Source of the DNA: Candidatus Magasanikiibacteriota bacterium
GTDB taxonomy: Bacteria > Patescibacteriota > Patescibacteriia > Magasanikbacterales > GWA2-37-8
Reading direction: 5' to 3'
DNA length: 64,000 bases
Assembly: GCA_943359595.1 (NCBI GenBank)
Contig: CALRIA010000003.1
Coordinates: 3,179 to 67,178 of the forward strand
Shown here: positions 1 to 64,000 of the stretch, one piece after another
Numbering within the stretch: the first letter of the stretch is position 1
How the letters are laid out: the number at the start of each line of letters is the position of its first letter
Notes under the pieces: model-generated
What the model was told of the DNA's origin: nothing
Databases searched by the model: none
What the model saw: only the letters and a program-made list of their open reading frames with translations
Position numbers and translations under genes: made by a program

Positions 1-1
1 T

Positions 2-928
2 AACTACAAATTTTTTATAGCTATCGTAGCCATATTCATAGTTGGACTTTTTGTCTATTCAACAAAAAACATCGATAATAGCGGCTTAAAAATACCAGTA
101 AAAAATTCGCGTTTACAAGTAGTCACTTCTTTCTACCCCTTATATTTTTTTACCACTCAAATCGTATTGGATAAAGCCGCTGTATACAACATTACTCCCG
201 CTGGAGCCGAACCACATGATTATGAACCCACTACCAGAGATATAGCCAAAATTGAAGATAGCCAGTTGTTAGTTCTCAATGGTGGCAAATTGGAAGCTTG
301 GGGAGAAAATATACAAAATATCTTAAGTAAAAAAAATACAACCATTATAAATGTAGGAGAAACATTAATCAATCAAGATATTACTGAAAATGACAACCAG
401 ATGCGTGATCCACATATTTGGTTAGATCCAGTATTAGCTAAAAAAGAAGTAGAAATAATTGCGAAAAATATAAGTACCATCGATCCGACTAATTCTCAAT
501 TTTACAGCGATAATTCCAAGCTTTTAATTAATAAATTGGAAAATTTAAATAGCCAATTTAAAGCTGGACTAAACAACTGTCAAAAAAAAGATATAATTAC
601 TTCACATGCCGCTTTTGGATATCTAACACGTGAATACAATCTCAACCAAATCACGATTTCTGGTTTATCACCAGATGAAGAACCTTCACCAAAAAAATTG
701 GCCGAAATCACAAAATTAGCTAAAGAAAACCAAATAAACTATATATTTTTTGAAAGTTTAGTAAGCCCAAAATTAGCCAACACTATCGCTCAAGAAATTG
801 GTGCTAAAACTTTGGTGTTAAATCCAATCGAGGGATTAACCGACGAAGAAATCAAAAATGGAAAAAATTACTTTACCGAAATGCAAAATAATTTAACTAA
901 TCTTAAAATTGCTCTAGAATGTCTATAA
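2..928 (+). CDS. znuA: Metal (zinc/manganese) ABC transporter substrate-binding protein, ZnuA/TroA family. It is 5'-partial because the reading frame is open to the window edge.
   Basis: The frame-2 translation runs from position 2 with no stop. The N-terminus has a hydrophobic signal-like segment. Motifs 'VVTSFYPLYFF...AEPHDYEPT' and 'DPHIWLDP' are typical of ZnuA/TroA. The gene sits beside an ABC ATPase and permease. Confidence 0.8.
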   Translation, partial: NYKFFIAIVAIFIVGLFVYSTKNIDNSGLKIPVKNSRLQVVTSFYPLYFFTTQIVLDKAAVYNITPAGAEPHDYEPTTRDIAKIEDSQLLVLNGGKLEAWGENIQNILSKKNTTIINVGETLINQDITENDNQMRDPHIWLDPVLAKKEVEIIAKNISTIDPTNSQFYSDNSKLLINKLENLNSQFKAGLNNCQKKDIITSHAAFGYLTREYNLNQITISGLSPDEEPSPKKLAEITKLAKENQINYIFFESLVSPKLANTIAQEIGAKTLVLNPIEGLTDEEIKNGKNYFTEMQNNLTNLKIALECL

Positions 929-1680
929 ATCACCAAAAAAATATTATTGAGGTAGAAAAAGTATCATTTTCCTATGGTAATGTTGAGGTATTAAAAGATA
1001 TCACTCTTGCTATACATCAGGGAGATTATATTAGTTTAATTGGCCCAAATGGTGGTGGTAAAACCACGCTATTAAAAATTATGCTTGGCCTCATTGAACC
1101 ACAGGCTGGTCAAATAAAATTATTTGGGGAGAAACTTCAAGATTTTAAGGACTGGTCAAAATTAGGATATGTACCACAAAAAGCCATTAATTTCGATCCA
1201 CTTTTCCCTGTTACGGTAAGAGAAGTGGTGGCTATGGGATGCTATGGAAAAAAAGGGTTGCTAAAATGGTTGAACAAAAAAGATCAAACAAATATAGATG
1301 ATGCACTGGCGCAGGTTGAAATGACCAAATATGCCGACAGATTGATTGGTAATTTATCCAGCGGTCAACAGCAACGTGTATTTATTGCTCGTGCCCTAGC
1401 TGGGAAACCAGAAGTAATCTTTTTGGATGAACCAACTGTCGGAGTAGATATCAAAACTCAAGAAGAATTTTATTCCTTGCTCACCCACCTAAATAGTGAC
1501 ATGAATATTACTCTAATCTTAATTTCGCATGATATCGACGTAGTCACCAATGAAGTTACCGAGCTAGCCTGTTTAAACCAAACTTTGGTCTACCACGGTG
1601 AACCAAAAAAATTTATGAAAGGCAACTACCTAGAAACTCTTTATGGCAAAAACGCCCGGTTTATCGATCATAATCACTAA
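919..1680 (+). CDS. znuC: Metal ABC transporter ATP-binding protein (ZnuC-like)
   Basis: Walker A 'GPNGGGKTTLLK', ABC signature 'LSSGQQQRV' and Walker B 'IFLDEPTVGVD' are present. The gene overlaps the znuA stop. Confidence 0.85.
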   Translation: MSINHQKNIIEVEKVSFSYGNVEVLKDITLAIHQGDYISLIGPNGGGKTTLLKIMLGLIEPQAGQIKLFGEKLQDFKDWSKLGYVPQKAINFDPLFPVTVREVVAMGCYGKKGLLKWLNKKDQTNIDDALAQVEMTKYADRLIGNLSSGQQQRVFIARALAGKPEVIFLDEPTVGVDIKTQEEFYSLLTHLNSDMNITLILISHDIDVVTNEVTELACLNQTLVYHGEPKKFMKGNYLETLYGKNARFIDHNH

Positions 1681-1687
1681 GTAATAT

Positions 1688-2488
1688 ATGTTAGAAATTT
1701 TTCAATACGGTTTTATTGTGCGAGGATTGGAAGCAGGCATTTTAATTGGTTTAATCGCTCCATTAATCGGTATATTTTTAGTGTTACGACGATATTCTCT
1801 AATTGCTGACACCCTATCCCATGTATCTTTGGCGGGAGTAGCAGTTGGATTATTATTGAAAATAAATCCATTATGGACCGCTCTAGGTGCTTCAGCTTTA
1901 TCTTCAATTGCTATTGAACGCCTACGTACCAGTAAAAAAATTTACGGAGAAACTGCTCTCTCTATTTTTCTATCTGGAAGTTTAGCTCTAGCAATAGTAT
2001 TAATCGGATTAGCCCACGGCTTCAGTGTTGACCTATTTAGCTATTTATTTGGAAGTATCGTGACTGTAAAACAGATAGACGTCTATATTATTCTCGGACT
2101 AAGCGTCCTAATTGCTTTGTCAGTTTTTCTTTTTTATAAAGAATTAATTTATATCGCTTTTGACGAAGAAGCGTCCACCGTCAGTGGTCTACCAGTAAAG
2201 ATATTTAACACCTTGTTTGTTTTATTAGCGGCAATAGTGATCGCCATTTCTATACCTATAATTGGAATTTTATTAATCTCAGCATTATTAGTATTACCAA
2301 CTATTACTGCTTTACAATTAAAACAAAGTTTTACAAAGACATTGCTCTGGGCGGAAATAATTTCAGTATTTTCTATTATTACTGGAATAATCACTTCCTT
2401 TTATTTAAACATTTCCTCTGGTGGCACTATTGTGTTGATCATGTTAACTATTTTTGGAATAGTATTATCCATCTATGGAAAAAAATAA
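1688..2488 (+). CDS. znuB: Metal ABC transporter permease (ZnuB-like)
   Basis: Polytopic hydrophobic 266-aa protein of ABC-3 permease type, directly downstream of the ATPase. Confidence 0.8.
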   Translation: MLEIFQYGFIVRGLEAGILIGLIAPLIGIFLVLRRYSLIADTLSHVSLAGVAVGLLLKINPLWTALGASALSSIAIERLRTSKKIYGETALSIFLSGSLALAIVLIGLAHGFSVDLFSYLFGSIVTVKQIDVYIILGLSVLIALSVFLFYKELIYIAFDEEASTVSGLPVKIFNTLFVLLAAIVIAISIPIIGILLISALLVLPTITALQLKQSFTKTLLWAEIISVFSIITGIITSFYLNISSGGTIVLIMLTIFGIVLSIYGKK

Positions 2489-2897
2489 ACAAAATAAAAT
2501 ATCGTCGATCAAAGAAAGGAACACCCCCATTCGCACTGCCCTACTAGAAATATTATCAAAGATTAAAAAACCTCTAACAACTCAAGAGTTACTATTAATC
2601 TTGGCAAAAAAAGAAATTAAAGCAAACAAAACTACTATATACAGACAGCTAGAATCACTAAAAGAAAATAACATGGTGAACGAAGTTCACTTCAACGACC
2701 GTAATACTCGCTATGAATTAAACAGCAAAGATACTCACCATCATCACCTCATCTGCAAAAAATGTAAAAAAATAGAAGATATTACTTTGTTAGAAGATTT
2801 GCAATATCAAGAAAAAATGATCTTGAAAAAAAGTAAATTTAAAGTCACACAACATTTTTTAGAATTTTTTGGACTTTGTAAAAATTGTCAAAAATAA
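2475..2897 (+). CDS. zur: Fur-family metalloregulator, probably Zur
   Basis: 140 aa with an N-terminal wHTH-like region. 'HHHHLICKKCKKIEDI' and the C-terminal 'CKNCQK' (CxxC pairs) are typical of Fur/Zur. The gene overlaps the end of the znu operon. Confidence 0.6.
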   Translation: MEKNKQNKISSIKERNTPIRTALLEILSKIKKPLTTQELLLILAKKEIKANKTTIYRQLESLKENNMVNEVHFNDRNTRYELNSKDTHHHHLICKKCKKIEDITLLEDLQYQEKMILKKSKFKVTQHFLEFFGLCKNCQK

Positions 2898-3017
2898 CTA
2901 CAATAAAAAAATCACCGACCACTCTGCTCTACACCCAAATAAAAATTTAGATACAAAGCAGTTTGGTGGTCGATGACTCTTCCTCCTCCCTACCGTCCTT
3001 GTCCAGAACGAGAAATT

Positions 3018-3215
3018 TCAGACACGTTTCTGTCCACAACGTCCGCACACGACTTGGTGTGCCAGGTTTTGATGCCCGCACTCTAGCTTTGAAACTGACC
3101 GCATCGTCGACGTACGACAACGCCAAGTTTTCTTCTGTGAAAAATAGCCGAGTCGAATCATAGCAGCAAAGAACAGCAATACCGCCGCAATGAGCAATTC
3201 AATCTTCCAATTCAT
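3018..3215 (-). CDS. Small membrane-anchored Cys-rich (zinc-ribbon-like) protein in a GC-rich islet; hypothetical
   Basis: ATG start with upstream 'AGAGGTG' ribosome-binding site. N-terminal hydrophobic helix, then the cysteines 'WRCR...ECGH...CGRCG'. Local GC is far above the surrounding DNA. Confidence 0.4.
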   Translation of the reverse strand: MNWKIELLIAAVLLFFAAMIRLGYFSQKKTWRCRTSTMRSVSKLECGHQNLAHQVVCGRCGQKRV

Positions 3216-3465
3216 GATTCACCTCTGGTTAGGGCGCACGCGCCAGTTATTCTCCCTTATCACACGGGAGAAAAATATTCCAATATATTTTAATTAGAAA
3301 ATTATTCTCCCAAATGACAACTATAAAAAGAGCAAAATCTTTAAAAGACCGTTTACTATAACATAATTATTAAAAAAAGTCAATATACAAGCAGTTTTAC
3401 CTTATTAATAACAACAAAGCAGCACCGCCAAACTCAATATGAGGAGATTCTGATGAATTAAGAAA

Positions 3466-3495
3466 AACAGGACGAAAGTCCTGTTTTTCTTTTTG
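3466..3495. terminator. Hairpin with flanking T/A runs (aacaggac-gaaa-gtcctgtt). Likely terminator for the minus-strand tRNA-Gly.
   Basis: Seen in sequence: 8-bp perfect stem, 4-nt loop, T-runs on both sides. Confidence 0.5.
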
Positions 3496-3567
3496 AGCGG
3501 GTGACGGGAGTCGAACCCGTGTTACCAGTTTGGAAAACTGGAATAATAGCCGTTATATGACACCCGC
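3496..3567 (-). tRNA. tRNA-Gly (anticodon UCC)
   Basis: Manual fold of the reverse complement 'GCGGGTG...TTCGACT...CACCCGC'. Acceptor stem is 7 bp. Anticodon stem is CCAGT/ACTGG with loop TTTCCAA. T-arm is ACGGG-TTCGACT-CCCGT. Confidence 0.8.
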
Positions 3568-3771
3568 AAATGAGTAGCAAAATGACAAAATTTATTTTGT
3601 CATTTCCTACGAATGCCGCGGGAGTACTTTAGTACACCCGCAAGGCAATAATCAACTGAATATGAGAATATATTACAAAATTATCAACAAAAAGTCAACC
3701 CCGAGTGTTGACTAAATTTTTAAAAAATTATAAAATAAATTGTATAAATTAAATACATATTAATTTTAAAT

Positions 3772-3960
3772 ATGCCAAATACATCTATCATAGATGGAGA
3801 AGAAAAAGAACCAACAGAAAGTTTGGAAGATCTACGCGATAATGAATACGAAGAAAGTCTTGATGAATATGGCGATGGCAACCAAGAAGCTGGCTGGCCA
3901 AACGCTAAAAAAGAAAAAAATACCGACCTAGAATCAGATGAAGAAGATGAAACAAACTAA
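3772..3960 (+). CDS. Hypothetical small acidic protein (62 aa)
   Basis: ORF only. Very acidic composition and no clear RBS. Confidence 0.2.
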   Translation: MPNTSIIDGEEKEPTESLEDLRDNEYEESLDEYGDGNQEAGWPNAKKEKNTDLESDEEDETN

Positions 3961-4517
3961 GCGCGGGCGCTATATTCTCCAGTTTCAGTATTGACCAATA
4001 TTTCTTCACCTTCTTTAATAAATATTGGCGCATGTACCAACAAGCCATTATCCAATTTTATTTCTTTAGTCACATTACCTGAAGCACTATCACCTCTTAC
4101 GGCTGGCGGTGCTTCCACCACTTTGTATTGAATTTTCTTTGGTAACTGAATATTCACCGGTCTTTCTTCATACAAACCAACAACTACCCCCAAACCATCT
4201 TTTAAAAATTTTGCATCATTACCCACCAAATCACCATCCATCTCAACCTGTTCATAGCTACTCATATCCATAAAAACATACTTATCGCCATTTTTATAGA
4301 GATACTGCATATTTTGAAACAGGACACTAACGATATCAATAGTTTCACTAGTTTTATAAGTAATTTCAATCACCTTACCATTAGCAAGACTTTTCATGCG
4401 AGTGCGCACAAATGCCGATCCTTTGCCAGGATTAATATGTTGAAATTCCACCACTACATACAAATCATTTTGATGTTTAATCACTACCCCTTTACGTACA
4501 TCAGATGTTGAAGCCAT
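3957..4517 (-). CDS. efp: Elongation factor P
   Basis: 186 aa. 'GKGSAFVRTRMKSL' carries the conserved Lys of the KPGKG loop. EF-P OB-fold architecture. Confidence 0.92.
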   Translation of the reverse strand: MASTSDVRKGVVIKHQNDLYVVVEFQHINPGKGSAFVRTRMKSLANGKVIEITYKTSETIDIVSVLFQNMQYLYKNGDKYVFMDMSSYEQVEMDGDLVGNDAKFLKDGLGVVVGLYEERPVNIQLPKKIQYKVVEAPPAVRGDSASGNVTKEIKLDNGLLVHAPIFIKEGEEILVNTETGEYSARA

Positions 4518-4527
4518 ATAAAAATTA

Positions 4528-5559
4528 TTAATTTATTTGATCAGCGACACTTTGAAAGATCACCTCGTTGATATCTCGTGCACCAGTAAACAATACTACC
4601 ATACGATCCACTCCCAAGGCAATACCTCCAGCTGACGAAATTCCAGAATCGAGTGCCGTAATCAAATCTTCGTCTACTGGCCAAATTTCTTTACCCAACT
4701 GTTCACGCAATGATCGATCTTTTTCTAAGTTAAATTTTTGCACTTTAGGATCAGTTAACTCTCCAAAACCATTAGCCAATTCTAAGCCTCCAATATACAA
4801 CTCCGCTCTCTGCGCATAACGATTATCGTTTTCACATAATTTAGACAATGAACACATCTGAGCAGGATAATCATAAATAAATATTGGACGATCAATCCCT
4901 AAACTTGTCTCAATTTTGTTTAAAAATAATTTGTAAAATAAATCCTCATAGCTATCCTTCATATCAACTGCAAAACCATTCTCTTGAACTAATTTTTTCA
5001 TCTGCTCTACCGACAAATAATCGTCTAAATTTACCTGTAAATATTTCTTCCACAAATCTTTAACAGAAATTCTATCCCAATCATTTAAATAATCAATCTG
5101 AAAAACACGATATTTTAATTTTTCTACATTTAGTTTTTTACCAATAAATTTAAATAAATTTTCGGCATCATCCATAAAATCCCAATACGTTCCAGGCGCA
5201 CGATACCACTCAATCATGGTAAATTCTGGATTATGTGTACCACCAAAACTTTCTACATTACGAAAACATTTACTTATTTCAAACACTCTCTGCCAACCGG
5301 CCGCCAACAATTTTTTTAAAGAATATTCTGGTGAAGTACGCAAATAAAATTTATGAGACACTTGATAAGGGTCAATAAAATCTACTGGTATTGGATTTAG
5401 ATAAGGCTCTTGCCCTGGCAAACGCAAAGCGATAGGTGTTTCTGCCTCCACAAAATCTTGTGACCAAAAAAAATTACGAATCAAATGTAAAATTTGCAAA
5501 CGTTCTTCATACACTTTTTTCAAACGCGGATTATTTTTTAGTTCATTAAAAGTAGACAT
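4528..5559 (-). CDS. epmA: EF-P lysine aminoacylase EpmA (class II LysRS paralog, GenX/PoxA)
   Basis: Class II aaRS catalytic motifs ('FRNE..THNPEFTMIEWY', 'GIALGVDRMVVLFTG'), 343 aa with no anticodon-binding domain. Immediately adjacent to efp. Confidence 0.75.
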   Translation of the reverse strand: MSTFNELKNNPRLKKVYEERLQILHLIRNFFWSQDFVEAETPIALRLPGQEPYLNPIPVDFIDPYQVSHKFYLRTSPEYSLKKLLAAGWQRVFEISKCFRNVESFGGTHNPEFTMIEWYRAPGTYWDFMDDAENLFKFIGKKLNVEKLKYRVFQIDYLNDWDRISVKDLWKKYLQVNLDDYLSVEQMKKLVQENGFAVDMKDSYEDLFYKLFLNKIETSLGIDRPIFIYDYPAQMCSLSKLCENDNRYAQRAELYIGGLELANGFGELTDPKVQKFNLEKDRSLREQLGKEIWPVDEDLITALDSGISSAGGIALGVDRMVVLFTGARDINEVIFQSVADQIN

Positions 5560-5564
5560 AATAA

Positions 5565-5598
5565 AAACATCCCGACATAATCGGGATGGTTTTTTTAT
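5565..5598 (-). terminator. Rho-independent terminator after rpsR
   Basis: Stem catcccga/tcgggatg with loop cataa, followed by a T-run on the minus strand. Confidence 0.55.
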
Positions 5599-5831
5599 TT
5601 TGGAATGAAAGGCATCAAGCTAGCTTGACGGGCGCGTTTTATGGCGTTAGCCACATGACGCTGGTGTTTGGAACAAAGACCACTACGACGTTGTGGAGCA
5701 ATCTTCATATAAGAAGACACAAAACGACGTAAATTCATAACATCTTTGTAATCTATCGCAACTTTATTGTTGACACAATAGAAACAACTTTTAATTTCGG
5801 TTTTATGGTTAGTGTTACTAGTTACTGACAT
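5595..5831 (-). CDS. rpsR: 30S ribosomal protein S18
   Basis: 78 aa. 'CFYCVNNKVAIDYKDV...RRSGLCSKHQRHVANAIKRAR' is typical of S18. Confidence 0.9.
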   Translation of the reverse strand: MSVTSNTNHKTEIKSCFYCVNNKVAIDYKDVMNLRRFVSSYMKIAPQRRSGLCSKHQRHVANAIKRARQASLMPFIPK

Positions 5832-5843
5832 AATTTATTTTTT

Positions 5844-6284
5844 TTAAAAAGGAATATCTTCAACTTTAATTTCTTCTTCAATGACTGGCTGAGGTTCATC
5901 AGATGATTCAACGTTTTGACTACTAGGTATAGAATCTGATGTTGCGCCACTACGAGCTGGGCCATCCAGCATGATCATATTATCGGCAATAATCTCAGTG
6001 CGATATCTTTTGACTCCATCTTGTCCAGTCCAATCGCGGGTCTTTAGACGACCTTCGACGTACATACGAGCACCTTTACGCAAATATTGCCCGGCAATAT
6101 CAGCTAATTTTGACCACATAACAATATTATGGAACTCTGACTCTTTTTGTTTCTGACCAGCTTGATCGGTCCAGGTTCTTCCAGTAGCAACAGTAATTGA
6201 AGCCACAGAACGACCTGCAGGAGTGCTACGCACTTCAGGATCACGAGTCAAACGACCAATTAGAGTAACACGATTTAAGTCCAT
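5844..6284 (-). CDS. ssb: Single-stranded DNA-binding protein
   Basis: OB-fold N-terminus 'VTLIGRLTRDPEVR', acidic C-terminal tail ending 'EDIPF'. Confidence 0.9.
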   Translation of the reverse strand: MDLNRVTLIGRLTRDPEVRSTPAGRSVASITVATGRTWTDQAGQKQKESEFHNIVMWSKLADIAGQYLRKGARMYVEGRLKTRDWTGQDGVKRYRTEIIADNMIMLDGPARSGATSDSIPSSQNVESSDEPQPVIEEEIKVEDIPF

Positions 6285-6301
6285 ATATTTTCGTTTAATT
6301 A

Positions 6302-6775
6302 TTAAACGCCACTAATTATTTCTCCTGACAAAATTTCCTCCAATTTTTTATCGATATCTTGGATAGACACTTTTTTATCAACAGGTTTATCAGCTGGTTT
6401 TTCATTTTTTTCTGTTACAACAACTTCTTCATTATTCATATTTGCACCAGTTATCGTGGTAGTAAACGACATTTTAGAAGCTGGAGTATAGTTTGGATTA
6501 TAGACAGAGATAATAGCTCGCAACAAATCGCGCATTAATTCCAATTTTGTTTGTAATGCCTTTAATTCTTTGGTTTCAGCACCGAAAATAACGGTGTAAA
6601 AATATCCATAACGAATTTGTTTGATAGGATAAGCCAAACGCATTTTACCCATAGAAGCAATTTCTGCTTCAGTAGCATATTCTTTCACTGCAGAAAGAAT
6701 TTCATTGGAGCGATTTTCGGCTTCTTTTTCATCCAAAGTACCCGGCAAAACCAATAATAGTTCGTATTTCTTCAT
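6302..6775 (-). CDS. rpsF: 30S ribosomal protein S6 (extended C-terminus)
   Basis: 'MKKYELLLVLPGTLDE' is typical of S6. Classic rpsF-ssb-rpsR gene order. Confidence 0.88.
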   Translation of the reverse strand: MKKYELLLVLPGTLDEKEAENRSNEILSAVKEYATEAEIASMGKMRLAYPIKQIRYGYFYTVIFGAETKELKALQTKLELMRDLLRAIISVYNPNYTPASKMSFTTTITGANMNNEEVVVTEKNEKPADKPVDKKVSIQDIDKKLEEILSGEIISGV

Positions 6776-6788
6776 AATGTATTTTAAA

Positions 6789-6817
6789 ATTCTAAGCCAA
6801 AATAGGCTTACTTACAA
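6789..6817 (-). promoter_or_regulatory. Candidate sigma70 promoter for the rpsF operon: TTGTAA-N17-TAGAAT on the minus strand
   Basis: Read in the reverse complement just upstream of the rpsF start. Spacing is 17. Confidence 0.35.
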
Positions 6818-6916
6818 TAAATTTTCTTTAGATACTTCGTAGATAGGCAAAAATATAATACCATAAATCCAAAAAAAGTCAATATCGACAGTTGCATTAG
6901 AAACTTAGAATAAATT

Positions 6917-6926
6917 GTGCTATAAT
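6917..6926 (+). promoter_or_regulatory. Candidate extended -10 (TGcTATAAT) upstream of pilB
   Basis: Seen about 30 nt upstream of the pilB ATG. Confidence 0.3.
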
Positions 6927-6956
6927 TAAACGGCAAAAGATTAAAATATCTTATTT

Positions 6957-8678
6957 ATGCTTTCAGCCAAAACACTAAAATCCGTATTGAATAAGTTAGA
7001 CAAAAAAGTCGGCAACCGTCAGCTAACTGAGGCACAAGAAAAGGCTGAAAATACTCACAAAACACTTGAAGAAGTGTTAATTTCAGATGCTCTAGTGGAG
7101 GAAAGTGAATTATACCAAAAAGCGGCCCTAGTTTTGAATGTGCCATTAATTAATTTAAAAGGCAAAGAAATCAAAAAAGATATTTTGAACCTCATTCCTG
7201 GTCCAGTGGCTGGAACACATCAGGTCGTGGCCTTTGAAAAAGACAAAGATCAGCTAAAGTTAGCCATGACTGACCCAACCGATATCCAAACAATTGAATT
7301 CTTACGACGTAAAACCGGTTTAGAACCAGTTGTCTATATCACTACCCCAAGCGATCTAAAAGATGCCGTTCGACGCTATCATGCTGAGTTAAAAGATGAG
7401 TTTTTGGTTGTTAAACAAGAGTCTGGCGAAGGTGTTGCTCAAGGAGATCTCAAAAAAGCCGCCGAAGAACTACCTATTATTAACATTGTAAACAGTATTT
7501 TAGAACATGCGGTATACGAAAATGCTTCAGATATTCATATTGAACCAGAAGAAAAAGAAGTAGCAATCAGATATCGCATTGATGGTATTTTAAAAGCCAT
7601 TATGACTCTTCCAAAAAATGTTCAGAGTGGCATTACAGCTAGAATAAAAATTCTATCCAACCTAAAATTGGATGAACATATGGTTCCTCAAGACGGTCGT
7701 TTCAAAATTCAGATCCAAGATGAAAAATTAGCTTTTCGTGTATCAATTATACCAGTTTATGATGGAGAAAAAATTGTTATGCGCTTATTGCGTGAAGGCA
7801 CAAAATCGCTTACCTTAGAAGAACTAGGTTTTTTGGAAAGTGCCAAAAATAAGCTAGAATCAGCTATAAAAAAGCCACATGGGATGATATTGGTTACCGG
7901 ACCAACTGGTTCGGGAAAAACTACCACGCTATACTCGGTGTTGGGAATATTAAACCAACCAGGAGTAAATATCTCAACAGTAGAAGATCCTATCGAATAT
8001 CGCGTCAATGGGGTTAACCAGAGCCAAATCAACCCTAAGGTTGGGTTTACTTTTGCCAATGGCTTACGCTCTCTCTTGCGCCAAGATCCAAACATCATAA
8101 TGGTTGGGGAAATCCGTGACCAAGAAACTGCTGACATTTCTATCAATGCCGCCATGACTGGTCACTTGGTACTTTCTACCCTACATACCAACGATGCCCC
8201 AACGACCTTGCCGCGTCTCATAGACATGGGGATTCCACCATTTTTAGTAGCGTATACGGTAAACATAATTGTCGCTCAACGTTTGGTGCGTAAAATTTGT
8301 CCTTATTGTAAAAAAGAATTTATTTTAGAAGGAGCCGCTCTAGATGAATTGGCCAAGATGTTTGAGATCAAAAAATTATCTGAACTTTTCAAACAAAATA
8401 TCAAAGATTTCGATACCAAAATTAATTCTTTGTCATTTTATCAAGGTGCAGGTTGTATGCGTTGTGGTCAAACTGGCTACAAAGGACGTATGGGAATTTA
8501 TGAAGTAATGGAAATTGACGAAGGCATGGCCAAAAAAATCAATGAACGTGCGCCAGCTGATGAAATAAAGAAATATGCCAGAGAGCACGGCATGACAACC
8601 ATGTTGGAAGATGGATTGGTCAAAGCAAAACTTGGTGTTACATCTATCAATGAAATATTACGCGTCACCAAAGAATAA
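6957..8678 (+). CDS. pilB: Type IV pilus assembly ATPase PilB/GspE family
   Basis: N-terminal GSPII_E_N-like region, Walker A 'GPTGSGKTTTLYS', Asp/His boxes, C-terminal tetracysteine 'CPYC...CMRCGQTG'. Confidence 0.9.
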   Translation: MLSAKTLKSVLNKLDKKVGNRQLTEAQEKAENTHKTLEEVLISDALVEESELYQKAALVLNVPLINLKGKEIKKDILNLIPGPVAGTHQVVAFEKDKDQLKLAMTDPTDIQTIEFLRRKTGLEPVVYITTPSDLKDAVRRYHAELKDEFLVVKQESGEGVAQGDLKKAAEELPIINIVNSILEHAVYENASDIHIEPEEKEVAIRYRIDGILKAIMTLPKNVQSGITARIKILSNLKLDEHMVPQDGRFKIQIQDEKLAFRVSIIPVYDGEKIVMRLLREGTKSLTLEELGFLESAKNKLESAIKKPHGMILVTGPTGSGKTTTLYSVLGILNQPGVNISTVEDPIEYRVNGVNQSQINPKVGFTFANGLRSLLRQDPNIIMVGEIRDQETADISINAAMTGHLVLSTLHTNDAPTTLPRLIDMGIPPFLVAYTVNIIVAQRLVRKICPYCKKEFILEGAALDELAKMFEIKKLSELFKQNIKDFDTKINSLSFYQGAGCMRCGQTGYKGRMGIYEVMEIDEGMAKKINERAPADEIKKYAREHGMTTMLEDGLVKAKLGVTSINEILRVTKE

Positions 8679-8682
8679 ATTT

Positions 8683-9792
8683 ATGGAGGAAAAAAGAAAT
8701 AAAATTCCATCACTACTCAAACAAAAACTAATACATTTTTTTAGCTTTTTTTTGAGTCATATTTCTTTTGTTCAAAAAATATTATTTGTATTTCATTTAC
8801 AAATAATGACTAAAGCCGGTTTATCAATAGTCGCCTCTTTAAAAATATTAAGCGAAGAACTAGAAAATAAACAATTTAAAATCATCATCAAAGAAATTAA
8901 AAGTGAAGTCGAAAAAGGCCGTCAACTAAGTGATGTATTAGCCGAATATCCAAAAGTTTTTCCGCCAATATATGTTACTATGATTGCTGCTGGCGAAGCT
9001 GCTGGTAAAATGGAGGAAGCTCTGACCCAAGTAGCAACTCAGATGAAAAAAAGTCATGAGCTATCTTCACATATTCGTGGTGCAATGATTTATCCAGCTG
9101 TCATACTAGTAGCCATTTTAGGAATATCGATTGAGATGGTCTTTTTTATTTTACCAAAAATTATGGTAATGTTTGAAGATTTTAAATCCGAGCTACCTTT
9201 GGCTACAAAAATTTTAATTACTACGGTAAAATTTACTCAAAATTACGGTATCTATTTATTAATTGGTATTATTTTTTCAATTATTTTATTTTTTTTGGCA
9301 CTCAAAAATATTACATTTAAAAAATCAGTTCATCATTTTACACTTAAACTTCCAATTTTTGGTAATATAATTAAAAAAATAAATCTAGCTCGCTTTACTT
9401 TAACTTTATCCTCCCTACTAGAAAGTACTATTCCAATCGTAGAAGCGGTAAAAATTACCGCTACTGTCCAAACTAACCTAATGTACCATGATAGTTTGAT
9501 GGAAGTCAGCGAAGCGCTCAAACGTGGCGATACTCTTTCCAAAATATTAATGAACTATCCAGAAATTTTTCCACCGATGGTTACTGAAATGATAATGGTG
9601 GGAGAAGAAGCTGGAAAGATGGACGATATGTTGAAAGAATTAGCCGAATATTATGGTAATGAAATTGACTCAACCATGAAAAATTTTTCTGTGATTATTG
9701 AACCGGTAATTATCGTAGTGCTAGGTTTGGTGGTTGCTGGTATTGCCGTGGCTGTAATTATGCCAATGTATTCTTTGGCTCAAAATTTCTAA
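8683..9792 (+). CDS. pilC: Type IV pilus platform protein PilC/GspF family
   Basis: Duplicated GspF-type domains ('EYPKVFPPIYVTMIAAGEAAGKMEEAL' and 'NYPEIFPPMVTEMIMVGEEAGKMDDML') and three TM segments. The start is taken at the ATG after the pilB stop rather than the upstream in-frame ATG at 8611. Confidence 0.85.
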   Translation: MEEKRNKIPSLLKQKLIHFFSFFLSHISFVQKILFVFHLQIMTKAGLSIVASLKILSEELENKQFKIIIKEIKSEVEKGRQLSDVLAEYPKVFPPIYVTMIAAGEAAGKMEEALTQVATQMKKSHELSSHIRGAMIYPAVILVAILGISIEMVFFILPKIMVMFEDFKSELPLATKILITTVKFTQNYGIYLLIGIIFSIILFFLALKNITFKKSVHHFTLKLPIFGNIIKKINLARFTLTLSSLLESTIPIVEAVKITATVQTNLMYHDSLMEVSEALKRGDTLSKILMNYPEIFPPMVTEMIMVGEEAGKMDDMLKELAEYYGNEIDSTMKNFSVIIEPVIIVVLGLVVAGIAVAVIMPMYSLAQNF

Positions 9793-9794
9793 AT

Positions 9795-10874
9795 ATGTTT
9801 AATAATAATCCATTTGAAGGGGCATTTGGCTTGGATATAGGTGACCTATCTTTAAAATTAGTACAATTATCTTCTCCTTCCACCTTCAGTTATGACCATC
9901 GCTACAAAATAGAACACATGACAAGTATTACCTTGCCACCTGGTTATATTGTTAATGGCGAAATCCAACAGCCAGAGATGGTTCGACACAAACTATTGCA
10001 ATTGCTTGGAAAAAGTGGGCATGGAGAAAAAATTAATTCACCGTGGGTAGTGGCTGATCTACCAGAACCAAAAACTTTTCTAACCTCAATAGAAATAGAT
10101 ATACCGCCAGAACAAATTACTCAAGAAGACATTGAATATCAATGCCAAAAACATCTTCCGTTTGATCTACAAGAAGCCTATTTAGATTGGCAAATAATTC
10201 CACTACATGAAAAAACGCGGTTTACCAGAGTTTTAATTGGCGCTACTCCAAAAACCATTGCTGATTCATATACTTATTTATTAGAGAGCGTCGGTCTTCA
10301 ACCGGTTGCTTTGGAGGTAGAATCTCTAGCTATCGCCAGGTCGCTAATTAATGAAGAAAATGTTGCTGGAGCAATTTTAGATATTGGAGCCACCAGATCA
10401 TCTGTAATTATCTATGATGCAGGCGGTGTACGCTTTAGCACTACCATAAATTTTTCTGGAGAAATAATTAATATGGCTCTTATCCAACAATTAAAAATTA
10501 CCTACGATGAGGCCGAAGATTTAAAAATTAAAAATGGAATTAATTATACAAAAGAAAAATCTGACTACCTAAAAATTATAGATGAGCTTATCAATAATTT
10601 GATAATCGAAATTAAAAAAACTATTATCTATTACCATGACCATTATCCTCAAACTACGCCAATTGAACAAGTTGAGCTTTGTGGCGGCATGGCTATGATG
10701 CAGAATTTACTACCAACTTTGGCTCGTCGATTAAAAATAAAATTTAAACTAGGCAATGCTTGGAAAAATATTAAAACTGAAAAACTAACGGATAGTCAAA
10801 AAAATCGTGAACTTACTATGGTTTCAGCAACCGGCTTAGCTCTACGCGCTATGATAAACCCATACAACGATTAA
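9795..10874 (+). CDS. pilM: Type IV pilus assembly protein PilM (actin-like)
   Basis: 'FGLDIGDLSLKLVQL' N-terminus, ASKHA-fold length, position after pilC. Confidence 0.75.
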   Translation: MFNNNPFEGAFGLDIGDLSLKLVQLSSPSTFSYDHRYKIEHMTSITLPPGYIVNGEIQQPEMVRHKLLQLLGKSGHGEKINSPWVVADLPEPKTFLTSIEIDIPPEQITQEDIEYQCQKHLPFDLQEAYLDWQIIPLHEKTRFTRVLIGATPKTIADSYTYLLESVGLQPVALEVESLAIARSLINEENVAGAILDIGATRSSVIIYDAGGVRFSTTINFSGEIINMALIQQLKITYDEAEDLKIKNGINYTKEKSDYLKIIDELINNLIIEIKKTIIYYHDHYPQTTPIEQVELCGGMAMMQNLLPTLARRLKIKFKLGNAWKNIKTEKLTDSQKNRELTMVSATGLALRAMINPYND

Positions 10875-10875
10875 T

Positions 10876-11403
10876 ATGTTACCATCTAAAATTAATATTC
10901 TATCACCTAACAAAAAAAGTCTTTTAGAAAAATTGATTAAATTTATTTTTTTTAAAGAAATGGTAGAAATTATTTTACTAGTAGCGGCCTTTCTATCAGT
11001 CGTTCTATTATGGAGTTGGTTTGCGTTACAAAATCAATTTAATGACTTATCTCAAAGTGCCATGCTCGTAAATAGGGAATATTCTCATTATAACCAAGAA
11101 ATTAGAAAAATAAATACTTTAATTAAACAATTTAATTCAGCCAACAAAAACTACACGCCACTAACAGCAAAAATTTTGGAGCTGATCGAAAAACTACCAA
11201 ATGAAATAAAAATAAATTCATTATCTATTAACCAAAAAACAAATATAATAACTATTTCTGGAATGGCCAAAACTCGCGGTTCATTATTGGACTATCAGGC
11301 AACATTAAAAGATTATTCCTGGCTAAAAACAGTCCAAACTCCAACTTCTCAGTTATTTCAAAAAGAAAATGTTAATTTTGAAATTAAAGCCAGCCAAAAA
11401 TAA
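10876..11403 (+). CDS. pilN: PilN-like pilus assembly protein
   Basis: Single N-terminal TM followed by a coiled-coil/periplasmic region. Gene order pilM-N-O. Confidence 0.6.
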   Translation: MLPSKINILSPNKKSLLEKLIKFIFFKEMVEIILLVAAFLSVVLLWSWFALQNQFNDLSQSAMLVNREYSHYNQEIRKINTLIKQFNSANKNYTPLTAKILELIEKLPNEIKINSLSINQKTNIITISGMAKTRGSLLDYQATLKDYSWLKTVQTPTSQLFQKENVNFEIKASQK

Positions 11404-11407
11404 AAAT

Positions 11408-11947
11408 ATGAAATTAAATACTGAAAAAAGAACTATTATAATACTGACGATTTTTTCGGTCATTACTTTGATTATAATTTTCCAAATAATATTTCCCACT
11501 ATTCGATATATTAAAAATCTAGAACAAGACACCAATAATCTTAGAGAATATTTAGAAAAAAAATACGAAAATACCAAGACAATACGCACCTCAAAGAAAA
11601 AAATTGAAGAAATTAAGTCAACAGTGGCCAAATATCCTGATTATTTATTTTATCATGGTGACGAACTCAAATTAATCACAACTTTAGAAAATATAGCCAC
11701 CAGAAACCAAATAATTCAAAAAATTGATAATTCAAACTTGGATAAGTTGGACGATAAACTCAATCTTTCTCTAACTTTAAATGGTGATTACCAAAATATC
11801 TTAAAGTATTTATCAGCGTTGGAAAAAGAAAATTATTATTTTATCATCACTAATCTACAGCTTTCTTCCGCTTTTAGTCCACAAAATAATAATACCAACG
11901 CTACTATAATGAATTTGGATCTAATACTATATGTCAATCAACACTAA
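11408..11947 (+). CDS. pilO: PilO-like pilus assembly protein
   Basis: N-terminal TM and coiled-coil segment. Start taken at the internal ATG after the pilN stop. Confidence 0.55.
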   Translation: MKLNTEKRTIIILTIFSVITLIIIFQIIFPTIRYIKNLEQDTNNLREYLEKKYENTKTIRTSKKKIEEIKSTVAKYPDYLFYHGDELKLITTLENIATRNQIIQKIDNSNLDKLDDKLNLSLTLNGDYQNILKYLSALEKENYYFIITNLQLSSAFSPQNNNTNATIMNLDLILYVNQH

Positions 11948-12290
11948 ATTTGACCAATTTAAAAAAACCAGGTATCTTAAACCGGCTAACAGATACACCA
12001 TCTGGAAAGTCTTTGGCATGTTAATAGTAGGATTACTTTTAGCCTGCACTATTTTTATATTTTATTTTATCTATCAATATTCTTATTTAACCCTTTCCAA
12101 TGCCAACGCTATCTTGACGCTTAATTCAAGTTTAGGGGTAGAAATAATTGATAGTAAAAATTTTTCTATTTCACAAGATATTATAAATTCGAAAAAAACT
12201 CTACTACCAATTCCAGATAAAATAAGAAATATTTTTTATTATGTCCAAACTACAAGCTCCACACCAACTTCCTCCACAAAAATCAAATAA
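11931..12290 (+). CDS. Hypothetical single-pass membrane protein (possibly pilus-associated)
   Basis: 119 aa with one TM helix and a Ser/Thr-rich C-terminus. Last gene of the pilus cluster. Confidence 0.45.
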   Translation: MSINTKFDQFKKTRYLKPANRYTIWKVFGMLIVGLLLACTIFIFYFIYQYSYLTLSNANAILTLNSSLGVEIIDSKNFSISQDIINSKKTLLPIPDKIRNIFYYVQTTSSTPTSSTKIK

Positions 12291-13419
12291 AAAAAACTTG
12301 CTTTTTATTTTAGGTAGAGAGACTACTTTATCTTTAGCCGAAATTAAAGCATTTTTTATAACAAAAAATATTAATTTTGATATTTTTTATTATAAAGAAA
12401 ATAAGCTTGTATTATCGGTTGAACAAAATATAGATATACCCGAAATGATGAAGCTGTTGGGTGGCACTATAAAAATTTGTGAAGTAGCTGACCAAATACA
12501 AACTCAAAAAGATGAACTAGCCAAATTTTTAAACCAATATATTTCAACTGGTAAAATAGAATTTTCAATAAACGGTTTTACTGCCTTAGGGATAGAAACA
12601 AAAAAAATTCTAAAACAATTAGGCAGATCCGCTCGTTACATTGAATCAAAAAATACAGCCACTGTGATTTTTAATAATCTAGTAAAGGGCGGAGCAGACA
12701 TCGAAATCTGTCACAATCAAGTTTTTATTACCAAAGCTATCCAACCAATCGAAGATTTTTCTAAGCGTGATTTTGGCCGACCGGGGCGTGATGATGAAAG
12801 TGGAATGTTACCACCAAAATTGGCTATGATAATGCTTAATCTAGCAACTCAAAAAAATGAAAGCATTATTTTTGATCCATTTTGTGGATCCGGTACAATT
12901 ATCACTGAAGCAATATTAATGGGTTATAAAAACCTTATCGGCTCAGATATATCTGAGACAGCTATAAGCGATACTATAAAAAATATTGAGTGGATAAAGA
13001 ATACCTTTAAAATTAATGACTCTAATTTAAGGATTAGTATTTTTCAATCCGATATTTTTGATATTACAAAAAAAATAGATAACGATTCAATCGACGCTAT
13101 CGTGGCCGAATCTTATTTGGGCAAACCATTAAGAGGTAGTGAGACAAAGCCAATGATAGAATCACAAGCAATGGAATTAAAAATGTTATATACCAATGCC
13201 TTTGCTAGATTTAAAAAAATATTAAAATCTGGCGGAATTGTAGTATTTATTATTCCACGTTTTCGCTATAAAGAAGATTGGATTAAAATTGAATGTGAAA
13301 ATGAAATACTAAAACATGGTTTTATAAATGATTCAATATTATCTGAAGAAAAACATCTATTATATTGGCGTACAGATCAACATGTTGGCCGAGAAATTTG
13401 GAGATTTAAAAAAATTTAA
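12241..13419 (+). CDS. THUMP-domain RNA (guanine-N2)-methyltransferase family protein (RlmL/TrmN-like)
   Basis: SAM-binding motif I 'FDPFCGSGTIITEAILMGY' with 'DPxCGSGT' is characteristic of THUMP-MTases. An N-terminal domain precedes it. Confidence 0.65.
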   Translation: MSKLQAPHQLPPQKSNKKNLLFILGRETTLSLAEIKAFFITKNINFDIFYYKENKLVLSVEQNIDIPEMMKLLGGTIKICEVADQIQTQKDELAKFLNQYISTGKIEFSINGFTALGIETKKILKQLGRSARYIESKNTATVIFNNLVKGGADIEICHNQVFITKAIQPIEDFSKRDFGRPGRDDESGMLPPKLAMIMLNLATQKNESIIFDPFCGSGTIITEAILMGYKNLIGSDISETAISDTIKNIEWIKNTFKINDSNLRISIFQSDIFDITKKIDNDSIDAIVAESYLGKPLRGSETKPMIESQAMELKMLYTNAFARFKKILKSGGIVVFIIPRFRYKEDWIKIECENEILKHGFINDSILSEEKHLLYWRTDQHVGREIWRFKKI

Positions 13420-13438
13420 TCAGCATATTATCAAAAAT

Positions 13439-13480
13439 AAAACAGCGGGCATAGTTACTATGTCCGCTGTTTTATTTTTT
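13439..13480. terminator. Bidirectional rho-independent terminator between convergent genes
   Basis: 16-bp stem with one G-T pair (aaaacagcgggcatag / ctatgtccgctgtttt), then TTTTTT. Confidence 0.6.
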
Positions 13481-13482
13481 CT

Positions 13483-14556
13483 TTAGGCTATATGAAAATA
13501 TATTACATCCCCATCTTTGACGACGTAATCCTTCCCTTCTAATTTTAATTTTCCACTTGTCTTTATTCCACTCCAACCACCAAATTCTTCAAAGTCTTTC
13601 CAGTTGACGACATCAGCTTTAACAAATCCTTTGACGAAGTCTGTGTGGATTACACCGGCAGCTTCAGGGGCTTTTGCTCCTGTTTTTACAGTCCATGCTC
13701 TGGTTTCCATCTCACCAGAAGTAATAAAAGTAATTAAATTTAAAAGTTTATAACTAGCGAGAACCAATTTATCCAAACCAGTCTGAATTAATCCCAGTGA
13801 TTTTAAATATTCAGTTGATTCTTCTTCGCTCAATTCGGCTAATTCAGCTTCAAGTTTAGCGCTAATTTCAACTTGTTCGCTACCTGGTGGAGCTACAAAT
13901 TTTTTACCACCAGTCATATCTTCATCTACATTTACTACGTACAGCATCGGCTTCATCGTAAGTAGATGAAGCTCTTTCATCATTTCAACTTCTTCTCCGT
14001 CATATTCCAATTCACGTGTTGGCTTACCTTCCTGTAGTTGTTTATTTACTCTTTCTAAAAGTTCTATCTGTTTGGCCACTTCTTTGGCCGCCGTGCCTTT
14101 GGCTCCTTTTTTTACATTTTCCAAACGTTTGCTAACAGTTTGTAAATCAGCCAAAGCTAGTTCTAAATTTATTACTTCGGCGTCATCGGTAGGATTGACT
14201 TGATTGTTTACATGGATAACATTGCTGTCCGAAAATGCCCGTACCACCTGAGCAATGGCGTCCACTTCACGGATATGTGACAAAAATTTATTTCCCAAAC
14301 CCTGGCCCTCAGATGCCCCTTTAACTAAACCGGCAATATCTACAAATTCGATTACTGTCGGAATAATTTTTTTAGATTTGGACGCTATGCTTAATTTTGA
14401 CAAACGCTCATCTGGCACTTCGACTACCCCAACATTTGGATCAATAGTACAAAAAGGATAGTTTTGCGCTTCTGCCTGTTTGCTACGTGTCAAAGCATTA
14501 AATAGAGTAGATTTTCCAACATTGGGTAACCCAACAATTCCGATTGAAAATGACAT
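13483..14556 (-). CDS. ychF: Ribosome-binding ATPase YchF (Obg-family GTPase)
   Basis: 'GIVGLPNVGKSTLFNALT' G1 motif, 357 aa, TGS-like C-terminus. Confidence 0.9.
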   Translation of the reverse strand: MSFSIGIVGLPNVGKSTLFNALTRSKQAEAQNYPFCTIDPNVGVVEVPDERLSKLSIASKSKKIIPTVIEFVDIAGLVKGASEGQGLGNKFLSHIREVDAIAQVVRAFSDSNVIHVNNQVNPTDDAEVINLELALADLQTVSKRLENVKKGAKGTAAKEVAKQIELLERVNKQLQEGKPTRELEYDGEEVEMMKELHLLTMKPMLYVVNVDEDMTGGKKFVAPPGSEQVEISAKLEAELAELSEEESTEYLKSLGLIQTGLDKLVLASYKLLNLITFITSGEMETRAWTVKTGAKAPEAAGVIHTDFVKGFVKADVVNWKDFEEFGGWSGIKTSGKLKLEGKDYVVKDGDVIYFHIA

Positions 14557-14559
14557 AAA

Positions 14560-15234
14560 TTAGTTATTTTTACCGATAATTTTAATAATTATCATTAACT
14601 CATTAAATATCTCTGCTGAAAAATAATTAATTCTGCAAACACCTTTGTAATTTAAGTTTTTAGATTCTTTACCAACTGAACGTGGGTCTATTCTAGCTTT
14701 ATAAAATTTATTTAATGGAATACTAGTTATATTGGACCAAAAATTTTGTAAATCATCAATATTTTGATCTGCTCTACATTGAAGAGTACAACGAAATTTT
14801 GATTCATCAATCTTATAAACAAACCTCAGTGTTTTTAAAAATAAACTAATTATTAACGGATCTGAATTTCCAAAAGTTAAAGAACTTCGCTGTTTTCTAG
14901 TACCCTCTAGATATAGGATTGATAAAATTATTTTAGCGACATCTTTATTTAATAAACAAACAGATAAATGTTTATTATTTTCAAATAATTTATTGTCCCT
15001 ATTATTATTTTTTTCTTTTAATACTTGTAAGGCTGCGACTCGTGCTTTATAAAGATTATTATCTTGTAGATCTTTTAACTTTTTTTTATAACTATCCGGT
15101 ACTTTAATATTTTTACACCAATGTGACAAGGTACTTTTTGGAATAGACATGTTTAAAATAGACTGAATTTCAGCGTAAGTCATGCCTTTTTTACGTAATT
15201 TTATTACTTGATTTTTGTATTGCAAAGACTTCAT
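14560..15234 (-). CDS. Hypothetical protein with N-terminal HTH-like motif
   Basis: 'KKGMTYAEIQSILNMSIPKSTLSHW' looks like an HTH. The longer annotated ORF (to 15342) would overlap tRNA-Ala and its terminator, so an internal ATG start was chosen. Starts at 15264 or 15273 are also possible. Confidence 0.45.
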   Translation of the reverse strand: MKSLQYKNQVIKLRKKGMTYAEIQSILNMSIPKSTLSHWCKNIKVPDSYKKKLKDLQDNNLYKARVAALQVLKEKNNNRDNKLFENNKHLSVCLLNKDVAKIILSILYLEGTRKQRSSLTFGNSDPLIISLFLKTLRFVYKIDESKFRCTLQCRADQNIDDLQNFWSNITSIPLNKFYKARIDPRSVGKESKNLNYKGVCRINYFSAEIFNELMIIIKIIGKNN

Positions 15235-15269
15235 AATACTTATTGTACCATAGAAGCCATACATGTACA

Positions 15270-15296
15270 ACATTAAAACTTCCCCTATTGGGGAAG
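15270..15296 (-). terminator. Hairpin terminator following tRNA-Ala
   Basis: cttcccc-tatt-ggggaag followed by a T-run on the minus strand. Confidence 0.5.
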
Positions 15297-15300
15297 TTTG

Positions 15301-15374
15301 TGGACCGCACAGGACTTGAACCTGCGACCTCTTCGATGCCATCGAAGCGCTCTAGCCAGCTGAGCTAGCGGCCC
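15301..15374 (-). tRNA. tRNA-Ala (anticodon GGC)
   Basis: Manual fold gives acceptor GGGCCGC/GCGGTCC with the G3:U70 Ala identity pair, D-arm GCTC-AGCTGGCTA-GAGC, anticodon loop ATGGCAT, T-arm GCAGG-TTCAAGT-CCTGT. Confidence 0.8.
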
Positions 15375-15428
15375 TTTTATGATGATCATTGTATAATAGA
15401 AGTTTTTTTCTGTCAATCAAATAAAAAA

Positions 15429-18400
15429 CTATTGAGATATTGTAGAAGCTGCTACAGTTTCTACAGGCACAACTACCGGCGAAATTGTTTCTGAACTTGA
15501 TATAGGTAATGGACTAAGAGTTGTTTCTGTATTCGGTGATGAAGTTGATGCTAAAGATTGAGGAGAATTATCAGCAGAACTAAAAGGATTAGAAATGATA
15601 CTACTAGTTACTGTATCATTTGTTGAAGTTGAAACCTGATTATTCGTAATCTGATTATTACCTGTTGAAGTTGCTATTTCTATTATATTCAAACTAGTTG
15701 TTTCATCTTTTCTCTTCGCCACCACTATCCAATCAAATGTCGCGTCACTCTTTCCACCATCTAATTCTTTTACTATAAATCCTTGAGAATTTTTTTCAGC
15801 AACATATATACCTTTGGCCTCTCCTGAAGTTAAAGTAACATTAATTTTTAAGGGTTGGTTAGAATCAACCATATCTTGCATTGTCTGATCAAAGGCTACT
15901 TTTGCCTCACCAGCTATTAACTGTGAAGAACTAGAAAATACAAATTCAGAAGTTGGTGATTGAATAGCAAACATTTCTTTTTCACCTTGAGAAGTATTTA
16001 ATCTAGTAATAAAGTGCCCAGATTCGTCAATTGACCAATGGTTATTTTTACTACTAATTGCCGCAACATTCAATAACATATTACCCTGTAGATTAAGATC
16101 ACCTCCAGAATAAATTAGTTGACCATTATTATTTTCCACATTTAAATTAACGGTACTGGTAGCCCCCAATACGATTCCTTGAGCGGTGGCCAATTGTTGA
16201 ATATTATCTTTAATACTAGAAATCGTTTCATAACGACTATTCACCCAACCAGTACGCACCAAAGCCATTATTTTTCCTTTGTCACCAACAAACGAATCCA
16301 ACGCCACTCCAACTACCCCAACCATGTTATCATTATTATCTTTTTTAGGATCATATTTCATAGCATAACCAGAACTAGAAGCAGTTACCAAAAGATCACC
16401 GCGATTGATAGCACCATTTTCGCCAGATACTTTCAGAGGTACCCGACCAACCATAGCCAATATTGCTGTATATTCAGTTTTACCATTTCCAACCACAATA
16501 GTTGGATTAGTCGAAACAACACCAGCCACTGTTTGTTGATTAGAGCTACCACTACGACGATACGTATCTGGATTTTCTTTATCTACTACTAGTACATCAC
16601 CTGGTTCGACAATATCATCAGCGGCGATATCTACTCGCTCTGCCAAATCTCCTGGATTAGAAGAAGTGCCAAAAACAGCACTGGCAGCATAAATATTTCC
16701 TGAAGCACGCACATCACCATTAGCCATTACTGAAAATCTTGGATCATTATTAGAACGTAGGGAAAGCAAATATTTATCAGTTGAAGTGTCAAAATTTATT
16801 GCATTGAATATAAAAGCATGCGTATCATTGGTTTTAGATTCAAATAAAGCAGTGGCGTTAAATACTAGTTTATTCAAAACACTATTGAACATTGTAAATT
16901 CACCACTTAACGCTAAATTGTACGGAGTAACATCTGAGCCGACACTTAAAGTGGAACTGTCTGTATTTACAGTTAATGATTGATATAGCTGGTTTTGCCA
17001 TCCAAGACTTACAAAGGCTACGATACTTCCTTCGCCACTACCAGAAAAATTTTCCATTGCAATACCAACTATCGGTACCTCACCAACAGCTTTGGCGGCC
17101 ACACCATCAATATTAGATAGGGTGAGTTTGTCTCCAGAATTTATTTCACCATTAATGGAAGAAACTTTTGTTGGCACACGACCAGCCAACGCTACTTTTA
17201 CCACACCCAAATTTTGGTTTGGATTAAACAGATCACCACCACCAAGCAAGAAACCTGGATTTGCAGAAACTATTCCAACTATATGACTACTTTCGCTAGC
17301 TAAACATTTCTTTACACCGGCTATCACAGTTGGGTCAGTACAAACAACATCACCGTCAGTTGGACAGGTGCCATTTGCAGTACACAACATATTTACTGGA
17401 TACGTTTCGGCCAAATCAAGGGTTGTTGTACCGGACACATAAGATGTAGCACGAATAAATCCATTAACACCAATTGCTCCATTGCTAGTTGAACCAGCAT
17501 CGATTAATAATTTATAAGAAAAAGTATTACCACCACCAAAAGACGATGTATTAATCTCAACATTTCCCGAAGAAGAAATACTAAATACACTAGAGTTGGT
17601 ACTAGTAGCGATAGTAAATAATGGAGAGGCGGTGGATGAAACAAATATAGATATTGGACCATTGGAAATGATTCCGCCCGCACCAACACTTAAACTATTG
17701 CGTACAAAAAGGCTATTGCCAATATCAGAATTTTCCCAGACAGTCAGAGCGTTTGTGGATAAATTTCCAATATCAGCGGTGCTAATTTCTGCACCTTCTA
17801 AATCTAAGATTCCAAAACTATCATTGGTATTTCCACTAACATATGCATATTTACCAGCAAAGGCATATCCATGAGCACCGACAGTTGCTGATCCGTGTGC
17901 ATACACACCGACTAATACTGGAGCTGCTTTATTGCTTATATCAACAACTAAAAGATTATTTACCGTACCAACATACGCATATTTGCCAGACACAAAGACA
18001 CCAGAAGAAAATCCGTAACTATTATCAGCTAAACTTCCAACGATAGTCGGTGCGGTAGGATTAGAAACATCAATAATAGAAAGTACATTATCTAGATTAC
18101 CAGTAACATAAGCATAACGACCAGACACATAAACTTTTTCACTGTCACCACCACCTCTAAGTGAGGTTGAAGAGACAAAACCAATTATATTTGGTGAACG
18201 CACATTAGATACATCTACTATTGTCAAAGTGCCAAAAACACTAAGAGATGTGTTATCAATAACATAGGCATATTTGCCAGCTACATAGACACCTTCTGTA
18301 CTATTTAATTTTATTGTACTAGTTACTCTACCAGTAATAATTGGAACGGCAGGATTTTTAACATCAATTATCGTAAGACCACCGCCAGTATAACAGACTA

Positions 18401-20855
18401 CATAAACATATTTTCCATCAGCGTAAAGACCAGCCGGATTATTTAATTTTGTCGCGTCGGTGACACTACTTATATATAAAGGAGAAGAGGGATTTGAAAC
18501 ATCAAATACATTCAAAGAACTATTTAATGTGCTTGGTACATAAACAAAATTCCCTGAACCAGCTATAGCAAAAGCAGTTCCAATAGTTGATGAAGCATAA
18601 AATCCAACTATTGCCGGACTAGTTTTTGTTTGAATATCTATTACCGACAAAGTGCCAGTTGAAGCAACTGCATACGCATAGTTTCCAGATACATAACTTC
18701 CATATATACCATCTAAAGTACTACTACTAACCGAACCTAATAAGCTAAGTGTTTTAGGATTATCTACTAATAATGTTCCATTATATAGATGTAGTTTAGC
18801 CTGTGGCGAAGAAGTGCCAATACCAACTTTGCCATCTCCCATAACAGATAAAATACTCGGCGTAGAGGTACCCACGCTAAACAGCGTACTAGTGCTTATA
18901 GTGGTAGATACCGTTACTGCGATTGCTCCGTTTGACAACAATCCACCCATACCTATATTTAATCCATTTTTAATAGATAAACTATTTCCTATATTTACAT
19001 TTTCCCAAACCGTAAGATCATTAGTCGCAATATTACCAATATTAGCACTACTAATATCAGCACCTTTAATATCTAAAACATAAAGACCAGAAGTACCATT
19101 AGCCACATAGGCATTTTTACCAACTATCTTTAAGCCATTGCCATCATTAATCGGATATGTGCCTATCAAGGACCCATTAGATAAATTAAATACATAAAAA
19201 GTAGTTGCATCAGTTACATAGGCATATCTACCAGAAACATACACTCCTTGCGCCGATCCATTAGTAGACATAGAAGATATTTCAACTGGAACAGTTGGCA
19301 CAGAAATATCATAGACGACTACTTTATTATCAAGTCCAGCCGCTAAATAAGCGTACCTACCAGAAACATACACATCACTAGAATTTGAAGTCCTGACGGT
19401 GGTAGAAGCAAGAACTGGATTAAGAGGATTATCAATATTTACAATGGACAATCCTCCACCACCAGTTTTAGCCATATAGGCATATTCACCGGAAATATAT
19501 ACTTTTACAGGGGCGACAGAAGAAAGCCGAGACGCCAAAATAGGATTTTTTGGGTTAGAAATATCGACAACTGTCAAACTAGATACATCCGCTACATAGG
19601 CATACTTACCAGAAATATAAACACTAGTTGCATTTCCTGCTGTATCATAAGAACCAACCAACACCGGCGTACTTGGAATAGATATATCAAAGATCAACAA
19701 ACCGTCAGTATTATCTGCCACATAAGCATATTTTCCAGAAACTTTTACATCCCAAGCATTACCAGCAGTATTATAATAACCAATTAATGCCGGGTTCGAA
19801 GGGGCGGAAATTTCAAAAATTTCTAAACCACTAGTATCATCTGCCACATAAGCATATTTGCCAGAAACATCCACAGCATATACAGTCCCAGTAGTATTGT
19901 ATGAACCAAGCAAAGTTGGATGTACAGGACTATCCACCAATAATGTTCCGTCATACAGATGTAATTTCTCTTGTGGACTTGAAGTTCCTATACCAACATA
20001 ACCACCAAAGGTTGACGAGGCAAAAGTGGTGGTAGCTGTAAAAATATTCAATCCAGAAAATGTTTGATTACTGGCTAAAAAAGCCAAGGTGGAAGAATTG
20101 GAAATATCACTAACACTAATAGTGCTAGTAGCCCAAGTGCCACCAACCACTTTTACAAATCCAGTCCAACCTGAACTATTTTGTCCCGTTCCACCATACG
20201 CATTTGAAATGACCGATCCATTCCATGTGCCTGAAGTAATTGTACCAAAACTAGAATTACCAGTGACGCTGAGTAAGCCATTGATATAAATACCAGTAGA
20301 AGTAACATGATTTAAATTAAAATTACCACTATTATCGGAAACCGGAATATACGAGGAAGACTGCGGAGTAGAGCTCGCGCCTATACCATCTAAATATTTG
20401 GCATTTAATGCAAATGGACTGGCTGTAATTCTTTTACGAGGACTAAGATTTTCTCCTCCAACTGTTATTTGCAAATAAACAGTTTGATTATCTTTAAATA
20501 TTACTGGATCAATCGAATTGGTGCCAGTATCCCCTAAATCAATTGTAAAAAAACCGTCGTTGACAGTAGTGCTTACGGTCGATGGTGAGCTGGTAGAACC
20601 AGCGGCAGAATATAATGCATTGCCGCTACTAACTGCATCATACAAAACATATTTTATCGCCTGCGTAGTAGTAACTGCCGCACCACCATTTAATAATTTT
20701 CCTTGATAAGTAATAACACTTGGAGAACTGGCTGCTTTAGCAAAATTTAAGTATCCAAAAATTGTCATTAAAAATGCAGAAAATAAAACTAATCCAAAAT
20801 ATAAAAAAATATTGGATTTTTTTTCCTTAAATTGATTCTCTACAGAAACATCCAT
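15429..20855 (-). CDS. Giant secreted LVIVD-repeat (beta-propeller) surface protein, 1808 aa
   Basis: N-terminal signal/TM. Many repeats of 'GKYAYVAD..GL.I.DIS.P..P' (LVIVD-type) in two blocks. Ser/Thr-rich C-terminal tail. Confidence 0.85.
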   Translation of the reverse strand: MDVSVENQFKEKKSNIFLYFGLVLFSAFLMTIFGYLNFAKAASSPSVITYQGKLLNGGAAVTTTQAIKYVLYDAVSSGNALYSAAGSTSSPSTVSTTVNDGFFTIDLGDTGTNSIDPVIFKDNQTVYLQITVGGENLSPRKRITASPFALNAKYLDGIGASSTPQSSSYIPVSDNSGNFNLNHVTSTGIYINGLLSVTGNSSFGTITSGTWNGSVISNAYGGTGQNSSGWTGFVKVVGGTWATSTISVSDISNSSTLAFLASNQTFSGLNIFTATTTFASSTFGGYVGIGTSSPQEKLHLYDGTLLVDSPVHPTLLGSYNTTGTVYAVDVSGKYAYVADDTSGLEIFEISAPSNPALIGYYNTAGNAWDVKVSGKYAYVADNTDGLLIFDISIPSTPVLVGSYDTAGNATSVYISGKYAYVADVSSLTVVDISNPKNPILASRLSSVAPVKVYISGEYAYMAKTGGGGLSIVNIDNPLNPVLASTTVRTSNSSDVYVSGRYAYLAAGLDNKVVVYDISVPTVPVEISSMSTNGSAQGVYVSGRYAYVTDATTFYVFNLSNGSLIGTYPINDGNGLKIVGKNAYVANGTSGLYVLDIKGADISSANIGNIATNDLTVWENVNIGNSLSIKNGLNIGMGGLLSNGAIAVTVSTTISTSTLFSVGTSTPSILSVMGDGKVGIGTSSPQAKLHLYNGTLLVDNPKTLSLLGSVSSSTLDGIYGSYVSGNYAYAVASTGTLSVIDIQTKTSPAIVGFYASSTIGTAFAIAGSGNFVYVPSTLNSSLNVFDVSNPSSPLYISSVTDATKLNNPAGLYADGKYVYVVCYTGGGLTIIDVKNPAVPIITGRVTSTIKLNSTEGVYVAGKYAYVIDNTSLSVFGTLTIVDVSNVRSPNIIGFVSSTSLRGGGDSEKVYVSGRYAYVTGNLDNVLSIIDVSNPTAPTIVGSLADNSYGFSSGVFVSGKYAYVGTVNNLLVVDISNKAAPVLVGVYAHGSATVGAHGYAFAGKYAYVSGNTNDSFGILDLEGAEISTADIGNLSTNALTVWENSDIGNSLFVRNSLSVGAGGIISNGPISIFVSSTASPLFTIATSTNSSVFSISSSGNVEINTSSFGGGNTFSYKLLIDAGSTSNGAIGVNGFIRATSYVSGTTTLDLAETYPVNMLCTANGTCPTDGDVVCTDPTVIAGVKKCLASESSHIVGIVSANPGFLLGGGDLFNPNQNLGVVKVALAGRVPTKVSSINGEINSGDKLTLSNIDGVAAKAVGEVPIVGIAMENFSGSGEGSIVAFVSLGWQNQLYQSLTVNTDSSTLSVGSDVTPYNLALSGEFTMFNSVLNKLVFNATALFESKTNDTHAFIFNAINFDTSTDKYLLSLRSNNDPRFSVMANGDVRASGNIYAASAVFGTSSNPGDLAERVDIAADDIVEPGDVLVVDKENPDTYRRSGSSNQQTVAGVVSTNPTIVVGNGKTEYTAILAMVGRVPLKVSGENGAINRGDLLVTASSSGYAMKYDPKKDNNDNMVGVVGVALDSFVGDKGKIMALVRTGWVNSRYETISSIKDNIQQLATAQGIVLGATSTVNLNVENNNGQLIYSGGDLNLQGNMLLNVAAISSKNNHWSIDESGHFITRLNTSQGEKEMFAIQSPTSEFVFSSSSQLIAGEAKVAFDQTMQDMVDSNQPLKINVTLTSGEAKGIYVAEKNSQGFIVKELDGGKSDATFDWIVVAKRKDETTSLNIIEIATSTGNNQITNNQVSTSTNDTVTSSIISNPFSSADNSPQSLASTSSPNTETTLSPLPISSSETISPVVVPVETVAASTISQ

Positions 20856-20923
20856 AAAAAAATTCTACCACTATTATACTACTTTTTCATTATTTTTAGA
20901 ATAAAAATGTGCATAACTAACTA

Positions 20924-23827
20924 TCATTTTTTCTTTAAATTTACATCTTTAGCGATCGTCTCCGCTTCTTTACCTTTAAGATCAATAATTTCAGTTTTTA
21001 GCGATTCATAACCATCACGATCATAAGCTACATAGTATTGGTTATCTCCAGCCATAAAATAATATTTTCCATCTGGTCCAGTGATTTCAGTAGCAACTAA
21101 TTTGTTAAATTTAGAATCAAATAAACGTGCAACTACTCTAGATAATGGTTTTTTTGTTTGATCATCATAGATGATACCCCAACCCTTGGCTACTGGTGGC
21201 TTTGCTAAACGTTTAAAAGCAAATGTCATAGACAAATGTATCCCAAGTAACACCCACATATACCAAACAGGGGAAATATAAAGCGACCCAAGAGTAATCA
21301 AAAGTCCTATCCAAGAAACAGCGCCCTGTACTCTTCGCATCATTTTATTCACTATCAATCGCAATGGGGTTTTCAATTTTTGACCCGCCGGATCAAGTGG
21401 AATATTTGCAGTAATTATCGAACCTTTAGCAGACACTCTTATCTCTTCACCGTGATATATATCTATGCGTTGTCCATCCGTTTGAAAGCCTTTTAATAAA
21501 GAGGTAGGAAATATGAACGTCCCTTTTTTAACTTCCAAACGATAGCGTCCAGCATTAGTTGAGAAAAAATACCGACCATCAGAACTAGTTACTTTGGTTT
21601 GAACCAATTTTCCAGTATCTAAATTAAATAGACGAACCAAAGCCAAATCTACCGGTAATTTACTCAAAGAGTTATAAACTGTACCCCATTTTTCACGCTT
21701 GCCACGTCCCAATAATAATAATGGTTGCAAAAACAAAAAGCGTAATAATGGCAAAATATCCGCCCACGATACCAAAGCGACCGTACCAACCGCCGCTACA
21801 CCTACTGCAGTTGGTGCTACCACTGTATTAGCTATTTGTTTTACAACCGGATCAGCAGCTATTTCCTGAACTACTACTATTGCATTTTCCAATTGTTTAG
21901 TAGCAATAGCTGTTACAGCAGCGGTCTTTTCAGCAATATTTTTAGCTACATTAATAGCATTTTTAGCAATTGAAGCATTTGGATCAATGACATCTTGAAT
22001 TTTTGGTGGAATAGCAACTAAACTAATTGAAGTATTAACAATGTTATTATCTGTTGTAAAAAATTGACCACTATATTCATAAAATTTATCTTTTTTAGCA
22101 GTTATATAAAACCGACCATTTGGAACCATCCAACCAACCAAGCTATTACCACTGGTTATCTGCGGATTTTTTTGACCATAAATTTGAGCTGGGAAAATAT
22201 CTCCATTTTCTTTATGTAAAGTAACTTCCACTCCAACTAAACTTTTATTTTGTCCATCAGTTATCTGCCCTAAGTCAATTGCTTGTAAATCAACACCCAG
22301 AGAATCAAATTGATCTGCTCCATAATTTATTTCTATATAAGCCTGACTTTTACCACTTTGGGGAAATAGAATATCCGCATAATAAGTATTATTAGAGTTA
22401 TCTAAACTAAATTGATGTTGGTCAGTATCGCCAACTCGTAAAATTAAACTTTTAGGTTCGCCAATCAGCGAGGTCTTTTTTATTCCCACACTCAAATTAC
22501 TACCCGCCAAACCTGAAATTGTTTTATTTTTAATAGATAATTCAATTTGATGACTACCGGCAAAAAACTTTAATTTATCTAATGATAATTTTTCAAATTC
22601 TGGTACCGTTGCTACTGGTGAATTATATTCATCGTTATCCTGCAAACTAACACATCCTGGATCAACCGGAAAATCTACCAAACCATCATTATCATTATCT
22701 TTTCCATCGTTACAGACTGGGATACTCCCACCGACCAAAATTGGAGCTATTACTACGGGGGTTGGAGGTTCGTTTGGTGGATTAACAACTATCGCAGAAT
22801 CAATTTTCCCCTGAACAAAATTACCAGAACTAAAATTATTTGATGTATCGTAAGAAAATACTGTATAAAAATAGTTAAAACCAGCTAGCACCAAATTATC
22901 ATTTGTAGTTTCACCGTTTCCACTATATACCACAGTTGCTCCATTGTCATTTGGACCAGAAGCATGGATACCAATCTTTCTCAAAATCTTAACCCCTACA
23001 AAATCTGGAGCAAAAAATGATGATGGATTTTTCCAAGTTAAAGTAAATGAATTTTGTACTATAGAAATTTGCAGATTGGAAACATCTGGTGGCGATGTAG
23101 TATCCGCTAAAGTTTTAAAATTTAAGATAGTAGTACTAGTACTATTCAAATTAACATCAGTAGCAATAATTTGATAATAATGAGTTTTATTTGGCGATAA
23201 ACCGAGCAGCGTAACTACATGACTAATTGCTGGGGTCTGTCCTTCGGAAGCATTACTTCCCAAAGACATTGTTTCTCCATAATTTATTTGGACAGTAGTA
23301 TTTTTATCAGTATCAAAAGTCACTATCGCTGAATTAACCCCAGGGGTCACGATTACATTAGAAATCACTGGATTTAAGGTCGGTGAAATATAAACCGCTG
23401 TCTTAAAACTACCAGTAAAATTAGAACTATTATTACTAGTATCAACCACTGTAATTTTGAAAAAATAGACTGTATTCGTGGTTAATCCAGATAAACTCAC
23501 CACATAACTACCGCCAGGTGCGGCTGTCAAACCATAAGCTAAAGTAGTACCATAATCAAAAGTTACGGATGATATTCCTTTATTATCACTAGCGTTCCAG
23601 GTGACTGATGCGGTGGTAAAGGTTGTGCTAGAGGCAACGCTGGAAATGGTTGGCGGGGTGGTGTCGGATACAATAGGTGGCGTAGAACCACTACCACCGC
23701 TACCTGGTATAACCAACTGCACATTAATATTTTTATTTTCTGTCGCCGCTTTTGCTGAATAAAAAAACAATCCATTTAAAAATAAAACAGCCAACAGAAA
23801 AAATATTTTTTTATTCCACCACTTCAT
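20924..23827 (-). CDS. Large secreted protein with fibronectin-III-like domains, a TM segment and CarboxypepD_reg-like C-terminal repeats
   Basis: Signal peptide, 'TPPTISS...SVTWNASDN' FN3-like repeats, internal hydrophobic helices, 'SSDGRYFF' / 'GPDGKYYF' beta-sandwich motifs. Confidence 0.8.
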   Translation of the reverse strand: MKWWNKKIFFLLAVLFLNGLFFYSAKAATENKNINVQLVIPGSGGSGSTPPIVSDTTPPTISSVASSTTFTTASVTWNASDNKGISSVTFDYGTTLAYGLTAAPGGSYVVSLSGLTTNTVYFFKITVVDTSNNSSNFTGSFKTAVYISPTLNPVISNVIVTPGVNSAIVTFDTDKNTTVQINYGETMSLGSNASEGQTPAISHVVTLLGLSPNKTHYYQIIATDVNLNSTSTTILNFKTLADTTSPPDVSNLQISIVQNSFTLTWKNPSSFFAPDFVGVKILRKIGIHASGPNDNGATVVYSGNGETTNDNLVLAGFNYFYTVFSYDTSNNFSSGNFVQGKIDSAIVVNPPNEPPTPVVIAPILVGGSIPVCNDGKDNDNDGLVDFPVDPGCVSLQDNDEYNSPVATVPEFEKLSLDKLKFFAGSHQIELSIKNKTISGLAGSNLSVGIKKTSLIGEPKSLILRVGDTDQHQFSLDNSNNTYYADILFPQSGKSQAYIEINYGADQFDSLGVDLQAIDLGQITDGQNKSLVGVEVTLHKENGDIFPAQIYGQKNPQITSGNSLVGWMVPNGRFYITAKKDKFYEYSGQFFTTDNNIVNTSISLVAIPPKIQDVIDPNASIAKNAINVAKNIAEKTAAVTAIATKQLENAIVVVQEIAADPVVKQIANTVVAPTAVGVAAVGTVALVSWADILPLLRFLFLQPLLLLGRGKREKWGTVYNSLSKLPVDLALVRLFNLDTGKLVQTKVTSSDGRYFFSTNAGRYRLEVKKGTFIFPTSLLKGFQTDGQRIDIYHGEEIRVSAKGSIITANIPLDPAGQKLKTPLRLIVNKMMRRVQGAVSWIGLLITLGSLYISPVWYMWVLLGIHLSMTFAFKRLAKPPVAKGWGIIYDDQTKKPLSRVVARLFDSKFNKLVATEITGPDGKYYFMAGDNQYYVAYDRDGYESLKTEIIDLKGKEAETIAKDVNLKKK

Positions 23828-24686
23828 GTTTATTTTTTTTATATATAAAAAATAATAAAATTAAAACTATGACCACACCAACCAAACACAGAAACCAAAC
23901 TGGCCAATACCAAAAATTTATACTACCAATTATCTGTTGATTCGTTAGCCCATAATTAATAACAATTATAGATCGATACCGCCCTGGCCAAATTAATTTA
24001 CTAATAGTATCTGGATGAATTTCAGCGCTACGATTTGATTGAGCAAATAATTTATTTCCTAAGTTAATGGGGCTTGAATCAATAATTTTATCTCTAAAAT
24101 CATAAGTTTGCACATTAGCCTTCAATGATAGATCAATATTACCAATATTTTTTACTTGCAAAAAATAGACTAAATTTTTATTAAAAAAATATTTTTTAAC
24201 CGGATAAAATTGATCCAAGGCCAAAGCTTCGTTAGCTATACCAGCAACTTGTAAAACTACAATTGTCATTAATCGTCCCCCGATATTTTGATTATTATTT
24301 TCCTGTGCGCCAAGCCCCAAATAATGGGCTCCCGGAGGAGTATTTTTGGGGATAGAAATCGTAAAGACAAAATCTTTATTTTCGTTACTTTTTAAAATTG
24401 TTTTTTCATTTTTAAATTTTACCCAATTTTCAGCCACATCACTATTTGATTTAAAAATCGGTCTACCCTGATTATCTTGTTGCACTCCTACAATTACCGC
24501 TTGATACTCTTTATCTGTATTTGAATCATTTTTTACAGTTACCATCAAATCCTGACTATCACCAATATCTAAACTAATAGTATATTTTAAAGGACTAATT
24601 GAAAAAGCACTGACCGAAGTAACTGACAAAAAAGACAGCACAACCAATACACTTACTAAAATTTTATTCTTTATCAACATAATCAA
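23811..24686 (-). CDS. Cell-surface protein, DUF916/DUF3324-like, with C-terminal TM anchor
   Basis: Signal peptide, beta-rich body, C-terminal hydrophobic helix followed by a 'KKNKHEVVE' tail. Confidence 0.5.
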   Translation of the reverse strand: MIMLIKNKILVSVLVVLSFLSVTSVSAFSISPLKYTISLDIGDSQDLMVTVKNDSNTDKEYQAVIVGVQQDNQGRPIFKSNSDVAENWVKFKNEKTILKSNENKDFVFTISIPKNTPPGAHYLGLGAQENNNQNIGGRLMTIVVLQVAGIANEALALDQFYPVKKYFFNKNLVYFLQVKNIGNIDLSLKANVQTYDFRDKIIDSSPINLGNKLFAQSNRSAEIHPDTISKLIWPGRYRSIIVINYGLTNQQIIGSINFWYWPVWFLCLVGVVIVLILLFFIYKKNKHEVVE

Positions 24687-25321
24687 ATATTAGCCGCTGC
24701 CGTTAAAGTAATATTTTGGGATAATGAAGCGGCTGCAGCTCCTGATGATCTTACAGCTTTAAAAGTTAAGGTAGTAGTGTCAAAAGAAGCTGGAACTGAA
24801 ACTGAAGACATTACTAACCCATTAATTATCGCAGTATCGTTGGAATAGGCTATGTGAGATCCACTTACTGCTAAACCATATTCTGACATATTTCCAGCAC
24901 CATCCACTATTCCGTCCGTCACGGCCGTCAATGAACTGCCACTAACTCCAGAAACTGATAAAGTATAACCAGTGACAGAATTGGTATCTACGACCGCAAC
25001 AATATTACTGCTAGCTACCACACCAGCTGAAGATAAAGTTCCAAAATCAATATTACTTCCATCAAGAGTTAGACTTAAGCGACCAATCTCAGCTGCCTGA
25101 TAGCCAGCTCGAACCTGATAACTAGTGCTGGTGCTAATTCCAACCGAATAACCACCCAATGAATCCTGCAAATTATAGCTCGTACTCGTGCCAACCCCAC
25201 CACCAAAATCTATACTATCGGCATATATATAATAATTGGTAGAAGACATCGCCGCTAGAACTACGCTAGGTACAACTAAGGCCATAATGATTAGCAAGAT
25301 AACAAATCTATTACTTTGCAT
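24683..25321 (-). CDS. Hypothetical secreted Ser/Thr/Gly-rich protein
   Basis: Signal peptide, low-complexity S/T/G-rich 212 aa. Translationally coupled with its neighbours. Confidence 0.55.
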   Translation of the reverse strand: MQSNRFVILLIIMALVVPSVVLAAMSSTNYYIYADSIDFGGGVGTSTSYNLQDSLGGYSVGISTSTSYQVRAGYQAAEIGRLSLTLDGSNIDFGTLSSAGVVASSNIVAVVDTNSVTGYTLSVSGVSGSSLTAVTDGIVDGAGNMSEYGLAVSGSHIAYSNDTAIINGLVMSSVSVPASFDTTTLTFKAVRSSGAAAASLSQNITLTAAANI

Positions 25322-25323
25322 AA

Positions 25324-27606
25324 TTATTTTTTAACTTGGATTTCCCCAACCATTTTCTTTATTTTATCAATAATATTTTTATTATTAGGGTTCAGATCTT
25401 TTACTTTATAATAATATTGTAAAGCAGTACTTTTATCACCCCTAGTTTCATATAACAAACCAAGACTATAAAGCGCATTGGAATAATTTGGCTGGATACT
25501 AACAACTTTACTCCAAATTTTTTCAGCTAAATCTCGATCACCAGTTCTATTGCGATTATATAATAAGCGGCCATAATTATATAAAGTTTCTGGATCAGAC
25601 TGATTTTGGCTAACTATTTTATCATAAACCTCAATCGCTTTATCATTTTTTTGAGTTTGTTCATAGGCGTTAGATAGCCCAATATATGCACCAAAATAAT
25701 TATTCTTTAATTCAATTGCCTTTTCGTAATTTTTAATAGCATCATCCCACTTACCCATAGTCCCATAATTATTTCCCAAACGCCACCAATGTGTTGGGTT
25801 GGTTGGTTCTAAATCTCTAGCTTGTTGCAGAGATTTTAATGCCCACTCCCGCGCTTCTGGCACCAAAGCAGAAGCATTTTCATACATGGTGGCCAAATTT
25901 TCCCATAGAATTACCGACTTAGGGGACAAATCGGTTGCATATTTGGCCTCATTTACGGCCTTAGCCATAATAGAGCTAATAGCTTGTACATCTGGAGAAG
26001 ACTGCTTACTAATATCTACCGCCTGATTCAAATAAATTTGCGCCAAAGCAGAATGATAAACATCGGAGTTCGGCCTTTTAATCAAAGCATCATTAATAAA
26101 AATTTCTGCCGTCTTGCTATTACCACTTAAAATAGCTTTAGCATAAGCTACCTCACCCAGATATAATCTAGCACCCCAAACAGTAATCATTACCAACCCA
26201 GTCATAACTACGATTAAACCAAAGGAAAAAGATAAGCTATATTGAGGAGTATCTTCGAGTGTCCATTCTTTTTCATGAGTAAAATGTCGATTATAAAATG
26301 AAAAACCAACGACTAATAAAGCTAACATAAACCACCAAGTCAACCACAATACTTGACTATAAAAAACTAAACACAAACCAATAGTTAAAACTACAAAAGC
26401 AATGGTAACTAAAAATGATTCAAATAAAATACTGTCTTTTTTAAAATTCTGTTCCGATGAAGCGGCAAAACGAATTTTGTTCCAAACTTCAAAAACGTGA
26501 CCAAGCGTTAAAAGTATCAAAAATATGAAAGCACAAATAAACAAAATTCCGCCTTCAGACAAGATACTAAGTATACTATTAAAAGGTTGATTAAAACGCA
26601 GCGACCAAGCAACTGGGTCAGAATTAAAAGAAATACTCCTAAATTGAGAAAAATCTACACCAAAAGTCCCCAAACCGCTACCCACAAAAAAATCTTTAAT
26701 ACTAGAAAAAATAGTGGCATAAGCAACCGACCAAGAAGGACTAAAACCAAGAGCCACTTCAGTTGGTACTGGCATCTGAATAAAATTTGGCGTACCAAAA
26801 ACTATAAATATAATAGTAAACACCAATAGAGCAAATAATGCTGACATCCATCCCAAATGAACTTCTCGAATAAAGCTAATACCAAACATCAATAATAAAA
26901 TGAGCGCGATTAGCAATATTATCCATAATATTTTAAAACTCAACATCACTAATACCCCTAAAGACAAAATACCAATTACAAATGACCAAATAATTCGGCC
27001 AAAATTTAAATTCTTTTTTATTAACTGGCCAAAAGATAAAACCAATAAACCCACTGCCCAAACACCAAAAACACTATTGATAGAATCTACAGTATTCCAA
27101 GATGGCCCAATTAATTTTATTAAGATTTTTATTTTAAATACAATCATTAATATAAACACTACTAACGAAACTAACCCTACCGCCAATAGCGCGTCCAAAA
27201 TACCACGCCATAGTTTCTCTGTTTTTATAAAATTGGCTACAATATAATAAAAACCAAAAAATAAAACTAATAAAACAAAATTTAAAGTAAAGTATTCCGC
27301 TCGGCCAAAAAAACTATCATAAACGTTGGCCGAAAATATTGCCGATAATAATCCAACTGCTCCCATGGTTAATATCGGAACATCAATCATGGTTTTGGTA
27401 AATTGGATTTTTTTAGTAAAAATAAATTTTGAAATCCACAGCAATATATTTAAAAGTACTAAACCACCAAACACATACTGTTTTGGTATGATATAAAAAT
27501 TATTAAGATTTTTGTCTAAAAATAAGGGGACTAGTACTATATTTAAAATCAAAAATATATATGAAAATATATCTATTATTTTACTAATACGCGATTGACT
27601 AATCAT
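25324..27606 (-). CDS. Wzy_C/O-antigen-ligase-like polytopic membrane protein with C-terminal TPR repeats (possible O-oligosaccharyltransferase)
   Basis: About 12 TM helices in the N-terminal 480 aa. The C-terminal 270 aa hold several TPR-like repeats ('WWRLGNNYGTMGKWDDAIKNYEKAIEL', and others). Confidence 0.55.
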   Translation of the reverse strand: MISQSRISKIIDIFSYIFLILNIVLVPLFLDKNLNNFYIIPKQYVFGGLVLLNILLWISKFIFTKKIQFTKTMIDVPILTMGAVGLLSAIFSANVYDSFFGRAEYFTLNFVLLVLFFGFYYIVANFIKTEKLWRGILDALLAVGLVSLVVFILMIVFKIKILIKLIGPSWNTVDSINSVFGVWAVGLLVLSFGQLIKKNLNFGRIIWSFVIGILSLGVLVMLSFKILWIILLIALILLLMFGISFIREVHLGWMSALFALLVFTIIFIVFGTPNFIQMPVPTEVALGFSPSWSVAYATIFSSIKDFFVGSGLGTFGVDFSQFRSISFNSDPVAWSLRFNQPFNSILSILSEGGILFICAFIFLILLTLGHVFEVWNKIRFAASSEQNFKKDSILFESFLVTIAFVVLTIGLCLVFYSQVLWLTWWFMLALLVVGFSFYNRHFTHEKEWTLEDTPQYSLSFSFGLIVVMTGLVMITVWGARLYLGEVAYAKAILSGNSKTAEIFINDALIKRPNSDVYHSALAQIYLNQAVDISKQSSPDVQAISSIMAKAVNEAKYATDLSPKSVILWENLATMYENASALVPEAREWALKSLQQARDLEPTNPTHWWRLGNNYGTMGKWDDAIKNYEKAIELKNNYFGAYIGLSNAYEQTQKNDKAIEVYDKIVSQNQSDPETLYNYGRLLYNRNRTGDRDLAEKIWSKVVSIQPNYSNALYSLGLLYETRGDKSTALQYYYKVKDLNPNNKNIIDKIKKMVGEIQVKK

Positions 27607-27791
27607 AAAAAATCATACTTTAAAAAAATATTTTTACCATCGATATTATACCACAAAAAGTTATTCACAACAATTAGAAAACTTTACTTTTTTTTAAACT
27701 TTTTTTAAAAAAAATTATGTTAATTTACTAAATTTTAAAACTTTCTTATAATAAGCATTGCCAATTTAATAGCAATACAAAAAATTAATTC

Positions 27792-27825
27792 AAAATCAAA
27801 TGTTTCACAGGAAACATTTGATTTT
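27792..27825. repeat. Palindrome copy 1: 15-bp stem with 4-nt loop, core AATGTTTC-N4-GAAACATT
   Basis: aaaatcaaatgtttc-acag-gaaacatttgatttt, read directly. Confidence 0.7.
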
Positions 27826-28090
27826 CTTAATCAGGAATTATAAATAATAAAAAAATCAACTTTTTAACAGATGACTATAATTAACAAACAGAATAACTTG
27901 CATAAAATTTAACTAACTATTAATTTTATTACTAAGTTTGCCAATTTTGTCACTTTGCAGATCAAAAATTTTATAGATAGCTGCTCTAATCAACGTTTTT
28001 ATACTTTCCTCCAATATCCAAATATTAAGAATACGCCTACATATATGTATAAATAAGTACACATACACGTCTTTAATAAATTTCTCTTAA

Positions 28091-28110
28091 AATGTTTCCT
28101 GTGAAACATT
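28091..28110. repeat. Palindrome copy 2: aatgtttc-ctgt-gaaacatt
   Basis: 8-bp arms, read directly. The loop is the reverse complement of the loop in copies 1 and 3. Confidence 0.7.
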
Positions 28111-28157
28111 CCACTGCTATTACCATTAATATCATTAAAATAAGATTAAATGGCTAG

Positions 28158-28183
28158 TAAAATGTTTCACAGGAAACATTTTA
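28158..28183. repeat. Palindrome copy 3: taaaatgtttc-acag-gaaacatttta
   Basis: 11-bp arms, read directly. Confidence 0.7.
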
Positions 28184-28349
28184 AAGAAAATACTAATATT
28201 AGCCATTTATAAATAAATTTGTATAGACTAGTGTATACAAATATCCACTTTTATATTAACTTATACCCAAAGTTATCCACATTATAATAAACAAAAAATA
28301 GGCCTTTAACCTATTTTTACCACAGCAATGCTAATATTGTGTTTTCTAG

Positions 28350-28421
28350 TGCCCCCAGCATGAATCGAACACACATTTTGCCCTTAGGACGGGCCTGTTC
28401 TATCCATTGAACTATAGGGGC
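28350..28421 (-). tRNA. tRNA-Arg (anticodon CCU); anticodon-stem assignment tentative
   Basis: Reverse complement 'GCCCCTA TA GTTC AATGGATA GAAC ... GTGTG TTCGATT CATGC TGGGGGC A'. The anticodon loop GTCCTAA contains CCT. One mismatch in the anticodon stem. Confidence 0.6.
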
Positions 28422-28528
28422 GATGAGAAGATTGTCGTTATTTTACAATAATTTTAAGCAATTTGCAAGAGTACGTATTGATAATCCTGCTCAAAAGTGC
28501 TAATATAGCTTAACTTAATCAAAAAAAT

Positions 28529-29575
28529 ATGGAAATGATCATTTTTTCAGTAATTATCGTTATTCTCACAATAATACTAATTGTTTTTTATAACAAACTA
28601 AAAGATCTTAGTGAACCAAAAGAAAATGGCGATCTGTTTGTAATGCTACAATCCCAAATCCAAGATCTGGGTAGACAATTTGAACAAAAAATAGGTGAGA
28701 CCCATAAAACCATGACAGACAATCAAACTTCTATGCATACGGCCATCCAAAGTCAATTTGGTCAAAGCGCAAAAATTATATCTGATGTTACTGAAAAGTT
28801 GACCAAACTAGATGAAACTAACAAACAAGTGATGAATTTTGCTGTTCAACTGCAAGGACTAGAGGATATTCTACAAAATCCAAAACAGCGCGGCATACTA
28901 GGAGAATATTATTTAGAAAATGTTTTGTTAAATGTTTTACCACCAGGCTCATTTCAGATGCAATACAAATTTAATGATGGTGATATTGTTGATGCCGTCG
29001 TGTTTGTAAAAGATAAAGTCATACCAATTGACTCCAAGTTTAGTTTGGAAAACTACAACCGAGCTGTTAGTGAAAAAGATCCCGCACGTAAAATAGAATT
29101 TGAAAATATTTTTAAAAATGACTTAAAAAATCGTATTAACGAAACTAGTAAGTATATAAAACCAAAAGAAGGAACAATGGATTTTGCTTTTATGTTTATT
29201 CCTTCCGAAGGAATTTATTATGATTTGCTTATCAATCAGGTCGGTTCTTTGAAAACCAACACTCACGATCTTATCGAATATGCTTTTAAAGAAAAACATG
29301 TGATTATTGTTTCACCAACTTCTTTTTTAGCTTATTTGCAAACCGTGCTACAGGGATTACGTGCATTACAAATAGAGGAATCAGCCAAAGAAATTCGACA
29401 ACGAGTCGAGGAATTGGGAAAACATTTATTAGCTTACGATGAATATCTAAAAAAATTGGGCAACAACCTTTCCACGACAGTAAATAGTTACAATGCGGCC
29501 AACAAAGAATTTGTTAAAATCGATAAAGACGTGGTGAAAATTGCCGGCGGTGAAAAAAAATCGAGTCACTCTTGA
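28529..29575 (+). CDS. rmuC: DNA recombination protein RmuC family
   Basis: N-terminal TM, long coiled-coil region, C-terminal RmuC nuclease-like domain ('DFAFMFIPSEGIYYDLL'). Confidence 0.65.
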   Translation: MEMIIFSVIIVILTIILIVFYNKLKDLSEPKENGDLFVMLQSQIQDLGRQFEQKIGETHKTMTDNQTSMHTAIQSQFGQSAKIISDVTEKLTKLDETNKQVMNFAVQLQGLEDILQNPKQRGILGEYYLENVLLNVLPPGSFQMQYKFNDGDIVDAVVFVKDKVIPIDSKFSLENYNRAVSEKDPARKIEFENIFKNDLKNRINETSKYIKPKEGTMDFAFMFIPSEGIYYDLLINQVGSLKTNTHDLIEYAFKEKHVIIVSPTSFLAYLQTVLQGLRALQIEESAKEIRQRVEELGKHLLAYDEYLKKLGNNLSTTVNSYNAANKEFVKIDKDVVKIAGGEKKSSHS

Positions 29576-29625
29576 TAGAGAAACCCGATTCAGAAGAATA
29601 AACTAAATACAAATTATCCTAAACT

Positions 29626-30375
29626 TTATCTTTCGCTTATTTCAATTGATTTGATTATTGTCGGAACAACCGGTTTGGAATTTTCCCCAAAACCACCGGA
29701 CTCAACTTTACTTTCCGCAATCTTATCTACTGTTTCCATTCCGCTAACTACATGACCAAAAATTGTGTAGTTTTTTGGTAGTGGATAATCGGCATGCATT
29801 ACAAAGAACTGACTGCCATTAGTATTTGGGCCAGAATTTGCCATCGCTACCGTACCACGTAAATACTCGCCATCAAATGTTTCATCAGCAAATTTATAAC
29901 CTGGGCCACCAGTTCCATTGCCTACTGGATCACCACCTTGGATCATAAAACCTTTTATTACACGATGAAAAATTGTTTTATCATAAAATCCTTTTTTGGC
30001 TAAAGTAACAAAATTTTCGACTGTTTTTGGTGTCTGATCCTTGTTGAAATTTATAGTAAAATCTCCAAGGCTAGTATGCAAAACCGCAGTATATTGTTTG
30101 TTGGCATCGAATTGAACCATAGAATTATTTTTATTTGAATTATTAATTATTTTTTTAATAGTGGCGGTGCTAACATCAGAATCATTCTTTACCTTTATTT
30201 TATCAATAGAAATTTCTGTGGCTACGTTTACTTTAATCGAATCATCAGTAGAAACTTTATCCTGTTCAACATTATTTAAATTTAATTTTTGATCTTCGGT
30301 CTTTACTGAACAGCCTGCCATAAATGGAAGCAATAGAACTAACAAAATTATTATCTGTTTATTTTTCATAGCCAT
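29626..30375 (-). CDS. ppiB: Cyclophilin-type peptidyl-prolyl cis-trans isomerase, lipoprotein
   Basis: Lipobox 'FMAGCS'. 'FHRVIKGFMIQGGDP...GPNTNGSQFFV...FGHVVSGMETVDKI' is a cyclophilin signature. Start trimmed to avoid overlapping the upstream gene. Confidence 0.85.
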   Translation of the reverse strand: MAMKNKQIIILLVLLLPFMAGCSVKTEDQKLNLNNVEQDKVSTDDSIKVNVATEISIDKIKVKNDSDVSTATIKKIINNSNKNNSMVQFDANKQYTAVLHTSLGDFTINFNKDQTPKTVENFVTLAKKGFYDKTIFHRVIKGFMIQGGDPVGNGTGGPGYKFADETFDGEYLRGTVAMANSGPNTNGSQFFVMHADYPLPKNYTIFGHVVSGMETVDKIAESKVESGGFGENSKPVVPTIIKSIEISER

Positions 30376-30386
30376 ATTTAATATTA

Positions 30387-30944
30387 TTAAAAAATATTTT
30401 TTAATTGCTTTCTTAATATCTGCCAATTGGGAACGGTTTGTGAAACTAATAACCAAAATTTTTTACCATGGTTCATCTCTTGCAAATGAGACAGCTCGTG
30501 CGCGACTACATAAGTAGCTAGATCATCTGATAGATAGATTAATTTATAATTAAAATTTAGATTACCACTTTTAGAACAGCTTCCCCAACGACTAGTAATG
30601 TTTTTGATTATCACCTTATTATACCTGAAATTGTAGGTATTATTCAACAGGAGCAATTTTTCACGCACTAAATGTAATGCACGACTTTTATTAAGCAAAA
30701 AATCTTTGCGTCCAACAGGAAAAATGCTTTTTGATTCTTTTTCTTTATAATGCGCAATTTTTTCTAAAATCCAATCAGCATGTTGCAATAAAAAATCTTT
30801 TATTTTAGATTCTGGGAAAAATACTGGGGTAGTGATACTGATTTTACCACCAAAAGATATTGCCAAGCGAATACGACGTGAATGACGCAAACGACGATGT
30901 TGATATTCCAATTCCCTGTCTTTTAATGTTATTATTTTCTTCAT
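30387..30944 (-). CDS. YgjP/DUF45-family metal-dependent hydrolase (SprT-like zinc peptidase fold)
   Basis: 'VVAHELSHLQEMNHGKKFW' HExxH-type motif characteristic of DUF45. 185 aa. Confidence 0.65.
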   Translation of the reverse strand: MKKIITLKDRELEYQHRRLRHSRRIRLAISFGGKISITTPVFFPESKIKDFLLQHADWILEKIAHYKEKESKSIFPVGRKDFLLNKSRALHLVREKLLLLNNTYNFRYNKVIIKNITSRWGSCSKSGNLNFNYKLIYLSDDLATYVVAHELSHLQEMNHGKKFWLLVSQTVPNWQILRKQLKNIF

Positions 30945-30948
30945 CTGT

Positions 30949-31869
30949 TTAAAAAACTAATAAAATTATACCAACCATAATAATTAAAAAGGCTAAAAAT
31001 TTAATCAGCAAGTCTTTTTTATCAACTGATTCTTCTATTAGATTTGGGAAAATTTTGGCAGTGATAATCGCTAAACAGAAGACAAAAAGTACCTGGAAAC
31101 CTTCAAACGCATAGACTAGTGCACCTGGTTTTAAAGATAATGCCCATTGGTTGAGAACTAACCCAATATTGCCAATAACCACAATGCCAAAAAATAATAT
31201 AAAAAAACTTATACTATTTGATCTAAGCGTTTGCCAAAAATCTTGTCTAATTTTTTTAAAAAAGAAAGAAACATTAATTGCGATGGCATCAAAAACAATC
31301 ACCCAGAAAAAAATGGTTGGAAAGGCAGTTGTTTTAGACAAATACCGTACTACTAAAGCATAGGCTGCGTATAATCCGCATGACAACAACATCAACCAAA
31401 AGGCGGGGGAAACTTTAAATGATAAATTATTTTTTTTAATAGAAGCGACAATAGCACCAGTTAATAAGAAAATCATAGCGATAAATTCGATCACAGAAAG
31501 TTTATCACCAATTATCACCCATCCTAAAATTAAACTAAAAATAGGAATAGTATTCCACAAAATATTAATACGGGTAACTTCCTCGATCTCCATCGCTTTT
31601 ATGTAAGGTATGCCAGCTAATGTATAAAATAAACTAGCCAATAATAGCCACCACATTGTGCCACTTGATGGTAAAATAATATATTTAGCATCAACAAAAG
31701 GTAACACAAAAATACTTAAAATCGATATCAAAATCAAAAAAACATACGGATTTTTAATTTTTGACCCGATTACTATTTTTGTATAAACATTTTCTATCGC
31801 CCAAGCAAAATGCGAAGCTAAAACTAATAGAATCCAAGACATAATTTCATTAAAATAAAAAACAATCAT
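30949..31869 (-). CDS. EamA/DMT-family transporter
   Basis: 306 aa with about 10 TM helices in two repeated halves. Confidence 0.6.
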   Translation of the reverse strand: MIVFYFNEIMSWILLVLASHFAWAIENVYTKIVIGSKIKNPYVFLILISILSIFVLPFVDAKYIILPSSGTMWWLLLASLFYTLAGIPYIKAMEIEEVTRINILWNTIPIFSLILGWVIIGDKLSVIEFIAMIFLLTGAIVASIKKNNLSFKVSPAFWLMLLSCGLYAAYALVVRYLSKTTAFPTIFFWVIVFDAIAINVSFFFKKIRQDFWQTLRSNSISFFILFFGIVVIGNIGLVLNQWALSLKPGALVYAFEGFQVLFVFCLAIITAKIFPNLIEESVDKKDLLIKFLAFLIIMVGIILLVF

Positions 31870-32742
31870 CTAAACACCAATTTTCCAAACATTTTTTTCT
31901 AAAAAAGCTTCAACAGTTTGTCGAGTGGCTTTATTGATAAGGTTGGAATGAGAAAGTTTATTATTTTTTGCATAATCAACTAATGTGATAATTTTTTTAC
32001 CTTCCAAGTACGCTAATCGTTTGTAATAACTATTGGTAACCGCCCTACCTACTATTTCTTCCATTATAGTGGTGGCACCTTTTTCATCAAACTCTTTAAA
32101 TGCTTCATAATATTTTTTTCTGTCAATGAATTTTATATTTATCGGCACAAATCCTTCTCGTATTAATAAATAATTATTTATGACACGCCCGATACGGCCA
32201 TTCCCATCGCAAAATGGATGGGTGTATTCAAAAATAAGATGTAATTTTGCAATTCTTTTAATAATATTTTCATAATTTGCAGCATTATATTCGGACAACA
32301 TTTTTTCCAAACGATCCACGATTTCTTTGGGGTTAGGCGCAATATGACTACCAACACGTACAAATTCATTATTATTTCTAAATCTCCCAGCAATCTCGTC
32401 ACGAATATTTGAAATTAACATTTTATGAAGCGACAAAATTACTTCGAGAGAAAGTTCCTGTTCTTTGGCTCTAGTATTTATATATGAGACAACTCGTGCC
32501 AAATTTTTGACTTCAAAAATTTCTCGTTCAGTAATATATCTATCCAAATCAATTTGCAAAAGTATTTTTTCGGTCTCTTCTAGCGTCAATGTGCTATTTT
32601 CTATAGCGTTTGAATTATACACTTGTTCAGCAACTTCTGTTTCGGCAATAAGCTGAAGCAACGCCTCTTTACCGGTAGACGTTTTATAGAACCTCTCACG
32701 AAGAGAATTCACCTTATTAAAAACATTGAGTATTTTAGCCAT
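31870..32742 (-). CDS. fic: Fic/Doc family protein (AMPylation domain)
   Basis: Canonical motif 'HPFCDGNGRIGR'. Confidence 0.88.
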   Translation of the reverse strand: MAKILNVFNKVNSLRERFYKTSTGKEALLQLIAETEVAEQVYNSNAIENSTLTLEETEKILLQIDLDRYITEREIFEVKNLARVVSYINTRAKEQELSLEVILSLHKMLISNIRDEIAGRFRNNNEFVRVGSHIAPNPKEIVDRLEKMLSEYNAANYENIIKRIAKLHLIFEYTHPFCDGNGRIGRVINNYLLIREGFVPINIKFIDRKKYYEAFKEFDEKGATTIMEEIVGRAVTNSYYKRLAYLEGKKIITLVDYAKNNKLSHSNLINKATRQTVEAFLEKNVWKIGV

Positions 32743-32762
32743 ATGTCAATATTATACACTAT

Positions 32763-32826
32763 TTTCACGGTTTTGTCAACATAAACGTGAAAATTCGTCT
32801 AATAATGGTAACTTTCACGGTTTTGG
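32763..32826. repeat. Repeated TTTCACGGTTTTG motif (two copies) plus inverted copy CGTGAAAAT, in the fic promoter region
   Basis: Read directly: 32763-32776, 32785-32793 (inverted) and 32811-32826. Confidence 0.6.
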
Positions 32827-32918
32827 ATTATTAAATACATCCAATTAGCAAGGTTAGAACCGAAGATTTATGGCTATGATTAGAACAAAAAGAAGCTCTA
32901 AATAAGCTTCATTTCTCT

Positions 32919-33007
32919 TGGCGGAGAGGGTGAGATTCGAACTCACGAGGCCTTGCAGCCTACCGCTTTTCGAGAGCGGCACCTTCAACCAACTCAGACA
33001 CCTCTCC
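32919..33007 (-). tRNA. tRNA-Ser (anticodon CGA), CCA encoded
   Basis: Reverse complement 'GGAGAGG...CCGCT CTCGAAA AGCGG...long variable arm...GAGTTCGAATCTCACCCTCTCCGCCA'. Confidence 0.8.
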
Positions 33008-33047
33008 AATGCAGATAAATAATACTAAAAAAGAATGGATTTGTCCA

Positions 33048-33719
33048 TTACCACTCTATTCCTCTTTTCCCATGTTTTCTTAAATATTCATTACATTTAG
33101 AAAAATGTTTACAGCCAAAAAAACCAGAGTAGGCTGACAATGGTGAAGGATGCGGTGCCTCCAAAATCAAATGTTTTTTACTATCAATCAACGTCTTTTT
33201 ACTTCTAGCATAACTCCCCCAAAGCATAAAAACGACGTGCTCTCGTTTATCGGAAATCGTTTTAACGACCATATCGGTAAGCTCTTCCCAACCCTTTTCT
33301 CGATGTGAAGCCGGATTATTGGCCACTACAGTTAGAATAGCGTTTAAAAGTAAGACACCTTGTTTGGCCCATGATATCAAATTCCCAGTTGTAAGATCTT
33401 TTCTTATCCCCAAATCATTTTGTATTTCTTTGTAAATATTTTGTAGTGACGGTGGCACCTTAACATTTTCCGGTACAGAAAAACTGAGACCATGTGCTTG
33501 ATTTTCACCATGATAAGGATCTTGGCCCAAAATTACCACCTGAACATTGGAAAAAGTGGTTAACCAAAAGGCTCTAAAAATATCCTGCGGTTTTGGGTAG
33601 ATAGATTTTTTAACATATTCTTCACGCACAAAATCAGCCAATTTCTGAAAACGTTCCGAAGAAAAATAATCCTGTAATATTTTCGCCCATTCTGGCTCAA
33701 TATCTACCTGTTTTGACAT
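33048..33719 (-). CDS. ung: Uracil-DNA glycosylase, family 1
   Basis: 'VVILGQDPYHGENQAHGLSFSV' and 'HPSPLSA' motifs. Confidence 0.9.
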   Translation of the reverse strand: MSKQVDIEPEWAKILQDYFSSERFQKLADFVREEYVKKSIYPKPQDIFRAFWLTTFSNVQVVILGQDPYHGENQAHGLSFSVPENVKVPPSLQNIYKEIQNDLGIRKDLTTGNLISWAKQGVLLLNAILTVVANNPASHREKGWEELTDMVVKTISDKREHVVFMLWGSYARSKKTLIDSKKHLILEAPHPSPLSAYSGFFGCKHFSKCNEYLRKHGKRGIEW

Positions 33720-33799
33720 AGTTGTAATAAAATTATTATTATATATTATTCTATCATGAATGATTGTTTAGACAAAATTACAAAGTGAGAAACAAAAAA

Positions 33800-33865
33800 A
33801 TATTTTAAACACAAAGACCCTCGCTCGGACATCCACTTTTTCAAGTGAACACCGAGACGAGGGTC
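33800..33865 (-). terminator. Long hairpin (gaccctcgctcgg / ccgagacgagggtc) followed by a T-rich run on the minus strand
   Basis: Roughly 13-bp stem with a 1-nt bulge. Downstream of the 33928..34350 ORF. Confidence 0.45.
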
Positions 33866-33927
33866 TAAGAAACCAAGGACCGGACATACGACACCGAAGT
33901 GCCGAGAATCCGAATGACCAAAGTTTC

Positions 33928-34350
33928 TTACTCGCAAGCGACGAGAACGCCGGCGAGTGGAAAAAGTCGATCGCGGAGAGCGCCCAGGTGGACGTACGGA
34001 CGACCACCCTGGATGAAAGCAAACGGCGCAAAGACGACATCTTCCGCGTCCACCACCCGAGCATTCTCGCTGATTGCAAGAACGCACCACCATTTTTTCA
34101 TCTCCTTGGGATGATTTTGAAGGACGTCGGCGAGATCGCCAACGTTCCCGAGAGTAAACCCAGCAGTCGTGAGACGCACGGCGGCTTGTTCGCCCGTCTC
34201 GTTACTGAGACACGGTTCCACCCGTAAATTCACACCAGTGCCATTGACCCAGTTGCACTTCTCGAAGAGCGACTGGAGGTTCTCACTAGAATCGGCGGCG
34301 CCACATTTGCCTTTTATTGCCAGGTTGAACTGGCCGGTTGTATTTTTCAT
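33928..34350 (-). CDS. Hypothetical protein encoded in a GC-rich islet (140 aa from the ATG; 143 aa from the GTG)
   Basis: AGGAG-N8-ATG ribosome-binding site, balanced amino-acid composition with several Cys, hairpin terminator downstream. GC is far above the flanking DNA. No recognisable family. Confidence 0.45.
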   Translation of the reverse strand: MKNTTGQFNLAIKGKCGAADSSENLQSLFEKCNWVNGTGVNLRVEPCLSNETGEQAAVRLTTAGFTLGNVGDLADVLQNHPKEMKKWWCVLAISENARVVDAEDVVFAPFAFIQGGRPYVHLGALRDRLFPLAGVLVACE

Positions 34351-34758
34351 CGTATACACTCCTGCTCACAGGTAATCCACCCCAACGAAAGACACTACCA
34401 GTGTCTAACCCCAAAATGGTACGCCTATAAGCACAACAGACTAGAAACAATTTCCAGCCTTCTTTCTATCTTATTTAGCTTAAATAAGGCAAAAAGAAAA
34501 CTAGTAATAATATTAAAGAATGGATTATTTGGCTAGAATAACAAGTGAGTATAGCATAAAATGATGATTTTGTCAATAATATGTCCTGTAAAGATGTTCT
34601 AACTGCATATTTATGGCTATGCTTAAAGAAAAAGCGACGCACTTGCGTCGCTCAATCTGTCTTGGCGGTGTGTGATTGACGTTATCAGAACTAATGTTAC
34701 AACCTCTCCATGACAACTTAAAATTCCTCATCTGCGCGCTTTAGGTAATTCGCTGTAA

Positions 34759-35517
34759 TTATGATACCAGCTTTTGCATTTTTAGAACACCGTTTACATC
34801 AATAATCTGTATATTTTTATCTTTTATGAAATCCCTAACGCCTTGACTAACTCCGCCTAGACTAATAATAATTCCTTGCGTTACCCCAGCGGATTGCATT
34901 GCTCCATACAGATCTCTAGCGACATGAGGCCCAACTTGTTTTTTATGCGCCTTGCATTGTACAAATATTTTGAAATCATTATCAGCTGTAAGTATTAAAT
35001 CAATACCGCCGTCCCCAGTGCTTTTTGTCTTAATGACCGATGAAAAATGTCCAGATTTTTGAAACAATTTTGAAACAGCTTCCTCAAATTCAAAACCTCC
35101 TAATGAGAACCAATATCCCGCTTCAGCCTTTTTTGCTTCTAAAAGTTTTTCTTTCTTCGCATCTTCCAAGACTTCCTCGTAAGTGTTTAAAGCTTTTAAA
35201 TATTTTGAATAACGCATGCCAAGTGGGTCCATTTTCTTATTAGGAAAAACTAAACTTCCAACAAGTAGCCCAATTATTGGTAAATTTAAATCAAGCCTTT
35301 TCCTTCGATTTTCAAGTTGTTCATTAAGGACTGCGGTCTTCTGATTCTTTTCATACGCTATTTGGGCCATTTTTAACTGTTCAGGATCATATAGCTGAAA
35401 ATTCTCAGCAATAGGCTGTTTTAAGTCTTGCCCTAGTATGGTTCTCTGGTCCATCTTTCGTAATTCTTGTATGAAATCCGAAAAAACATCGTCTTTTAGT
35501 TTATCGCCATTATTCAT
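34759..35517 (-). CDS. Mrr_cat (restriction endonuclease-like) domain protein with N-terminal coiled coil
   Basis: 'STGDGGIDLIL...IFVQCKAHKKQVGPHVARDLYGAM' matches the PD-(D/E)xK Mrr catalytic-domain pattern. Confidence 0.6.
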   Translation of the reverse strand: MNNGDKLKDDVFSDFIQELRKMDQRTILGQDLKQPIAENFQLYDPEQLKMAQIAYEKNQKTAVLNEQLENRRKRLDLNLPIIGLLVGSLVFPNKKMDPLGMRYSKYLKALNTYEEVLEDAKKEKLLEAKKAEAGYWFSLGGFEFEEAVSKLFQKSGHFSSVIKTKSTGDGGIDLILTADNDFKIFVQCKAHKKQVGPHVARDLYGAMQSAGVTQGIIISLGGVSQGVRDFIKDKNIQIIDVNGVLKMQKLVS

Positions 35518-35623
35518 ATTGACTAAAATTTGTTAATAGAAATTATGATCGGGGTTATAACGCTCCCCCTACAATATTAATTTCCATGGTTTTGTATGTG
35601 GTACGACAAGTCTAATCACGTCA

Positions 35624-36250
35624 TTATAAAATCTCAAATTCTAAATTAGACAATCCTAAGCCTTCCAATAATATCTGGTTTATTTTAAATGTCGCTTGAT
35701 TCGCTTTTATTGGGTCATCCGCTAGATCAACAAGCTTTATATTAATACGCCTACTAACCTCAAAAAGTATGTTTTGTAGGTTATTTATTTTATCTGGAGG
35801 ATAGTCGTTTTCTATAGAGGCTTCAATATCAGTTAAACTTTTTGAAAAATCTTCTGCTATTTTATGAATCACTGCTCGCCGATATTTATTAAAATTGTTC
35901 AAAGGTAGGAATATAGTATCACCTTTAATATATTTTTCTAGAATCTTTATCAATGCACCTAGAGGAATATCTGTTTTAATGTTTTTTTCTGTGGTGTTAT
36001 GGACTTTGGCTCTAAGCTTTTCTGCGCTGTCTATAACTCCCTTTAGGGTCTGCTCCATTCTTTGTGATTGAATTAAGAAATAGCCAAGATTGTATCCTTT
36101 TCTAAAATACTCATCATATCGACGTGTTAGTTCATTGCTTCGAATCAAAGTGTTCAATAACTGTATGAGAACAATCTTGTATTCGTAGGCGATGCTTTTA
36201 TCGGCTTCAGTCTGTTGCAACAACGCACGAAGCCCTTCTAGTCTATTCAC
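35624..36250 (-). CDS. Hypothetical protein (208 aa), member of the defence-like gene block
   Basis: ORF with no recognisable motifs. Co-directional within the block. Confidence 0.5.
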   Translation of the reverse strand: MNRLEGLRALLQQTEADKSIAYEYKIVLIQLLNTLIRSNELTRRYDEYFRKGYNLGYFLIQSQRMEQTLKGVIDSAEKLRAKVHNTTEKNIKTDIPLGALIKILEKYIKGDTIFLPLNNFNKYRRAVIHKIAEDFSKSLTDIEASIENDYPPDKINNLQNILFEVSRRINIKLVDLADDPIKANQATFKINQILLEGLGLSNLEFEIL

Positions 36251-36355
36251 AGGTTTTTATATTAAAAAGGGCTTCTAAATTTAGAATTATAGAGTCCTGC
36301 CGATATTGTATATTCAATACGGTGTGTCGTCAACGGCATTCGAACTGGGGTATAG

Positions 36356-37582
36356 CTAAGATTGACTATCCATGGTACGAATTTCTTTTTCAAATAATTT
36401 CCGAATTAAATCCCAATCTATTCTATTAACCCTAGCTCCCGACGGATGAATCACTGCAAATAGTTTATACTTGCCGAATTCTGCCCTTACTGCCATCCGT
36501 CCACCATTAGATTTCCGCGTATATAAAACAGCTTCATTTTGTACAGAACCAAAAATATCTTTTAATCGATCATACGTCTCAATACCCAGAACCAAAATTC
36601 TTTGCGGTCGAAGTGTCTCGATCATTTCTTTTACTTTAGAAAAGCTAAATTCTTCCATCTTAATCCTCGTCTGCTGAGGTATATTTTGTCTCCAAATACT
36701 AATTGTAGGCGCACGGAAAAATATTAAAGGGAATACCACACTGCTCTTAAGAAGATCCAACCCTCCATCAAAATCAAAGAAACTTCTTACCCTTCGTGCC
36801 ATTGGATAGACACCTAGTAGATATTCGTTGGAATTTGGTAATTGAAAATTACTTTCTTCAAAGGCGGCTCTATTCTCTTGCGCAAAATCTTCTTCAGTAC
36901 CGCCCGGCTGATAGCTAATAATCATTAACGGAGGATCAACAACGACTGGTGAATAAAACACTTTAATGCCGTGCCTCCAAAAAGAATATTTATTTTTGTA
37001 TTCCGAATAGACATCTTTTGTTATATTTTCTGCCCATGTTTTTACGTTCATCATTTTCGGAAATTCAATGGGTAATTTACTAAGTTTATCACAAAAAATT
37101 TTTCCAAAACTGCCTTCGCAAATATCCTTATCATTTAACATCGTTTCCTTTACTTTCATCCAGTTTGCGCCAAAAAAATTCTGTTTCTCGAAAAACTCTT
37201 TGAAATCTTGCGCAAAAAATTCAGAAAATTTTTCAAAAGTAGTAAGTCCTCCCGCACGTTGTGCGATATCCCACGGCCTAGCGTTTATATTAGTAATGCC
37301 ATATTCAATTTTAGGATATAAGGTAATTGATTGAAAGTTTTTATATTCACTTTTGAAATAGGTGTACATTACTTGATCGATAAGAACAGTAAAGGCGAGG
37401 CAATACAAAAATCGCATATTATGCCAAGGATCGGTTTTGACATGAGACATAGTATTTTCATTCAAATCTTGAATTGGAATATAAACACCCTCGCCAGGAT
37501 GTTGATAAGTCATTTTTGATTTTGCCATAAATTCGGCAAAATCGTTGCGAAAATTTTTATAGTAGTAATCTTTGGGTTCCAT
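36356..37582 (-). CDS. Hypothetical 408-aa protein. The C-terminal half has uracil-DNA-glycosylase-superfamily-like motifs.
   Basis: 'ISYQPGGTEEDF' resembles the UDG family 4/5 motif A (G-E-x-P-G-x-x-E-D). 'VIHPSGARVNR' resembles motif B (HPS...). The two are about 155 aa apart. The gene starts 5 nt after the RloB-like gene. Confidence 0.55.
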   Translation of the reverse strand: MEPKDYYYKNFRNDFAEFMAKSKMTYQHPGEGVYIPIQDLNENTMSHVKTDPWHNMRFLYCLAFTVLIDQVMYTYFKSEYKNFQSITLYPKIEYGITNINARPWDIAQRAGGLTTFEKFSEFFAQDFKEFFEKQNFFGANWMKVKETMLNDKDICEGSFGKIFCDKLSKLPIEFPKMMNVKTWAENITKDVYSEYKNKYSFWRHGIKVFYSPVVVDPPLMIISYQPGGTEEDFAQENRAAFEESNFQLPNSNEYLLGVYPMARRVRSFFDFDGGLDLLKSSVVFPLIFFRAPTISIWRQNIPQQTRIKMEEFSFSKVKEMIETLRPQRILVLGIETYDRLKDIFGSVQNEAVLYTRKSNGGRMAVRAEFGKYKLFAVIHPSGARVNRIDWDLIRKLFEKEIRTMDSQS

Positions 37583-37586
37583 ATTA

Positions 37587-38129
37587 TTATTTTCCTTCCA
37601 TTATTGTTACTAATCTACCAAGCACATTGATAGTGCCTCTTTTCTTTTCTAATTTTTCCTTTGGAAACAATTCTTTATATCTATTAACATCTCCCCGTCT
37701 TTGTTTAGCAATATATTTTGATTCAAATTCACTTTTACAAAATGCCGAATTGCTTTGAGTATTTGCGCCTAAAATATTTAACAACAGAAATTCTAAGCAT
37801 GGTGTATTTTCAATCATCTCAATACCTCTATTCTTAGCTTCTTGTCTAGCTTTTTTCATTTCTTCTGCGGATTTATCATTATCCAGAACAACAATTTTTC
37901 TATCAAAAGCACCTGGTATTTTAGACGCATCAACTACTATACTCTTAGCATCTCCACCTTTGCCTTTTCTAATAGTGATGGCAACATTACAATCACAAGC
38001 ATAAATACTCTTTAAATATTTTAAGAACATCTCTTCTCCGAGACCCTCCCCAAAAATTAAAAGTGTTTTACTGGCATGGCGTCTCTTTATTTTAAATGGA
38101 TTAGTGCGGGACATAAAATTTTGGCACAT
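37587..38129 (-). CDS. RloB-like / Toprim-like protein (AbiLii-like)
   Basis: N-terminal 'TLLIFGEGLGEEMFLKYL' and 'VVLDNDK' (DxD) are typical of RloB/OLD-Toprim. Overlaps the upstream ATPase gene by 1 nt. Confidence 0.55.
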   Translation of the reverse strand: MCQNFMSRTNPFKIKRRHASKTLLIFGEGLGEEMFLKYLKSIYACDCNVAITIRKGKGGDAKSIVVDASKIPGAFDRKIVVLDNDKSAEEMKKARQEAKNRGIEMIENTPCLEFLLLNILGANTQSNSAFCKSEFESKYIAKQRRGDVNRYKELFPKEKLEKKRGTINVLGRLVTIMEGK

Positions 38130-39343
38130 TAAAGTTTAGGAATAGCGCCGTATGCCCCTGCTATATATTTTGAATAGTAATTATCATCTGCTCGTACTCC
38201 CGTTACATCATCTAATCGCCAAGCCTCACTTTTACCCTCACTATTTTTTTCGATTAGAATAATTTGATATTTATCAAGGCTATTTAAAATACGATGACTA
38301 TGCGTACTAAATAGCAATTGTGCATTTTTAGGATTAGTATCAGGCTGAACAAACAAATCAAATAATGTTGAAACAATCTCTGGGTGTAAATTGACATCAA
38401 ATTCATCTAAGACAACTACACCGCCATTTGATAGGGCAACTAATATGGATTTTAATAATATAAATAATTGCTTTGTACCAGATGATTCATATTCCATTGG
38501 CAAAAATTCGGTACGACCACTAAAAGAGTGCACTACTTTTACATTTAGTGAAAATCCTTTTTCCTTCTTCTCTTTCTTGATATTAAAGGAATTTAAACCA
38601 AGGTCAAATTGAGATAACAATTTTTCCGCTTCTTTTTTAATTTTTTCATTATCAGATTCGCTGTAAAAATCTAACACTCCCAACAATTGTCGCATTGAGT
38701 CTGCTACGAGATGGTCGCCTAACCAACCAGCCTCCACAACATTTGTTTCGACTTTCTGCCAATAATCTAAAATCTCTTGACTTTCCTTATGATTAAATCG
38801 CACGGCTACACTCACAACACTAGCGTTTGGGCGAAGGGAGTTGCTAAATTCTTTCGGTAAATTAAAATTTTTATCATCCAATTCATACTTTTCACTTGCG
38901 CTATTCCACTGACGAGAAAACACTTTTTTGCTTGTCAATTTTTGATTACTTTTATTTTTTACCATTAATTCTTCGCTAATGATTCGTTTTTCAGTCAAAA
39001 TATAACTATATGTAAAAATATTGCCATTAATTTCAAAGTCGGCAGATAATTCTACTGGTTCTTTTTTATGATCACCAAACATAAACGGCTTGACAGGTAT
39101 TGTTGCCGAAGGACTTATGTTAAACGAGTCTACAATTAACCACTTTAAAAATGGTAACACCTTTAAAATATTGGTTTTACCAGAAGCATTTGGCCCTATC
39201 ACAGTTTCTATTTTAGAAAGGCGCGTACCTGAAGGAGCCAAAAAATAACCATAGTTACTTGGTGCTTTATCATTGACCACAAAATTAACTACGGTTGAAT
39301 CACCAAAAGAATAAAAATTCTTACACGAAAATGAGTGTATCAT
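38129..39343 (-). CDS. AAA_21/ABC-type ATPase (RloA/AbiLi/OLD-N-like)
   Basis: Walker A 'GPNASGKTNILK', Walker B 'VVLDEFDVNLHP', and an 'FSTHS' H-loop-like motif. 404 aa. Confidence 0.7.
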   Translation of the reverse strand: MIHSFSCKNFYSFGDSTVVNFVVNDKAPSNYGYFLAPSGTRLSKIETVIGPNASGKTNILKVLPFLKWLIVDSFNISPSATIPVKPFMFGDHKKEPVELSADFEINGNIFTYSYILTEKRIISEELMVKNKSNQKLTSKKVFSRQWNSASEKYELDDKNFNLPKEFSNSLRPNASVVSVAVRFNHKESQEILDYWQKVETNVVEAGWLGDHLVADSMRQLLGVLDFYSESDNEKIKKEAEKLLSQFDLGLNSFNIKKEKKEKGFSLNVKVVHSFSGRTEFLPMEYESSGTKQLFILLKSILVALSNGGVVVLDEFDVNLHPEIVSTLFDLFVQPDTNPKNAQLLFSTHSHRILNSLDKYQIILIEKNSEGKSEAWRLDDVTGVRADDNYYSKYIAGAYGAIPKL

Positions 39344-39720
39344 ATAATTTTGGTTAATAATTTTTTACTATTTGATTATACATTTTGGCTATTAAAGTAG
39401 TGTTTTTTAATATTGTTTGGATTTGGTATTTCATACGTAATAATAAATTAATGATTATATACAATGGGTAAATAAAGCTTAATTTTAATACAAATATGAA
39501 CTGAAAAGAACAAAGTGTGCTTACTACTAATAACCCTATAAATAGCCAAAATGAACAATCTCATTTATTAGCTCCCTAATACTTAATAGTATACTAAAAT
39601 ATCAGTTGTATGTCAATATCCTACAATATTTTGTATGATATGTCATTATACGTGTATTTTTAGCCACCTTTTCTCCATTTATCCGTTAAAACAGAAATGT
39701 TATCCACAGCCATTTTAACT

Positions 39721-39752
39721 AAAAATACAGCTTGTTTTAGCTGTATTTTAAA
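39721..39752 (-). terminator. Hairpin terminator (aaaaatacagc-ttgtttta-gctgtattttt)
   Basis: 10-11 bp stem followed by T-runs. Downstream of the 39778..40377 gene. Confidence 0.5.
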
Positions 39753-39777
39753 TGGTCTCTATCAGTAAAATAAAAAA

Positions 39778-40377
39778 CTATTTCTTTTTTCCGTAAATTA
39801 TGTAGATAAAACCTTTAAAATAAACTAAGAGCAAAACAAGACTCACTATAATAGTGGTGAGTACCGCATAACCGACCGCCTCCCAATAAAATATATAGTT
39901 TTTAATATATTTAACAACATGCGTACTTCCACAACTAAAGTATTTCTTATTTCCTAAACAATATGAATCTTTACTGTTTTGAATATGGGATTGAAGAATA
40001 CTATCTTTTGCAGTATTTTTTACAGCTGGATCCAGAGATTGCAAAACTGTAAAGACTTTGTCTATATTTGTGGTTATGTCATTATTGCAAACAGCATAAT
40101 TTTTGAGAGAAAAATCTGACAAGTAATCATACCCCCTTGTTGCGTCATTTTTACACGCTAAAGTGCCATTCTTTTCTAAAAATGACGGTACGGTATTTAC
40201 TAATTCAGGATGATTTTTAGTATAATCAGTTAACGTAATAGTAATATCTGTATTTTCAAAAGTGTTTTCTATCGAAGATGAGGCGACGAAATACGATATT
40301 CCTAAAGTGGCAATAATTACAACTACAAACAGCACTTTAAAAAAGCGATGCCACCATTTGCTATTAAGATTTTCCAT
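39778..40377 (-). CDS. Hypothetical membrane protein (two TM helices, Cys-containing extracytoplasmic middle)
   Basis: Hydrophobic N- and C-terminal helices. 199 aa. Confidence 0.55.
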   Translation of the reverse strand: MENLNSKWWHRFFKVLFVVVIIATLGISYFVASSSIENTFENTDITITLTDYTKNHPELVNTVPSFLEKNGTLACKNDATRGYDYLSDFSLKNYAVCNNDITTNIDKVFTVLQSLDPAVKNTAKDSILQSHIQNSKDSYCLGNKKYFSCGSTHVVKYIKNYIFYWEAVGYAVLTTIIVSLVLLLVYFKGFIYIIYGKKK

Positions 40378-40398
40378 ACATTATTTAAAATAAAATTA

Positions 40399-40800
40399 CT
40401 AATTTGCCATTTGTTTTTCTAATTCTTGTTCCTGTTGAGGCGTTAATGGTTGCACGGTAATTGGATTAGGGTCAGATTCGAACTTAGAGTAATAATTGTT
40501 ATCCCAATCATCTACACACAACACGCTCGCATGTTCAAAAATTCCAGGTATTTTAATTGAATGTTTTTCGGATTTAGTATTTGCTTCAGTAGTATACATA
40601 TATGGAACTGCTGCACTACCAGCGGAATATCTCCAAACACAGATAGAACCATTTCCTGTTGGGACATCAACAAAATAAGTTTCCAGCTGACTAGAGACTA
40701 CAATGTTTTTAATCATCGGATTGTTGCTTTGTGCATTATTACTATTACAGCCAGCCCCTAATAAAACAACTCCGACTAATAACAAAAATATCTTTTTCAT
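40399..40800 (-). CDS. Hypothetical lipoprotein
   Basis: Lipobox 'LLGAGC' after a signal peptide. 133 aa. Confidence 0.6.
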   Translation of the reverse strand: MKKIFLLLVGVVLLGAGCNSNNAQSNNPMIKNIVVSSQLETYFVDVPTGNGSICVWRYSAGSAAVPYMYTTEANTKSEKHSIKIPGIFEHASVLCVDDWDNNYYSKFESDPNPITVQPLTPQQEQELEKQMAN

Positions 40801-40860
40801 AATTTAAAATATTTGATAAGTTAATAATAAACCTTTTTGTTTGTTTTTACAAACACAAAA

Positions 40861-40967
40861 GGCTACGTGTCTTCTGGTGATCCCTTTCGGAATCCAACAA
40901 CCTTTCGATTGTTGACTAAACGAATAATACCAGAGACGGCGTAGCCATCTCTATATTCGTTTAGTTT
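40861..40967. repeat. Cluster of interleaved inverted repeats: GGCTACG..TCTGGT / ACCAGA..CGTAGCC, and ACTAAACGAATA / TATTCGTTTAGT
   Basis: Read directly. The second pair is a 12-bp perfect inverted repeat. Confidence 0.6.
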
Positions 40968-41075
40968 TTCGACCGTGCCCTGTGCATAACACAAAGTTTA
41001 GGTCTTTAAATTGTTGTGTGTATATTACCAAATAGTTGCCAAAAAATCAATAACACCAAGTAATAACCACCATTT

Positions 41076-41104
41076 TTGACACCCCAAAATATTAGTGATA
41101 TAAT
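41076..41104 (+). promoter_or_regulatory. Perfect consensus sigma70 promoter TTGACA-N17-TATAAT
   Basis: Read directly. Points into the Rep leader. Confidence 0.6.
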
Positions 41105-41240
41105 ACTTATGTTCCGATGAGAAACTATTATATAACGCTCGGAACATATTACTGTATTTGTGCTCGGGAAGGATTGCACCCCCTACTAAGGGAGGTGTTT
41201 TGTTTTATATCTACTTTCTACCTTTGGGTACAGTGCAGAT

Positions 41241-41275
41241 CAGTTTTTCGGGCGGTTGCCCCGCCCGAAAAACTG
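41241..41275 (+). promoter_or_regulatory. 15-bp perfect hairpin (cagtttttcgggcgg-ttgcc-ccgcccgaaaaactg) in the Rep leader. Candidate replication-origin or attenuator structure.
   Basis: Read directly. Confidence 0.5.
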
Positions 41276-41433
41276 GCTGCCTGCCAAGGAGAAAGAGAAA
41301 ACAAAGATTCCCGTTGTCGGTGTATCAGGCCTGTGCACTGGCATAAATCTGTTTAGCCTCATTAACTAGATTATAAGCACACATTTAACCGCAGAATGAG
41401 GCTACTATTGTAATCCGCTCTTTTAACAACATC

Positions 41434-42303
41434 ATGCCTATGATTGAACTGTATGACTTTAAACTAATAAAGTCTGGTAAAGAAATCGAGGTGTATGTGT
41501 ATAAAACAAAGAAAATATTAAAGGGCTACACCCGAAAGAAAAACCACACCGAAGAACAAAAGATACTGATAAAAGAAAAACAAGCCCAAGCCAAACAAAA
41601 AGAAGTTGAATATATGGAACTGATGGAAGAATGGGGTTGCGAGCAAGAAGTCGCTGACTTGCACCAAACCCAAAACCAAAAAACCACCTTTTCCATATCT
41701 CGTACTAGAACCAACATTCGCCGTCTCACCAATGCTAACCCACATCTGCGTAAATTCCTCACGCTAACCTTTGCAGAAAGCACGACAGAGCTCTTAGAGG
41801 CCAACCACCTGTTCAACACCGCTATGAAACGAATACTGCGAGCCAAACCAGCCTTTGAATATATCGCCGTCGTTGAATTTCAGAAAGACATTGACTATTA
41901 CGGCAACAAAAAAGAAAAAGGCGGATCTGTTCATTACCACCTATTGTGCAACATTGTCTTGCCCGACAATGCTGATACATTTGCGTGGGAAAGACGGTTT
42001 GCGATGAAGTATTGGAAAAATGGGTTTGTGAAAATACGAGAGGTAAATACTGTAACCAATATGGGTGCGTATTTCTGTAAATATCTTGGAAAAGATATGT
42101 TTGATAAAAGAATGTTTGGCAAAAAGAAATTCTTTTGTTCTCGACAATTAAATAAGCCAGTTGAGATGACTGGCGGTAAAGCAATTAGTTTTTTCAATAA
42201 ATTTGTTAAGCCGACCCTTAAACCGATCTTTGAAAAAACTTTCACCAGTGAATATACTGGCAAGGTGGAGTATTCCGCCTACACTCTTAAAGAAGATTCC
42301 TAA
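41434..42303 (+). CDS. rep: Rolling-circle replication initiator (HUH endonuclease, pC194/Rep_1-like)
   Basis: Motif 1 'FLTLTF', HUH motif 'HYHLL', Tyr motif 'YFCKYLGKD'. Confidence 0.65.
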   Translation: MPMIELYDFKLIKSGKEIEVYVYKTKKILKGYTRKKNHTEEQKILIKEKQAQAKQKEVEYMELMEEWGCEQEVADLHQTQNQKTTFSISRTRTNIRRLTNANPHLRKFLTLTFAESTTELLEANHLFNTAMKRILRAKPAFEYIAVVEFQKDIDYYGNKKEKGGSVHYHLLCNIVLPDNADTFAWERRFAMKYWKNGFVKIREVNTVTNMGAYFCKYLGKDMFDKRMFGKKKFFCSRQLNKPVEMTGGKAISFFNKFVKPTLKPIFEKTFTSEYTGKVEYSAYTLKEDS

Positions 42304-42348
42304 TTAAGTTTAAACATATTTTTATGGCTTTCATCAACACAAAACGGT

Positions 42349-42531
42349 ATGCAATTAACGGACAATTTTGTCCTGAAATTCCAGACGATCTACGAGGCGG
42401 AATTTCATGAGAAATTGAGCTACGAAAAAGCGTATGCAGAATGTATGGACATGTTCGTCCTTGGAAAAATACTATTTAGACCTGTGAGTAAGCAGGATAT
42501 ACACGCTCTTGAATTGAGCAAAGAAAATTGA
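42349..42531 (+). CDS. Hypothetical 60-aa protein between rep and the recombinase gene
   Basis: ORF only. Position suggests an accessory or directionality factor. Confidence 0.35.
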   Translation: MQLTDNFVLKFQTIYEAEFHEKLSYEKAYAECMDMFVLGKILFRPVSKQDIHALELSKEN

Positions 42532-42542
42532 TACTATATGTG

Positions 42543-42657
42543 GGCTTACCCGATACAATACAATAAACGCTATTAAAGACTTTTTTATTTTCATACCAGA
42601 GATGGGCAGTCCTGTCCGATGAAATAGTCTTTTTTAGCTATTTGTGTCGGGTAAGCC
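42543..42657. repeat. 11-bp inverted repeat (ggcttacccga / tcgggtaagcc) bracketing about 93 bp just upstream of the recombinase start
   Basis: Read directly. Confidence 0.55.
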
Positions 42658-42692
42658 AGGGCTGTCCTTTTTTGTTTTTAATCATTTTCATT

Positions 42693-44384
<1,692 letters not shown>

Positions 44385-44390
44385 GAAAAA

Positions 44391-46925
44391 TCAACCCCGC
44401 CTAATAATACCACTAGCCAAACTAACCACTTTTTTAACACCAGTAATTAACAAAGCACCGCGTGCTCTAGCCAAAAATCCCAGTAAAAGCGCTGTTAAAC
44501 CACCGGCTGTAGTTGTCACATATTTTTTAGTAATATCACGCTGCTTATTCTGATCCATTAATAAACGATCGGCATCGACTTCTCCAACATGACTAACTAC
44601 AACTAATTCAGACGATGATCTAGGCAAAATCTGCCAACCATCTTTTCCTTGATTTAAAATTCCTATCAGCTCTATTTTATCACCCTCTTTTAATGCCTGT
44701 TTATTAATTTTTGCTCCTTTAGTAAAATAAACCGAGACTTCCTTAGCACTATCATCCACATACATCAGATTACTTTTAATTTCAGTTATATCTCCAGATA
44801 TCTTAACTAGCGAACCTAATAATTCTTCACTAACGTCCTCTTTTTCTAAATCTATTGGTTCTATTTTTTTATTTGTCGCTAAAACATCTACTGCATATCT
44901 ATTTTTTATTTTTATTCTTTTAACCCCATTAATTTCCGATTTTTCTCCACCAACAGATATATAATCACCAATTTTTAAATCTGGAAAATCTTTTTTATAC
45001 TGATAAATTTGGAAACCAGTCTGGCCATCACTAATATAAAAAAACTGCTGACTAAAAGTTTTTGGTTCTACTGTCACTATTCCATGCACAGAAATCCAAT
45101 TTGAAAATACTTTAGTAGAAGCAATTTTTAGATCTTTATTTTTATTTTTTTCTCCCAATAATATTATTTTATTCATCTCCTGACCGTTTGGAGACATTAA
45201 TTTTATTTCATCACCATTTTTATCAAAACTAAGATGATGAATAGATCTAAAAAATTTTAAAGTTCCTGACGCCATAATAATAGTATCATCTGGTAATTCA
45301 TATTCCTTGCCACTTTTATTTTTTATTTTCCACCCAGAAATATCGTGCGGTTTATTTAAATAATTTTGTAATTCAATATATTCTAACTGATCTTCTATAC
45401 TGGTAACTAGCCAACTACTAATTTTTACATCGGCACTGACCACTGAAAAACTAGGGCCGACATAAACTCTAAATTCTTTTTTATTTATTGTCCCAGCGCT
45501 ACTGGAAGCCACCACAGAAACTAAATAAACTCCAGAGCTAGTAAAACTGTGTTCTAAAATATGCCCCGTACCACTAGAATTATCACCAAAATTCCAAATA
45601 AAATTTATCTTTCCACCACGTGGATCAGCGCTTCCTTCTACACTAAAAATTCCAATTTCACCGACATCTACTCCATATGGCCAATGAAGTTTCCAACTAA
45701 TATTTACCGAATCTTTTATCACGGTAACAGAAGATTTTGTAGTAGTAGAAATCTTATTTGATTTAACCATTAATGTTGTAGAGACAACGGTGCTAGTAGC
45801 AGCATGGGTTACTATATTGTTTCCTCCACCATTATCATTGTTTAAATTATTGACAACTGGAATTACCAGCTCATTGGTCGAACCGATTGTTAATTTATTA
45901 GTAAGCGCCCAGTCACTGTCTAAATCAGTATCAAAACCATCAATTTTCCTAATTAGAGCTTGACCTTTTGCTAAAGAAACTAAATTTGTTGTCCCATAAC
46001 TTACCTGATCCACTATATTATTATTTTTATCTTTTAAAATTACCGTATCTCCATTATTATTTAAATATCTATCGGTCAATAAATCTGCTACAAACCAATC
46101 ATGCCCAGCCACTAATCCCCCAAGCAATTTACATCCGCTACCCGAAGAATCACAGATCAATCCATCTGCTAAATTTAGCGTACTAGAACTAGTATTAAAT
46201 AGCTCCACCAATTCATTTCCACTAAACGGATCGGATATAATTTCATTTAATTTAATGGATTGCCAATCAAAAATATTATTCTCTGTACTGCTAGACGATA
46301 AAATTTCTAATGGTTGATTATTATTTGAAGAAGTAGCGACATCCAAAATGTTAACCGGAACTGTAGAGGTACTAGAGGAAAACAGACTATCAATTACAAA
46401 ATAGTTACTATTCTGCAGGCCAACGGTATTACCAATATTATTTTCTTGCCAATTACTAAAATAATAATCATTTAAAAATGGATTTTTTCTTTCCAATGAA
46501 TATTTGGTAGTAGACACATAATTAAAACGTTCTACAAAATTTCCAACTTCATCTTTTAAACCGATCTCTTCGCCACTTTCATTTAAATTTGTCCATGCTG
46601 AATCAAAAACAGAACCGATAAAATTTGGAAAATCCTTTAAAAACACTTCGGCATTCTGACAGATAACTGCAAATTCTCCAATCGATATTATACTATCACT
46701 AGAGGTTGTCGTAAAAAGATTATGGTTAGTATTGTTTTCCCAAAATTTCCAATCTTTAATATCTACTGGATCTGTGCCCTTGTTCCAAATTTCTATCCAT
46801 TCATGAGTACTTGTCGGATAAGCACCAACTTCGTTAATAATAATATCACTGCTAATAGCCAAAGAATTTTGTCCAATAAAAAAACTGCCAAACAAAAAGA
46901 CAGCTAACAAAATATAATATTTCAT
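44391..46925 (-). CDS. Large secreted protein with lamin-tail (LTD) and PKD-like domains and a C-terminal TM anchor
   Basis: Signal peptide. '[18 protein letters not shown]' and a second '[15 protein letters not shown]' are LTD-like. '[31 protein letters not shown]' is PKD-like. C-terminal hydrophobic helix. Confidence 0.8.
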
Positions 46926-47004
46926 ATCCCCCCAATTAAAATATTAATTAATGTTTTTATTATACCAAAATTTTTGATAATTATAAAATTTTTATAATTA
47001 AAAA

Positions 47005-47035
47005 ATAAAACCTCTTATTTAAGAGGTTTTATAAT
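47005..47035 (-). terminator. Hairpin terminator (aaaacctctt-attt-aagaggtttt) overlapping the stop of the 47015 gene
   Basis: 10-bp perfect stem flanked by A/T runs. Confidence 0.5.
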
Positions 47036-47464
47036 TATTTTTTTCAAAAGATCAAACGGTTTTTCTTTTTGAAAATTACCTTCATAACTACCTTTTAATT
47101 TTTTTTGTATTATGGCTGGTAAAGTTTTTTTAAGATCTTTAAGCAATTCTTTTGGAGCAAATAGGTAAACACTGTTTACTTTTTGTTCAACCAAAAATTG
47201 TTTAACATCATTTTTAAATTCTCTAATAAAGTTGTCTCGTTCTAATTTACGTAATTTCTCAAATTTTGCTCCAGACTCAAAAACCATTGTACCACGTTTA
47301 ATCAGATCTTCACGATCAGAATATTTAGTTTTTTCCAGCTTAAAATGAAAAACATTATTTATTTCAGCATTTCCTGCTAGATAAAAATCTGCTTCTTGAG
47401 TACTGGTGACTAGCAATAAAGCCATTTCGTCCATAAATTGAGGTAACTTAGAAGAGATAAACAT
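47015..47464 (-). CDS. Hypothetical protein (149 aa)
   Basis: ORF with Lys/Glu-rich composition and no confident family. Confidence 0.5.
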   Translation of the reverse strand: MFISSKLPQFMDEMALLLVTSTQEADFYLAGNAEINNVFHFKLEKTKYSDREDLIKRGTMVFESGAKFEKLRKLERDNFIREFKNDVKQFLVEQKVNSVYLFAPKELLKDLKKTLPAIIQKKLKGSYEGNFQKEKPFDLLKKIIIKPLK

Positions 47465-47492
47465 ATAGAATAATTAAATATAATTAATAAGG

Positions 47493-48452
47493 TTATTTAA
47501 TAGATTGTGCACTGGAATTGAGAATTTGTGGTTTATACAATTCAGGATCAATTTTTCGATTAAAACAAGTATGTTCAGCTTTATGGTTCCAATTCTGATT
47601 GAAAGAATCATATGGCATAGCATATTTAGCTGGACTGTAAATTGAGTTACTATCACTAATTGCCTCAAAGTCAGCACACAGTTCAAAAGCATATTGATCA
47701 ATTATGCGATATTCGTACATTTTATTAGTTTTTGGATCAGTTGGTACCACAAAGCCAGAGATACTATCGTTAAGCAGTGAAATTTCACCTGGGAGCAAGC
47801 CTTTTTGCGTCCAATAATTTAACGTTTGATTCTGTAACATCTGTAGGTTTTGCACGCGTTGTTCATCGAAACGACGATTGCGCTGTGTAAAAGGTGTACC
47901 AATGATGAAAAATCCTGCAATTACACTGCCTAATACTATTATCGATAAAAATACTGCCAAAATTTTAGGAATATTTGATACTAGTTCTTTACGTTTTAAA
48001 TCCCACATATAATATCCAAATACTGCTCCAGCTATTAATAATACTACCAAAATCTTTAGGAAGAAACGAACGGTAAGTTCTCCACTTAAAAAGTTATATA
48101 CAAAGGTAATTAAATCGATAATTATAGTAATTGCCGAGATAAAAAGTGTGAAATACACCAACCATTTTCTTAATCTCAATTCACGCTTTTGTGGTTCAGC
48201 CAATAAATCTTTCGCCAATAGCCACTCGGTAAACAGATAAGCTGGAACAGAAATCAATAAAATTGCCGATGCTATGCGCACCGCATCGGCAATACCGGTA
48301 AAATAATAATTAAGTGTATCTGGAAAAAGTACGTTAATATATTGAATATAAAGAGTAATAAAACCAATTGTAACCAGATAAAATGTCAGTATGTTAAATA
48401 ATTGCAAAAAAACATCTTTTGGCGTGCTTTTAAGAATCGTAGCATTTTCCAT
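47493..48452 (-). CDS. Hypothetical polytopic membrane protein
   Basis: About 6-7 TM helices in the first 200 aa, then a soluble C-terminal domain. Confidence 0.6.
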   Translation of the reverse strand: MENATILKSTPKDVFLQLFNILTFYLVTIGFITLYIQYINVLFPDTLNYYFTGIADAVRIASAILLISVPAYLFTEWLLAKDLLAEPQKRELRLRKWLVYFTLFISAITIIIDLITFVYNFLSGELTVRFFLKILVVLLIAGAVFGYYMWDLKRKELVSNIPKILAVFLSIIVLGSVIAGFFIIGTPFTQRNRRFDEQRVQNLQMLQNQTLNYWTQKGLLPGEISLLNDSISGFVVPTDPKTNKMYEYRIIDQYAFELCADFEAISDSNSIYSPAKYAMPYDSFNQNWNHKAEHTCFNRKIDPELYKPQILNSSAQSIK

Positions 48453-48508
48453 AGTAAAAAATTAATAATATTATAACTTAATTATATCACAAAAAAATAA
48501 ACAAAAAA

Positions 48509-49489
48509 CTATCTAATTCCTATCAATTTTCGCACTGTCCCCATGTTTGTATTAGCCACTTTTTGAGCTTTTTTAGCTCCATTAGCCAAAATATCATCTA
48601 ATTTTTTAGTATTTTTCAAAAGATTGGCCCGTTTTTCTCTAAAACTAGTAAAATAATCGCTCACCGTTTTACTTAGAGTAGCTTTTAAATCACCATATCT
48701 AATAGTGCCGTCTTTTTCTGCCAATAAAAACTCTTTATAAGTTTTTTCATCACCAAACTCTTTAAGTAAACCCAACAAGTTTTCTACCCCTGGAGCCTTT
48801 TTACCACCAATAGTGGCAGTTACCGCTCGCTTTAATTTTTCAATTATCTCATCTGGCTCTTCACGAAGTTCAATCACATGACCAGCACCCAAACTTTTGC
48901 TCATTTTTTTCTCTGGTTCAAGTAAACTCATTACTTTAGGAACTTTAGTAAGCAAATGTTTAGCTTCTGGGAAGAATTCTCCATATTTATTATTAAACCA
49001 ACGAGCAATATCGCGAGTTAACTCCACATGCTGAACTTGATCTTGTCCAACTGGCACTAATGAGCCTTTATATATCAAAATGTCAGCCGCTTGCAAGATA
49101 GGATAAGTAAATAGCCCAGCAGTAGCTGAAATTTGTTGGGCAGTCTTATCTTTATACTGAGTCATACGATCTAGCTCACCCATTGGAGAAACACAATTAA
49201 AAATCCAGGCAAGTTCTGTATGTTCAAATACATGTGATTGTACAAAAAAAGTAGTTTTATCTGGATCAATACCTGCAGCCAGTAGCTCAGCCGCTGTTAT
49301 CTTTACCTGCTCGCGTAATTGCTCGGCCGGAATTTTTCCAGTCAAAGAATGCAAATCAGCGATAAAAATATATAATTGATATTTACCAGAATTTTGCAAT
49401 TCCAACCAATTTTTTACTGCTCCCAAATAATTGCCAATATGCAAGTTACCGGTCGGTTGAACTCCTGATACAATTACGGGTTTAGACAT
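48509..49489 (-). CDS. trpS: Tryptophanyl-tRNA synthetase
   Basis: HIGH motif 'TGNLHIGNYLGA', 'KMSKS' motif, 326 aa. Confidence 0.92.
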   Translation of the reverse strand: MSKPVIVSGVQPTGNLHIGNYLGAVKNWLELQNSGKYQLYIFIADLHSLTGKIPAEQLREQVKITAAELLAAGIDPDKTTFFVQSHVFEHTELAWIFNCVSPMGELDRMTQYKDKTAQQISATAGLFTYPILQAADILIYKGSLVPVGQDQVQHVELTRDIARWFNNKYGEFFPEAKHLLTKVPKVMSLLEPEKKMSKSLGAGHVIELREEPDEIIEKLKRAVTATIGGKKAPGVENLLGLLKEFGDEKTYKEFLLAEKDGTIRYGDLKATLSKTVSDYFTSFREKRANLLKNTKKLDDILANGAKKAQKVANTNMGTVRKLIGIR

Positions 49490-49565
49490 AAAAAAAACAA
49501 ATAATATTATAATGTTATTTTAACCTAATTTATCTTGGCTGTAAATGCCTAAGGGCCTTAAAAAA

Positions 49566-50045
49566 CTAATAATGATACTGTCGTCCGCCCTCTATCATCA
49601 TCGCTCTATAAATTTGTTCAAATAAGAACACTCTGATCATCTGATGAGTAAACGTAAAAGAAGAAAAAGATAATTTTAAGTTGGCTATTTTTAAAATTGA
49701 TTCGTCAAGCCCTAGTGGGCCACCGATAACAAAAACAAAGTCACCGTTACCACGGACAGCCACTTCAAATAAATATTTAGAAAATGCTATAGAAGAAAAT
49801 TGTTTACCATGTTCATCTAAAACAATGACAAAAGCATCTTTTATTTTATCTAATGCCTTTTTTATTTTTTCCGCTTCTTTTAATTTAATAATTTCAGTTG
49901 GAATTTTTTCATCAAAAGATTCTTCTTTTAGCTCAATTATTTCTACTTTGGCAAATACTTGCAAACGCTTGAGATATTCTTTTTCCGCTTCTCTCCAAAA
50001 ATTTTCTTTTAATTTCCCCAAACAAATTAATTTCAAACGCAACAT
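49566..50045 (-). CDS. rlmH: 23S rRNA (pseudouridine1915-N3)-methyltransferase RlmH (SPOUT)
   Basis: 159 aa, SPOUT-fold pattern 'FVIVLDEHGK...VFVIGGPLGL'. Confidence 0.7.
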   Translation of the reverse strand: MLRLKLICLGKLKENFWREAEKEYLKRLQVFAKVEIIELKEESFDEKIPTEIIKLKEAEKIKKALDKIKDAFVIVLDEHGKQFSSIAFSKYLFEVAVRGNGDFVFVIGGPLGLDESILKIANLKLSFSSFTFTHQMIRVFLFEQIYRAMMIEGGRQYHY

Positions 50046-50052
50046 AGTGTTT

Positions 50053-51060
50053 TTATTTTTTGATCAAATTATTTATAAAAATTTTGCCAGATTTTTCCCA
50101 TGAAAATTGTAGAGCTTTTTCATGACATTTTTCAGGAGATAAATTTAGACAAGCCAGCGCAGCTATTTTTAGATCATCATCGATAAAACCATCTACTCCG
50201 GAAGTTACTATGTCTCTTGGTCCCATCACATTGTGAGCAGCAACTGGAATACCACAGGACAAAGCCTCAAGCATTACTAAACCAAATGTTTCAGTGCAAG
50301 AGGGAAAAACAAACACATCACAAATAGACAATAAATTTATAAGCTCTTCTCCTTTTTTATACCCAACAAACACCGCTCTACCAGCGTATTCTTTTTCTAA
50401 TTCCTGACGCTGTGGGCCATCACCAATGACCAGTTTAGTTCCAGGCAAATCGCAGTCTAAAAATTCTTTAATATTTTTTTCAACAGCTACTCGTCCACAA
50501 AAAACAAACACTGGCGATGGATAGCTAAGCTCTTTTTTTTGATTTATATTGCGTTTAAAAAATTCTGTATCTACTCCCAAAGGGCACACTACAATATTTT
50601 TAAAACCACGTGACTCCAAATCTTGTTTTAAACTTTGGGTACTTACCATTAAAGCATCTGAAGTGCTATGAAACCAACGCAAATAAGCATACGTACTATT
50701 AAAAAGGAAAGATGCCCTAACCTTTAAATACAATGGGAAATTAGTATGATAGGCAGTAGAAAATTTGATCTTTTTTTGTACACAGACCATTCTAGCCGCT
50801 AAACCCAAAGTGCCTTCAGTAGCAATATGAATAAAGTCTGGATTTTCTTGAGCAATAATTTTTTTAATTTTTTTCTGAGCAAAAACCGACAACCTTACCT
50901 CCGGATAAAAAAACAATGGAACGCTATGAAACATGCCAGGATGTATCAAAACTACTTTAAAATCATTTTTTTTAAGTATCTCAATAGTTTTTTCTAATGA
51001 ACGTACCACTCCATTTATAATTGGAAGCCAACTATCCGTAAAAATAATAATTTTTTTCAT
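50053..51060 (-). CDS. Glycosyltransferase family 4 (GT-B, group 1)
   Basis: C-terminal 'E.FGLVMLEALSCGIPV' retaining-GT4 signature. Confidence 0.75.
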   Translation of the reverse strand: MKKIIIFTDSWLPIINGVVRSLEKTIEILKKNDFKVVLIHPGMFHSVPLFFYPEVRLSVFAQKKIKKIIAQENPDFIHIATEGTLGLAARMVCVQKKIKFSTAYHTNFPLYLKVRASFLFNSTYAYLRWFHSTSDALMVSTQSLKQDLESRGFKNIVVCPLGVDTEFFKRNINQKKELSYPSPVFVFCGRVAVEKNIKEFLDCDLPGTKLVIGDGPQRQELEKEYAGRAVFVGYKKGEELINLLSICDVFVFPSCTETFGLVMLEALSCGIPVAAHNVMGPRDIVTSGVDGFIDDDLKIAALACLNLSPEKCHEKALQFSWEKSGKIFINNLIKK

Positions 51061-51084
51061 ACACGTTTATTGTGTATTACACTT

Positions 51085-52242
51085 TTAAAAAGACAACAAT
51101 TTTTCAAATCTATCTTCCAAAATTGCAGCGCGAGCTTCTCTCATCAATTCCAACATAAAATGGATATTATGAATCGTGGCCAAACGCAAGGCAGAGACTT
51201 CTTGAGCCAAGAATAAATGATGGAGATAAGCACGTGAATAATTTTTACAAGTCAAACAGATACAGCCAATACTAATCGATGAAAAATCTTTGGCAAAAGC
51301 AGAATTTTTAATATTTATTCGACGTTTTGGATCTTGTGAAGAAGAAACAAATACCATACCATGACGCGCCAAACGTGTCGGCGCTACACAGTCAAACATA
51401 TCCGCGCCACCAGCAACTACCTTTAACAAGTCAGTTGGATCTAAACCAACACCCATAGTATAGCGTGGTTTGTTTTTTGGCATTAATGGGATCACCCAGC
51501 GTAAAATATCTTCGGTAGCTTCCATATTATAACCAATACTCTCTCCACCAATAGCGACACCATCAAAATCTAAACTGGAGATATATTTGGCTGATTCTTT
51601 GCGCAGTTCTTCATGATTAGCCCCCTGAATAATACCAAACAAAAACTGTTTATAACCATGATAGGCAGTATTTTTCTGATGCTCTATTAAACAGCGCTGC
51701 GCCCAACGATGAGTGCGTTCCATCGCTTCTTTTGTATATTTAAAATCCGCACTATCGGAAGTACATTCATCAAAGGCCATAATAATATCGGCTCCAATCT
51801 TATGCTGACACTCTATTGCAGATTCTGGAGTAAAACGATGAGTTGAACCATCAATATGAGATTGAAAAGTTACCCCATCTTCATCTATTTTCACTAATTT
51901 CCCCTGATCGCCTGTCTGCCTTTGTTCTTTTTGTAAACCCAAACTAAAGACTTGAAAACCACCAGAATCGGTTAAAATTGCCCTATCCCAATTCATAAAT
52001 TTATGCAAACCACCAGCTTGAGCAACCAAATCTTCGCCTGGACGCAGATGTAAATGATAGTTATTAGCCAAAATAATTTTTGAATCCAAAGTCAACAGAT
52101 CAGTTTGATCCAAAGTTTTTACTGTTGCCTGCGTGCCAACTGGCATAAATACTGGCGTGGGAATATCTCCATGCTCAGTATGCATTATACCGGCACGTGC
52201 ACCAGTTTTTTTATCTTCATGAATTAGCTCAAAAAATGACAT
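51085..52242 (-). CDS. tgt: Queuine tRNA-ribosyltransferase
   Basis: 'GARAGIMHTEHGDIPTPVFMPVGTQATVK', catalytic Asp region, zinc site 'CICLTCKNYSRAYLHHL'. Confidence 0.92.
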   Translation of the reverse strand: MSFFELIHEDKKTGARAGIMHTEHGDIPTPVFMPVGTQATVKTLDQTDLLTLDSKIILANNYHLHLRPGEDLVAQAGGLHKFMNWDRAILTDSGGFQVFSLGLQKEQRQTGDQGKLVKIDEDGVTFQSHIDGSTHRFTPESAIECQHKIGADIIMAFDECTSDSADFKYTKEAMERTHRWAQRCLIEHQKNTAYHGYKQFLFGIIQGANHEELRKESAKYISSLDFDGVAIGGESIGYNMEATEDILRWVIPLMPKNKPRYTMGVGLDPTDLLKVVAGGADMFDCVAPTRLARHGMVFVSSSQDPKRRINIKNSAFAKDFSSISIGCICLTCKNYSRAYLHHLFLAQEVSALRLATIHNIHFMLELMREARAAILEDRFEKLLSF

Positions 52243-52307
52243 ATTTATTTTATTTAAGCTAATTCTATGCTATTTTGCTCAAAAAATCAAGCCAAACAAA
52301 ATTTTTA

Positions 52308-52358
52308 TAAAAAACCTCCTAAAACAGCACGACCGTTCGGGAAAATCCACGAACGGTC
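52308..52358 (-). terminator. 9-bp hairpin (gaccgttcg / cgaacggtc) followed by a T-rich stretch on the minus strand
   Basis: Read directly. Downstream of the 52385..52699 ORF. Confidence 0.45.
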
Positions 52359-52384
52359 TAGCGGTTGTTGCGAATCGTGGTCGC

Positions 52385-52699
52385 CTATGAAGGCAAAACA
52401 CGATCACGGTTGTTGATTGGAGTGAAAATAAAGTTGGTGTAATCACGCCACTCGATTACAACCAAAGTGTTACTTTGGTACTTGATTTTAAGTTCAGATT
52501 TGCGCAATGAATGACCACCGCTCATTCGCCTCTTCTTTTGTACCCGAAACGGTCCTGCTTTTGAAATCATAACGAAATCCAGGTGTGTTGAACTCACTTC
52601 GATGAGCACCTCATCAAAAGCCTTAACCATACCGGCTTCTTCTCGAATATATGCCCGAAAACGCATTCCAACACATTGACCAAGCACTTTTCCAATCAT
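52385..52699 (-). CDS. Hypothetical basic protein (104 aa from the ATG) in a GC-rich islet
   Basis: AGGAG-N5-ATG ribosome-binding site at the internal Met. The ORF track's longer form starts at TTG. GC is well above the flanking DNA. No family recognised. Confidence 0.45.
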   Translation of the reverse strand: MIGKVLGQCVGMRFRAYIREEAGMVKAFDEVLIEVSSTHLDFVMISKAGPFRVQKKRRMSGGHSLRKSELKIKYQSNTLVVIEWRDYTNFIFTPINNRDRVLPS

Positions 52700-52828
52700 T
52701 GTCACTCCTGTTATAATCCCCAAATTTCGGCGCAACCACTGACGCCGAATGCAAAAATATACTATAAAAAACTATTTTTGTCAATGTTTTGATTAATAAC
52801 TATTTACATGCTAAAATGACAATTCCAT

Positions 52829-54853
52829 ATGATAAATTTTGAGCAAGATTTAAATAAAGAACAATTAGCTGTTGTCCAAAGTGGAGATGGCCCTTGCTTA
52901 GTATTGGCCGGAGCTGGTTCTGGGAAAACTCGTACGATAACATACCGTGTTGCTTATCTGTTGGAAAAAGGCGTGCCACCAGAACAAATTTTACTAGTTA
53001 CTTTTACCAACCGTGCCGCCCATGAAATGATCGAACGTGTCCAAACACTCACAAATACTGATCTACCATTGCCGTGGTCAGGAACCTTTCACCATATCGC
53101 CAATAAAATGCTTAGACAGTATGCAACTTATCTAGGATATAAAAATAATTTTACAGTTTTAGACGCCGATGATAGTCAGGCCTTAATAAAAATATGTATT
53201 AAAGAATTTAAAACTACAGACCGATTTCCTTCCGCCAAAGTTGTAGGTTCAATTATTAGTTTTGCTCGTAATTCTCAAACAAATATTGAAGAAACAATCG
53301 AAGAAAAATTTTCTGCCTGGTGGCATCTTTCTAAAACTATCGGCGATGTATCTTCTCGCTATGAACAAAAGAAAAAAGAATCAAATGTAATGGATTTTGA
53401 TGATCTGCTTATCAACTTAGCATTATTATTAAATATTCCCGGTATTCAAGAAAAATTTTCTGGCCAGTTTAAATATATTTTGGTAGATGAATATCAAGAT
53501 ACTAATAAATTACAGGCTAATATTATTGATAAATTAGCCAAAATTCATCGTAATATCTTGGTAGTTGGTGACGACGCTCAGAGCATATATTCTTTCCGTG
53601 CGGCAGATGTTAAAAATATTTTAAACTTTGAAGAAAAATATCCAGAGGCCAAAACTTTTCGTCTTGAAACTAACTATCGCTCTCATCAACAAATATTATC
53701 TTTGGCTAATGATGTTATTTCCAACAATCGTTATCAATATCCCAAACAATTAAAAGCAATAAAAGAAAAAGGGGTAAAACCAAATTTATATCCTAAAAAT
53801 GATCAATCGGATGAAGCAGAATTTGTAGTAAAAAAGATTAATGAACTATTAGAACAAGGAACTGCCCCTCACCATATTGCCGTACTTTTTCGTGCCGCCA
53901 GCCATTCCCAACTATTAGAAATGGAACTAGCCAAAGTTGGTATTCTTTACGATTACCGTGGCGGTCTACGTTTTTTTGATCGTGCTCATATCAAAGATGT
54001 ACTGAGTTATTTACGTATATTAAATAATTTATCAGATACTGCCGCTTGGTTGCGGGTTTTATTACGCGAAGAAGGTATTGGCCCAGCTGCTGCTAATAAA
54101 ATTATTGAAGCAGTCCAAAAACTAGAAAAAATCGAAAACTTAAAAAATATCGCTCAAGGATTGAGTAATAAAATTCAAACAGGCTTCAATAATTTCCTAG
54201 AAATTTTTGAAACTCTATTGGCAGCCTACATTCCAGAAAATAATCCGGGAGATTTAATTGAATCAATCATTAATTCTCGTTATAACGATTACCTAACTAC
54301 TGAATATTTAGATAGTGAAGAACGAAAAAAAGATTTAGAGCAAATGGCAATTTTTGCCAACAAACATAAAAATCTTTCCGACTTCTTGGCTGAAGCCAGC
54401 TTACAAGAATCATTTGTTAAACCAACTGCCATTAATAAAAATTCAACTGACCTACAAAAACGATTGGTTTTGTCTACCATTCATCAAGCTAAGGGTTTAG
54501 AATGGGAAGCGGTTTTTATTATTAACATCGCCAACGATGCTTTTCCCAATAGTCGCGCTGTATCTGAGCCAAATGGGCTAGAAGAAGAACGTCGTTTGCT
54601 TTATGTAGCTATCACTCGAGCAAAAAAACACCTCACTCTCACTTATCCAATGTCCACACAGAGGTGGGGGGCAGTCGCTGGCCCAAGTATATTTTTATCC
54701 GAAATAAACCAAGAATTAATTGAGGATCACTCTATCCTATCCTACAAAAGTACAGTATTTAATAATAATGACGATGATATCCAATATATACCGGAAGACC
54801 AACCATTTAAAATAAAACCAGGTAGTTTTCTACGCGATCTCGATGATTTATAA
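52829..54853 (+). CDS. uvrD: ATP-dependent DNA helicase, UvrD/PcrA/Rep family
   Basis: 'VLAGAGSGKTRTITYRVAYL' motif I, 'VDEYQDTN' motif II, 'VGDDAQSIYSFRAA' motif III, C-terminal 'TIHQAKGLEWEAVFI'. Confidence 0.9.
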   Translation: MINFEQDLNKEQLAVVQSGDGPCLVLAGAGSGKTRTITYRVAYLLEKGVPPEQILLVTFTNRAAHEMIERVQTLTNTDLPLPWSGTFHHIANKMLRQYATYLGYKNNFTVLDADDSQALIKICIKEFKTTDRFPSAKVVGSIISFARNSQTNIEETIEEKFSAWWHLSKTIGDVSSRYEQKKKESNVMDFDDLLINLALLLNIPGIQEKFSGQFKYILVDEYQDTNKLQANIIDKLAKIHRNILVVGDDAQSIYSFRAADVKNILNFEEKYPEAKTFRLETNYRSHQQILSLANDVISNNRYQYPKQLKAIKEKGVKPNLYPKNDQSDEAEFVVKKINELLEQGTAPHHIAVLFRAASHSQLLEMELAKVGILYDYRGGLRFFDRAHIKDVLSYLRILNNLSDTAAWLRVLLREEGIGPAAANKIIEAVQKLEKIENLKNIAQGLSNKIQTGFNNFLEIFETLLAAYIPENNPGDLIESIINSRYNDYLTTEYLDSEERKKDLEQMAIFANKHKNLSDFLAEASLQESFVKPTAINKNSTDLQKRLVLSTIHQAKGLEWEAVFIINIANDAFPNSRAVSEPNGLEEERRLLYVAITRAKKHLTLTYPMSTQRWGAVAGPSIFLSEINQELIEDHSILSYKSTVFNNNDDDIQYIPEDQPFKIKPGSFLRDLDDL

Positions 54854-54932
54854 AACTCACCTTAAAAAGTGAGTTTTAATTTTATCACTTTGTTTGAAAG
54901 TTAAATTTATGGTATAATTCAATAAATAATTT

Positions 54933-55319
54933 ATGACAATTACTTCTGATAAAAAATTAAAAAGAATTTTGATAGTCGAGGATGAAAAGCCTATGGCTCA
55001 TGCTCTAGAATTAAAATTAAACCATTCTGGTTTTGAAACAACCGTTGCTTCTGACGGTGAAATGGCTTTAGAAAATTTAAAAAAACAAAAATTTGATTTA
55101 GTATTACTAGATTTAATGATACCAAAATTAGATGGATTTGGAGTAATGAAAGCCATGAAAGACAACAAGGATAAGACGCCAGTTATTATCGCCTCAAATC
55201 TAGGACAGGAAGACGACGCACAAAAAGCAAAATCAATGGGGGCAACCTGGTATTTTGTAAAATCTGACACTCCAATAAATAAAATCGTGGATTATATCGT
55301 AGGTACTTTAATGTCTTAA
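54933..55319 (+). CDS. Single-domain response regulator (CheY/PilH-like receiver)
   Basis: 'ILIVEDEKP...DLVLLDLMIPKLDG' with phospho-acceptor Asp. 128 aa. Directly upstream of pilB2. Confidence 0.8.
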   Translation: MTITSDKKLKRILIVEDEKPMAHALELKLNHSGFETTVASDGEMALENLKKQKFDLVLLDLMIPKLDGFGVMKAMKDNKDKTPVIIASNLGQEDDAQKAKSMGATWYFVKSDTPINKIVDYIVGTLMS

Positions 55320-55326
55320 AATAAGT

Positions 55327-56979
55327 ATGCAAATTGACGATAAAAAAATCAAACAGGTATTGTTGGATGGCAATTATGTTACTGCCGATGATATCACCAA
55401 AGCTGAAACCGCTATTAAAACTACTCAGGGTACAGTAGTAGACTGGCTTTTGTCATCTGAAATTATTAATAAAGATTTGTTAGGACAGGCTATAGCTGAA
55501 GCAGACAAAGTTAGCTACTCTGATTTAAATACCTATAAACCTAGCCAAGAACAAGTCCGTCTATTACCAGAAGATCTAGCCAAACAATTTCATGCTGTGA
55601 TATTTCGCCAAGAAGGTGACGAAATAATAGTGGCTACTGATGACCCAACTCAAGTTGAATTAACCAAAAAATTAAAAACTCTTTTTAAAGACAAAAAAAT
55701 AGTAACTACCTTTTCTTTTATCGAAGATATCGAAGAATCTTTTATTCATTATCTAAAAACTTTAGAGACACGTTTCAATGAAATTATAAAACAACAAAAA
55801 CGCATCGCCCCAGAGCTAATTGAACAAATTATTGATGATGCTGTCGCTTATCGAGCTTCTGATGTCCATTTAGAACCGCAAGAAAAAGAAGTAATAGTCC
55901 GCTTCCGTATCGATGGTGTAATGCAAGAAGCTGGACGTATCCCAAAAGATTATTATGGCAATATTTTAAACCGTATCAAAGTTCAGGCTCAACTACCAAT
56001 TGACGAACATTTTTCTGCTCAAGATGGGGCCGCCAGACAGGTGAGAGAAAAATATACTGTAGACATGCGTATTTCCATTCTACCAACTCTTAATGGAGAA
56101 AAAGTTGTAATTCGTCTTTTGTCTCAATACGTTCGCAGTTTTTCTTTTAGTGATTTAGGTCTATCTCAACACGATCAAGAATTACTTTTAAAAACAATCA
56201 ACAAACCATTTGGAATGATTTTAGTTACCGGCCCAACTGGTTCTGGGAAAACAACTTCACTTTACGCCTTATTAAAATTATTAAATAGTCCGGATGTTAA
56301 CATTACTACTATTGAAGATCCGGTCGAATATAAAATGGCTGGTGTTAATCAAATTCAAGTTAATCCACAGACCAACCTCACCTTCGCCAAAGGCTTGCGC
56401 TCTATTGTTCGTCAAGATCCAGATATTATATTAGTTGGTGAAATTCGTGATCAAGAAACAGCTGAAACAGCAGTGAACGCTGCACTTACTGGACATTTAT
56501 TACTTTCCACTTTTCATGCCAACGATGCGGCTACAGCGATACCGCGTCTTTTGGATATGGATATTGAACCATTTTTGCTATCATCTACTTTAGTAGTTCT
56601 CATCGCCCAACGTCTCGTACGAAAAATTTGCGATCAATGTCGTTATAGCGTCTCATTGAGCAAAGAGGAGATAAAAAAAACCATTTCACAAGATGTACAA
56701 AAATATTTCTCTGGAAAACATATTGTTTTATATAAAGGTAAAGGCTGTGCTGGCTGTGGCAACACTGGTTTTCGTGGTCGTACTGCCATTTATGAATTTA
56801 TCGAGGTCACTCCTGAAATTCAAGAATTAATTTTACAAAACCCTTCAACTGCTCAAATTTGGAAAATTGCCAGAAAACAAGGGTCGGTTACTTTGTTTGA
56901 AGATGGAATCGAAAAAGTAAAAAGTGGTACCACTTCTTTAGAAGAATTATTAAGAATGGCGGAACCTCCAAAATTTTAA
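55327..56979 (+). CDS. pilB: Type IV pilus assembly ATPase PilB/GspE family (second copy)
   Basis: Walker A 'GPTGSGKTTSLYA', N-terminal GSPII_E_N-like domain, C-terminal 'CDQC...CAGCGNTG'. Confidence 0.9.
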   Translation: MQIDDKKIKQVLLDGNYVTADDITKAETAIKTTQGTVVDWLLSSEIINKDLLGQAIAEADKVSYSDLNTYKPSQEQVRLLPEDLAKQFHAVIFRQEGDEIIVATDDPTQVELTKKLKTLFKDKKIVTTFSFIEDIEESFIHYLKTLETRFNEIIKQQKRIAPELIEQIIDDAVAYRASDVHLEPQEKEVIVRFRIDGVMQEAGRIPKDYYGNILNRIKVQAQLPIDEHFSAQDGAARQVREKYTVDMRISILPTLNGEKVVIRLLSQYVRSFSFSDLGLSQHDQELLLKTINKPFGMILVTGPTGSGKTTSLYALLKLLNSPDVNITTIEDPVEYKMAGVNQIQVNPQTNLTFAKGLRSIVRQDPDIILVGEIRDQETAETAVNAALTGHLLLSTFHANDAATAIPRLLDMDIEPFLLSSTLVVLIAQRLVRKICDQCRYSVSLSKEEIKKTISQDVQKYFSGKHIVLYKGKGCAGCGNTGFRGRTAIYEFIEVTPEIQELILQNPSTAQIWKIARKQGSVTLFEDGIEKVKSGTTSLEELLRMAEPPKF

Positions 56980-56988
56980 TTTTATCCC

Positions 56989-58515
56989 ATGAAACCGGAT
57001 AAAACAATGGACAATAAGATAACCTCTCCAAAAAAGAAATCTAACATTTTATCTTTTACTTTTGGTTTCACTGAAGAGAGCCAATATTTTGTAGAAAATT
57101 TATCAATGCTCTTGGCTTCCGGTATGGATATTATCGAAGCTTTAGAAGCGATTAAAGCCGAAATTAAATCTACTAAACTTATAGATATAATTGATGAATT
57201 GGTAGAAAATATTAATTCTGGTTTTAGTTTATGGCAATCTTTGGAGAAAACCAAATTACTACCACCACATATTATATCTTTAGTAAAAATCGGTGAAGAA
57301 AGTGGGCGATTACATGAAAGTTTGGCAGTTGTGGTAGTTCAACAAAATAAAAGCCAATCATTCAAGTCCAAAATACGGGCAGCCATGATGTACCCGGTAT
57401 TTGTAATGGGGGTAGCCATGACTGTTGGGATTGGCATTGCCTGGTTTATCTTACCTAAACTTTCTACAGTTTTTAGCCAACTAAATCTAAAATTACCTTT
57501 GGTCACTAGATTATTAATGAGTTTTGGCGCATTTTTATCACGCTACGGATCAATTGTAGTACCAACATTTATTATTAGTATTAGTATATTTTTCTATTTT
57601 CTATTTTTTTATCAAAAAACTAAATTTATCGGCCAAGCAATTTTATTTTCTATCCCAGGAATTAAAAACCTCATTCGCGAAGTAGAACTAGCACGTTTTG
57701 GTTATATCATGGGTACACTACTTGAAGCTGGGTTACCAGTGCTCGAAGCTTTGAACTCGTTAAAAGAGTCCGGTACTTTACGTGCCTATGGCAGAATATA
57801 TATACAATTAAAAGAAGGCATTGAAGAAGGAAAATCATTTGAAGAATGTTTTCATTCCAACCGCCACATAAAGAAACTTATCCCAACTACCATTCAGAGC
57901 TTAATTGCCGTCGGAGAACGCTCTGGCAGACTAGGAAAGATATTTTTAAATATTAGCGAGAACTACGAAAATAAAACTGAGCTAACTACCAAAAATTTAA
58001 GCGTAATTTTAGAACCGTTATTATTAGTAATTGTTTGGCTTGGAGTAGTGGCCGTAGCCATGGCGGTGATTTTACCAATTTATAGTTTAGTAGGTGGTTT
58101 AAATCAAAAACCTCAAGCTAGCAACCCACCTACTCCCACCGTAACTATTGTCGCCACACCGGTAATCAAAGTTAATAGTGCAGTCATAACCATTGGCACC
58201 CAAGGGATTGTTAATAATAGTTCAACACCTTCTTCGTTACAGACTTTAACACAAACATCGACCCCACCGGCAATTCCAACACTTACCTCCAGCATACCAA
58301 CAACAGGATTTTTAGAAGTATCACAAAATAAACTTGGCTATTTAAATATTCGTGCCACACCATCATCAAAATCTGAATTAATACGCAAAGCTTCTATCGG
58401 AGAAAAATTTAATTATATAGAAATTCAGGATGGATGGTATAAAATAATTTTATCTGCTGACCAATACGGCTGGGTCAGTTCGCAATATGTTCAAATTATT
58501 TCACCCACACTTTAA
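56989..58515 (+). CDS. pilC: PilC/GspF-family platform protein with a C-terminal Thr/Pro-rich linker and SH3b-like domain
   Basis: Two GspF-type repeats and three TM segments. After the last TM comes 'PTPTVTIVATP...TSTPPAIPTLTSS', then 'GYLNIRATPSSKSELIRKASIGEKFNYIEIQDGWYKI...GWVSSQYV', which is bacterial SH3-like. Confidence 0.8.
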   Translation: MKPDKTMDNKITSPKKKSNILSFTFGFTEESQYFVENLSMLLASGMDIIEALEAIKAEIKSTKLIDIIDELVENINSGFSLWQSLEKTKLLPPHIISLVKIGEESGRLHESLAVVVVQQNKSQSFKSKIRAAMMYPVFVMGVAMTVGIGIAWFILPKLSTVFSQLNLKLPLVTRLLMSFGAFLSRYGSIVVPTFIISISIFFYFLFFYQKTKFIGQAILFSIPGIKNLIREVELARFGYIMGTLLEAGLPVLEALNSLKESGTLRAYGRIYIQLKEGIEEGKSFEECFHSNRHIKKLIPTTIQSLIAVGERSGRLGKIFLNISENYENKTELTTKNLSVILEPLLLVIVWLGVVAVAMAVILPIYSLVGGLNQKPQASNPPTPTVTIVATPVIKVNSAVITIGTQGIVNNSSTPSSLQTLTQTSTPPAIPTLTSSIPTTGFLEVSQNKLGYLNIRATPSSKSELIRKASIGEKFNYIEIQDGWYKIILSADQYGWVSSQYVQIISPTL

Positions 58516-58519
58516 AATT

Positions 58520-58969
58520 ATGGGTAAAATAATTAAAAAAAATGGTTTTACACTTTTGGAACTACTTTTAGTAGTGGCTTTAATGGGTGTATTAGCCATC
58601 GTATCTGCTCCAATGTATCTATCTTTACAGGCAGAAAATGAAATGAGTATTACTTCGGTTACTATTGGTGATATTTTACATCGCGCTCAACTAAAATCGC
58701 AGGCGATTGATAGCGATTCTTCCTGGGGAGTAGAGATAACAAATGGATTGCTAATTATTTTTAAAGGATCGAATTTTATCAATCGCGACCAAACATTTGA
58801 TGAAAATTTTTCTTTAGCCAACACTATTAAATTATCCGGTTTAACAGAGGTTATTTTTGCTCCCTTATCTGGAATACCAAATATTGTCGGCGCAATTAAG
58901 CTACAACATTCAGACGGTCGCCAGTCACAACTAAGTATTAATGGAATGGGAATTATCAATATCCCATGA
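58520..58969 (+). CDS. Prepilin-type (class III signal) pseudopilin, GspH/FimT-like
   Basis: 'KKNG|FTLLELLLVVALMGVLAI' prepilin cleavage/methylation motif. Start placed at the Met that gives a short leader. Confidence 0.75.
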   Translation: MGKIIKKNGFTLLELLLVVALMGVLAIVSAPMYLSLQAENEMSITSVTIGDILHRAQLKSQAIDSDSSWGVEITNGLLIIFKGSNFINRDQTFDENFSLANTIKLSGLTEVIFAPLSGIPNIVGAIKLQHSDGRQSQLSINGMGIINIP

Positions 58970-58973
58970 TAAT

Positions 58974-59447
58974 ATGATAAGTATTAAAAAGAAAAAACAA
59001 TTTGAACCAAACGGTTTTTCTTTAATAGAAATTGTTTTATCTAGCGGTTTATTAGGATTGTTTGCCTTGGCTTTTTTAGGAGTGCTCGGCTTTAGCCAAG
59101 AAAGTACTTTGCGCGCTGGACAGCGTAATCGGGCCATTTTTTTGGCCGAAGAAGGTGTAGAGGCCACTCAAAGTATTCGAGATGAAAATTTTGCCAATTT
59201 AATCGCTGGTGATCATGGTCTAAAAACTGATACTAAATGGAATTTCACCAATCAGCCGGATATCATAGACGGCTTTACACGCACATTAACAATAGCTGAT
59301 GTCAATTCCCAAACCAAACAAGTTACTTCACAAGTAGCTTGGAAACAATCTGGAGGAAATCAGGTGTCAGTATCATTTTCAACCTTATTTACCGATTGGC
59401 GTACAGCAACTAGCACTGGAACTAGTACGCAATTTTGTGGAGTTTAA
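58974..59447 (+). CDS. Prepilin-type minor pilin
   Basis: 'EPNG|FSLIEIVLSSGLLGL' N-terminus. Confidence 0.7.
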   Translation: MISIKKKKQFEPNGFSLIEIVLSSGLLGLFALAFLGVLGFSQESTLRAGQRNRAIFLAEEGVEATQSIRDENFANLIAGDHGLKTDTKWNFTNQPDIIDGFTRTLTIADVNSQTKQVTSQVAWKQSGGNQVSVSFSTLFTDWRTATSTGTSTQFCGV

Positions 59448-59448
59448 T

Positions 59449-59955
59449 ATGTATTATTTAAAAAACAACCGAGGTTTTACTTTAATTGAATTATTATTAT
59501 ACACCGTGATAGCTGCCGGGTTACTTTTATCTATCACCGCCATGATCGCGCTACTCAGTCAATCTAGAATAAAAAACCAGACTATCAGTACGGTAGAACA
59601 ACAAGGAACTCAAATATTACAAATCATCAACCAAGAAATTAGAAATTCCTCAATCGTAATTTCACCCGCAAATGGCGTCAGTGGAACCACTTTACAATTA
59701 CAAGATATTAATGGAAAAAATACAACTTTTAATTTATCTAGTAGTACACTAAACGAAACAAAACTTAATCAGACAACACCAATTTCTTCCAATAATATTA
59801 TTGTAAGCAACCTAAAATTTTTAAATTTAACTCCAGACAATATCCACAATTCCATTAAAATAAATTTTACTTTAAATTATAATAATATTGCCAGCCGAAT
59901 CGAATATAATTATAGTCAAACTTTTTATGACACAGCCACGCTACGACAACCTTAA
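59449..59955 (+). CDS. Prepilin-type minor pilin
   Basis: 'NNRG|FTLIELLLYTVIAAGLLL' N-terminus. Confidence 0.7.
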   Translation: MYYLKNNRGFTLIELLLYTVIAAGLLLSITAMIALLSQSRIKNQTISTVEQQGTQILQIINQEIRNSSIVISPANGVSGTTLQLQDINGKNTTFNLSSSTLNETKLNQTTPISSNNIIVSNLKFLNLTPDNIHNSIKINFTLNYNNIASRIEYNYSQTFYDTATLRQP

Positions 59956-60340
59956 TAAAAATGGATTCGCCGTCTTGATCGGCGTCTTGATTGTCGGCGC
60001 TTTTGGCACGGCAGTAGTTTTGTATTTAATATTGTCAGGTATATATTCTTATCAAAATAGTTTTATTTTAGAGCAATCTAATATTGCCAAGACAACGGCC
60101 AATGCTTGCGCTGAAATCGCTTTAAATAAAATCCAGCTATGTTCTTCAACTGTTGGAATAGGAAGTGCTCAAATTGGAAGTTCCACCTGTAACTATGAAA
60201 TTATCAACAATGGCAACCAATCCAGAACTATACAAGTATCTTCACAAATAGGCACAATTACTAGAAAAGCAAAAATATTGGTTGACAAAATCAATCCAAA
60301 AATTACAATTAATTCTTGGCAGGAAGTAGCCTCATTCTAA
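59927..60340 (+). CDS. PilX-like minor pilin (N-terminal PilX_N-type helix)
   Basis: 'NKNGFAVLIGVLIVGAFGTAVVLYL' resembles the PilX N-terminus. Overlaps the previous gene by about 29 nt. Start uncertain. Confidence 0.55.
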   Translation: MTQPRYDNLNKNGFAVLIGVLIVGAFGTAVVLYLILSGIYSYQNSFILEQSNIAKTTANACAEIALNKIQLCSSTVGIGSAQIGSSTCNYEIINNGNQSRTIQVSSQIGTITRKAKILVDKINPKITINSWQEVASF

Positions 60341-60423
60341 CCGACACCTTAACTCTATAATTAAAAAATGATATAATGATAAGTAGTATCAAAAACTTTA
60401 AAAAATTAATTATTTATATAAAT

Positions 60424-60864
60424 ATGAAAAATATAAACAAAAAAGGCTTTACACTTTTGGAAATTTTATTGGTTGTTGCAGCTATCGCCATCTTAGCCGG
60501 CATAGTAATCGTTGCTATTAACCCTGGCAAACAATTGGCCGATACTCGTAACGCCCAAAGACAAGTTAATGTGAATACAATTTTAAACGGCGTCTACCAA
60601 TATTCTATTGATAATAAAGGCGTGCTGCCCGTTGGCATCACCCAAACTCCTACTGAAATCTGTAAGACTGGTGGCAATTGTCTTAATTTAATAGACCTGT
60701 CAGTTCTAACTACTAATGAAACATATCTAACCGCCATTCCAACTGATCCAACCGGCGTAAGTGCCAACGGCACTGGTTATAAAATTCAACAAAGTGTCAA
60801 CGGTCGCATTACCATCTCTGCACCTTCAGCCGAACAAGGGAAAACCATCAGTGTTACCAGATAA
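60424..60864 (+). CDS. pilA: Type IV pilin, PilA-like (candidate major pilin)
   Basis: 'MKNINKKG|FTLLEILLVVAAIAILAGIVIVAINPG' is a classic type IVa pilin N-terminus. 146 aa. Confidence 0.8.
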   Translation: MKNINKKGFTLLEILLVVAAIAILAGIVIVAINPGKQLADTRNAQRQVNVNTILNGVYQYSIDNKGVLPVGITQTPTEICKTGGNCLNLIDLSVLTTNETYLTAIPTDPTGVSANGTGYKIQQSVNGRITISAPSAEQGKTISVTR

Positions 60865-60878
60865 TTATTTATAAAAAA

Positions 60879-62528
60879 ATGGGCAAAAACAACTCTGGCT
60901 TTACCCTCCTAGAAATATTATTGGTAGTCGCTGCTATCGCAATTTTAGCAGGTATTGTTATTGTTGCCATTAATCCTGGTAAACAACTAGGAGCGACTAG
61001 AAATGCAGCCAGACAGTCGGATGTTAGCTCTATTCTTAATGCGGTATACCAATATTCTTTGGATAATAGCGGGTTATTTCCTCCAAACATAGATACAAAT
61101 TTAAGAATGCTCGGTACCAATGTTTCTGGTTGTGGAGTAATTTGTGGTCCAGTGGCTAATAGTAACACCAGCAGCCAATCAGTGCCAGTAAATTTTGCCG
61201 ACATTAATCAAACTACATTTGCTGGTACTTATACCAATAGCACATATAATACCAATAATAGTCTGATAAACCTTTCCTCTAACCAGATAACTGGTACTTA
61301 TACTTCAGATGTGAAAGATTCAGCCGGTGATACTACTTGGGCTACATTAGCTTGGGTGCCAAATCGTCCGACCGGGAAACCTTTACCAAATAATGCTCAA
61401 TCTGAAACCGCCTATCCAACCGGTAATGCCAATATGACTGGGGATGTATTGCTCATGCATTTAGATGAAAGCTCTGGCGCTACAAGTTTTGCTGATAATT
61501 CCGGTAGTAATAATAACGGAAGTTGTGCAAACCCAAACTGTCCTACTATGGCGACAGGCAAACTCGGTAATGCGCCAACTTTTTCTGCAGGAACCAATCC
61601 GATTTCCATACCTCATAGTGCCAGTTTAAATTTAACTAATCAATTTACTTTAGGCGCGTGGTTTTATCAAATTGCCACTTCAAGCTGGACAAGCTACGGT
61701 CACTTAATTGGTAAAGGTGTTGGTTTTAGTCCTCCTTCTGGATCTTTCTCCATCAGTGGAAATAGTTATTGGCGAGTATTCCTAGTTGACCCAGTCAAAA
61801 ATTCTTATCAGTACCAAGATGGTACTTGGATTGGATACAACTCTTGGCAACATATGGTTTTTACTTTTGATAATGGTACTGGAAAAATTTATTTAAATGG
61901 TTCTTTGCTTTCAACAAAAATCTTCTCATTCACATCTATTAGAACAAATAATCTTCCAGTACAAATCGGCTATGGACAATACAATGGTTTGGTTGATGAA
62001 GTTATTATTTTTAATCGCCCAATATCAGCTACTGAAGTAGCTGATATTTACAAACGTGGTGCTCTAAGTCTCAAACACCAAGTACGGTCTTGTGTTAATG
62101 CCAGCTGTTCCGATGGAACTTTTGTCGGACCAGATGGTACTGCCAAAAGTTATTATTCCGAAGCTAATAATAATTTAATTTCTACACCGTCGATATCTTT
62201 GACTAACATATCTAGCAATCGTTATTTTCAATATAAATCTTTTTTGGATAGCCCTGGTTCATCTATAACTCCTGAATTAAAAAGCGTAGCAATTGGTGGT
62301 ACACAATCGGTAATACAGGGTGGTGGAAATACTCCATCTTCAACGATAGCAGGTTGTCTGGACCTGTCTCCAACTCTTTCACCAACATACATTACCTCTA
62401 TTCCATTTGATCCTAAAACCGGCAGTAATAATCAAACCTATTATGCCATACAGAAAACATCTAATGGCAGAGTAAACGTACAGGCCTGCTCAGCAGAAAA
62501 CAACGAAGTTATTAATGTGACAAGATAA
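60879..62528 (+). CDS. Pilin-domain protein fused to a LamG/concanavalin-like lectin domain (candidate pilus adhesin)
   Basis: The N-terminal 60 aa are near-identical to the preceding PilA ('MGKNNSG|FTLLEILLVVAAIAILAGIVIVAINPGKQL'). The middle region is 'FTLGAWFY...YWRVFL...WQHMVFTFDNGTGKIYLNGSLL' (LamG-like). The C-terminus parallels the PilA C-terminus ('NGRVNVQACSAENNEVINVTR'). Confidence 0.8.
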   Translation: MGKNNSGFTLLEILLVVAAIAILAGIVIVAINPGKQLGATRNAARQSDVSSILNAVYQYSLDNSGLFPPNIDTNLRMLGTNVSGCGVICGPVANSNTSSQSVPVNFADINQTTFAGTYTNSTYNTNNSLINLSSNQITGTYTSDVKDSAGDTTWATLAWVPNRPTGKPLPNNAQSETAYPTGNANMTGDVLLMHLDESSGATSFADNSGSNNNGSCANPNCPTMATGKLGNAPTFSAGTNPISIPHSASLNLTNQFTLGAWFYQIATSSWTSYGHLIGKGVGFSPPSGSFSISGNSYWRVFLVDPVKNSYQYQDGTWIGYNSWQHMVFTFDNGTGKIYLNGSLLSTKIFSFTSIRTNNLPVQIGYGQYNGLVDEVIIFNRPISATEVADIYKRGALSLKHQVRSCVNASCSDGTFVGPDGTAKSYYSEANNNLISTPSISLTNISSNRYFQYKSFLDSPGSSITPELKSVAIGGTQSVIQGGGNTPSSTIAGCLDLSPTLSPTYITSIPFDPKTGSNNQTYYAIQKTSNGRVNVQACSAENNEVINVTR

Positions 62529-62532
62529 ATTT

Positions 62533-63759
62533 ATGCAATTAAATAACTACGTTATTATTATGTTGGCTGAAAGTTTACTCGTATTGATTTTATTATTTTT
62601 ATATTTACGATTATCTGCAAATTCAAATCTAATTTTGAATGAATTCAAAAAAACAAAAATTAAAATTGAAAAAGATAAGGCCAAAGAAGAAGCGATGCTT
62701 TCAAGTATAGGTGACGGTGTAGTAGCCACTGATAAAAATGGAATCATAATTTTCTTTAATCAGGCAGCTAGAGATATGCTATCTTGGGAAAATAATATGA
62801 TGGGGAAAAAATTAGGAGAAATATCGTTATTAGCTAATGAAAAAGGTGTTCATGTTCCATTAGAAAAACACCCTTTACATCTATCTTTAGTTAAACGAAA
62901 AAAAATAATCACTTCGGATTATCATTTTATTCGAAAAGACAATATAAACATGGCAGTTTATATTAGTGCCATGCCCATAATATTAAAAAATGAGATTGTC
63001 GGCGCCATCGAAGTATTTAGAAATATCACCCAAGAAAAAGAAATTGATAAAATAAAAAGTGAATTTGTATTTTTAGCTTCGCACCAGCTACGTACTCCGC
63101 TATCTACTATCAACTGGTACGTAGAGATGCTACTATCGGGCGATGCCGGACCAATTAACGATGACCAAAAAAAATATCTTCAAGAAGTTTATGCCGGAAA
63201 TCATCGTATGGTAGAAATGGTCAACGATTTGCTCAATGTTTCTCGTCTAGATTTAGGTACATTATCGGTTCAACTAGTGCCGGTTAATATAGTTGAATTA
63301 ATTACTGAATCAGAAAAAGAAGTGGCTGGTCTAATTGAAGATAAAAAATTAAATATAAATAAAAAAATCCCTTCTGATCTACCAGAAATAAATTCAGATA
63401 TCAAAATGATGCGCATGTTATTACAGAACTTAATTACCAACGCTATCAAATATACACCTCCTAATGGCAACATCAACATAGGCATAGAGCTACAAAATAA
63501 AAAAGAATATTTATTGACTATAGCTGACACTGGTTACGGCATACCAGTCGCAGCTCAAGATAAAATATTTACCAAACTTTTCCGCGCAGAAAACGTAATG
63601 GAAAAAGAAATTACTGGCACAGGTTTAGGATTATATATGGTGAAATCTATAGTTGAACAGTTAAATGGAAAAATTTGGTTCGAATCAAAAGAAAACATTG
63701 GCACCAAATTTTTTGTATCTTTTCCATTTAAACCAATAATAAAGAAAAAAGTAGTTTGA
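62533..63759 (+). CDS. Sensor histidine kinase with N-terminal TM and PAS-like domain
   Basis: H-box 'ASHQLRTPLSTINWYVEML'. HATPase_c N, G1 and G2 boxes ('LLQNLITNAIKY', 'IADTGYGI', 'GTGLGLYMVKSIV'). Confidence 0.85.
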   Translation: MQLNNYVIIMLAESLLVLILLFLYLRLSANSNLILNEFKKTKIKIEKDKAKEEAMLSSIGDGVVATDKNGIIIFFNQAARDMLSWENNMMGKKLGEISLLANEKGVHVPLEKHPLHLSLVKRKKIITSDYHFIRKDNINMAVYISAMPIILKNEIVGAIEVFRNITQEKEIDKIKSEFVFLASHQLRTPLSTINWYVEMLLSGDAGPINDDQKKYLQEVYAGNHRMVEMVNDLLNVSRLDLGTLSVQLVPVNIVELITESEKEVAGLIEDKKLNINKKIPSDLPEINSDIKMMRMLLQNLITNAIKYTPPNGNINIGIELQNKKEYLLTIADTGYGIPVAAQDKIFTKLFRAENVMEKEITGTGLGLYMVKSIVEQLNGKIWFESKENIGTKFFVSFPFKPIIKKKVV

Positions 63760-63760
63760 T

Positions 63761-64000
63761 ATGAAAAAACTATCAAAAAAAATCCTAATAATAGAAAACG
63801 AGTTAGCTACTAGACGAATTTTGGTAGATAAGTTAACACATGAAAAATTTTTGGTATCAGAAGCAAGTGACGGCAAAGATGGCTTAGATAAAGCCTTTAA
63901 TGAGCACCCTGATCTAATAACCCTTGACCTATTCATGCCAAAAATGAACGGTTTGGAAGTTTTAAAAAAGCTGCATGAAGATTCCTGGGGCAAGCAGGTT
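63761..64000 (+). CDS. Response regulator receiver domain protein (3'-partial, runs off the window)
   Basis: ATG immediately after the HK stop. 'KILIIENELATRRIL...DLITLDLFMPKMNGLEVL' receiver motifs. No stop before the window end. Confidence 0.75.
   Translation, partial: MKKLSKKILIIENELATRRILVDKLTHEKFLVSEASDGKDGLDKAFNEHPDLITLDLFMPKMNGLEVLKKLHEDSWGKQV

Follow-up and report, generated by a model that had tools for sequence, protein, structure and literature searches.

The GC-rich islet lying directly behind the zinc uptake cluster in this stretch of DNA is best explained as an unannotated, lineage-restricted gene on the minus strand (3215..3018), the product of which would be a membrane-anchored protein with four conserved cysteines and a likely accessory of zinc homeostasis. 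A probability of roughly 0.7 is assigned to this reading as a whole.

The window, meaning here the entire 64,000 nucleotides that were analysed, has a GC content of 34.3% (in 150-nt windows, a mean of 0.343 and a standard deviation of 0.061). Against this background, and as originally described, the islet at 2926-3271 is conspicuous at 47-54% GC: in 150-nt windows the value is at least 0.47 throughout and peaks at 0.54, about 3.2 standard deviations above the mean. Within the 64 kb, the only non-tRNA stretch with a stronger GC signal is 33799-34446, while some of the other GC peaks are tRNAs. The initial annotation was also correct in placing the islet immediately after a zur-znu cluster, which occupies 167..2897 in the order znuA-znuC-znuB-zur:

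167..928, plus strand: ZnuA (PF01297, E = 1.5e-73)
919..1680, plus strand: ABC ATPase (znuC)
1688..2488, plus strand: ABC-3 permease (znuB)
2475..2897, plus strand: FUR-family regulator (zur; E = 6e-24), with its stop codon at 2895-2897

Elsewhere in the window, Rfam identifies a LOOT RNA at 40879-41004 (84.5 bits), the source genome being a member of the Candidate Phyla Radiation (CPR).

Six related loci were used for comparison: two in Magasanikbacteria-type metagenome-assembled genomes (L002 and L003), one on an ENA contig (L011) and three on JGI metagenome contigs (L012, L013 and L015). The samples behind the cassettes are represented by the Kiruna MAG CAINUM01, JGI Ga0172369/Ga0172370 and Ga0208246, and ENA ERZ27263733. 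A scan of assemblies with the Zur protein yielded three close loci, namely L001, L002 and L003, of which L002 and L003 carry a syntenic GC-rich islet directly after zur. The JGI contigs were retrieved by exact matches to a 21-mer of the cassette's conserved 3' end; a fourth match to this 21-mer, L014, was rejected as a chance occurrence in a contig of 61% GC.

Coding capacity of the GC-rich islet

The gene and its translation signal are located as follows:

3018..3215, minus strand: 65-aa gene with an N-terminal transmembrane (TM) helix and a C-terminal four-cysteine zinc-ribbon-like domain (from the ORF list; conserved in six relatives)
3220..3225, minus strand: Shine-Dalgarno sequence GAGGTG, read from the sequence 4 nt before the ATG

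An open reading frame of 65 codons in GC-rich DNA is not evidence of a gene by itself, because it is overlapped here by two further ORFs, 59 and 66 aa long. Of the three, only the 65-aa frame, which translates as MNWKIELLIAAVLLFFAAMIRLGYFSQKKTWRCRTSTMRSVSKLECGHQNLAHQVVCGRCGQKRV, is conserved across the six related loci (E between 1e-10 and 3e-13). The alternative plus-strand frame shows no conservation in these loci, and the alternative minus-strand frame matches them only by way of a 3' element that is conserved at the nucleotide level. The ribosome-binding site, judged good in the initial annotation, has GAGG or GGAG counterparts at the equivalent place in the relatives.

The manner in which the ORF diverges is more informative. 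Its DNA is just 52-61% identical between relatives, as against 74-87% for znuC, znuB and zur. Within the 34-codon conserved domain, pS is 0.60-0.94, i.e. saturated, compared with a pN of 0.12-0.35, and dN/dS is 0.03-0.29 where it can be computed, with the exception of 0.62 for the near-identical pair L012 and L015. Variable columns number 21, 15 and 31 out of 34 at the first, second and third codon positions respectively. Because amino acids are kept while the nucleotides of the ORF diverge with turnover at third positions, the body of the islet is, on this comparative evidence, a protein-coding gene under purifying selection rather than an RNA gene.

The pair L012 and L015 also shows a peculiarity of its own, being identical over approximately 880 nt save for 16 substitutions clustered in a stretch of the ribbon loop some 70 nt long. 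A diversity-generating retroelement was considered as the source of this patch but is not supported, since neither the 64-kb window nor any of the loci contains a second copy of the ORF or a template repeat; the patch might instead be due to recombination over short tracts or to diversifying selection acting locally.

The initial annotation also entertained an undescribed structured RNA, in which case the ORF would be incidental. In AT-rich genomes a GC-rich patch frequently marks an RNA gene, tRNAs are among the GC peaks of this window, and conserved hairpins are found at both ends of the cassette. However, a search of 2900-3300, a check that had been set beforehand, found no Rfam family at gathering thresholds, and relaxing the threshold to E ≤ 10 returned just noise-level miRNA models (14.9-19.9 bits) touching 2895-2993. 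Neither strand of a 331-nt stretch folds better than dinucleotide shuffles of itself (minimum free energy z-scores of -0.18 and +0.68), and structural conservation is confined to the UTR hairpins flanking the ORF. The ORF body itself, 52-61% identical with its amino acids preserved, shows the opposite of the pattern expected of RNA genes. A non-coding RNA is consequently very improbable, and for 3018-3215 it can be considered essentially refuted.

The composition of the gene is not fully accounted for by its product. When the protein's own amino acids were combined with the codon usage of the window in simulations, an ORF GC content of 0.392 ± 0.019 was expected, compared with 0.482 observed; for third positions (GC3) the expectation was 0.306 ± 0.052 and the observed value 0.508, which was reached in 2 of 5000 simulations. 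GC3 is 0.25-0.31 in the neighbouring genes, and 0.66 and 0.62 in the L002 and L003 copies. Approximately one third of the GC excess is attributable to amino-acid composition (Cys, Arg, Ala, Gly and Pro), and the rest to the choice of synonymous codons. As synonymous sites are saturated and yet GC3 is high in every lineage, this codon bias appears to be maintained rather than to be the trace of a recent transfer. The suggestion of a foreign cassette could not be demonstrated: neither a donor nor a relative outside the clade was found, and the saturated synonymous sites and high GC3 point to a composition that is old and maintained. As to what maintains it, mRNA stability or slow translation are guesses.

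Membrane anchor and cysteine domain of the product

The description of the product as a TM helix followed by a Cys-rich tail (CRC...CGH...CGRCG) holds, with the two parts encoded by:

3138..3209, minus strand: codons of the TM helix, residues 3-26 (AF2 helix, pLDDT 84-86)
3024..3125, minus strand: codons of the conserved domain W31-R-C33-x12-C46-x3-N50-x6-C57-x2-C60-x3-R64 (alignment of seven proteins)

All seven proteins reach a Kyte-Doolittle hydropathy of 2.3-3.1 over 19 residues, and in all seven the N-terminal flank of the helix is neutral or acidic, with lysine and arginine clustered after the helix. Since it is the C-terminal flank that carries the K and R residues, the positive-inside rule predicts an N-out/C-in topology, which would place the cysteine domain in the cytoplasm.

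Twelve columns are invariant across the seven proteins (W31, R32, C33, T37, R39, S42, E45, C46, N50, C57, C60 and R64), and the consensus following the TM helix can be written W-R-C-x-[AT]-x-T-[IM]-R-[ST]-x-S-[KQ]-x-E-C-x3-N-x6-C-x2-C-x3-R. The histidine of 'CGH', His48, is not among them, being replaced by phenylalanine in L013. The stretch C46-G-x2-N-x6-C57-x2-C60-G corresponds to what is normally the second half of a bacterial zinc ribbon. The second knuckle, C57-x2-C60, is invariant; of the first only C46 is retained, the sequence reading 'KPECG' in place of the classical 'CPxCG'. The invariant Cys33, 13 residues upstream, could be available as a substitute fourth ligand.

The initial label of a zinc-ribbon-like module is reasonable, given the second half of the pattern and its sub-threshold Pfam resemblance, but the protein falls short of a recognised ribbon, in that the first CxxC is missing and the best score is below the cutoffs. 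Zn_ribbon_3, Zn_Ribbon_1 and DZR match five of the seven members at sub-threshold levels (best E = 5e-5); the highest score of any member is 23.1 bits, where the cutoffs are 25 and 27, and the window protein reaches 16.0 bits against a cutoff of 25. In an AF2 model built from a two-sequence alignment, pLDDT is 46-52 over most of the cysteine domain and below 55 across all of it. It is the pattern, and only the pattern, that points to zinc, because the first CxxC is absent and the pLDDT is under 55. On this basis, the product would carry a Cys4 domain at the cytoplasmic surface of the membrane, binding one Zn2+.

The closest known relatives in design are the Pfam zinc ribbons (PF13240, PF13248 and PF12773). 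The C-terminal C-G-x2-N-x6-C-x2-C-G of five of the seven members matches these families, which are frequent fusion partners of TM segments among uncharacterised proteins; here likewise a Cys4 module, predicted to be cytoplasmic, is joined to a single TM helix. The present family differs from them in scoring below every curated cutoff, in having KPEC for the first CxxC with the displaced cysteine 13 residues upstream, in the order of its parts (TM helix, then ribbon) and in having no sequence relatives beyond the seven loci. A second resemblance is to RanBP2/NZF fingers (PF00641; W-x-C-x2-4-C-x3-N-x6-C-x2-C), with which the family shares the W-x-C, the C-x3-N-x6-C-x2-C spacing and the invariant asparagine. 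The first two cysteines, however, are separated by 12 residues instead of 2-4, the only spacing that does not fit, and the similarity is not significant (E between 0.014 and 0.14; 12.8-15.1 bits against a PF00641 cutoff of 27). A profile search of the PDB similarly gave NZF/RanBP2 fingers as top matches over C-x3-N-x6-C-x2-C (E = 0.14), together with eS31 ribbons, none of them significant. NZF fingers are a mainly eukaryotic family, and the resemblance probably reflects convergence on a common ribbon geometry. The protein represents a new orphan family, albeit one of a familiar kind, combining a TM anchor with a Cys4 ribbon.

Untranslated regions of the cassette

The gene is embedded in a cassette with the following elements, listed in the direction of its transcription:

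3355..3383, minus strand: predicted sigma-70-type promoter TTGACT-17-TATAGT with extended TG (10 of 12 positions, the best match in 2700-3700)
3257..3321, minus strand: AT-rich leader hairpin of about 60 nt (RNAfold of the leaders)
3233..3244, minus strand: GC-rich palindrome or small hairpin GGCGCGTGCGCC, an exact match unique in the window
2991..3017, minus strand: spacer from the stop codon to the polypurine tract, a degenerate remnant of the mini-ORF region of the relatives, with no start codon or Shine-Dalgarno sequence
2977..2990, minus strand: polypurine tract GGGAGGAGGAAGAG, unique in the window
2912..2976, minus strand: terminator hairpin (minimum free energy of approximately -37 to -42 kcal/mol in all copies)
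2905..2911, minus strand: U-tract TTTTTTT, 8 nt from the zur stop codon, the last part of the gene's intrinsic terminator

Promoters are predicted at the aligned position in L002, L003, L011, L012, L013 and L015. The AT-rich leader hairpin, with arms GGGAGAAUAAU... and ...AUUUUUCUCCC between flanks of UCAU and GUGUGA, recurs with other arm sequences in L003, L011 and L013; it appears to be dispensable for the cassette, because the short leaders of L002, L012 and L015 do not have it. The GC palindrome is found in all seven cassettes as GGCGCGTGCGCC, GGCGCGTGCC or GGGCGCGAGCC, in the 5' UTR approximately 8-20 nt upstream of the ribosome-binding site, where it could act as an mRNA 5' hairpin or as a site bound by a protein.

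The region between the main stop codon and the polypurine tract is shorter in the window (31 nt) than in the relatives (50-55 nt). In the six relatives, an AGGAGG-led mini-ORF encoding M-R-T-[ST]-T-G-P-P-stop (MHQSTGPPK in L013) directly follows the main stop codon; it varies at third codon positions and has a covarying hairpin across its stop codon. Five of the six distinct sequences share an identical polypurine tract, from which that of L003 departs by a single G>A change. The tract lies just 5' of the terminator hairpin and is mostly single-stranded, although pairing of its final six bases (GAAGAG) with the U-tract is possible in the minimum free energy fold. The hairpin comprises 27-33 bp, its lower stem of 11 bp (UCAUCGACCAC/GUGGUCGRUGA) being separated by an internal loop from an upper stem of 16 bp; among the six distinct sequences, 96.9% of the cells of its 27 pairs are paired, with compensatory changes at three pairs. 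No U-tract follows the hairpin when it is read on the plus strand, and for this reason zur transcripts may read into the cassette as antisense.

Two other identities for the 3' element were rejected. It does not appear to be coding, whether from an ATC start or in the frame giving GREEEESSTTKLLCI, as indels in the loop break the frames and conservation follows base-pairing. Nor does it resemble an integron attC site or a REP/MITE hairpin, given that it is single-copy, that R''/R' sites are not evident by inspection and that the cassette has a predicted promoter of its own.

The conservation of this element raises the question of whether it, and not the protein, is the functionally dominant part of the cassette, either as a 3'UTR-derived sRNA or as an insulator or terminator that could govern convergent zur-znu transcription. 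Such a role would be compatible with the gene described above, the protein then being secondary. Between the window and L002 or L003 the element is 90% identical, where znuC, znuB and zur are 74-79% identical, and between L002 and L003 it reaches 98%; it is better conserved than any neighbouring gene (74-87%) and far better than the ORF (52-61%). Its structure has been maintained through compensatory changes, it is unique in the window and occurs only where the cassette occurs, and in the six relatives it is preceded by the conserved PP-stop mini-ORF with its covarying hairpin. Set against this, there is nothing unusual in a strong terminator between two convergent genes, the comparison comprises just six distinct sequences from one clade, and the mini-ORF has been lost from the window copy, which implies that this part at least is dispensable. 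Furthermore, no target or partner sequence was identified and the element belongs to no Rfam family. A dominant 3' element is hence judged to be quite unlikely.

Distribution, linkage to zur and possible function

Almost no relatives of the window protein can be recovered from sequence databases. A word-indexed protein search with the single window sequence found no match, and a profile search among 5.8 billion clustered proteins retrieved one entry only, P0001, a protein of 84 aa on the 692-nt ENA contig L011. P0001 was likewise the sole real match when 1.84 billion representatives were searched exhaustively with phmmer, a second match, P0002, being a spurious repeat protein. The exact sequence of the window protein was not on record in a contig look-up. 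Phages and plasmids (tblastn) and viral contigs contained no relatives, neither the window nor any of the loci holds a paralogue, and a literature search found no published work relevant to the cassette. The family has so far been found only in a few Magasanikbacteria, always beside zur.

In all seven loci the cassette is convergent with zur. Its neighbour on the far side, by contrast, differs in nearly every genome: a tRNA-Gly in the window and L012, a 173-aa ORF in L002, a 99-aa ORF in L003, an 843-aa ORF in L013 and a divergent 332-aa ORF in L015. The cassette is absent from L001, even though the Zur protein of this locus is 77% identical; as so close a relative manages without it, the cassette must be dispensable.

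One explanation of this distribution is that the cassette is a selfish or horizontally acquired module for a small membrane protein unrelated to zinc, its adjacency to zur being a historical accident. It might, for example, encode a type I toxin-like peptide, with an mRNA controlled by antisense read-through from zur. Like the type I toxins Hok, Fst, TxpA and BsrG, the product is a hydrophobic protein of no more than 70 aa with an N-terminal TM helix, its gene has a strong Shine-Dalgarno sequence and highly structured mRNA ends, and it is convergent with a neighbouring transcript, the 3' end of which it overlaps, at a hairpin with no U-tract on the plus strand. The atypical codon usage, the absence of the cassette from L001, its position beside tRNA-Gly in two genomes in a region undergoing rearrangement, and the lack of a Zur box could all be understood in the same way. 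However, known type I toxins have no equivalent of the invariant Cys4/W/N domain that is under purifying selection here. No antisense promoter is predicted inside the islet, the plus strand having none within 2900-3330, although read-through from zur may still supply an antisense RNA. The module is present in a single copy per genome and was not found on mobile elements; searches of phages, plasmids and viral contigs gave neither copies nor relatives, and none turned up elsewhere in the window or the loci. Synonymous saturation between lineages speaks against recent transfer, and no donor lineage was detected among 1.84 to 5.8 billion proteins. A selfish module is thus considered unlikely.

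The initial annotation took the position next to a Zur regulon to suggest a zinc-related small protein. The fixed linkage to zur, conserved in seven of seven loci and the one observation in favour of this proposal, makes it plausible; the search for a Zur box did not add to it. A candidate Zur operator for the clade, (T/A)GCAAC-TAA-GTTGCA, coincides in part with the znuA promoter in L003, in L013 and, as two copies, in L002; it does so in L001 too with one mismatch, and in L005 is found upstream of the zur match. With up to three mismatches allowed, it is absent from the whole window, including the region upstream of the small gene, and from all seven cassette leaders, which suggests that the small gene is outside direct Zur control. 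Moreover, the synteny could have been inherited instead of selected, because all seven loci belong to one narrow clade, and this narrowness together with the absence of the cassette from L001 weakens the link to zinc.

For the preferred reading, that of a membrane-anchored Cys4 protein, the gene would have kept its place beside the 3' end of zur-znuACB in spite of rearrangements on its other side in every genome, and it is from this retained linkage that an accessory role in zinc homeostasis is proposed as the likeliest. Tethered to the membrane, the protein might bind or sense zinc as a subunit acting on the ZnuBC importer, or might buffer zinc at the membrane. Small metal-homeostasis proteins are found beside metalloregulators in other bacteria, as in the case of E. 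coli MntS by mntR, and MgtS and KdpF are small membrane modulators of transporters. A functional analogy to proteins of this type is proposed. The present protein has no sequence similarity to MntS, MgtS or KdpF; in common with them, it is very small, adjoins the locus of a metal regulator or transporter and was missed by annotation. MntS is soluble and regulated by MntR; the cassette differs in having no Zur box.

A more elaborate and distinctly speculative scheme, to which only a low probability can be given, would make the cassette a two-layer zinc-homeostasis device of this CPR clade. In the first layer, the membrane-tethered Cys4 protein would sense cytoplasmic zinc and gate ZnuBC post-translationally. 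The second layer, composed of the polypurine tract acting as a 'super-SD', the 27-33-bp hairpin and, in most relatives, the Pro-Pro-stop mini-ORF, would be a switch or insulator at the RNA level, coupling translation status to convergent zur-znu transcription. The GC-rich choice of codons would then be maintained by selection on the mRNA.

The islet illustrates that a GC-rich patch in an AT-rich genome does not have to mark an RNA gene or a recent import. The practical yield is modest: an orphan family, a candidate Zur operator for the clade and a well-defined, testable expression unit of 490 nt; the two puzzling features of the family are its conserved 3' RNA element and its maintained GC-rich codon usage. 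Because CPR bacteria are for the most part uncultured and their genomes tiny, their small accessory proteins are poorly known. The present example is a conserved small protein that has been missed almost entirely by gene callers and databases alike, with a single entry among 5.8 billion clustered proteins. If the preferred reading is true, zinc homeostasis would gain a candidate new component in this membrane-anchored, zinc-binding protein with its fixed place beside zur-znuACB.

Sequences 3' of the small-protein gene

Directly 3' of the minus-strand gene for the 65-aa Cys-rich membrane protein (3018..3215), a mini-ORF with the reading M-R-T-[ST]-T-G-P-P-stop is kept in the six relative loci that carry this gene, the version in L013 being MHQSTGPPK.

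Mini-ORF positions
L002: 5455-5508
L003: 5456-5509
L011: 426-480
L012, L015 and L013: equivalent position

The mini-ORF has its own Shine-Dalgarno sequence, AGGAGG, its substitutions fall mostly at third positions, and its stop is overlapped by a covarying hairpin. It has been lost from the window, where 2991-3017 is the remnant. Ribosomes classically stall at a Pro-Pro-stop end; in the window, efp and epmA-like genes are found some 0.7 kb away.

The adjoining 3' element, which consists of a polypurine tract and a 27-33-bp hairpin (window 2905-2990, minus strand), is 90-98% conserved, compared with 74-87% for the adjacent protein genes. Its plus-strand reading is CUCUUCCUCCUCCC, a tract that resembles an anti-Shine-Dalgarno sequence and falls within what is presumably the 3' UTR of the convergent zur gene. 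Another hairpin, this one symmetric and with A- and T-runs on its flanks (AAGAAAAACAGGACGAAAGTCCTGTTTTTCTTTTT), is found just downstream of a tRNA gene.

Features beyond the gene
3459-3491: symmetric hairpin
3495-3567, minus: tRNA-Gly

This hairpin has the look of a terminator working in both directions; transcription running on from zur would meet no plus-strand terminator before it.

Variation within the Cys-rich domain

Over the approximately 800 nt surrounding the Cys-domain loop, L012 and L015 show no differences, and the contigs are otherwise identical. Within the zinc-ribbon loop codons themselves (L012 ~310-380, L015 ~2541-2611) there are 16 substitutions in about 70 nt, 11 of them non-synonymous. 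As a search for a template repeat for this patch found none, there is no evident diversity-generating retroelement (DGR); short-tract recombination or diversifying selection is possible.

The copy of the ORF in L013 contains an internal 30-nt near-perfect palindrome at 3550-3579 (ATTTCGAAACCCG...CGGGTTTCGAAAT), the position of which coincides with the sole loss of the histidine of the 'CGH' motif in the Cys-rich tail.

A candidate Zur operator

The palindrome (T/A)GCAAC-TAA-GTTGCA is a candidate Zur operator of the clade.

Candidate operator positions
L002: 2406-2420 and 2473-2487
L003: 2480-2494
L013: approximately 394-408
L005, another locus with a zur match: 52-66

It overlaps the znuA promoter in L002, L003 and L013, while in L005 the same palindrome is upstream of the zur match. 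The window begins inside znuA, and its own copy would therefore lie beyond the left edge.

A second islet and the lineage of the window

A second GC-rich islet, at 33799-34446, is stronger than that adjacent to zur, with GC content reaching 0.61 in 150-nt windows.

Second islet and its flanks
33048..33719: ORF, uracil-DNA-glycosylase-like by eye, with a tRNA-Ser on the same flank
33928..34359, minus: ORF of 143 aa within the islet
34759..35517: Mrr-type restriction endonuclease, other flank

The 143-aa ORF has no Pfam match, and the islet may be a genuinely foreign insertion.

The window also contains a LOOT RNA (Rfam RF03000) at 40879-41004 on the minus strand, scoring 84.5 bits. This motif is known from the OD1, OP11 and TM7 lineages, and its presence would be consistent with the closest loci being of Magasanikbacteria affiliation.

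Follow-up and report, generated by a model that had tools for sequence, protein, structure and literature searches.

A conserved cluster of probable parS-type sites with an asymmetric centre in the rmuC spacer of a Magasanikbacteria genome

What are three copies of one perfect palindrome doing in a single AT-rich, non-coding spacer of a Magasanikbacteria genome? A sequence-only reading of the window, i.e. the whole 64-kb stretch of DNA that was analysed, had regarded the copies either as binding sites for one dimeric regulator or as hairpin-forming RNA elements. We consider it probable, at roughly 0.8, that they constitute a conserved cluster of parS-type ParB loading sites. parS is the landmark from which bacterial chromosomes are organised and segregated. 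A conserved cluster of three such sites would mean that the ordinary ParB-parS machinery, probably along with SMC, is very probably at work in an ultra-small CPR lineage that has not been cultured, and in fragmentary metagenome-assembled genomes (MAGs) it would help to locate the origin-proximal domain.

The three copies were read directly from the sequence, and their coordinates and arm lengths (Table 1) agree with the sequence-only reading. Each copy contains a perfect 20-bp palindrome, AATGTTTC-N4-GAAACATT, at 27799-27818, 28091-28110 and 28161-28180, respectively. Copy 2 had been described as inverted, with a CTGT centre as opposed to ACAG, and this was borne out, as it is the inverted duplicate of copy 3. 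Together with their flanks, copies 2 and 3 form a 36-nt inverted duplicate (86% complementary) into which 10 bp on either side of the palindrome were taken, and copies 1 and 3 have an identical 22-mer in common. Gene calls likewise agree with the earlier description of an AT-rich spacer that holds tRNA-Arg and separates a divergently arranged TPR membrane-protein gene from rmuC. When up to two mismatches were allowed, AATGTTTCNNNNGAAACATT was matched three times in 64 kb, each time at one of these copies. The chance expectation is 0.11, and 0 of 100 shuffled sequences gave three matches. The proviso of the sequence-only reading that the motif might occur only locally and correspond to terminator hairpins does not apply, as a local cluster is the normal distribution of parS sites. 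The half-site AATGTTTC occurs 12 times in the window versus 5.9 expected, and because six of the 12 occurrences belong to the three sites, there is no dispersed half-site signal.

Table 1. Features of the spacer, of the remainder of the window and of the corresponding spacers of relatives (positions are those of the window unless a relative is named)
Feature	Position	Strand	Sequence or site type	Remarks
Palindrome copy 1	27792-27825		AAAATCAAATGTTTC-ACAG-GAAACATTTGATTTT	15-bp arms
Palindrome copy 2	28091-28110		AATGTTTC-CTGT-GAAACATT	8-bp arms
Palindrome copy 3	28158-28183		TAAAATGTTTC-ACAG-GAAACATTTTA	11-bp arms
parS-like site 1	27801..27816		TGTTTCACAGGAAACA	within extended palindrome 27792-27825
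parS-like site 2	28093..28108		TGTTTCCTGTGAAACA	site 3 inverted; in duplication arm 28080-28115
parS-like site 3	28163..28178		TGTTTCACAGGAAACA	in inverted-duplication arm 28156-28191
Probable decayed partial duplicate	27852..27870	+	AAAATCAACTTTTTAACAG	84% identity to left arm of site 1
Non-coding spacer bearing the parS-like sites	27607..28528			922 bp; GC 0.25; second-largest spacer in the window
TPR membrane-protein gene	25324-27606	-		left border of spacer
rmuC	28529-29575	+		right border of spacer
tRNA-Arg(CCT)	28349-28421			inside the 922-bp spacer
Bidirectional intrinsic terminator	28293-28318			just downstream of tRNA-Arg (- strand); hairpin with A-run and T-run
Conserved block	28218-28281			~40 bp right of site 3
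DnaA-box-like 9-mer	28273-28281		TTATCCACA	in spacer
DnaA-box-like 9-mer	28241-28249		ATATCCACT	in spacer
DnaA-box-like 9-mer	27661-27669		TTATTCACA	in spacer
tRNA-Ser(CGA)	32919-33007			border of probable mobile element
tRNA-Ser(TGA)	44267-44352			border of probable mobile element
LOOT RNA (Rfam RF03000)	40879-41004	-		84.5 bits versus gathering score 46.4; inside putative integrated element
parS-like spacer sites, L121			two perfect sites
parS-like spacer sites, L257			three perfect sites
parS-like spacer sites, L128			AGTTTCGCGTGAAACA and TGTTTCACGTGGAACA
parS-like spacer sites, L131 and L126			arm variants
parS-like spacer sites, L255			three ACGG
parS-like spacer sites, L253			ACGG, ACGG, CCGT, ACAT
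parS-like spacer sites, L123			ACAG, ACGG, ACGG
parS-like spacer sites, L236			ACAG, ACAA, ACAA
parS-like spacer sites, L258			two ACAT
parS-like spacer sites, L260			one CTGT
Conserved block in relatives	L121 9612; L123 9573; L253 3314; L255 3576; L126 9382; L131 9636; L257 2901; L258 8801; L260 9509

No known operator had been matched to the palindromes earlier, yet their 16-bp core is parS at 14 of 16 positions. Compared with canonical chromosomal parS, TGTTTCACGTGAAACA, the core TGTTTCACAGGAAACA is mismatched only at positions 9-10; in the inverted copy 2 the mismatches fall at positions 7-8, and the 14/16 match holds for all three copies. TGTTTCACGTGAAACA is the consensus chromosomal parS in structural work on ParB (10.1101/724823), and the parS consensus is common to chromosomal Par systems "whatever the species" (PMC5450999). 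A search for parS with up to three mismatches returned three matches in 64 kb versus 0.46 expected, all of them at these sites. All three copies have the inverted-repeat form of parS (TGTTNCACGTGNAACA), although their deviation at the central CpG is atypical. Every site in the window is composed of one perfect half-site, TGTTTCAC, and one altered half-site, TGTTTCCT, and the outer 12 bp together with the AA/TT flanks are perfect in each copy. With AG in place of GT at positions 9-10, the two halves of the site no longer match and the central CpG is lost. Apart from this asymmetric, CpG-less and lineage-specific centre, nothing about the cluster is unusual, and it is otherwise a textbook element. 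The earlier view of the copies as repeated sites for one dimeric DNA-binding protein thus survives as a prediction, but not with a regulon-type transcription factor as that protein: the core is parS, and the expected binder is ParB. The exact sequence TGTTTCACAGGAAACA was matched nowhere in the searched literature. Restriction-site avoidance was considered as a reason for the ACGT-to-ACAG change and rejected, given that CACGTG occurs 6 times versus 4.8 expected and that the observed/expected ratio of ACGT (0.86) is similar to that of other 4-mers.

RmuC homologues, the best of them 94% identical, place the window in Candidatus Magasanikbacteria (Patescibacteria); an identical RmuC is not on record. 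The rmuC neighbourhoods of 11 distinct relatives, with RmuC 77-94% identical to that of the window, were compared; one of these loci (L236) was taken from a metagenome scan with ATGTTTCACRGGAAACAT. GCA_026396515.1, GCA_036172155.1, GCA_001784435.1 and the 963-kb contig Ga0265297_10000003 are relatives. Conservation of the locus is clade-wide. The order of TPR gene, spacer (~0.8-1.7 kb) and rmuC is kept in 11/11 relatives, and the syntenic spacer of every one of them contains one to four parS-like sites at up to two mismatches. Including the window, the spacers of the 12 genomes carry 31 sites in 13,606 bp, versus none in 224,876 bp outside. On the strength of this synteny and site content, the spacer of the window is a putative conserved parS hub of the clade. 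Perfect canonical parS is present in the spacers of three genomes, with L121 and L257 having perfect canonical sites only. The ACAG/CTGT double variant is rare, but four members of the family have it (the window, L123, L236 and L260), one of which is distant (RmuC identity 77%, GC 0.43). Site 3 is the orthologous and most conserved site of the window, and in alignments it lies opposite canonical or near-canonical parS of L121, L123, L126, L253, L255 and L236. At a distance from the TPR gene start comparable to that of site 1, namely 124-195 bp, a site is also present in L121, L123, L253, L131 and L255. The number of sites, their spacing and their position relative to the TPR gene and rmuC differ among relatives, and the spacer around the sites is barely alignable with the relatives' spacers. 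As would be expected of parS, related genomes have kept the site, whereas the non-coding DNA on either side of it has diverged.

Among the 31 sites there are 39 mismatches to parS, which by symmetric position number 4 at position 1, 1 at position 5, 5 at position 6, 17 at position 7 and 12 at position 8. No site has a mismatch at positions 2-4, and 29 of the 39 mismatches are found at the central positions 7/10 and 8/9. All 39 break the palindrome, and none is compensated. Since the mismatches are uncompensated and concentrated at the centre, they point to two protein-contacted half-sites and not to a selected nucleic-acid stem.

The palindrome pattern given by the sequence-only reading was scanned against one genome per species (185,579 species). 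Matches were found in Alphaproteobacteria, Clostridia, Bacteroidota, Spirochaetota, Actinomycetota and others, often as clusters of 2-4. The pattern is parS with AA/TT flanks, because ACGT occupies the centre of 133 of 157 matches. A ParB profile was then built from 76 ParB ORFs of the scanned loci and applied with a cut-off of E<=1e-10. It detected a ParB ORF in 49 of 120 canonical-pattern loci, for which the retrieved stretch was 8 kb or less. The metagenome scan with ATGTTTCACRGGAAACAT yielded at least 120 loci across all G+C ranges; among the matches listed, the centres were ACGG/CCGT in 136 cases and ACAG/CTGT in 7, and a ParB-profile ORF was present in 32 of 120 loci with an ACRG centre variant. 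A ParA Walker motif is adjacent in many of the centre-variant loci. With both scans pooled, the median distance from site to ParB is ~800 bp (81 ParB-bearing loci). In other bacteria the motif thus accompanies parA-parB operons, and the ParB-bearing loci from the scans all belong to non-CPR bacteria.

Two further loci may be recorded here. L175 1-12305 (ERZ808242 NODE-795, GC 0.46) is an unusually dense parS array, with 14 parS-like TGTTTC-N4-GAAACA sites of mixed centres (ACGT, ATGT, ACGA, CCGT, ACAT, ACAG and ACTG) in 12 kb, and the 12-kb stretch has no ParB gene. L198 675-1493 (Ga0180009_10035734, GC 0.34) carries four ACGG-centre parS sites in the same orientation within ~800 bp. The flank of its first site resembles that of site 3 of the window (blastn, 86% over 44 bp). 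L198 may come from a CPR relative that is more distant and in which the surrounding genes differ.

The cluster may be compared with characterised sites. The canonical parS sites of Bacillus subtilis Spo0J and Caulobacter ParB are, like those of the window, few and clustered 16-bp inverted repeats. Orthologous sites in close relatives have the perfect consensus, and the window shares with it the perfect TGTTTCAC half-site. Unlike canonical parS, the sites of the window have AG at positions 9-10, are asymmetric and CpG-less, and have no parAB operon nearby. The sole chromosomal parS of Thermus thermophilus HB27, TGTTTCCCGTGAAACA, has an ACGG centre and was bound by ParBc in EMSA (PMC4409726); it is also tabulated in PMC7022226 (Table 1). 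It is likewise asymmetric, with position 7/10 changed in one arm, and it is the dominant site type in L123, L253, L255 and many metagenomic parAB-linked loci. The window differs from it by one extra change at position 9 (ACGG to ACAG) and by having three sites, whereas the single Thermus parS lies beside parAB. For all sites of a lineage sharing one deviation, the Pseudomonas-type parS, TGTTCCACGTGGAACA, is a precedent, and co-adaptation of this lineage-wide variant with ParB has been discussed (PMC5450999). In Pseudomonas, positions 5 and 12 are changed symmetrically, with the palindrome and the central CG both preserved, whereas the change in the window is one-sided and central. The Noc-binding site (NBS) of Firmicutes, TATTTCCCGGGAAATA, is a related 16-bp palindrome, and the altered half-site TGTTTCCT of the window has the NBS-type C at position 7. 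In NBS, each half-site has A at position 2 together with C at position 7 (TATTTCCC-GGGAAATA; 10.1101/724823), and Noc is known only in Firmicutes (10.1101/724823). Identity with NBS was rejected: in the window, position 2 is the parS-type G in all arms, and the C at position 7 is confined to one arm, the altered one, in which position 8 is T.

It is unlikely that the sites are weakened or decaying relics, in which central mutations have largely inactivated an ancestral hub while segregation proceeds via sites elsewhere or via none. Such decay would scatter mutations, but family-wide none has reached positions 2-4, and in all three copies of the window no base of the outer 12 bp or of the AA/TT flanks is altered, while the spacer around them is barely alignable. 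Relics might be suspected from the location of both substitutions at the centre, where Burkholderia ParBc1 no longer binds once positions 7-10 or 8-9 are changed symmetrically (PMC5450999), and the same change in three copies is partly explicable by duplication in place of selection. Duplication was nevertheless still making new variant copies, and the double variant has been kept in four genomes, the distant one among them. An operator for a lineage-specific dimeric transcription factor, controlling the divergent promoters of the TPR operon and rmuC, is very unlikely. The sites do fall within the divergent promoter region, and several sigma-70-like hexamer pairs are near, though not in significant number (13 versus 8.6 +/- 2.9 in shuffles); a regulatory side effect is possible as well, since chromosomal ParB can itself silence nearby genes (PMC7022226). 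The motif, however, is pan-bacterial parS and not lineage-specific, close relatives have perfect canonical parS at the same place, and the variable number, spacing and position of the sites are unlike a promoter-fixed operator. Nor does a regulon emerge, as no further copy lies upstream of other genes or elsewhere in the 64-kb window or in ~225 kb of the relatives' DNA outside the spacers.

The suggestion of hairpin-forming RNA elements fared no better, and RNA or DNA hairpins that, for example, terminate transcription or insulate the TPR operon from the tRNA genes have very little probability. Every palindrome does fold (z-scores -3 to -6), but as any palindrome would, with AT-rich stems that contain only 3 G-C pairs. 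Copy 1 resembles a terminator on the - strand, where its 15-bp stem (-15.6 kcal/mol) has a T-rich tail; it alone passes a lax terminator scan, whereas copies 2 and 3 have no U-tail. The tRNA moreover has its own bidirectional terminator, the stem of which covaries among relatives, in contrast to the uncompensated substitutions at all of the parS-like sites in the 12 genomes. Rfam at gathering thresholds returned no family at the palindromes, the window having tRNAs and one LOOT RNA, and a permissive Rfam scan of the spacer gave only far-sub-threshold matches to miRNA precursors, which are due to the inverted duplication of copies 2 and 3. Finally, the spacer might be oriC and the palindromes origin-associated elements, a reading with next to no probability. 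The spacer is long and AT-rich, with the conserved DnaA-box-like motif TTATCCACA and at least one weaker box beside site 3. Against this, dnaA and dnaN are not in the window, and DnaA-box-like 9-mers are not enriched in it (31 versus 21.8). Left as well as right of the spacer, and whichever strand the genes are on, the GC3 skew of the + strand is -0.16 to -0.21 (side coefficient -0.013), the cumulative skew is monotonic, and the genes right of the spacer mostly point towards it. The strand-corrected skew and the gene orientation therefore led us to reject the spacer as oriC. The skew puts the whole window on one replichore and the origin past its right end, at least 36 kb from the spacer.

We thus return to parS-type loading sites as the preferred reading. 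In the CTP-clamp model, ParB bound at parS binds CTP, closes and slides onto the flanking DNA, and new dimers replace it. On this model, each 16-bp site of the window would be recognised by a ParB dimer through two helix-turn-helix domains, one per half-site; the dimer would close as a CTP clamp, slide off and be replaced by the next. A partition complex would be built over the neighbourhood, moved by ParA, and would load SMC, and three sites within 380 bp would make a strong ParB loading zone. We infer that the lineage encodes ParB, that this ParB binds the ACAG variant and that all of the downstream steps occur. No ParB or ParA was found in the 64-kb window by signature motifs, a local ParB HMM or Pfam scans, nor within +/-4-10 kb of the spacer in any relative's locus examined, and SMC is likewise absent from the window and from the surroundings of the relatives' spacers. 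The searched literature contained nothing on ParB or parS of Patescibacteria.

The central CpG is conserved in characterised chromosomal parS, and because the G9-to-A change destroys it, a canonical ParB might bind the sites of the window weakly. Positions 7/10 are partly permissive in several species (PMC5450999), and a GTTTCAC half-site alone is bound by some ParBs (PMC7022226). The 36-nt inverted duplicate and the shared 22-mer suggest that the same two-base change is present in three copies partly because of local duplication, by which the ACGT-to-ACAG change would have spread at least in part. The persistence of ACAG and its recurrence in relatives suggest that the ParB of the lineage tolerates it. 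In part of the Magasanikbacteria there are multiple asymmetric sites per genome, TGTTTCAC-GG/AG/AA/AT-GAAACA, with several genomes lacking the central CpG. Tentatively, and with more doubt than confidence, we propose a centre-drifted centromere in this part of the group, with a possibly co-adapted ParB and a parS hub at a fixed locus that is away from parAB and beside a conserved block of palindrome and DnaA-box-like motif. Co-adaptation may have proceeded by a relaxed or shifted ParB specificity at positions 7-10, or by loading that is driven essentially by one canonical half-site. If true, a reduced CPR genome would provide a natural case of evolving centromere and ParB specificity. The family-wide changes of the four central bases, including CpG loss and the one-sided ACAG, are a small natural experiment on what ParB needs of parS.

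The block near site 3 (Table 1) is conserved in 12/12 genomes. It is composed of a 24-bp palindrome, TTTGTATA(G/C)ACTAGT(G/C)TATACAAA, followed by ACTTATACCCAAAGTTATCCACA. The palindrome is almost invariant across genomes, most of its pairs being without change; where L257 (TTTGTGTACGCTAGCGTACACAAA), L258 and L260 differ, paired changes preserve its symmetry, and L128 and L258 carry a duplicate of it. The block could be a second protein-binding site or a small RNA made up of a 5' hairpin, a conserved single strand and the terminator, and with so many invariant pairs covariation favours neither. Of the DnaA-box-like 9-mers in the spacer, TTATCCACA is exact in 7/12 genomes and has at most one mismatch in most of the others, and L253 and L257 have 4-6 such 9-mers each. 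These could represent a DnaA-box cluster or a DnaA-regulated promoter, although DnaA binding is no better than a guess because TTATCCACA is embedded in the longer conserved block. Window positions 28314-28341 are the remnant of a lost tRNA gene: ~28 nt align to the tRNA-Ala(CGC) of relatives, in which this gene is directly downstream of tRNA-Arg(CCT) on the - strand.

Other features of the window and of its relatives were observed in passing. A probable integrated mobile element occupies ~33.1-44.4 kb between two tRNA-Ser genes that are only ~1.5 kb apart in L123. It encodes an Mrr-type nuclease, RloB with an AAA_21 ATPase, a rolling-circle Rep (REP_ORF2-G2P) and, directly adjoining the tRNA, a large serine recombinase, and GC skew is locally positive within it at 41-44 kb. 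In the near-identical contigs L128 and L129 of the closest relative, the same defence cassette (HTH protein, HinfI-like endonuclease, two DNA methyltransferases and ThsB-like TIR protein) is found in opposite orientations (L128 13789-17638 versus L129 13509-17358), which suggests that it is invertible or was recently re-inserted. The window also contains two type IV pilus/T2SS-like clusters, at 6957-13419 and 55327-62528, with T2SSE, T2SSF, PilM, PilN and pilin-like proteins, and clusters of this kind are typical of Patescibacteria.

Follow-up and report, generated by a model that had tools for sequence, protein, structure and literature searches.

A GC-rich islet in a Patescibacteria genome as a probable orphan target gene of a diversity-generating retroelement

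Diversity-generating retroelements (DGRs) are already known to have variable proteins with a C-type-lectin (CLec) fold, remote targets and hairpins that follow the variable region (VR). In Bordetella phage BPP-1, a hairpin or cruciform downstream of the VR is needed for retrohoming (Guo et al. 2011, PMC3240598), and the target-recognition hairpins described have stems of 7–10 bp and 4-nt GRNA loops (PMC3240598). Remote targets are defined by adenine-only differences from a template repeat (TR; Wu et al. 2018, PMC5758913), and in the DGR set of the CPR a single cassette architecture prevails (B3, 90%; Wu et al. 2018, PMC5758913). The ungrouped and UVR1–6 VR classes of the latter survey are targets of CPR DGRs in which no domain is recognised, and the survey left the fold of the UVR classes open.

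Here we describe a GC-rich islet in a 64-kb stretch of DNA (hereafter, the window, meaning the whole of the stretch analysed). The islet is most likely an orphan member of an uncurated family of DGR targets, with unusually elaborate conserved non-coding elements, and it is probably the target-gene half of a Patescibacteria DGR cassette that has become separated from the mutagenesis half. As in the CLec variable proteins of DGRs (that is, Mtd of BPP-1, TvpA of Treponema denticola and the CPR and archaeal proteins), the VR of this family is C-terminal; its homologous loci also share with those systems an adenine-only TR, bAvd and a reverse transcriptase (RT) in the order target–TR–avd–RT, together with a GC-rich VR end and a hairpin past the TR/VR homology. 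The family differs from those proteins in that its domain is minimal (~100 aa) and has no match in Pfam, NCBIfam or PHROGs, in that the whole gene is GC-rich rather than the VR alone, and in that the window copy stands without TR, Avd and RT. It resembles the UVR1–6 and ungrouped classes (Wu et al. 2018) in its lack of recognisable domains and may be one of UVR1–6, yet we model it as a CLec fold, whereas the survey left the fold of those classes open; one of the homologous loci (L020, from GW2011_GWA2_47_26) comes from a groundwater data set used in CPR DGR surveys.

The islet gene and its signals

The islet is compositionally foreign to its surroundings. Measured over 200 nt at a time, GC is 0.525–0.56 across 33800–34299 and 0.505 across 34200–34399, against 0.27–0.41 in the flanks, and 33801–34450 (peak 0.57) is both the longest and the highest GC excursion in the window. 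The GC-rich islet reported by the initial annotation of this DNA is thus real (33800–34450 at GC 0.50–0.57, with a window mean of 0.343), and so are the overlapping ORFs on both strands that it noted (seven of at least 40 aa), as is expected of GC-rich DNA. The 140-aa ORF of the islet has a GC3 of 0.60, whereas the host ORFs average 0.264 and reach 0.42 at most (n = 36).

This ORF is a genuine protein-coding gene that has gone uncalled. Its coding sequence occupies 34350..33928 on the minus strand (stop codon TAA at 33930..33928; 143 aa if begun at an upstream GTG) and is preceded on the same strand by a ribosome-binding site, AGGAG, which can be read directly in the sequence at 34363..34359, 8 nt 5′ of the ATG. 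Further upstream, directly downstream of the terminator of an Mrr-like gene (34653..34632), a promoter scan found a strong minus-strand promoter at 34576..34548 (−35 TTGACA at 34576..34571, a 17-nt spacer and a TG-extended −10 TATACT at 34553..34548) that matches the consensus at 11 of 12 positions, plus the TG. Promoters of the same type (TTGACAAAA...TGnTATAmT) also lie 5′ of the homologues in L002, L012, L014–L018 and L020. Past the stop codon, two adjacent hairpins are followed by TTTGTGTTT / UUUGUGUUU (minimum free energy −62.3 kcal/mol, z-score −8.9 against shuffles); the second of these (H2, 33865..33816), with its T-run (33815..33807), folds as an intrinsic terminator on the minus strand and is kept in L002, L009, L012, L016, L019, L020 and L105.

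The picture of a self-contained cassette in the initial annotation therefore holds for a protein-coding gene with its own promoter, AGGAG-N8-ATG site and terminator, as does the strong fold with a T-run downstream; instead of the single hairpin envisaged there are two, and the unit is longer than the islet to which it had been confined, since it begins at the promoter and includes a hairpin in the 5′-UTR. The cysteine-containing peptides quoted for the 140-aa product are likewise present, and among the cysteines listed C139 alone is common in the family. Gene callers appear to have passed over it: the gene tables of both public contigs that contain the islet sequence list nothing between the Mrr-like gene and ung, and neither the 140-aa nor the 143-aa product has a record that matches it exactly. 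Positions 33720–34758 of the window correspond to 8962–10000 of one of the contigs compared (L163; a further one, L164, was also compared). A defined gene thereby replaces 1 kb of this Patescibacteria genome that had passed for ‘intergenic’ and carried no gene call.

A family of DGR targets and its conserved structures

Neither the islet protein nor longer members of its family gave a significant match in Pfam, NCBIfam, PHROGs or PADLOC, and a sequence-profile search of the PDB with the islet protein returned nothing meaningful. A word-indexed search of 5.8 billion proteins yielded one homologue for the single protein and seven for a profile; exhaustive HMMER searching of 1.84 billion cluster representatives yielded 66 proteins at E ≤ 1e-3, of which 25 reached E ≤ 1e-10. 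All of these align to residues ~35–140 of the islet protein, mostly at their own C-termini, so that the reading frame is kept in ~66 representative proteins. The family consensus (...GTGVRxVxLRVEPxLxGETxEQAAxRLxxxGxxLANxGDLAGFLxxHPxEVxKWxWVxAxSEDSRW) runs into a tail in which conserved positions alternate with hypervariable ones and which ends in GVLVxCE. N-terminal extensions differ among members, some of which consist of the ~100-aa core only, and the ~39 N-terminal residues of the window protein are lineage-specific. Structure modelling gave low confidence for residues 1–39 and a confident minimal CLec fold for residues 40–140, the conserved domain, which places the CLec scaffold under the VR. 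Given that the protein has no hydrophobic N-terminal stretch, it is probably cytoplasmic.

According to their records, the hosts of the homologues are Patescibacteria (Magasanikbacteria and Parcubacteria) and two MAGs labelled Gammaproteobacteria. A scan of metagenomes with an 18-nt pattern for the IMH (‘initiation of mutagenic homing’) sequence gave many chance matches in GC-rich contigs, with L105 as the one true relative among the matches listed, and a viral scan for relatives found none.

What these proteins do is suggested by the loci of the more complete relatives. In the contig of one homologue (P0068, from a Patescibacteria MAG; L002), bAvd and an RVT_1 reverse transcriptase come after the gene, whose last 131 nt are repeated 494 nt downstream at 85% identity. 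The same arrangement recurs, such that in five loci (L002/L011, L012, L016, L019 and L020) a repeat of the last ~130 nt of the gene lies 360–380 nt past the stop codon and adjoins bAvd and RVT_1. Of the 96 mismatches between the paired copies in these five loci, 85 fall at adenines of the downstream copy; mismatches placed almost only at those adenines are the signature of a DGR. On this evidence from sequence, we identify the downstream copy as the TR, the 3′ end of the gene as the VR and the product as a DGR variable protein. The ~66 representative homologues, uncovered by Pfam, NCBIfam and PHROGs, are thus an uncurated DGR target family, and a set of ~66 clusters gains a name, that is, DGR variable proteins with a minimal CLec fold. 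In the complete cassettes, the TR ~370 nt downstream would be transcribed and copied by the Avd-assisted RT with errors at adenines, and the cDNA would then replace the VR, guided, by analogy with BPP-1, by the GC-rich 3′ end of the VR (the IMH) and the hairpin just beyond it; in the islet protein, the last 43 residues would be the variable, ligand-binding part.

The window copy has the equivalent of this VR at codons 98–140 (34059..33931, minus strand), which align to the VR and TR of L019, L002, L012, L016 and L020 and contain 9% A on the coding strand. Compared with the nearest TR (that of L019), it differs at 20 of 27 TR-adenine sites and at 27 of 101 others (Fisher p = 1.1e-5). Adenine-directed mutagenesis leaves such a pattern, and this variability records past diversification or diversifying selection rather than current activity. 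At its 3′ end lies a GC-rich, IMH-like stretch, GGCGTTCTCGTCGCTTGCGAG (33951..33931, minus strand), recognised by comparison with relatives and identical at 19 of 21 positions to GGCGTCCTCGTCGCCTGCGAG of L019, L105 and L009. In all DGR-linked loci the VR ends in ...GCGAGT and the TR in ...GCTAGT (GTGAGT in L020), and the window VR has the VR-type ending GCGAGT, not the TR-type GCTAGT.

The first hairpin after the VR (H1, 33930..33866, minus strand) begins at the stop codon and spans 65 nt in three tiers, with an inner stem CGGCAC-TTCG-GTGTCG. In an alignment of 12 sequences, pairing is kept in 84% of cells against 34–50% in slid controls, compensatory double changes occur in four pairs and the covariation score exceeds that of all 500 shuffles; the structure used for this counting was specified by hand, as RNAalifold on the MAFFT alignment gave H1 only in part. 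The covariance model built for H1 gives the window hairpin 84.7 bits, level with L009 (L019 and L105, 86.7–87.3 bits). It matches each family locus exactly once, at a site that invariably follows the VR and not the TR, and has no match in about 480 kb of unrelated contigs. The 5′ arm of H1 (33890–33925 in the window, minus strand) carries three or four YGG at an exact spacing of 8 nt (consensus nCACTYGG), a periodicity that also appears in L001, L002, L012, L016, L019, L020 and L105 and was not called by Tandem Repeats Finder. Both an IMH-type end and a hairpin past the VR, two marks of a DGR target, are thus present in the window copy. As a side observation, L017 has a weak H1-like match upstream of its target gene (5569–5616; 15.8 bits, E 0.32), which may be the remnant of a tandem target.

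A third structure precedes the gene. Fold prediction places a long hairpin in the 5′-UTR at 34504..34454 (minus strand), about 110 nt 5′ of the ATG, formed by a 5′ arm rich in pyrimidines (CTAGTTTTCTTTTTGCC...) and a 3′ arm rich in purines (...GATAGAAAGAAGGCTGG). This hairpin, with its purine-rich arm (AGAAAGAAGGCTGG / AGAAAGAAGGCYRG), is kept in 11 of 13 loci, namely the window and 10 of its 12 relatives (L002, L009, L012, L014–L017, L019, L020 and L105), at about 80–115 nt 5′ of the start codon. The basal stem is shared and the apical parts vary, with REP-like hairpins inserted in L002 and L105; the element has no match in Rfam.

The composition that sets the islet apart extends to the family as a whole. 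Family members have a GC of 0.55–0.68 and a GC3 of 0.60–0.91 in genomes or hosts of 0.34–0.48 GC, and the trait spans lineages whose proteins are only 45–60% identical. The other genes of the cassettes do not follow it: in L019, GC3 is 0.82 for the target and 0.29 for both RT and Avd, and the RT and Avd of other cassettes are likewise far less GC-rich than their targets. GC richness across diverged lineages, together with low-GC RT and Avd, indicates that the high GC is maintained in the target gene itself and is not a mark of import, and the recent horizontal acquisition that had been read from the islet's composition is not supported. High GC within an otherwise AT-rich genome is thus no sure sign that DNA was newly acquired; in this case, it is how the composition of a hypermutation target shows. 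Adenine avoidance within the VR is to be expected, because TR adenines are the ones mutated, and it extends beyond the VR over the whole target gene: third-position A amounts to 0.04–0.11 in the non-VR part of relatives and 0.15 in that of the window copy, and lies below third-position T in every family member.

The element known from BPP-1 and H1 are both GC-rich inverted repeats located directly 3′ of the VR, at the target and absent at the template. H1 departs from that element in its 65-nt, three-tier form, its usual TTCG loop and its YGG every 8 nt. Given the conserved H1 and 5′-UTR hairpin and a gene that is A-poor and GC-rich throughout, this clade of CPR DGRs might recognise or maintain its targets in another way than the BPP-1 model, which we hold to be quite unlikely. 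In one version of such a departure, retrohoming may involve the transcript of the target or a longer part of its gene; in another, stand-alone targets may be kept as spare acceptors that an RT and Avd of the same clade could re-arm given a matching TR. To our knowledge, target recognition in CPR DGRs has been reconstituted by nobody, and the conserved UTR structures are concrete candidates for it.

Probable separation from the retroelement

The window copy lacks the trans parts of the cassette. Searches of the 64-kb window with the RT and Avd of L002 (tblastn) gave nothing better than E = 1.5, so that no RT or Avd lies in the same cassette, and a sensitive blastn of the islet against the window found no TR or other repeat of it; a VR paired with a TR that differs from it almost solely at adenines is found in five homologous loci and not here. 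In this respect the window copy has company, as the flanks (2–8 kb) of L105, L018, L013 and L014 also hold no TR, Avd or RT. How such copies arise is shown by two loci that are syntenic on both sides, of which one is complete and carries ~2.4 kb of TR, Avd and RT (L019, 2465–4875), whereas the other is target-only and has ~110 nt in the same place (L105, 2183–2293). In a third locus, L009, 89 nt of the RT 3′ end survive immediately past H2 (2716–2803). The synteny and the RT remnant imply that the target-only state is derived, by loss of the retroelement half, and target-only copies, which are common, arise by deletion of the TR–Avd–RT segment. Complete, target-only and target-plus-remnant loci in synteny document the orphaning of DGR targets, to which surveys anchored on the RT are blind.

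Several observations bear on the present state of the window copy. The window is 99.93% identical to contig CBAKXT010000002.1 (GCA_964734745.1) and 100% identical to a Logan contig from ERR5863107. The sister strain, GCA_964734745.1, differs by 13 SNPs and one indel in 20.7 kb and by none in the islet, where about 0.4 SNPs would be expected by chance; the islet is identical in the window, L164 and L163, a comparison with one sister sequence that gives weak evidence on whether the VR still changes. Against the three closest relatives, substitutions specific to the window comprise 42 GC>AT and 12 AT>GC, as counted without polarisation by an outgroup, and the corresponding ratios in those relatives are 4:5, 4:5 and 12:10. 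The window gene also has the lowest GC3 of the family (0.60). In the scaffold, synonymous and non-synonymous changes on the window lineage number 11 and 16, a ratio that does not clearly separate purifying selection from relaxation. The AT-biased substitutions, the lowest GC3 and the absent TR together favour a frozen copy that is slowly ameliorating. On this basis, diversification of the window VR has most likely stopped, its binding surface would now be frozen and the gene would be drifting towards the AT-rich composition of the host; it would still be expressed as a protein of fixed specificity, which presumably binds a ligand. Against the orphan reading it must be said that the cis elements (that is, ORF, promoter, IMH-like end and H1) are remarkably intact for a relic.

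That intactness also speaks for an active remote target, which a DGR acting in trans would still diversify from a TR at another place in the genome, possibly with the help of a nearby RT and Avd. Remote DGR targets are documented (PMC5758913), and a complete DGR does lie on the same contig (L165, 3386–5897), 3–6 kb before the window start and about 39 kb from the islet, so that here, as with remote or non-adjacent targets (Treponema DGR), tens of kb separate a DGR-type target gene from an RT within one genome. It comprises RVT_1 (3386–4285), bAvd (4367–4798), a TR (4816–4941) and a VR (5315–5440), with 17 of 18 VR/TR mismatches at adenines and one at T. At 71% identity to the L019 RT, the resident RT belongs to the clade that serves this target family there, and the GCGAGT/GCTAGT ends are shared. 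However, its target (194 aa, also GC-rich, GC3 0.75) is of a different family from the islet's; neither this protein nor the neighbouring TR is alignable with the islet, and the region past the target's stop codon gives only a noise-level match to the H1 model. As cDNA integration needs homology between TR and VR (as established for BPP-1), the neighbouring DGR cannot rewrite the islet VR, so that the sole visible TR near the islet, unlike those that define remote targets, is unrelated to its VR. A homologous TR is absent from the window and the 10 kb beyond it, which together make up about 74 kb of a genome of roughly 1 Mb. Moreover, the sister strain, with its differences at other sites, shares this VR unchanged, several codons of the VR do not follow the NNY that AAY codons in a template should give, and the 2018 survey reported no remote targets among CPR DGRs (PMC5758913). 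Active diversification from a distance is therefore an imaginable but unlikely state for this gene, and we favour the separated, orphan target. CTTGG-type repeats also occur past the stop codon of the neighbouring DGR's unrelated target.

Neighbourhood of the islet

The islet adjoins an Mrr-type nuclease and, beyond it, AbiLi and AbiLii genes, and its composition is anomalous. Both would fit a newly gained gene of the neighbouring defence island, for a small toxin, an immunity protein or an anti-defence protein, as the initial annotation had named among the possibilities for the product. We consider this very improbable: PADLOC, Pfam, NCBIfam and PHROGs hold no match, the homologues are DGR variable proteins whose genes adjoin housekeeping genes and DGR parts rather than defence genes, GC richness is a trait of the family and not a signature of transfer, and the Mrr terminator and the gene's own promoter set it apart from the island. 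The further suggestion of a mis-called structured RNA with an incidental ORF, which could draw on the contrast in GC with an AT-rich genome and on the very stable, conserved hairpins that flank the ORF on either side, is barely tenable. Rfam gave no match at gathering in 33600–34700 and, at E ≤ 10, none inside the islet, ~66 representative proteins conserve the 140-codon frame in their amino-acid sequence, its product has a confident fold, and the structured parts lie in the UTRs and not in the ORF. An integron attC cassette was also considered for H1 and rejected, as the base of the hairpin (AAGAAAC...GGTTTCTT) does not fit the RYYYAAC / GTTRRRY core sites; the one recombinase found across the window is of the large serine type.

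The segment next to the islet (34759–44384) is likely an integrated mobile or defence island. It contains the Mrr-type restriction nuclease, AbiLii/RloB (37587–38129), AbiLi (38129–39343), ORFs of no known kind, a Rep gene (41434–42303) and the large serine recombinase (42642–44384), the 3′ end of which overlaps a tRNA-Ser(tga) on the opposite strand (44267–44352). Elsewhere in the window, a second GC-rich patch (2901–3250, minus strand, up to 0.50 GC), presumably the first islet of the initial annotation and without similarity to the one described here, contains a 62-aa ORF (3215..3027) whose product has a hydrophobic helix at the N-terminus and a tail rich in cysteines (C...C...CxxC). A LOOT RNA (RF03000) lies at 40879–41004 on the minus strand, between a 133-aa ORF and a Rep_ORF2-G2P replication gene, and scores 84.5 bits against a gathering threshold of 46.4.

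Follow-up and report, generated by a model that had tools for sequence, protein, structure and literature searches.

The window considered here is a 64,000-nucleotide stretch of contig CALRIA010000003.1 (positions 3,179 to 67,178, forward strand) from a Candidatus Magasanikiibacteriota bacterium (assembly GCA_943359595.1). The original prediction described three tightly packed genes on its minus strand, and the coordinates of the open reading frames (ORFs) bear this out: an AbiLi-type ABC/AAA_21 ATPase (38129-39343, 404 aa), an AbiLii / RloB Toprim-like protein (37587-38129, 180 aa as listed) and a third, composite protein with a domain resembling the uracil-DNA glycosylases (UDGs; 36356-37582, 408 aa). 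All of the sequence motifs quoted earlier for the three proteins were located. For the 408-aa ORF, independent assemblies of this genome agree on the call; the ORF is termed composite because every homologue of its UDG-like part is ~225 aa long and begins at the equivalent of M176/M177.

The 1-nt overlap claimed for the first two genes holds for the ORFs as listed, in which the stop codon of the ATPase gene runs by one nucleotide into the first ATG of RloB. However, gene callers and homologues place the RloB start five codons later, at 38114, and the alignment with homologues begins at residue 6. This is probably the true start, judging from those alignments, which yields a protein of 175 aa and turns the overlap into a 14-nt gap. 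The RloB stop (37587-37589) is separated by 4 nt from the ATG of the third gene (37582), immediately 5' of which lies an RBS-like GGAAGGA, within the RloB end. A consensus scan found no terminator-like site between these two genes. Since they lie 4 nt apart on one strand with no terminator in between, the AbiL genes and the third gene are likely to be co-transcribed, making functional cross-talk possible. Consensus scanning, as the sole basis, also marks a promoter-like site (TTGACA-17-TATACT; 39588..39616, minus strand) ~245 nt upstream of AbiLi and a terminator-like hairpin (34632..34653, minus strand) after five co-directional genes.

Two more minus-strand genes lie nearby. An orphan 208-aa protein (35624..36250), co-directional with the three genes above, carries a single RRAVIH (Rx4H) motif; it had no family match in Pfam, PADLOC and NCBIfam/PHROGs searches, and comparison with P0156, a member of the UDG-like family discussed below, gave nothing. 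A 252-aa type IV restriction-like PD-(D/E)XK protein (34759..35517) matches Mrr_cat (PF04471, E 1.5e-23) and, in PADLOC, PDC-S02 and mREase_IV. On the plus strand, a rolling-circle Rep is encoded at 41434-42303 and a large serine recombinase at 42642-44384; between them they match PF23343, PF00239, PF07508, PF13408 and phrog_3419. The recombinase ORF overruns tRNA-Ser(tga) (44267-44352). The same pair of genes lies over tRNA-Gln at a related locus (L007). This region (41434..44384) thus looks like an integrative element at tRNA-Ser. A search for direct repeats as its att sites found none, as is expected for a serine recombinase. Literature searches on the LOOT RNA gave nothing of use.

The ATPase and RloB-like genes

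Profile searches recovered both of the families that the original prediction had anticipated. The ATPase, which carries Walker A (GPNASGKT, residue 50), Walker B (VVVLDE, residue 309) and FSTHS motifs, matches AAA_21 (PF13304, E 7e-30) as well as PF13175, and the RloB-like protein, with its GEG (residue 27) and DND (residue 83) motifs, matches PF13707 above the cut-off (E 1.2e-9). The likeness to AbiL that had been proposed was confirmed by the PADLOC models for AbiLi (E 3.2e-73) and AbiLii (E 2e-14), which score far better than the AriA and PtuA models that also score on the ATPase. Judged by these matches, the two genes are a complete two-gene AbiL system of an already known kind. Homologues of the ATPase number more than 2000 at E<1e-40, the top 120 being 66-82% identical and mostly from Patescibacteria. 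Viral scans for AbiLi found nothing. If the pair works as OLD, PARIS and Gabija-type systems do, its ABC-type ATPase would sense infection and license the RloB/Toprim nuclease.

The UDG-like domain

The UDG-superfamily domain comprises residues 176-408 of the third protein (36356..37057, minus strand). Motif A is SYQPGG (36899-36916), within which QPGG occupies residues 225-228 (36899-36910), and motif B is HPSGAR (residues 379-384; 36431-36448). The C-terminal half of the protein does adopt the predicted alpha/beta UDG fold, its top Foldseek match being 4ZBY, and the reading of the two motifs as A (the water-activating loop, of GxxPG type) and B (of HPS type) is sustained by their alignment at equivalent positions of known UDGs. 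Searches of PDB sequences with the 408-aa protein and the family profiles returned no significant match; the best, obtained with a 70-sequence family profile alone, was the family-4 UDG 4zbx, at a non-significant E of 0.035, and the HMM alignment to it sets nPGg on GEAPG and HPsga on HPaa. Motif A is MUG/SMUG-like, with Q here and N in most family members, and hhalign pairs HPSGAR of motif B with NPSGLS of MUG. The score against Pfam PF03167 (18.7 bits) falls below the gathering cut-off of 24.3, and only one relative, P0080, has a precomputed match to this model.

Conservation across the 70 sequences is high at [NQ], P and H (69/70 each) and at FFR (65/70). They contain no conserved Cys cluster; there is one partly conserved Cys column, which is Ser in the 408-aa protein. 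UDG families 4 and 5, in which four Cys hold a 4Fe-4S cluster, were ruled out since this Cys set is absent. This is an unannotated, fairly large family (866 clusters at 50% identity) with a distinct signature, and the C-terminal domain would be a monofunctional DNA glycosylase devoid of an Fe-S cluster.

Genomic contexts of the UDG-like family

A related-locus search with one alignment of the UDG-like family returned three genome loci and four metagenome loci. One member of the family (L001) lies in an island of type I RM, OLD and Fic genes, where it is preceded at 14 nt by a HARE-HTH/PD-(D/E)XK gene and followed by one with weak Ogg-HhH likeness. Elsewhere, a NERD gene is found upstream in a mobile-looking region (L014), a RhuM/Fic gene adjoins (L005), or the neighbour is the Rep and recombinase element mentioned above (L007). 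P0156 is fused to a RiboL-PSP HEPN domain of conflict systems, and other copies are damaged, being frameshifted in L019/L020 and truncated in L012. These neighbourhoods suggest an accessory or defence flavour for the Patescibacteria clade, with restriction-type nucleases and mobile elements as its repeated neighbours.

Part of the family, which speaks against a role in defence, occupies housekeeping-like places: between mraZ/rsmH and uvrC/uvrA (L004), near tag (L018), near tRNA-Gln in two metagenome-assembled genomes and, in a distant clade, in conserved chromosomal synteny with DUF1805 and suf genes. These positions, the retention of catalytic-type residues as in repair UDGs and the lack of any copy in phages and plasmids (tblastn) or in a viral scan including IMG/VR are what would be expected of an ordinary base-excision-repair glycosylase, acting on uracil, hypoxanthine, xanthine or an oxidised pyrimidine and merely situated beside defence genes. 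We regard such a housekeeping function as possible but rather unlikely, because a canonical family-1 Ung (33048-33719) is already present 2.6 kb away in a small genome, because the close clade has patchy, variable contexts, one frameshifted and one truncated copy and a recurrent association with restriction-type nucleases and mobile-element genes, and because one family member bears the HEPN fusion.

The orphan N-terminal domain

Residues 1-175 of the third protein (37058..37582, minus strand) constitute an orphan domain and were compared with L035, a close relative of 91.5% nucleotide identity on a 1.5-kb metagenome contig (JAHZTO010546937.1; GCA_020049755.1). No family match was obtained in Pfam, NCBIfam, PHROGs or PADLOC, and the sole relative found is P0304 in L035; hhalign detected no similarity to the UDG domain, nor was there similarity to the HEPN N-terminus of P0156. 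The domain is 19% aromatic and mildly acidic, with a pI of 5.95 against 9.37 for the UDG-like domain, and appears mostly helical in a low-confidence model (single-sequence AF2 of the full-length protein, pLDDT 40.6, unusable). L035 encodes the N-domain and the UDG-like part in separate ORFs, which follow purH, and two in-frame stops there (TGA and TAA) are GGA and GAA in the 408-aa ORF. Reading the TGA as Gly under code 25 was rejected, given the second in-frame stop, TAA, and the fit of the window's long ORFs to code 11. A dN/dS of 0.17 relative to L035 points to purifying selection on the N-domain. From this comparison, the N-domain is a real and separable unit, with its own ORF in L035 and an in-frame fusion in the 408-aa protein.

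A two-ORF unit that is fused in one of two close relatives, occurs at different genomic sites in each and joins an acidic to a basic protein would also suit a toxin/regulator or element-maintenance cassette. In such a cassette, the N-domain would neutralise or regulate a potentially genotoxic glycosylase and the pair would serve the mobile element, by addiction or anti-defence, in place of host immunity. This we consider improbable, as almost every one of the other 866 clusters stands alone with no conserved upstream partner, and an antitoxin covalently fused to its toxin is atypical.

The junction between the modules

The original prediction went further and took the three genes as one coupled module, to be checked by their co-location in other genomes. 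Neither AbiLi nor RloB lay beside a UDG-like gene in any of the ~15 distinct contexts that were inspected, out of 866 clusters, and a UDG-like gene accompanied none of three other AbiL pairs (the L032-34 pair and plasmids L036 and L037). On this count the three-gene module fails. The boundaries of homology lead to the same result. The nearest AbiL pair (L032-34; 82% amino acid identity) is followed by unrelated genes of 60, 157 and 70 aa, and its homology to the locus (L032, 75% at the nucleotide level) spans 39712-37584, ending at the RloB stop codon and taking in the promoter-like site at 39588..39616. The plasmid homologues hold only the ATPase and RloB. Homology to L035 spans 37589-37012 and begins 7 nt before the ATG, with purH upstream. 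The two modules therefore abut within ~5 nt (37584..37589, minus strand). As far as these breakpoints can tell, the trio is a defence-island juxtaposition of separately inherited units and not a new three-gene system, a useful negative result; the junction itself, resolved to the base pair, shows how defence islands are assembled.

The idea that the AbiL pair and the UDG-like protein nevertheless work as a single machine, in which the glycosylase might mark modified phage DNA with abasic sites for the Toprim nuclease to cut, or the ATPase might gate the glycosylase, draws on the tight co-directional packing, with its 4-nt gap and GGAAGGA, on the lack of a terminator-like site between the modules and on an arrangement that independent assemblies of this genome reproduce. 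Against these stand the missing co-occurrence in the other contexts inspected, the homology of each module stopping at the boundary, the position of the third gene's closest relative after purH, and the fact that AbiL is both modelled and found as a self-sufficient pair, so that we hold an integrated system to be very unlikely. There is also only a slim chance that the abutted modules are now one co-transcribed, cooperating unit, an emergent glycosylase-plus-nuclease defence caught at its origin, in which a hypermodified phage base would be targeted or unmasked by the N-domain and excised by the UDG-fold domain fused to it, leaving abasic sites that the AbiL Toprim nuclease, or else the Mrr-type nuclease, would sense or turn into breaks.

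A proposed defence island of independent modules

The explanation that we favour, with a probability of about 0.5, takes the locus for a small defence island beside an integrative element in a Patescibacteria-type genome. Its modules would have been acquired independently and merely happen to be packed head to tail, with the glycosylase acting without AbiL. The island would hold AbiL, possibly a Brig-like glycosylase, and the Mrr-type nuclease, each working independently of the others. The neighbouring AbiL genes, the Mrr-type type IV nuclease and the mobile element argue for a defence task for the glycosylase, which would most likely excise a non-canonical base from invading DNA in the manner of Brig1, Brig2 and Brig3, while its regulation or its access to substrate would be tuned by the N-domain. 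That the glycosylase by itself serves in defence is plausible.

Comparison with known systems

As in the PADLOC model of AbiL, the window contains an adjacent, co-directional AAA_21/AAA_15 ATPase and RloB/Toprim-like gene with intact catalytic motifs. The two agree in all essentials. The pair described here is a Patescibacteria-type variant, highly conserved (66-82% identity) across many metagenomic lineages, and is followed after 4 nt by a third gene that elsewhere lies outside the AbiL system. OLD, PARIS (AriA/AriB) and Gabija-type systems likewise pair an ABC-type ATPase with a Toprim nuclease. In OLD a single polypeptide contains both domains, whereas here they reside on separate genes; for this reason, and since a Pfam search of the pair gave no match to OLD-like_TOPRIM (PF20469), membership of the OLD nuclease family was ruled out.

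Among the closest known systems for the UDG-like domain are the MUG/TDG (family 2) and SMUG1 (family 3) uracil-DNA glycosylases and three stand-alone UDG-fold defence glycosylases: Brig1 (PMC11078745), Brig2 (bioRxiv 10.1101/2025.10.29.685425), and Brig3, which works with BapA, an accessory hydrolase encoded in the same operon (PMC13160076). The UDG-superfamily fold, compact size and defence or mobile gene surroundings are common to Brig1-3 and the family described here, Brig2 and Brig3 being compared by description. The best structural match of Brig1 is 4ZBY (PMC11078745), which is also the top Foldseek match of the UDG-like domain, while in sequence the family has no detectable relation to Brig1 (hhalign probability 6.8% over 22 columns; Brig1 from supplement 1 of PMC11078745). 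Unlike Brig1-3, the present family lies partly in housekeeping-like contexts. Brig3 with BapA offers, by description, a formal parallel to the N-domain and the UDG-like domain (PMC13160076), and the orphan partner domain, fused in one case and split in the other, suggests a candidate two-component glycosylase. In the Patescibacteria, a phylum whose defence biology has barely been explored, the repeated proximity of the UDG-like family to restriction-type nucleases and mobile elements makes it a concrete candidate for an additional anti-phage DNA glycosylase family.

The AbiL pair and its composite neighbour

Our favoured reading, to which we give a probability of about one half, is a juxtaposition within a defence island, in which a standard AbiL pair lies beside an independently acting, possibly Brig-like glycosylase of an unannotated UDG family, fused to an orphan partner domain. 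The three genes are on the minus strand and closely packed, as originally observed and as the ORFs and boundary DNA confirm. The ATPase ORF (38129-39343, 404 aa) and the RloB ORF (37587-38129, 180 aa as listed) share a boundary that reads TAATG, and between the RloB stop and the ATG of the third ORF (36356-37582, 408 aa) there are 4 nt; GGAAGGA stands just upstream of that ATG. The listed RloB start is probably not the true one: gene callers and homologues begin the protein at 38114, giving 175 aa. The third ORF is a composite of an N-terminal 175 aa (37058-37582) and a UDG-like part (residues 176-408; 36356-37057).

All motifs cited in the original prediction were found in the three proteins, and its AAA_21 and RloB/Toprim calls are borne out by profile matches. 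The ATPase matches PF13304 (E 7e-30), PF13175 and the PADLOC AbiLi model (E 3e-73), while the RloB protein matches PF13707 (RloB; E 1e-9, above cut-off) and PADLOC AbiLii (E 2e-14). The former keeps Walker A and B intact, and the latter its Toprim GEG and DND motifs. Homologues of the ATPase exceed 2000 at E<1e-40; the best 120 (66-82% identity) come mostly from organisms named as Patescibacteria or Parcubacteria, while Bacteroidales, Clostridia, Elusimicrobiota and Nanoarchaeota also contribute some. Distant homologues on plasmids (29% identity) likewise pair the ATPase with RloB, and unrelated genes come after them. Judged by sequence, the two genes are a well-conserved, horizontally spread AbiL cassette.

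The UDG-like domain and its family

Twelve relatives of the 408-aa protein were found among 5.8 billion proteins; all cover residues ~176-408 only, are ~225-237 aa long and begin at the position that corresponds to M176/M177. When 1.84 billion cluster representatives were searched with a profile, the family grew to 866 clusters at E<=1e-3 (508 at <=1e-10), nearly all of them stand-alone proteins of 210-240 aa. Their source name is 'hypothetical protein' throughout, a precomputed PF03167 match exists in only one member, and the Pfam UDG match of the 408-aa protein itself falls short of the cut-off (E 0.0019; 18.7 bits, with 24.3 required). The AF2 model of the 233-aa domain, built from a 13-sequence alignment, is confident (pLDDT 91.5, pTM 0.89), and the best 50 of its 51 Foldseek matches in the PDB (E<=0.001) are all UDG-superfamily chains, spanning family 4, MUG, TDG and UdgX; the UDG-like fold expected for the C-terminal ~200 aa is thus present.

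The S. tokodaii family-4 UDG was the top sequence match in the PDB for a 70-sequence profile, and in that alignment 'nPGg' lies opposite GEAPG and 'HPsga' opposite HPaa; hhalign set HPSGAR against NPSGLS of E. coli MUG. Among 70 family members, motif A, [GS]x[NQ]PGG, has N in 42, Q in 27 and P in 69, and motif B, H[PL][ST]G[AS]R, has H in 69. Also conserved are [NH]xY (Y 63/70), SVxx[NP]LIFFR (FFR 65/70) and GxxT[YF] (G 68/70), and none of the 70 carries an Fe-S cysteine set. The fold matches, motif alignments and conservation therefore vindicate the motif A/motif B assignment, and the domain most likely forms a distinct family of active glycosylases that lack an Fe-S cluster.

The UDG-like part is fused to different N-terminal sequences in P0156 (403 aa), which begins with a RiboL-PSP HEPN domain (E 1e-14), and in the high-GC P0094 (384 aa) and P0100 (360 aa), which share another extension of ~150 aa of no known family. 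Searches of phages, plasmids and IMG/VR found no copies of the UDG-like gene.

Genomic contexts of the UDG-like genes

In the Patescibacteria-type clade (45-72% identity), one set of relatives' loci (L001-3) places the gene among a type I RM system with embedded OLD and Fic genes; in L001 (9250-11447) it is flanked by a HARE-HTH/PD-(D/E)XK gene 14 nt upstream and, downstream, a gene for a weakly Ogg-HhH-like protein (249 aa, E 1.3e-3). This island may be a cluster against modified DNA. Elsewhere the gene is accompanied by an upstream NERD gene, HTH_17 and many small ORFs (L014-17), by NUDIX and HAD genes, then RhuM/Fic (L005), by GrpB and AHSA1 genes (L008), by TPR, YceG, tag and NgoFVII-type restriction genes nearby (L018), or by Rep and a serine recombinase over tRNA-Gln immediately upstream (L007); in L004 it lies between mraZ/rsmH and uvrC/uvrA.

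Decayed copies were seen in L019 (392-1067) and L020 (478-1153), frameshifted after residue 168, and in L012 (6001-6444), 91 nt after tRNA-Ser(cga), where similarity is lost after residue ~112 close to the contig end, a truncation that may have arisen in assembly.

In a distant clade (25-29% identity) the gene keeps a constant synteny with DUF1805 and suf genes. In L021, L025 and L028 (about 7001-8100) DUF1805 always follows the UDG-like gene; in L025-L030 it is succeeded by C_GCAxxG_C_C and then sufC/sufD-like genes, a lineage synteny.

Contexts therefore differ: those of the close clade look accessory or defence-like, those of some other members housekeeping-like. The latter favour the main rival, that the protein is a housekeeping repair enzyme, but the close-clade contexts speak against this, and we regard it as possible yet rather unlikely.

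The orphan domain and the limits of the cassettes

The N-terminal 175 aa matched no family in Pfam, NCBIfam, PHROGs or PADLOC, have no similarity to the UDG domain, and gave no usable fold in a single-sequence structure model. The 408-aa protein does cluster with P0304, a 167-aa protein on a 1.5-kb NCBI metagenome contig (L035, JAHZTO010546937.1) that aligns without gaps to window 37589-37012 at 91.5% nucleotide identity. Differences at codon positions 1, 2 and 3 number 13, 9 and 27, and dN/dS is 0.17 for the N-domain; this third-position bias and low ratio indicate, at the sequence level, that the domain is real. In L035 its ORF closes at a TGA (GGA in the window), and a second in-frame stop, TAA (window GAA), precedes the UDG-like ATG; in the relative the two parts are therefore neighbouring genes, and the window genome carries them fused in frame. 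That fused and split states both occur argues, whichever the direction of change, that the two parts would work together.

The original prediction had proposed that all three genes could form a single defence module, and the comparisons do not support this. By tblastn of all fetched loci, AbiLi, RloB or the N-domain lay beside a UDG-like gene in none of ~15 distinct contexts, and an 82%-identical AbiL pair (L032-34) is followed not by a UDG-like gene but by genes for 60, 157 and 70 aa of no known family. L032 DNA matches the window at 75% over 39712-37584, a stretch that starts 370 nt before AbiLi and goes no further than the RloB stop, and homology to L035 starts 7 nt before the N-domain ATG, upstream of which L035 has purH, absent from the window. 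The cassettes therefore meet within ~5 nt (37584-37589), and as far as such alignments tell, the trio is not a unit. With both modules ending at this breakpoint, genuine three-gene coupling is very improbable, and juxtaposition is preferred.

Neighbourhood in the window

Five co-directional genes encode AbiLi, AbiLii, the N-domain/UDG protein, an orphan 208-aa protein (35624-36250, minus strand) and an Mrr_cat type IV-like nuclease, bounded by a promoter-like site (39616-39588) and a terminator-like hairpin (34653-34632), both on the minus strand and consensus matches only. The orphan, without a family match in Pfam, NCBIfam, PHROGs or PADLOC, has a single RRAVIH (Rx4H, HEPN-like) motif.

Upstream lie two small membrane/lipoprotein-like ORFs, a LOOT RNA (40879-41004, minus strand; RF03000, 84.5 bits against a gathering score of 46.4), and a rolling-circle Rep (PF23343) and large serine recombinase (41434-44384, plus strand). 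The LOOT RNA, on whose function nothing was found in the literature, is just upstream of the divergent Rep gene. The recombinase ORF crosses an opposite-strand tRNA, tRNA-Ser(tga) in the window and tRNA-Gln in L007 (4420-6673), and in both the UDG-like gene is near the Rep and recombinase pair, a putative recurrent small integrative element of Patescibacteria; its boundaries were sought and not found.

Downstream are a GC-rich non-coding stretch, a canonical family-1 Ung (33048-33719, minus strand; GQDPYH and HPSPLS motifs, PF03167 E 2.8e-18) and the adjoining tRNA-Ser(cga). Ung is 2.6 kb from the UDG-like gene, so that 4.5 kb of this small genome hold two genes of UDG fold. The GC-rich stretch (33780-34470; ~650 nt at 51-56% GC against 33% for the genome) contains no called gene, and neither Pfam (for its ORFs) nor Rfam gave a match. 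Its folding z is -6.2 on the minus and -5.5 on the plus strand. A promoter-like site (34576-34548, minus strand) bounds it on one side and, near the 3' end, a strong hairpin with U-run on the other, so that a large structured ncRNA may lie here, between Ung and the Mrr-like gene.

Relation to known systems

UDG-fold defence glycosylases have been known since 2024: Brig1 (PMC11078745), Brig2 (bioRxiv 10.1101/2025.10.29.685425) and Brig3 (PMC13160076), the last with an accessory protein, BapA. Brig1, which our comparison covered, is a defence glycosylase of UDG fold, but it has no sequence relationship to the UDG-like family described here. AbiL is likewise a system already known, and the first two genes here are its standard pair.

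Follow-up and report, generated by a model that had tools for sequence, protein, structure and literature searches.

A GC-rich islet between tgt and uvrD of an uncultured bacterium is probably a lineage-restricted small-protein gene with conserved, structured mRNA ends

Here, we analysed a 64,000-nucleotide stretch of DNA (the window) in which an initial annotation had described three GC-rich islets. The third of them, islet 3 (52300-52745), is most likely (probability around 0.75) a self-contained monocistronic gene that encodes a lineage-restricted small basic protein and whose mRNA has conserved structured ends. Judged by sequence comparison, it belongs to an ordinary class, that of lineage-specific small-protein genes, and its mRNA architecture is unusually well defined and strongly conserved. 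All comparative evidence on this unit is based on six sequences, one from each of six lineages. What had been an ambiguous GC spike can now be annotated as a defined gene model with promoter, 5' hairpin, Shine-Dalgarno sequence, ORF, 3'UTR and terminator. The source lineage is uncultured and AT-rich, and post-transcriptional control in it is essentially unstudied. Islet 3 occupies part of the 586 bp that separate tgt (51085-52242, minus strand) from uvrD (52829-54853, plus strand), an interval with the following features:

52789-52817, plus strand: divergent uvrD promoter, TTGATT-17-TAAAAT, TG-extended (promoter scan and conservation)
52756-52784, minus strand: sigma-70-type promoter of the small gene, TTGACA-17-TATATT (promoter scan, 11/12; conservation)
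52726-52749, minus strand: 5'-terminal mRNA stem-loop UUCGGCG-UCAGUGGUUG-CGCCGAA (folds in every lineage; covariation)
52733-52739, minus strand: loop heptamer GUGGUUG (GCAGUUG in five relatives), complementary to 52361-52367 in the 3'UTR tract
52705-52709, minus strand: Shine-Dalgarno sequence AGGAG, 5 nt before the ATG (sequence; predicted to be unpaired in the 5'UTR fold)
52385-52699, minus strand: protein-coding ORF of 104 aa, stop codon within the coordinates (codon-position identity, pN versus pS, homologues, AlphaFold model)
52385-52414, minus strand: lineage-specific C-terminal extension INNRDRVLPS (stops of relatives about 9 codons earlier; pLDDT below 50 at residues 101-104)
52374-52407, minus strand: 3'UTR hairpin A, variable in its stem but with GGCGAC conserved as 3' arm (in all six lineages; overlaps the ORF end in the window)
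52361-52370, minus strand: conserved single-stranded tract CAACAACCGC (CAACAACUGC in most relatives) in the interval between hairpin A and the terminator (alignment)
52321-52358, minus strand: intrinsic terminator with a 9-bp perfect stem, inner G-C pairs and the loop GGAUUUUCC, followed by GUGC and UGUUUU (covariation; fold)
52262-52290, minus strand: separate tgt promoter, TTGATT-17-TAGAAT, downstream of the terminator (promoter scan; conserved in five lineages)

The GC content of islet 3 is indeed above that of its flanks, as had been noticed before (43.5% versus 38.3% in tgt, 34.9% in uvrD and 34.3% in the whole window), although the contrast is modest. The islet falls at the 98.8th percentile among 446-nt windows of the 64-kb stretch; among 300-nt windows it ranks eighth, and several ordinary coding stretches match it. 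Within the unit, the UTRs have about 51% GC and the ORF 41.9%, and the excess is due to the structured UTRs together with GC-enriched synonymous sites in the ORF. In part, the unit looks like an islet because it is bracketed on both sides by promoter spacers of only 18-20% GC.

The ORF begins with an ATG after an AGGAG-N5 site, as originally described; it would comprise 116 aa if counted from an upstream TTG. Its product, which includes KKRRMSGGHSLRK, had been called very basic, and this holds (pI 10.07; 18 K+R versus 10 D+E). In a codon-aware alignment of the six lineages, identity at codon positions 1, 2 and 3 was 0.57, 0.68 and 0.36, respectively, and pN (0.28-0.46) was lower than the saturated pS (0.68-0.89) in all 15 pairs. 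The protein alignment has 16 invariant residues, its indels preserve the frame, and the frame is open over 95-104 codons in every lineage in spite of saturated divergence. By these comparative measures the ORF is a protein-coding gene under purifying selection. Relatives terminate at TGA or TAA about 9 codons before the end of the ORF in the window. This stop codon has been lost in the window lineage, so that translation runs about 9 codons into 3'UTR hairpin A and the product has 104 aa here instead of about 95 aa as in the relatives.

Upstream, the promoter of the small gene stands back to back with that of uvrD, the two -35 boxes being 4 nt apart. The string AATCAAAA..TTGAC.AAA is invariant across the six lineages in the alignment of the small-gene promoter, and the -10 box is TG-extended in four of five relatives. 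Since tgt has its own conserved promoter past the terminator, the small gene should be monocistronic. One further promoter-like site, antisense to the gene (52689-52717, plus strand), was dismissed as a chance match, as relatives do not keep it.

Both ends of the predicted transcript are structured. Judging from the -10 box, transcription would start about 3 nt ahead of the 5' stem-loop. Compensatory changes are seen in five of the six pairs of this stem-loop, and its cells are 97% paired. At the Shine-Dalgarno position, purine-rich GGAG/GGAGG-like sites are found in most relatives. In the 3'UTR, the stem sequences of hairpin A differ among the six lineages, and RNAalifold pairs 457-466 with 481-490 with compensatory changes. 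Within the tract that follows, AACAAC and GC are invariant, and the window has no second exact copy of it. The 9-bp perfect hairpin that had been reported as a terminator is present at 52331-52358 (GACCGTTCG/CGAACGGTC); two further G-C pairs extend its stem, and UGUUUU follows. A GC-rich stem-loop and a U-run, as expected for an intrinsic terminator, were thus found at 52321-52358, with compensatory changes in four pairs, 97% of cells paired and most of the U-run invariant. A simple consensus terminator scan did not list this hairpin because the U-run comes after a 2x2 internal loop and an outer G-C clamp.

Across the tested structure as a whole, paired cells make up 97.9%, and the covariation score was reached in none of 500 shuffles, whereas slid controls were only 22-49% paired. 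Over 98 nt that include the 3'UTR, the predicted folding energy is -42.1 kcal/mol (z = -5.8 versus shuffles). Among the six lineages, the back-to-back promoters are 73% identical, the 5' hairpin 69% and the segment of CAACAACYGC tract and terminator 79%, compared with 30% at four-fold sites of the small ORF and 40% at those of tgt. On this comparison, the non-coding parts of the unit are conserved far above the neutral level. We consider the locus a clean comparative case of selection on both UTRs of a single bacterial mRNA, with a possible interaction between its 5' and 3' ends.

This interaction is suggested by the 5' loop, since its sequence GCAGUUG and the CAACUGC of the 3'UTR tract are perfectly complementary, the corresponding pair in the window being GUGGUUG and CAACCGC. 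All 7 bp are kept in each of the six lineages (100% paired), and the window lineage alone carries both changes to the pairing, one of them compensatory (A-U to G-C) and the other a wobble (C-G to U-G). Within any single sequence the complementarity is not significant, being matched by 5-37% of shuffled 3'UTRs. Copies of the loop motif elsewhere in the window do not exceed chance. We estimate the odds that the loop and the tract pair, and so join the mRNA ends, at somewhat below even.

Two characterized bacterial mRNAs offer a comparison. In Bacillus subtilis, the hbs mRNA has a structured 5'UTR and a strong Shine-Dalgarno sequence and encodes a small basic protein, HBsu; a 14-bp interaction between its 5'- and 3'-UTR modulates RNase Y cleavage in the 5'UTR, and translation initiation and the stability of this mRNA are closely coupled (PMC5737220). 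In Staphylococcus aureus, the 3'UTR of icaR mRNA pairs with the Shine-Dalgarno region in the 5'UTR, which masks this site and represses translation (PMC3868564). Like hbs, islet 3 has a monocistronic message for a protein of about 90-100 aa; unlike the 14-bp interaction of hbs, its pairing is predicted, has only 7 bp and engages the loop of a hairpin, not an RNase Y site. The products differ as well: the islet 3 protein is predicted to be all-beta and is unrelated to HU, the hbs product. The HU fold is not all-beta. With icaR, islet 3 shares a 3'UTR segment complementary to the 5'UTR of the same mRNA, but here the Shine-Dalgarno sequence is not the paired segment, and therefore a stabilizing or architectural role appears more likely than repression.

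Taken together, these features would be consistent with the following scheme. The 5'-terminal stem-loop and the two-hairpin 3' end may shield the mRNA from decay that depends on its 5' and 3' ends, and an open Shine-Dalgarno sequence between protected ends would give a stable and well-translated message. If the loop and the tract do pair, the ends of the message would be brought together in a manner analogous to hbs mRNA.

The protein family appears to be very narrow. An exhaustive phmmer search of 1.84 billion representative proteins retrieved four true homologues (95-120 aa, 43-50% identical), and a profile search added one more, which gives five homologues and, counting the query, six family members. 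In a word-indexed search of 5.8 billion proteins, the ORF product retrieved only itself. One further candidate (P0002; 1,882 aa, 11 stretches) was rejected as spurious, being highly repetitive and matching residues 48-83 only. Syntenic relatives were also sought in GTDB genomes by way of tgt; the matches listed comprised only Firmicutes tgt genes of about 50% identity. When JGI metagenomes were scanned with a DNA pattern made of the conserved promoter and loop, the sole true match (L096) belonged to a lineage already known from L088, and seven other matches were attributable to chance. No family match was found in Pfam, NCBIfam, PHROGs or PADLOC for any of the six members, and the best match in a profile search of PDB with the family had E = 1. 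In these searches, members of the family turned up in no more than six uncultured bacteria, all closely related, and no relatives of the family are known.

The genomic context is kept as well. At five of the six family loci uvrD is divergent upstream (the sixth contig ends before that point), and tgt is downstream at five of six (the exception is L092, whose one retained neighbour is uvrD). Where contigs extend far enough, the downstream order is tgt, a GT4 glycosyltransferase, a SPOUT methyltransferase and an aaRS. One relative's contig also encodes DUF5671 and baeRF-family genes. These genes, the 34% GC of the window, its LOOT RNA and its pilin genes would fit an uncultured bacterium with a small, AT-rich genome and a possibly Patescibacteria-like affiliation.

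Using the six-sequence alignment, AlphaFold2 gave a model of the islet 3 protein with a pLDDT of 83.6 and a pTM of 0.75. The model consists of an N-terminal helix followed by seven consecutive up-and-down beta-strands, with a basic low-confidence loop at residues 49-62, and we predict a small beta-barrel that is only weakly PH-like or Sm-like. Foldseek against PDB detected resemblance at the level of architecture only (best E = 0.033, TM 0.40-0.45), and a structure search of BFVD gave E = 3.5e-3 to an unnamed protein. TM-scores with PH-like, EVH1 and lipocalin-like small barrels reach just 0.35-0.45, with no sequence signal; moreover, the capping helix of PH domains is C-terminal, whereas the helix is N-terminal here. 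Sm, LSm and Hfq proteins have five strands, in contrast to seven in the islet 3 protein, in which about 45 residues separate two motif-like segments. Membership in the Sm-like group, suggested by the motif resemblance, was not supported by hhalign, which gave a probability of 0.16% over 13 aligned columns when the family was compared with three archaeal Sm proteins (one identical to PDB 1i4k, one matching 1i81 and a third sequence). None of the six members matched Pfam LSM or Hfq at E <= 5.

The six proteins have GRAVY values of -0.04 to -0.47 and pI values of 8-10. A type I toxin of the hok kind, that is, a small hydrophobic membrane peptide, was considered and discarded, as the product has 95-104 aa, is soluble by composition and is predicted to be all-beta and globular. 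Our best guess for its function, purely tentative and more doubtful than the end pairing, is that the barrel binds a polyanion through the invariant Arg/Arg/Tyr ... Trp-Arg set of R13, R15, Y17, W84 and R85, with RNA as the first candidate, possibly the hairpins of its own UTRs.

Two properties of the coding region form an unusual combination for this small protein family, which has no detectable relatives: fast protein evolution and high synonymous GC. The small protein is 43-50% identical between lineages, whereas the tgt, uvrD, GT4 and SPOUT proteins are 79-94% identical. In these alignments, such low identity shows either weak constraint or diversifying pressure, and it is not explained by the mRNA-stability mechanism. 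With regard to synonymous GC, the islets might have turned out to have host-like codon usage, which is not the case: GC3 is 0.39 in the islet 3 ORF against 0.27 in the host (0.267 +/- 0.042, 32 host genes), and it ranks second highest among 56 ORFs of the window. The excess is seen in all six lineages (0.39-0.63 versus 0.24-0.40 in neighbours). Expression-linked codon bias was rejected as its source, since GC3 is ordinary (0.25-0.28) in the window's genes for S6, SSB and EF-P and both G-ending and C-ending codons are enriched in the ORF. Shuffling synonymous codons gave less stable sequences than the native one in six of six lineages (z -0.6 to -2.6, combined about -3). RNAalifold over the CDS of the six lineages revealed no conserved structure, but only weak and often broken helices. 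Selection, most plausibly acting on the structure or stability of the mRNA, probably keeps GC3 high; this is the simplest reading because the composition of any donor should have decayed at saturated synonymous sites.

An extension of the main reading, which we think unlikely, is that gene and product act as an RNA-protein pair, in which the barrel would bind the hairpins of its own end-paired mRNA and regulate its own synthesis, or that the 3'UTR would be freed as a small RNA with a CAACAACUGC seed. In either case the whole transcript would be selected for GC-rich structure, which would explain the high synonymous GC, and it would also become understandable why conservation is higher at the RNA ends than in the fast-evolving protein.

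A reading centred on the RNA goes further: the transcript or a 3'UTR fragment (hairpin A, the CAACAACUGC 'seed' and the terminator) would be regulatory, and the protein secondary or additional. The 3' end is laid out like a small RNA made of a seed plus a terminator, the non-coding ends are 69-79% identical and the protein only 43-50%, GC3 is high in every lineage, similar to structured RNAs of AT-rich genomes, and the native CDS is slightly more stable than its synonymous-codon shuffles throughout the six lineages. Nevertheless, the ORF is clearly under protein-level selection and the coding region lacks conserved covarying structure. Complements of the seed are not enriched in the window (7 matches versus 5.3 expected), and no Rfam match was obtained for the unit. 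We regard this reading as quite unlikely.

The initial annotation had also proposed that the islets are small horizontally transferred cassettes. For islet 3, an acquired or exchangeable cassette could be either a foreign ORF or a set of alleles swapped between lineages by recombination in conserved flanks, and it would account for both the non-host GC3 (0.39-0.63 versus 0.24-0.40 in neighbours) and the excess divergence of the protein (43-50% identity versus 79-94% in neighbours); recombination could use the highly conserved flanks as arms. However, the family occupies the same locus across lineages, and a recent transfer is unlikely because five of the six loci lie beside divergent uvrD and five upstream of tgt. 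No donor pool is apparent, as the family has only six members in a total of about 15 billion proteins, and tblastn of the protein against phages, plasmids and IMG/VR viral contigs gave no match. Neither flanking or direct repeats nor a recombinase, integrase or attC-like site was found around islet 3, the nearest recombinase being 8 kb away inside a separate element. In addition, synonymous sites are saturated, and an old foreign composition should have decayed in the absence of selection. Hence, the cassette proposal does not hold for islet 3 in its original form, and we consider its broader version improbable.

The other initial suggestion, an unrecognised RNA gene in which the ORF would be fortuitous, is largely refuted and very improbable, since the GC-rich region in an AT-rich genome, the strong folding on both strands (z = -3.3 and -4.1) and the covarying hairpins are set against a codon-position pattern (0.36 identity at third versus 0.68 at second positions) and purifying selection across six lineages, a frame open over 95-104 codons despite saturated divergence, a confidently predicted protein fold, and the lack of any Rfam, tmRNA or RNase P-like match. 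In the scans concerned, Rfam 15 at gathering thresholds gave no match in 52243-52828, a permissive scan (E <= 10) gave chance-level matches only, the best being an irrelevant snoRNA (E = 0.68), and ARAGORN detected no tmRNA or tRNA at islet 3. RNase P, tmRNA, 6S and large ncRNA identities were rejected on these empty scans and then on the codon signature.

The preferred reading of islet 3 as a small-protein gene does not extend to a shared origin with the other two islets, which had been grouped with it as one class. A small minus-strand ORF is indeed present in each of the three, but common descent did not stand: BLASTP gave no alignment between the proteins, and the DNA shares only short chance words. 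The three islets should be annotated as unrelated genes and not as a cassette class. The ORFs of the other two are as follows:

3018-3215, minus strand: islet 1 ORF, 65 aa, with a hydrophobic N-terminal segment (likely a transmembrane helix) and a weak zinc ribbon
33928-34350, minus strand: islet 2 ORF, 140 aa, a real protein with a single distant homologue (51% identity)

GC3 is strongly non-host in both (0.50 in islet 1 and 0.60 in islet 2), and for this reason, and because the islet 2 ORF has only one distant homologue, these two islets may be of foreign origin.

The window also contains a true mobile element, unlike islet 3, with a Rep ORF2/G2P gene and a large serine recombinase, which abuts tRNA-Ser. 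Elsewhere, the window has a LOOT RNA and a cluster of pilin genes.

The gene of islet 3, which encodes a basic protein of 104 residues on the minus strand (52385-52699) between tgt and uvrD, has lost the stop codon that is present in its five relatives (homologues 43-50% identical to it). In the window lineage, this change (52385-52414, minus strand) is predicted to add about nine residues to the protein, which are translated out of hairpin A of the 3'UTR (52374-52407). The CAACAACCG tract, the conserved single-stranded stretch of the 3'UTR at 52361-52370, recurs in a nearly identical form at 52406-52415, where the stop codon was lost; this arrangement is suggestive of a small duplication.

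The organization of the gene could also be followed through a rearrangement in one relative lineage, L092 (ENA k141_101732, 246-876). There, uvrD is retained as the divergent neighbour of the small-gene unit; the tgt promoter and gene are absent 3' of it, and an opposite-strand gene occupies their place. The unit, from promoter to terminator, thus remained intact through a rearrangement in this single lineage. A different candidate relative, P0002 from the representative library, is a highly repetitive protein of 1,882 aa whose repeats are each about 85 aa long. Its E-value of 1e-24 arises through 11 repeated weak matches, all confined to residues 48-83 of the islet 3 protein, and the match was taken as a repeat-driven artefact rather than as a sign of relatedness.

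The initial annotation had grouped islet 3 with two other GC-rich spots that contain small ORFs:

3018-3215, minus strand, islet 1 ORF of 65 aa
33928-34350, minus strand, islet 2 ORF of 140 aa

This grouping did not hold, and islet 1 is related to neither of the other two islets. The islet 1 ORF has a GC3 (GC at third codon positions) of 0.50. The N-terminal segment of its product is hydrophobic and, judged by eye, likely to be a transmembrane helix; the C-terminus gives a weak Pfam match to a zinc ribbon (E = 0.011). Islet 2 is the strongest GC spike of the window (57.7% over 300 nt), with a GC3 of 0.60 versus 0.27 for the host and a leader of about 190 nt reaching a promoter-like site near 34548-34575. 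The only detectable homologue of its protein is P0008 (184 aa, 51% identity). Both proteins end in GVLVACE at the C-terminus, about 45 N-terminal residues of P0008 are missing from the window copy, and the exact islet 2 sequence was not found in the protein collection. The islet 2 gene may be truncated or foreign.

Elsewhere in the window, 41434-44384 (plus strand) is probably an integrated mobile element:

from 41434, plus strand, Rep ORF2/G2P replication protein (PF23343, E = 3e-14)
3' of the Rep gene, plus strand, large serine recombinase (Resolvase, Recombinase and Zn_ribbon_recom domains)
44267-44352, minus strand, tRNA-Ser, overlapped by the recombinase 3' end

The GC3 values of the Rep and recombinase genes (0.42 and 0.36) rank first and third in the window. 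Two further features were observed:

40879-41004, minus strand, full-length LOOT RNA (RF03000, 84.5 bits versus a gathering score of 46.4)
55327-62528, plus strand, ORF cluster, with translations judged by eye and not by HMM

The LOOT RNA is located between the ORF end at 40800 and the Rep gene start at 41434. By eye, the first protein of the cluster (550 aa) resembles a PilB-type ATPase, and several later ORFs carry the pilin-type N-terminal motif GFTLLE(I/L)LLV.
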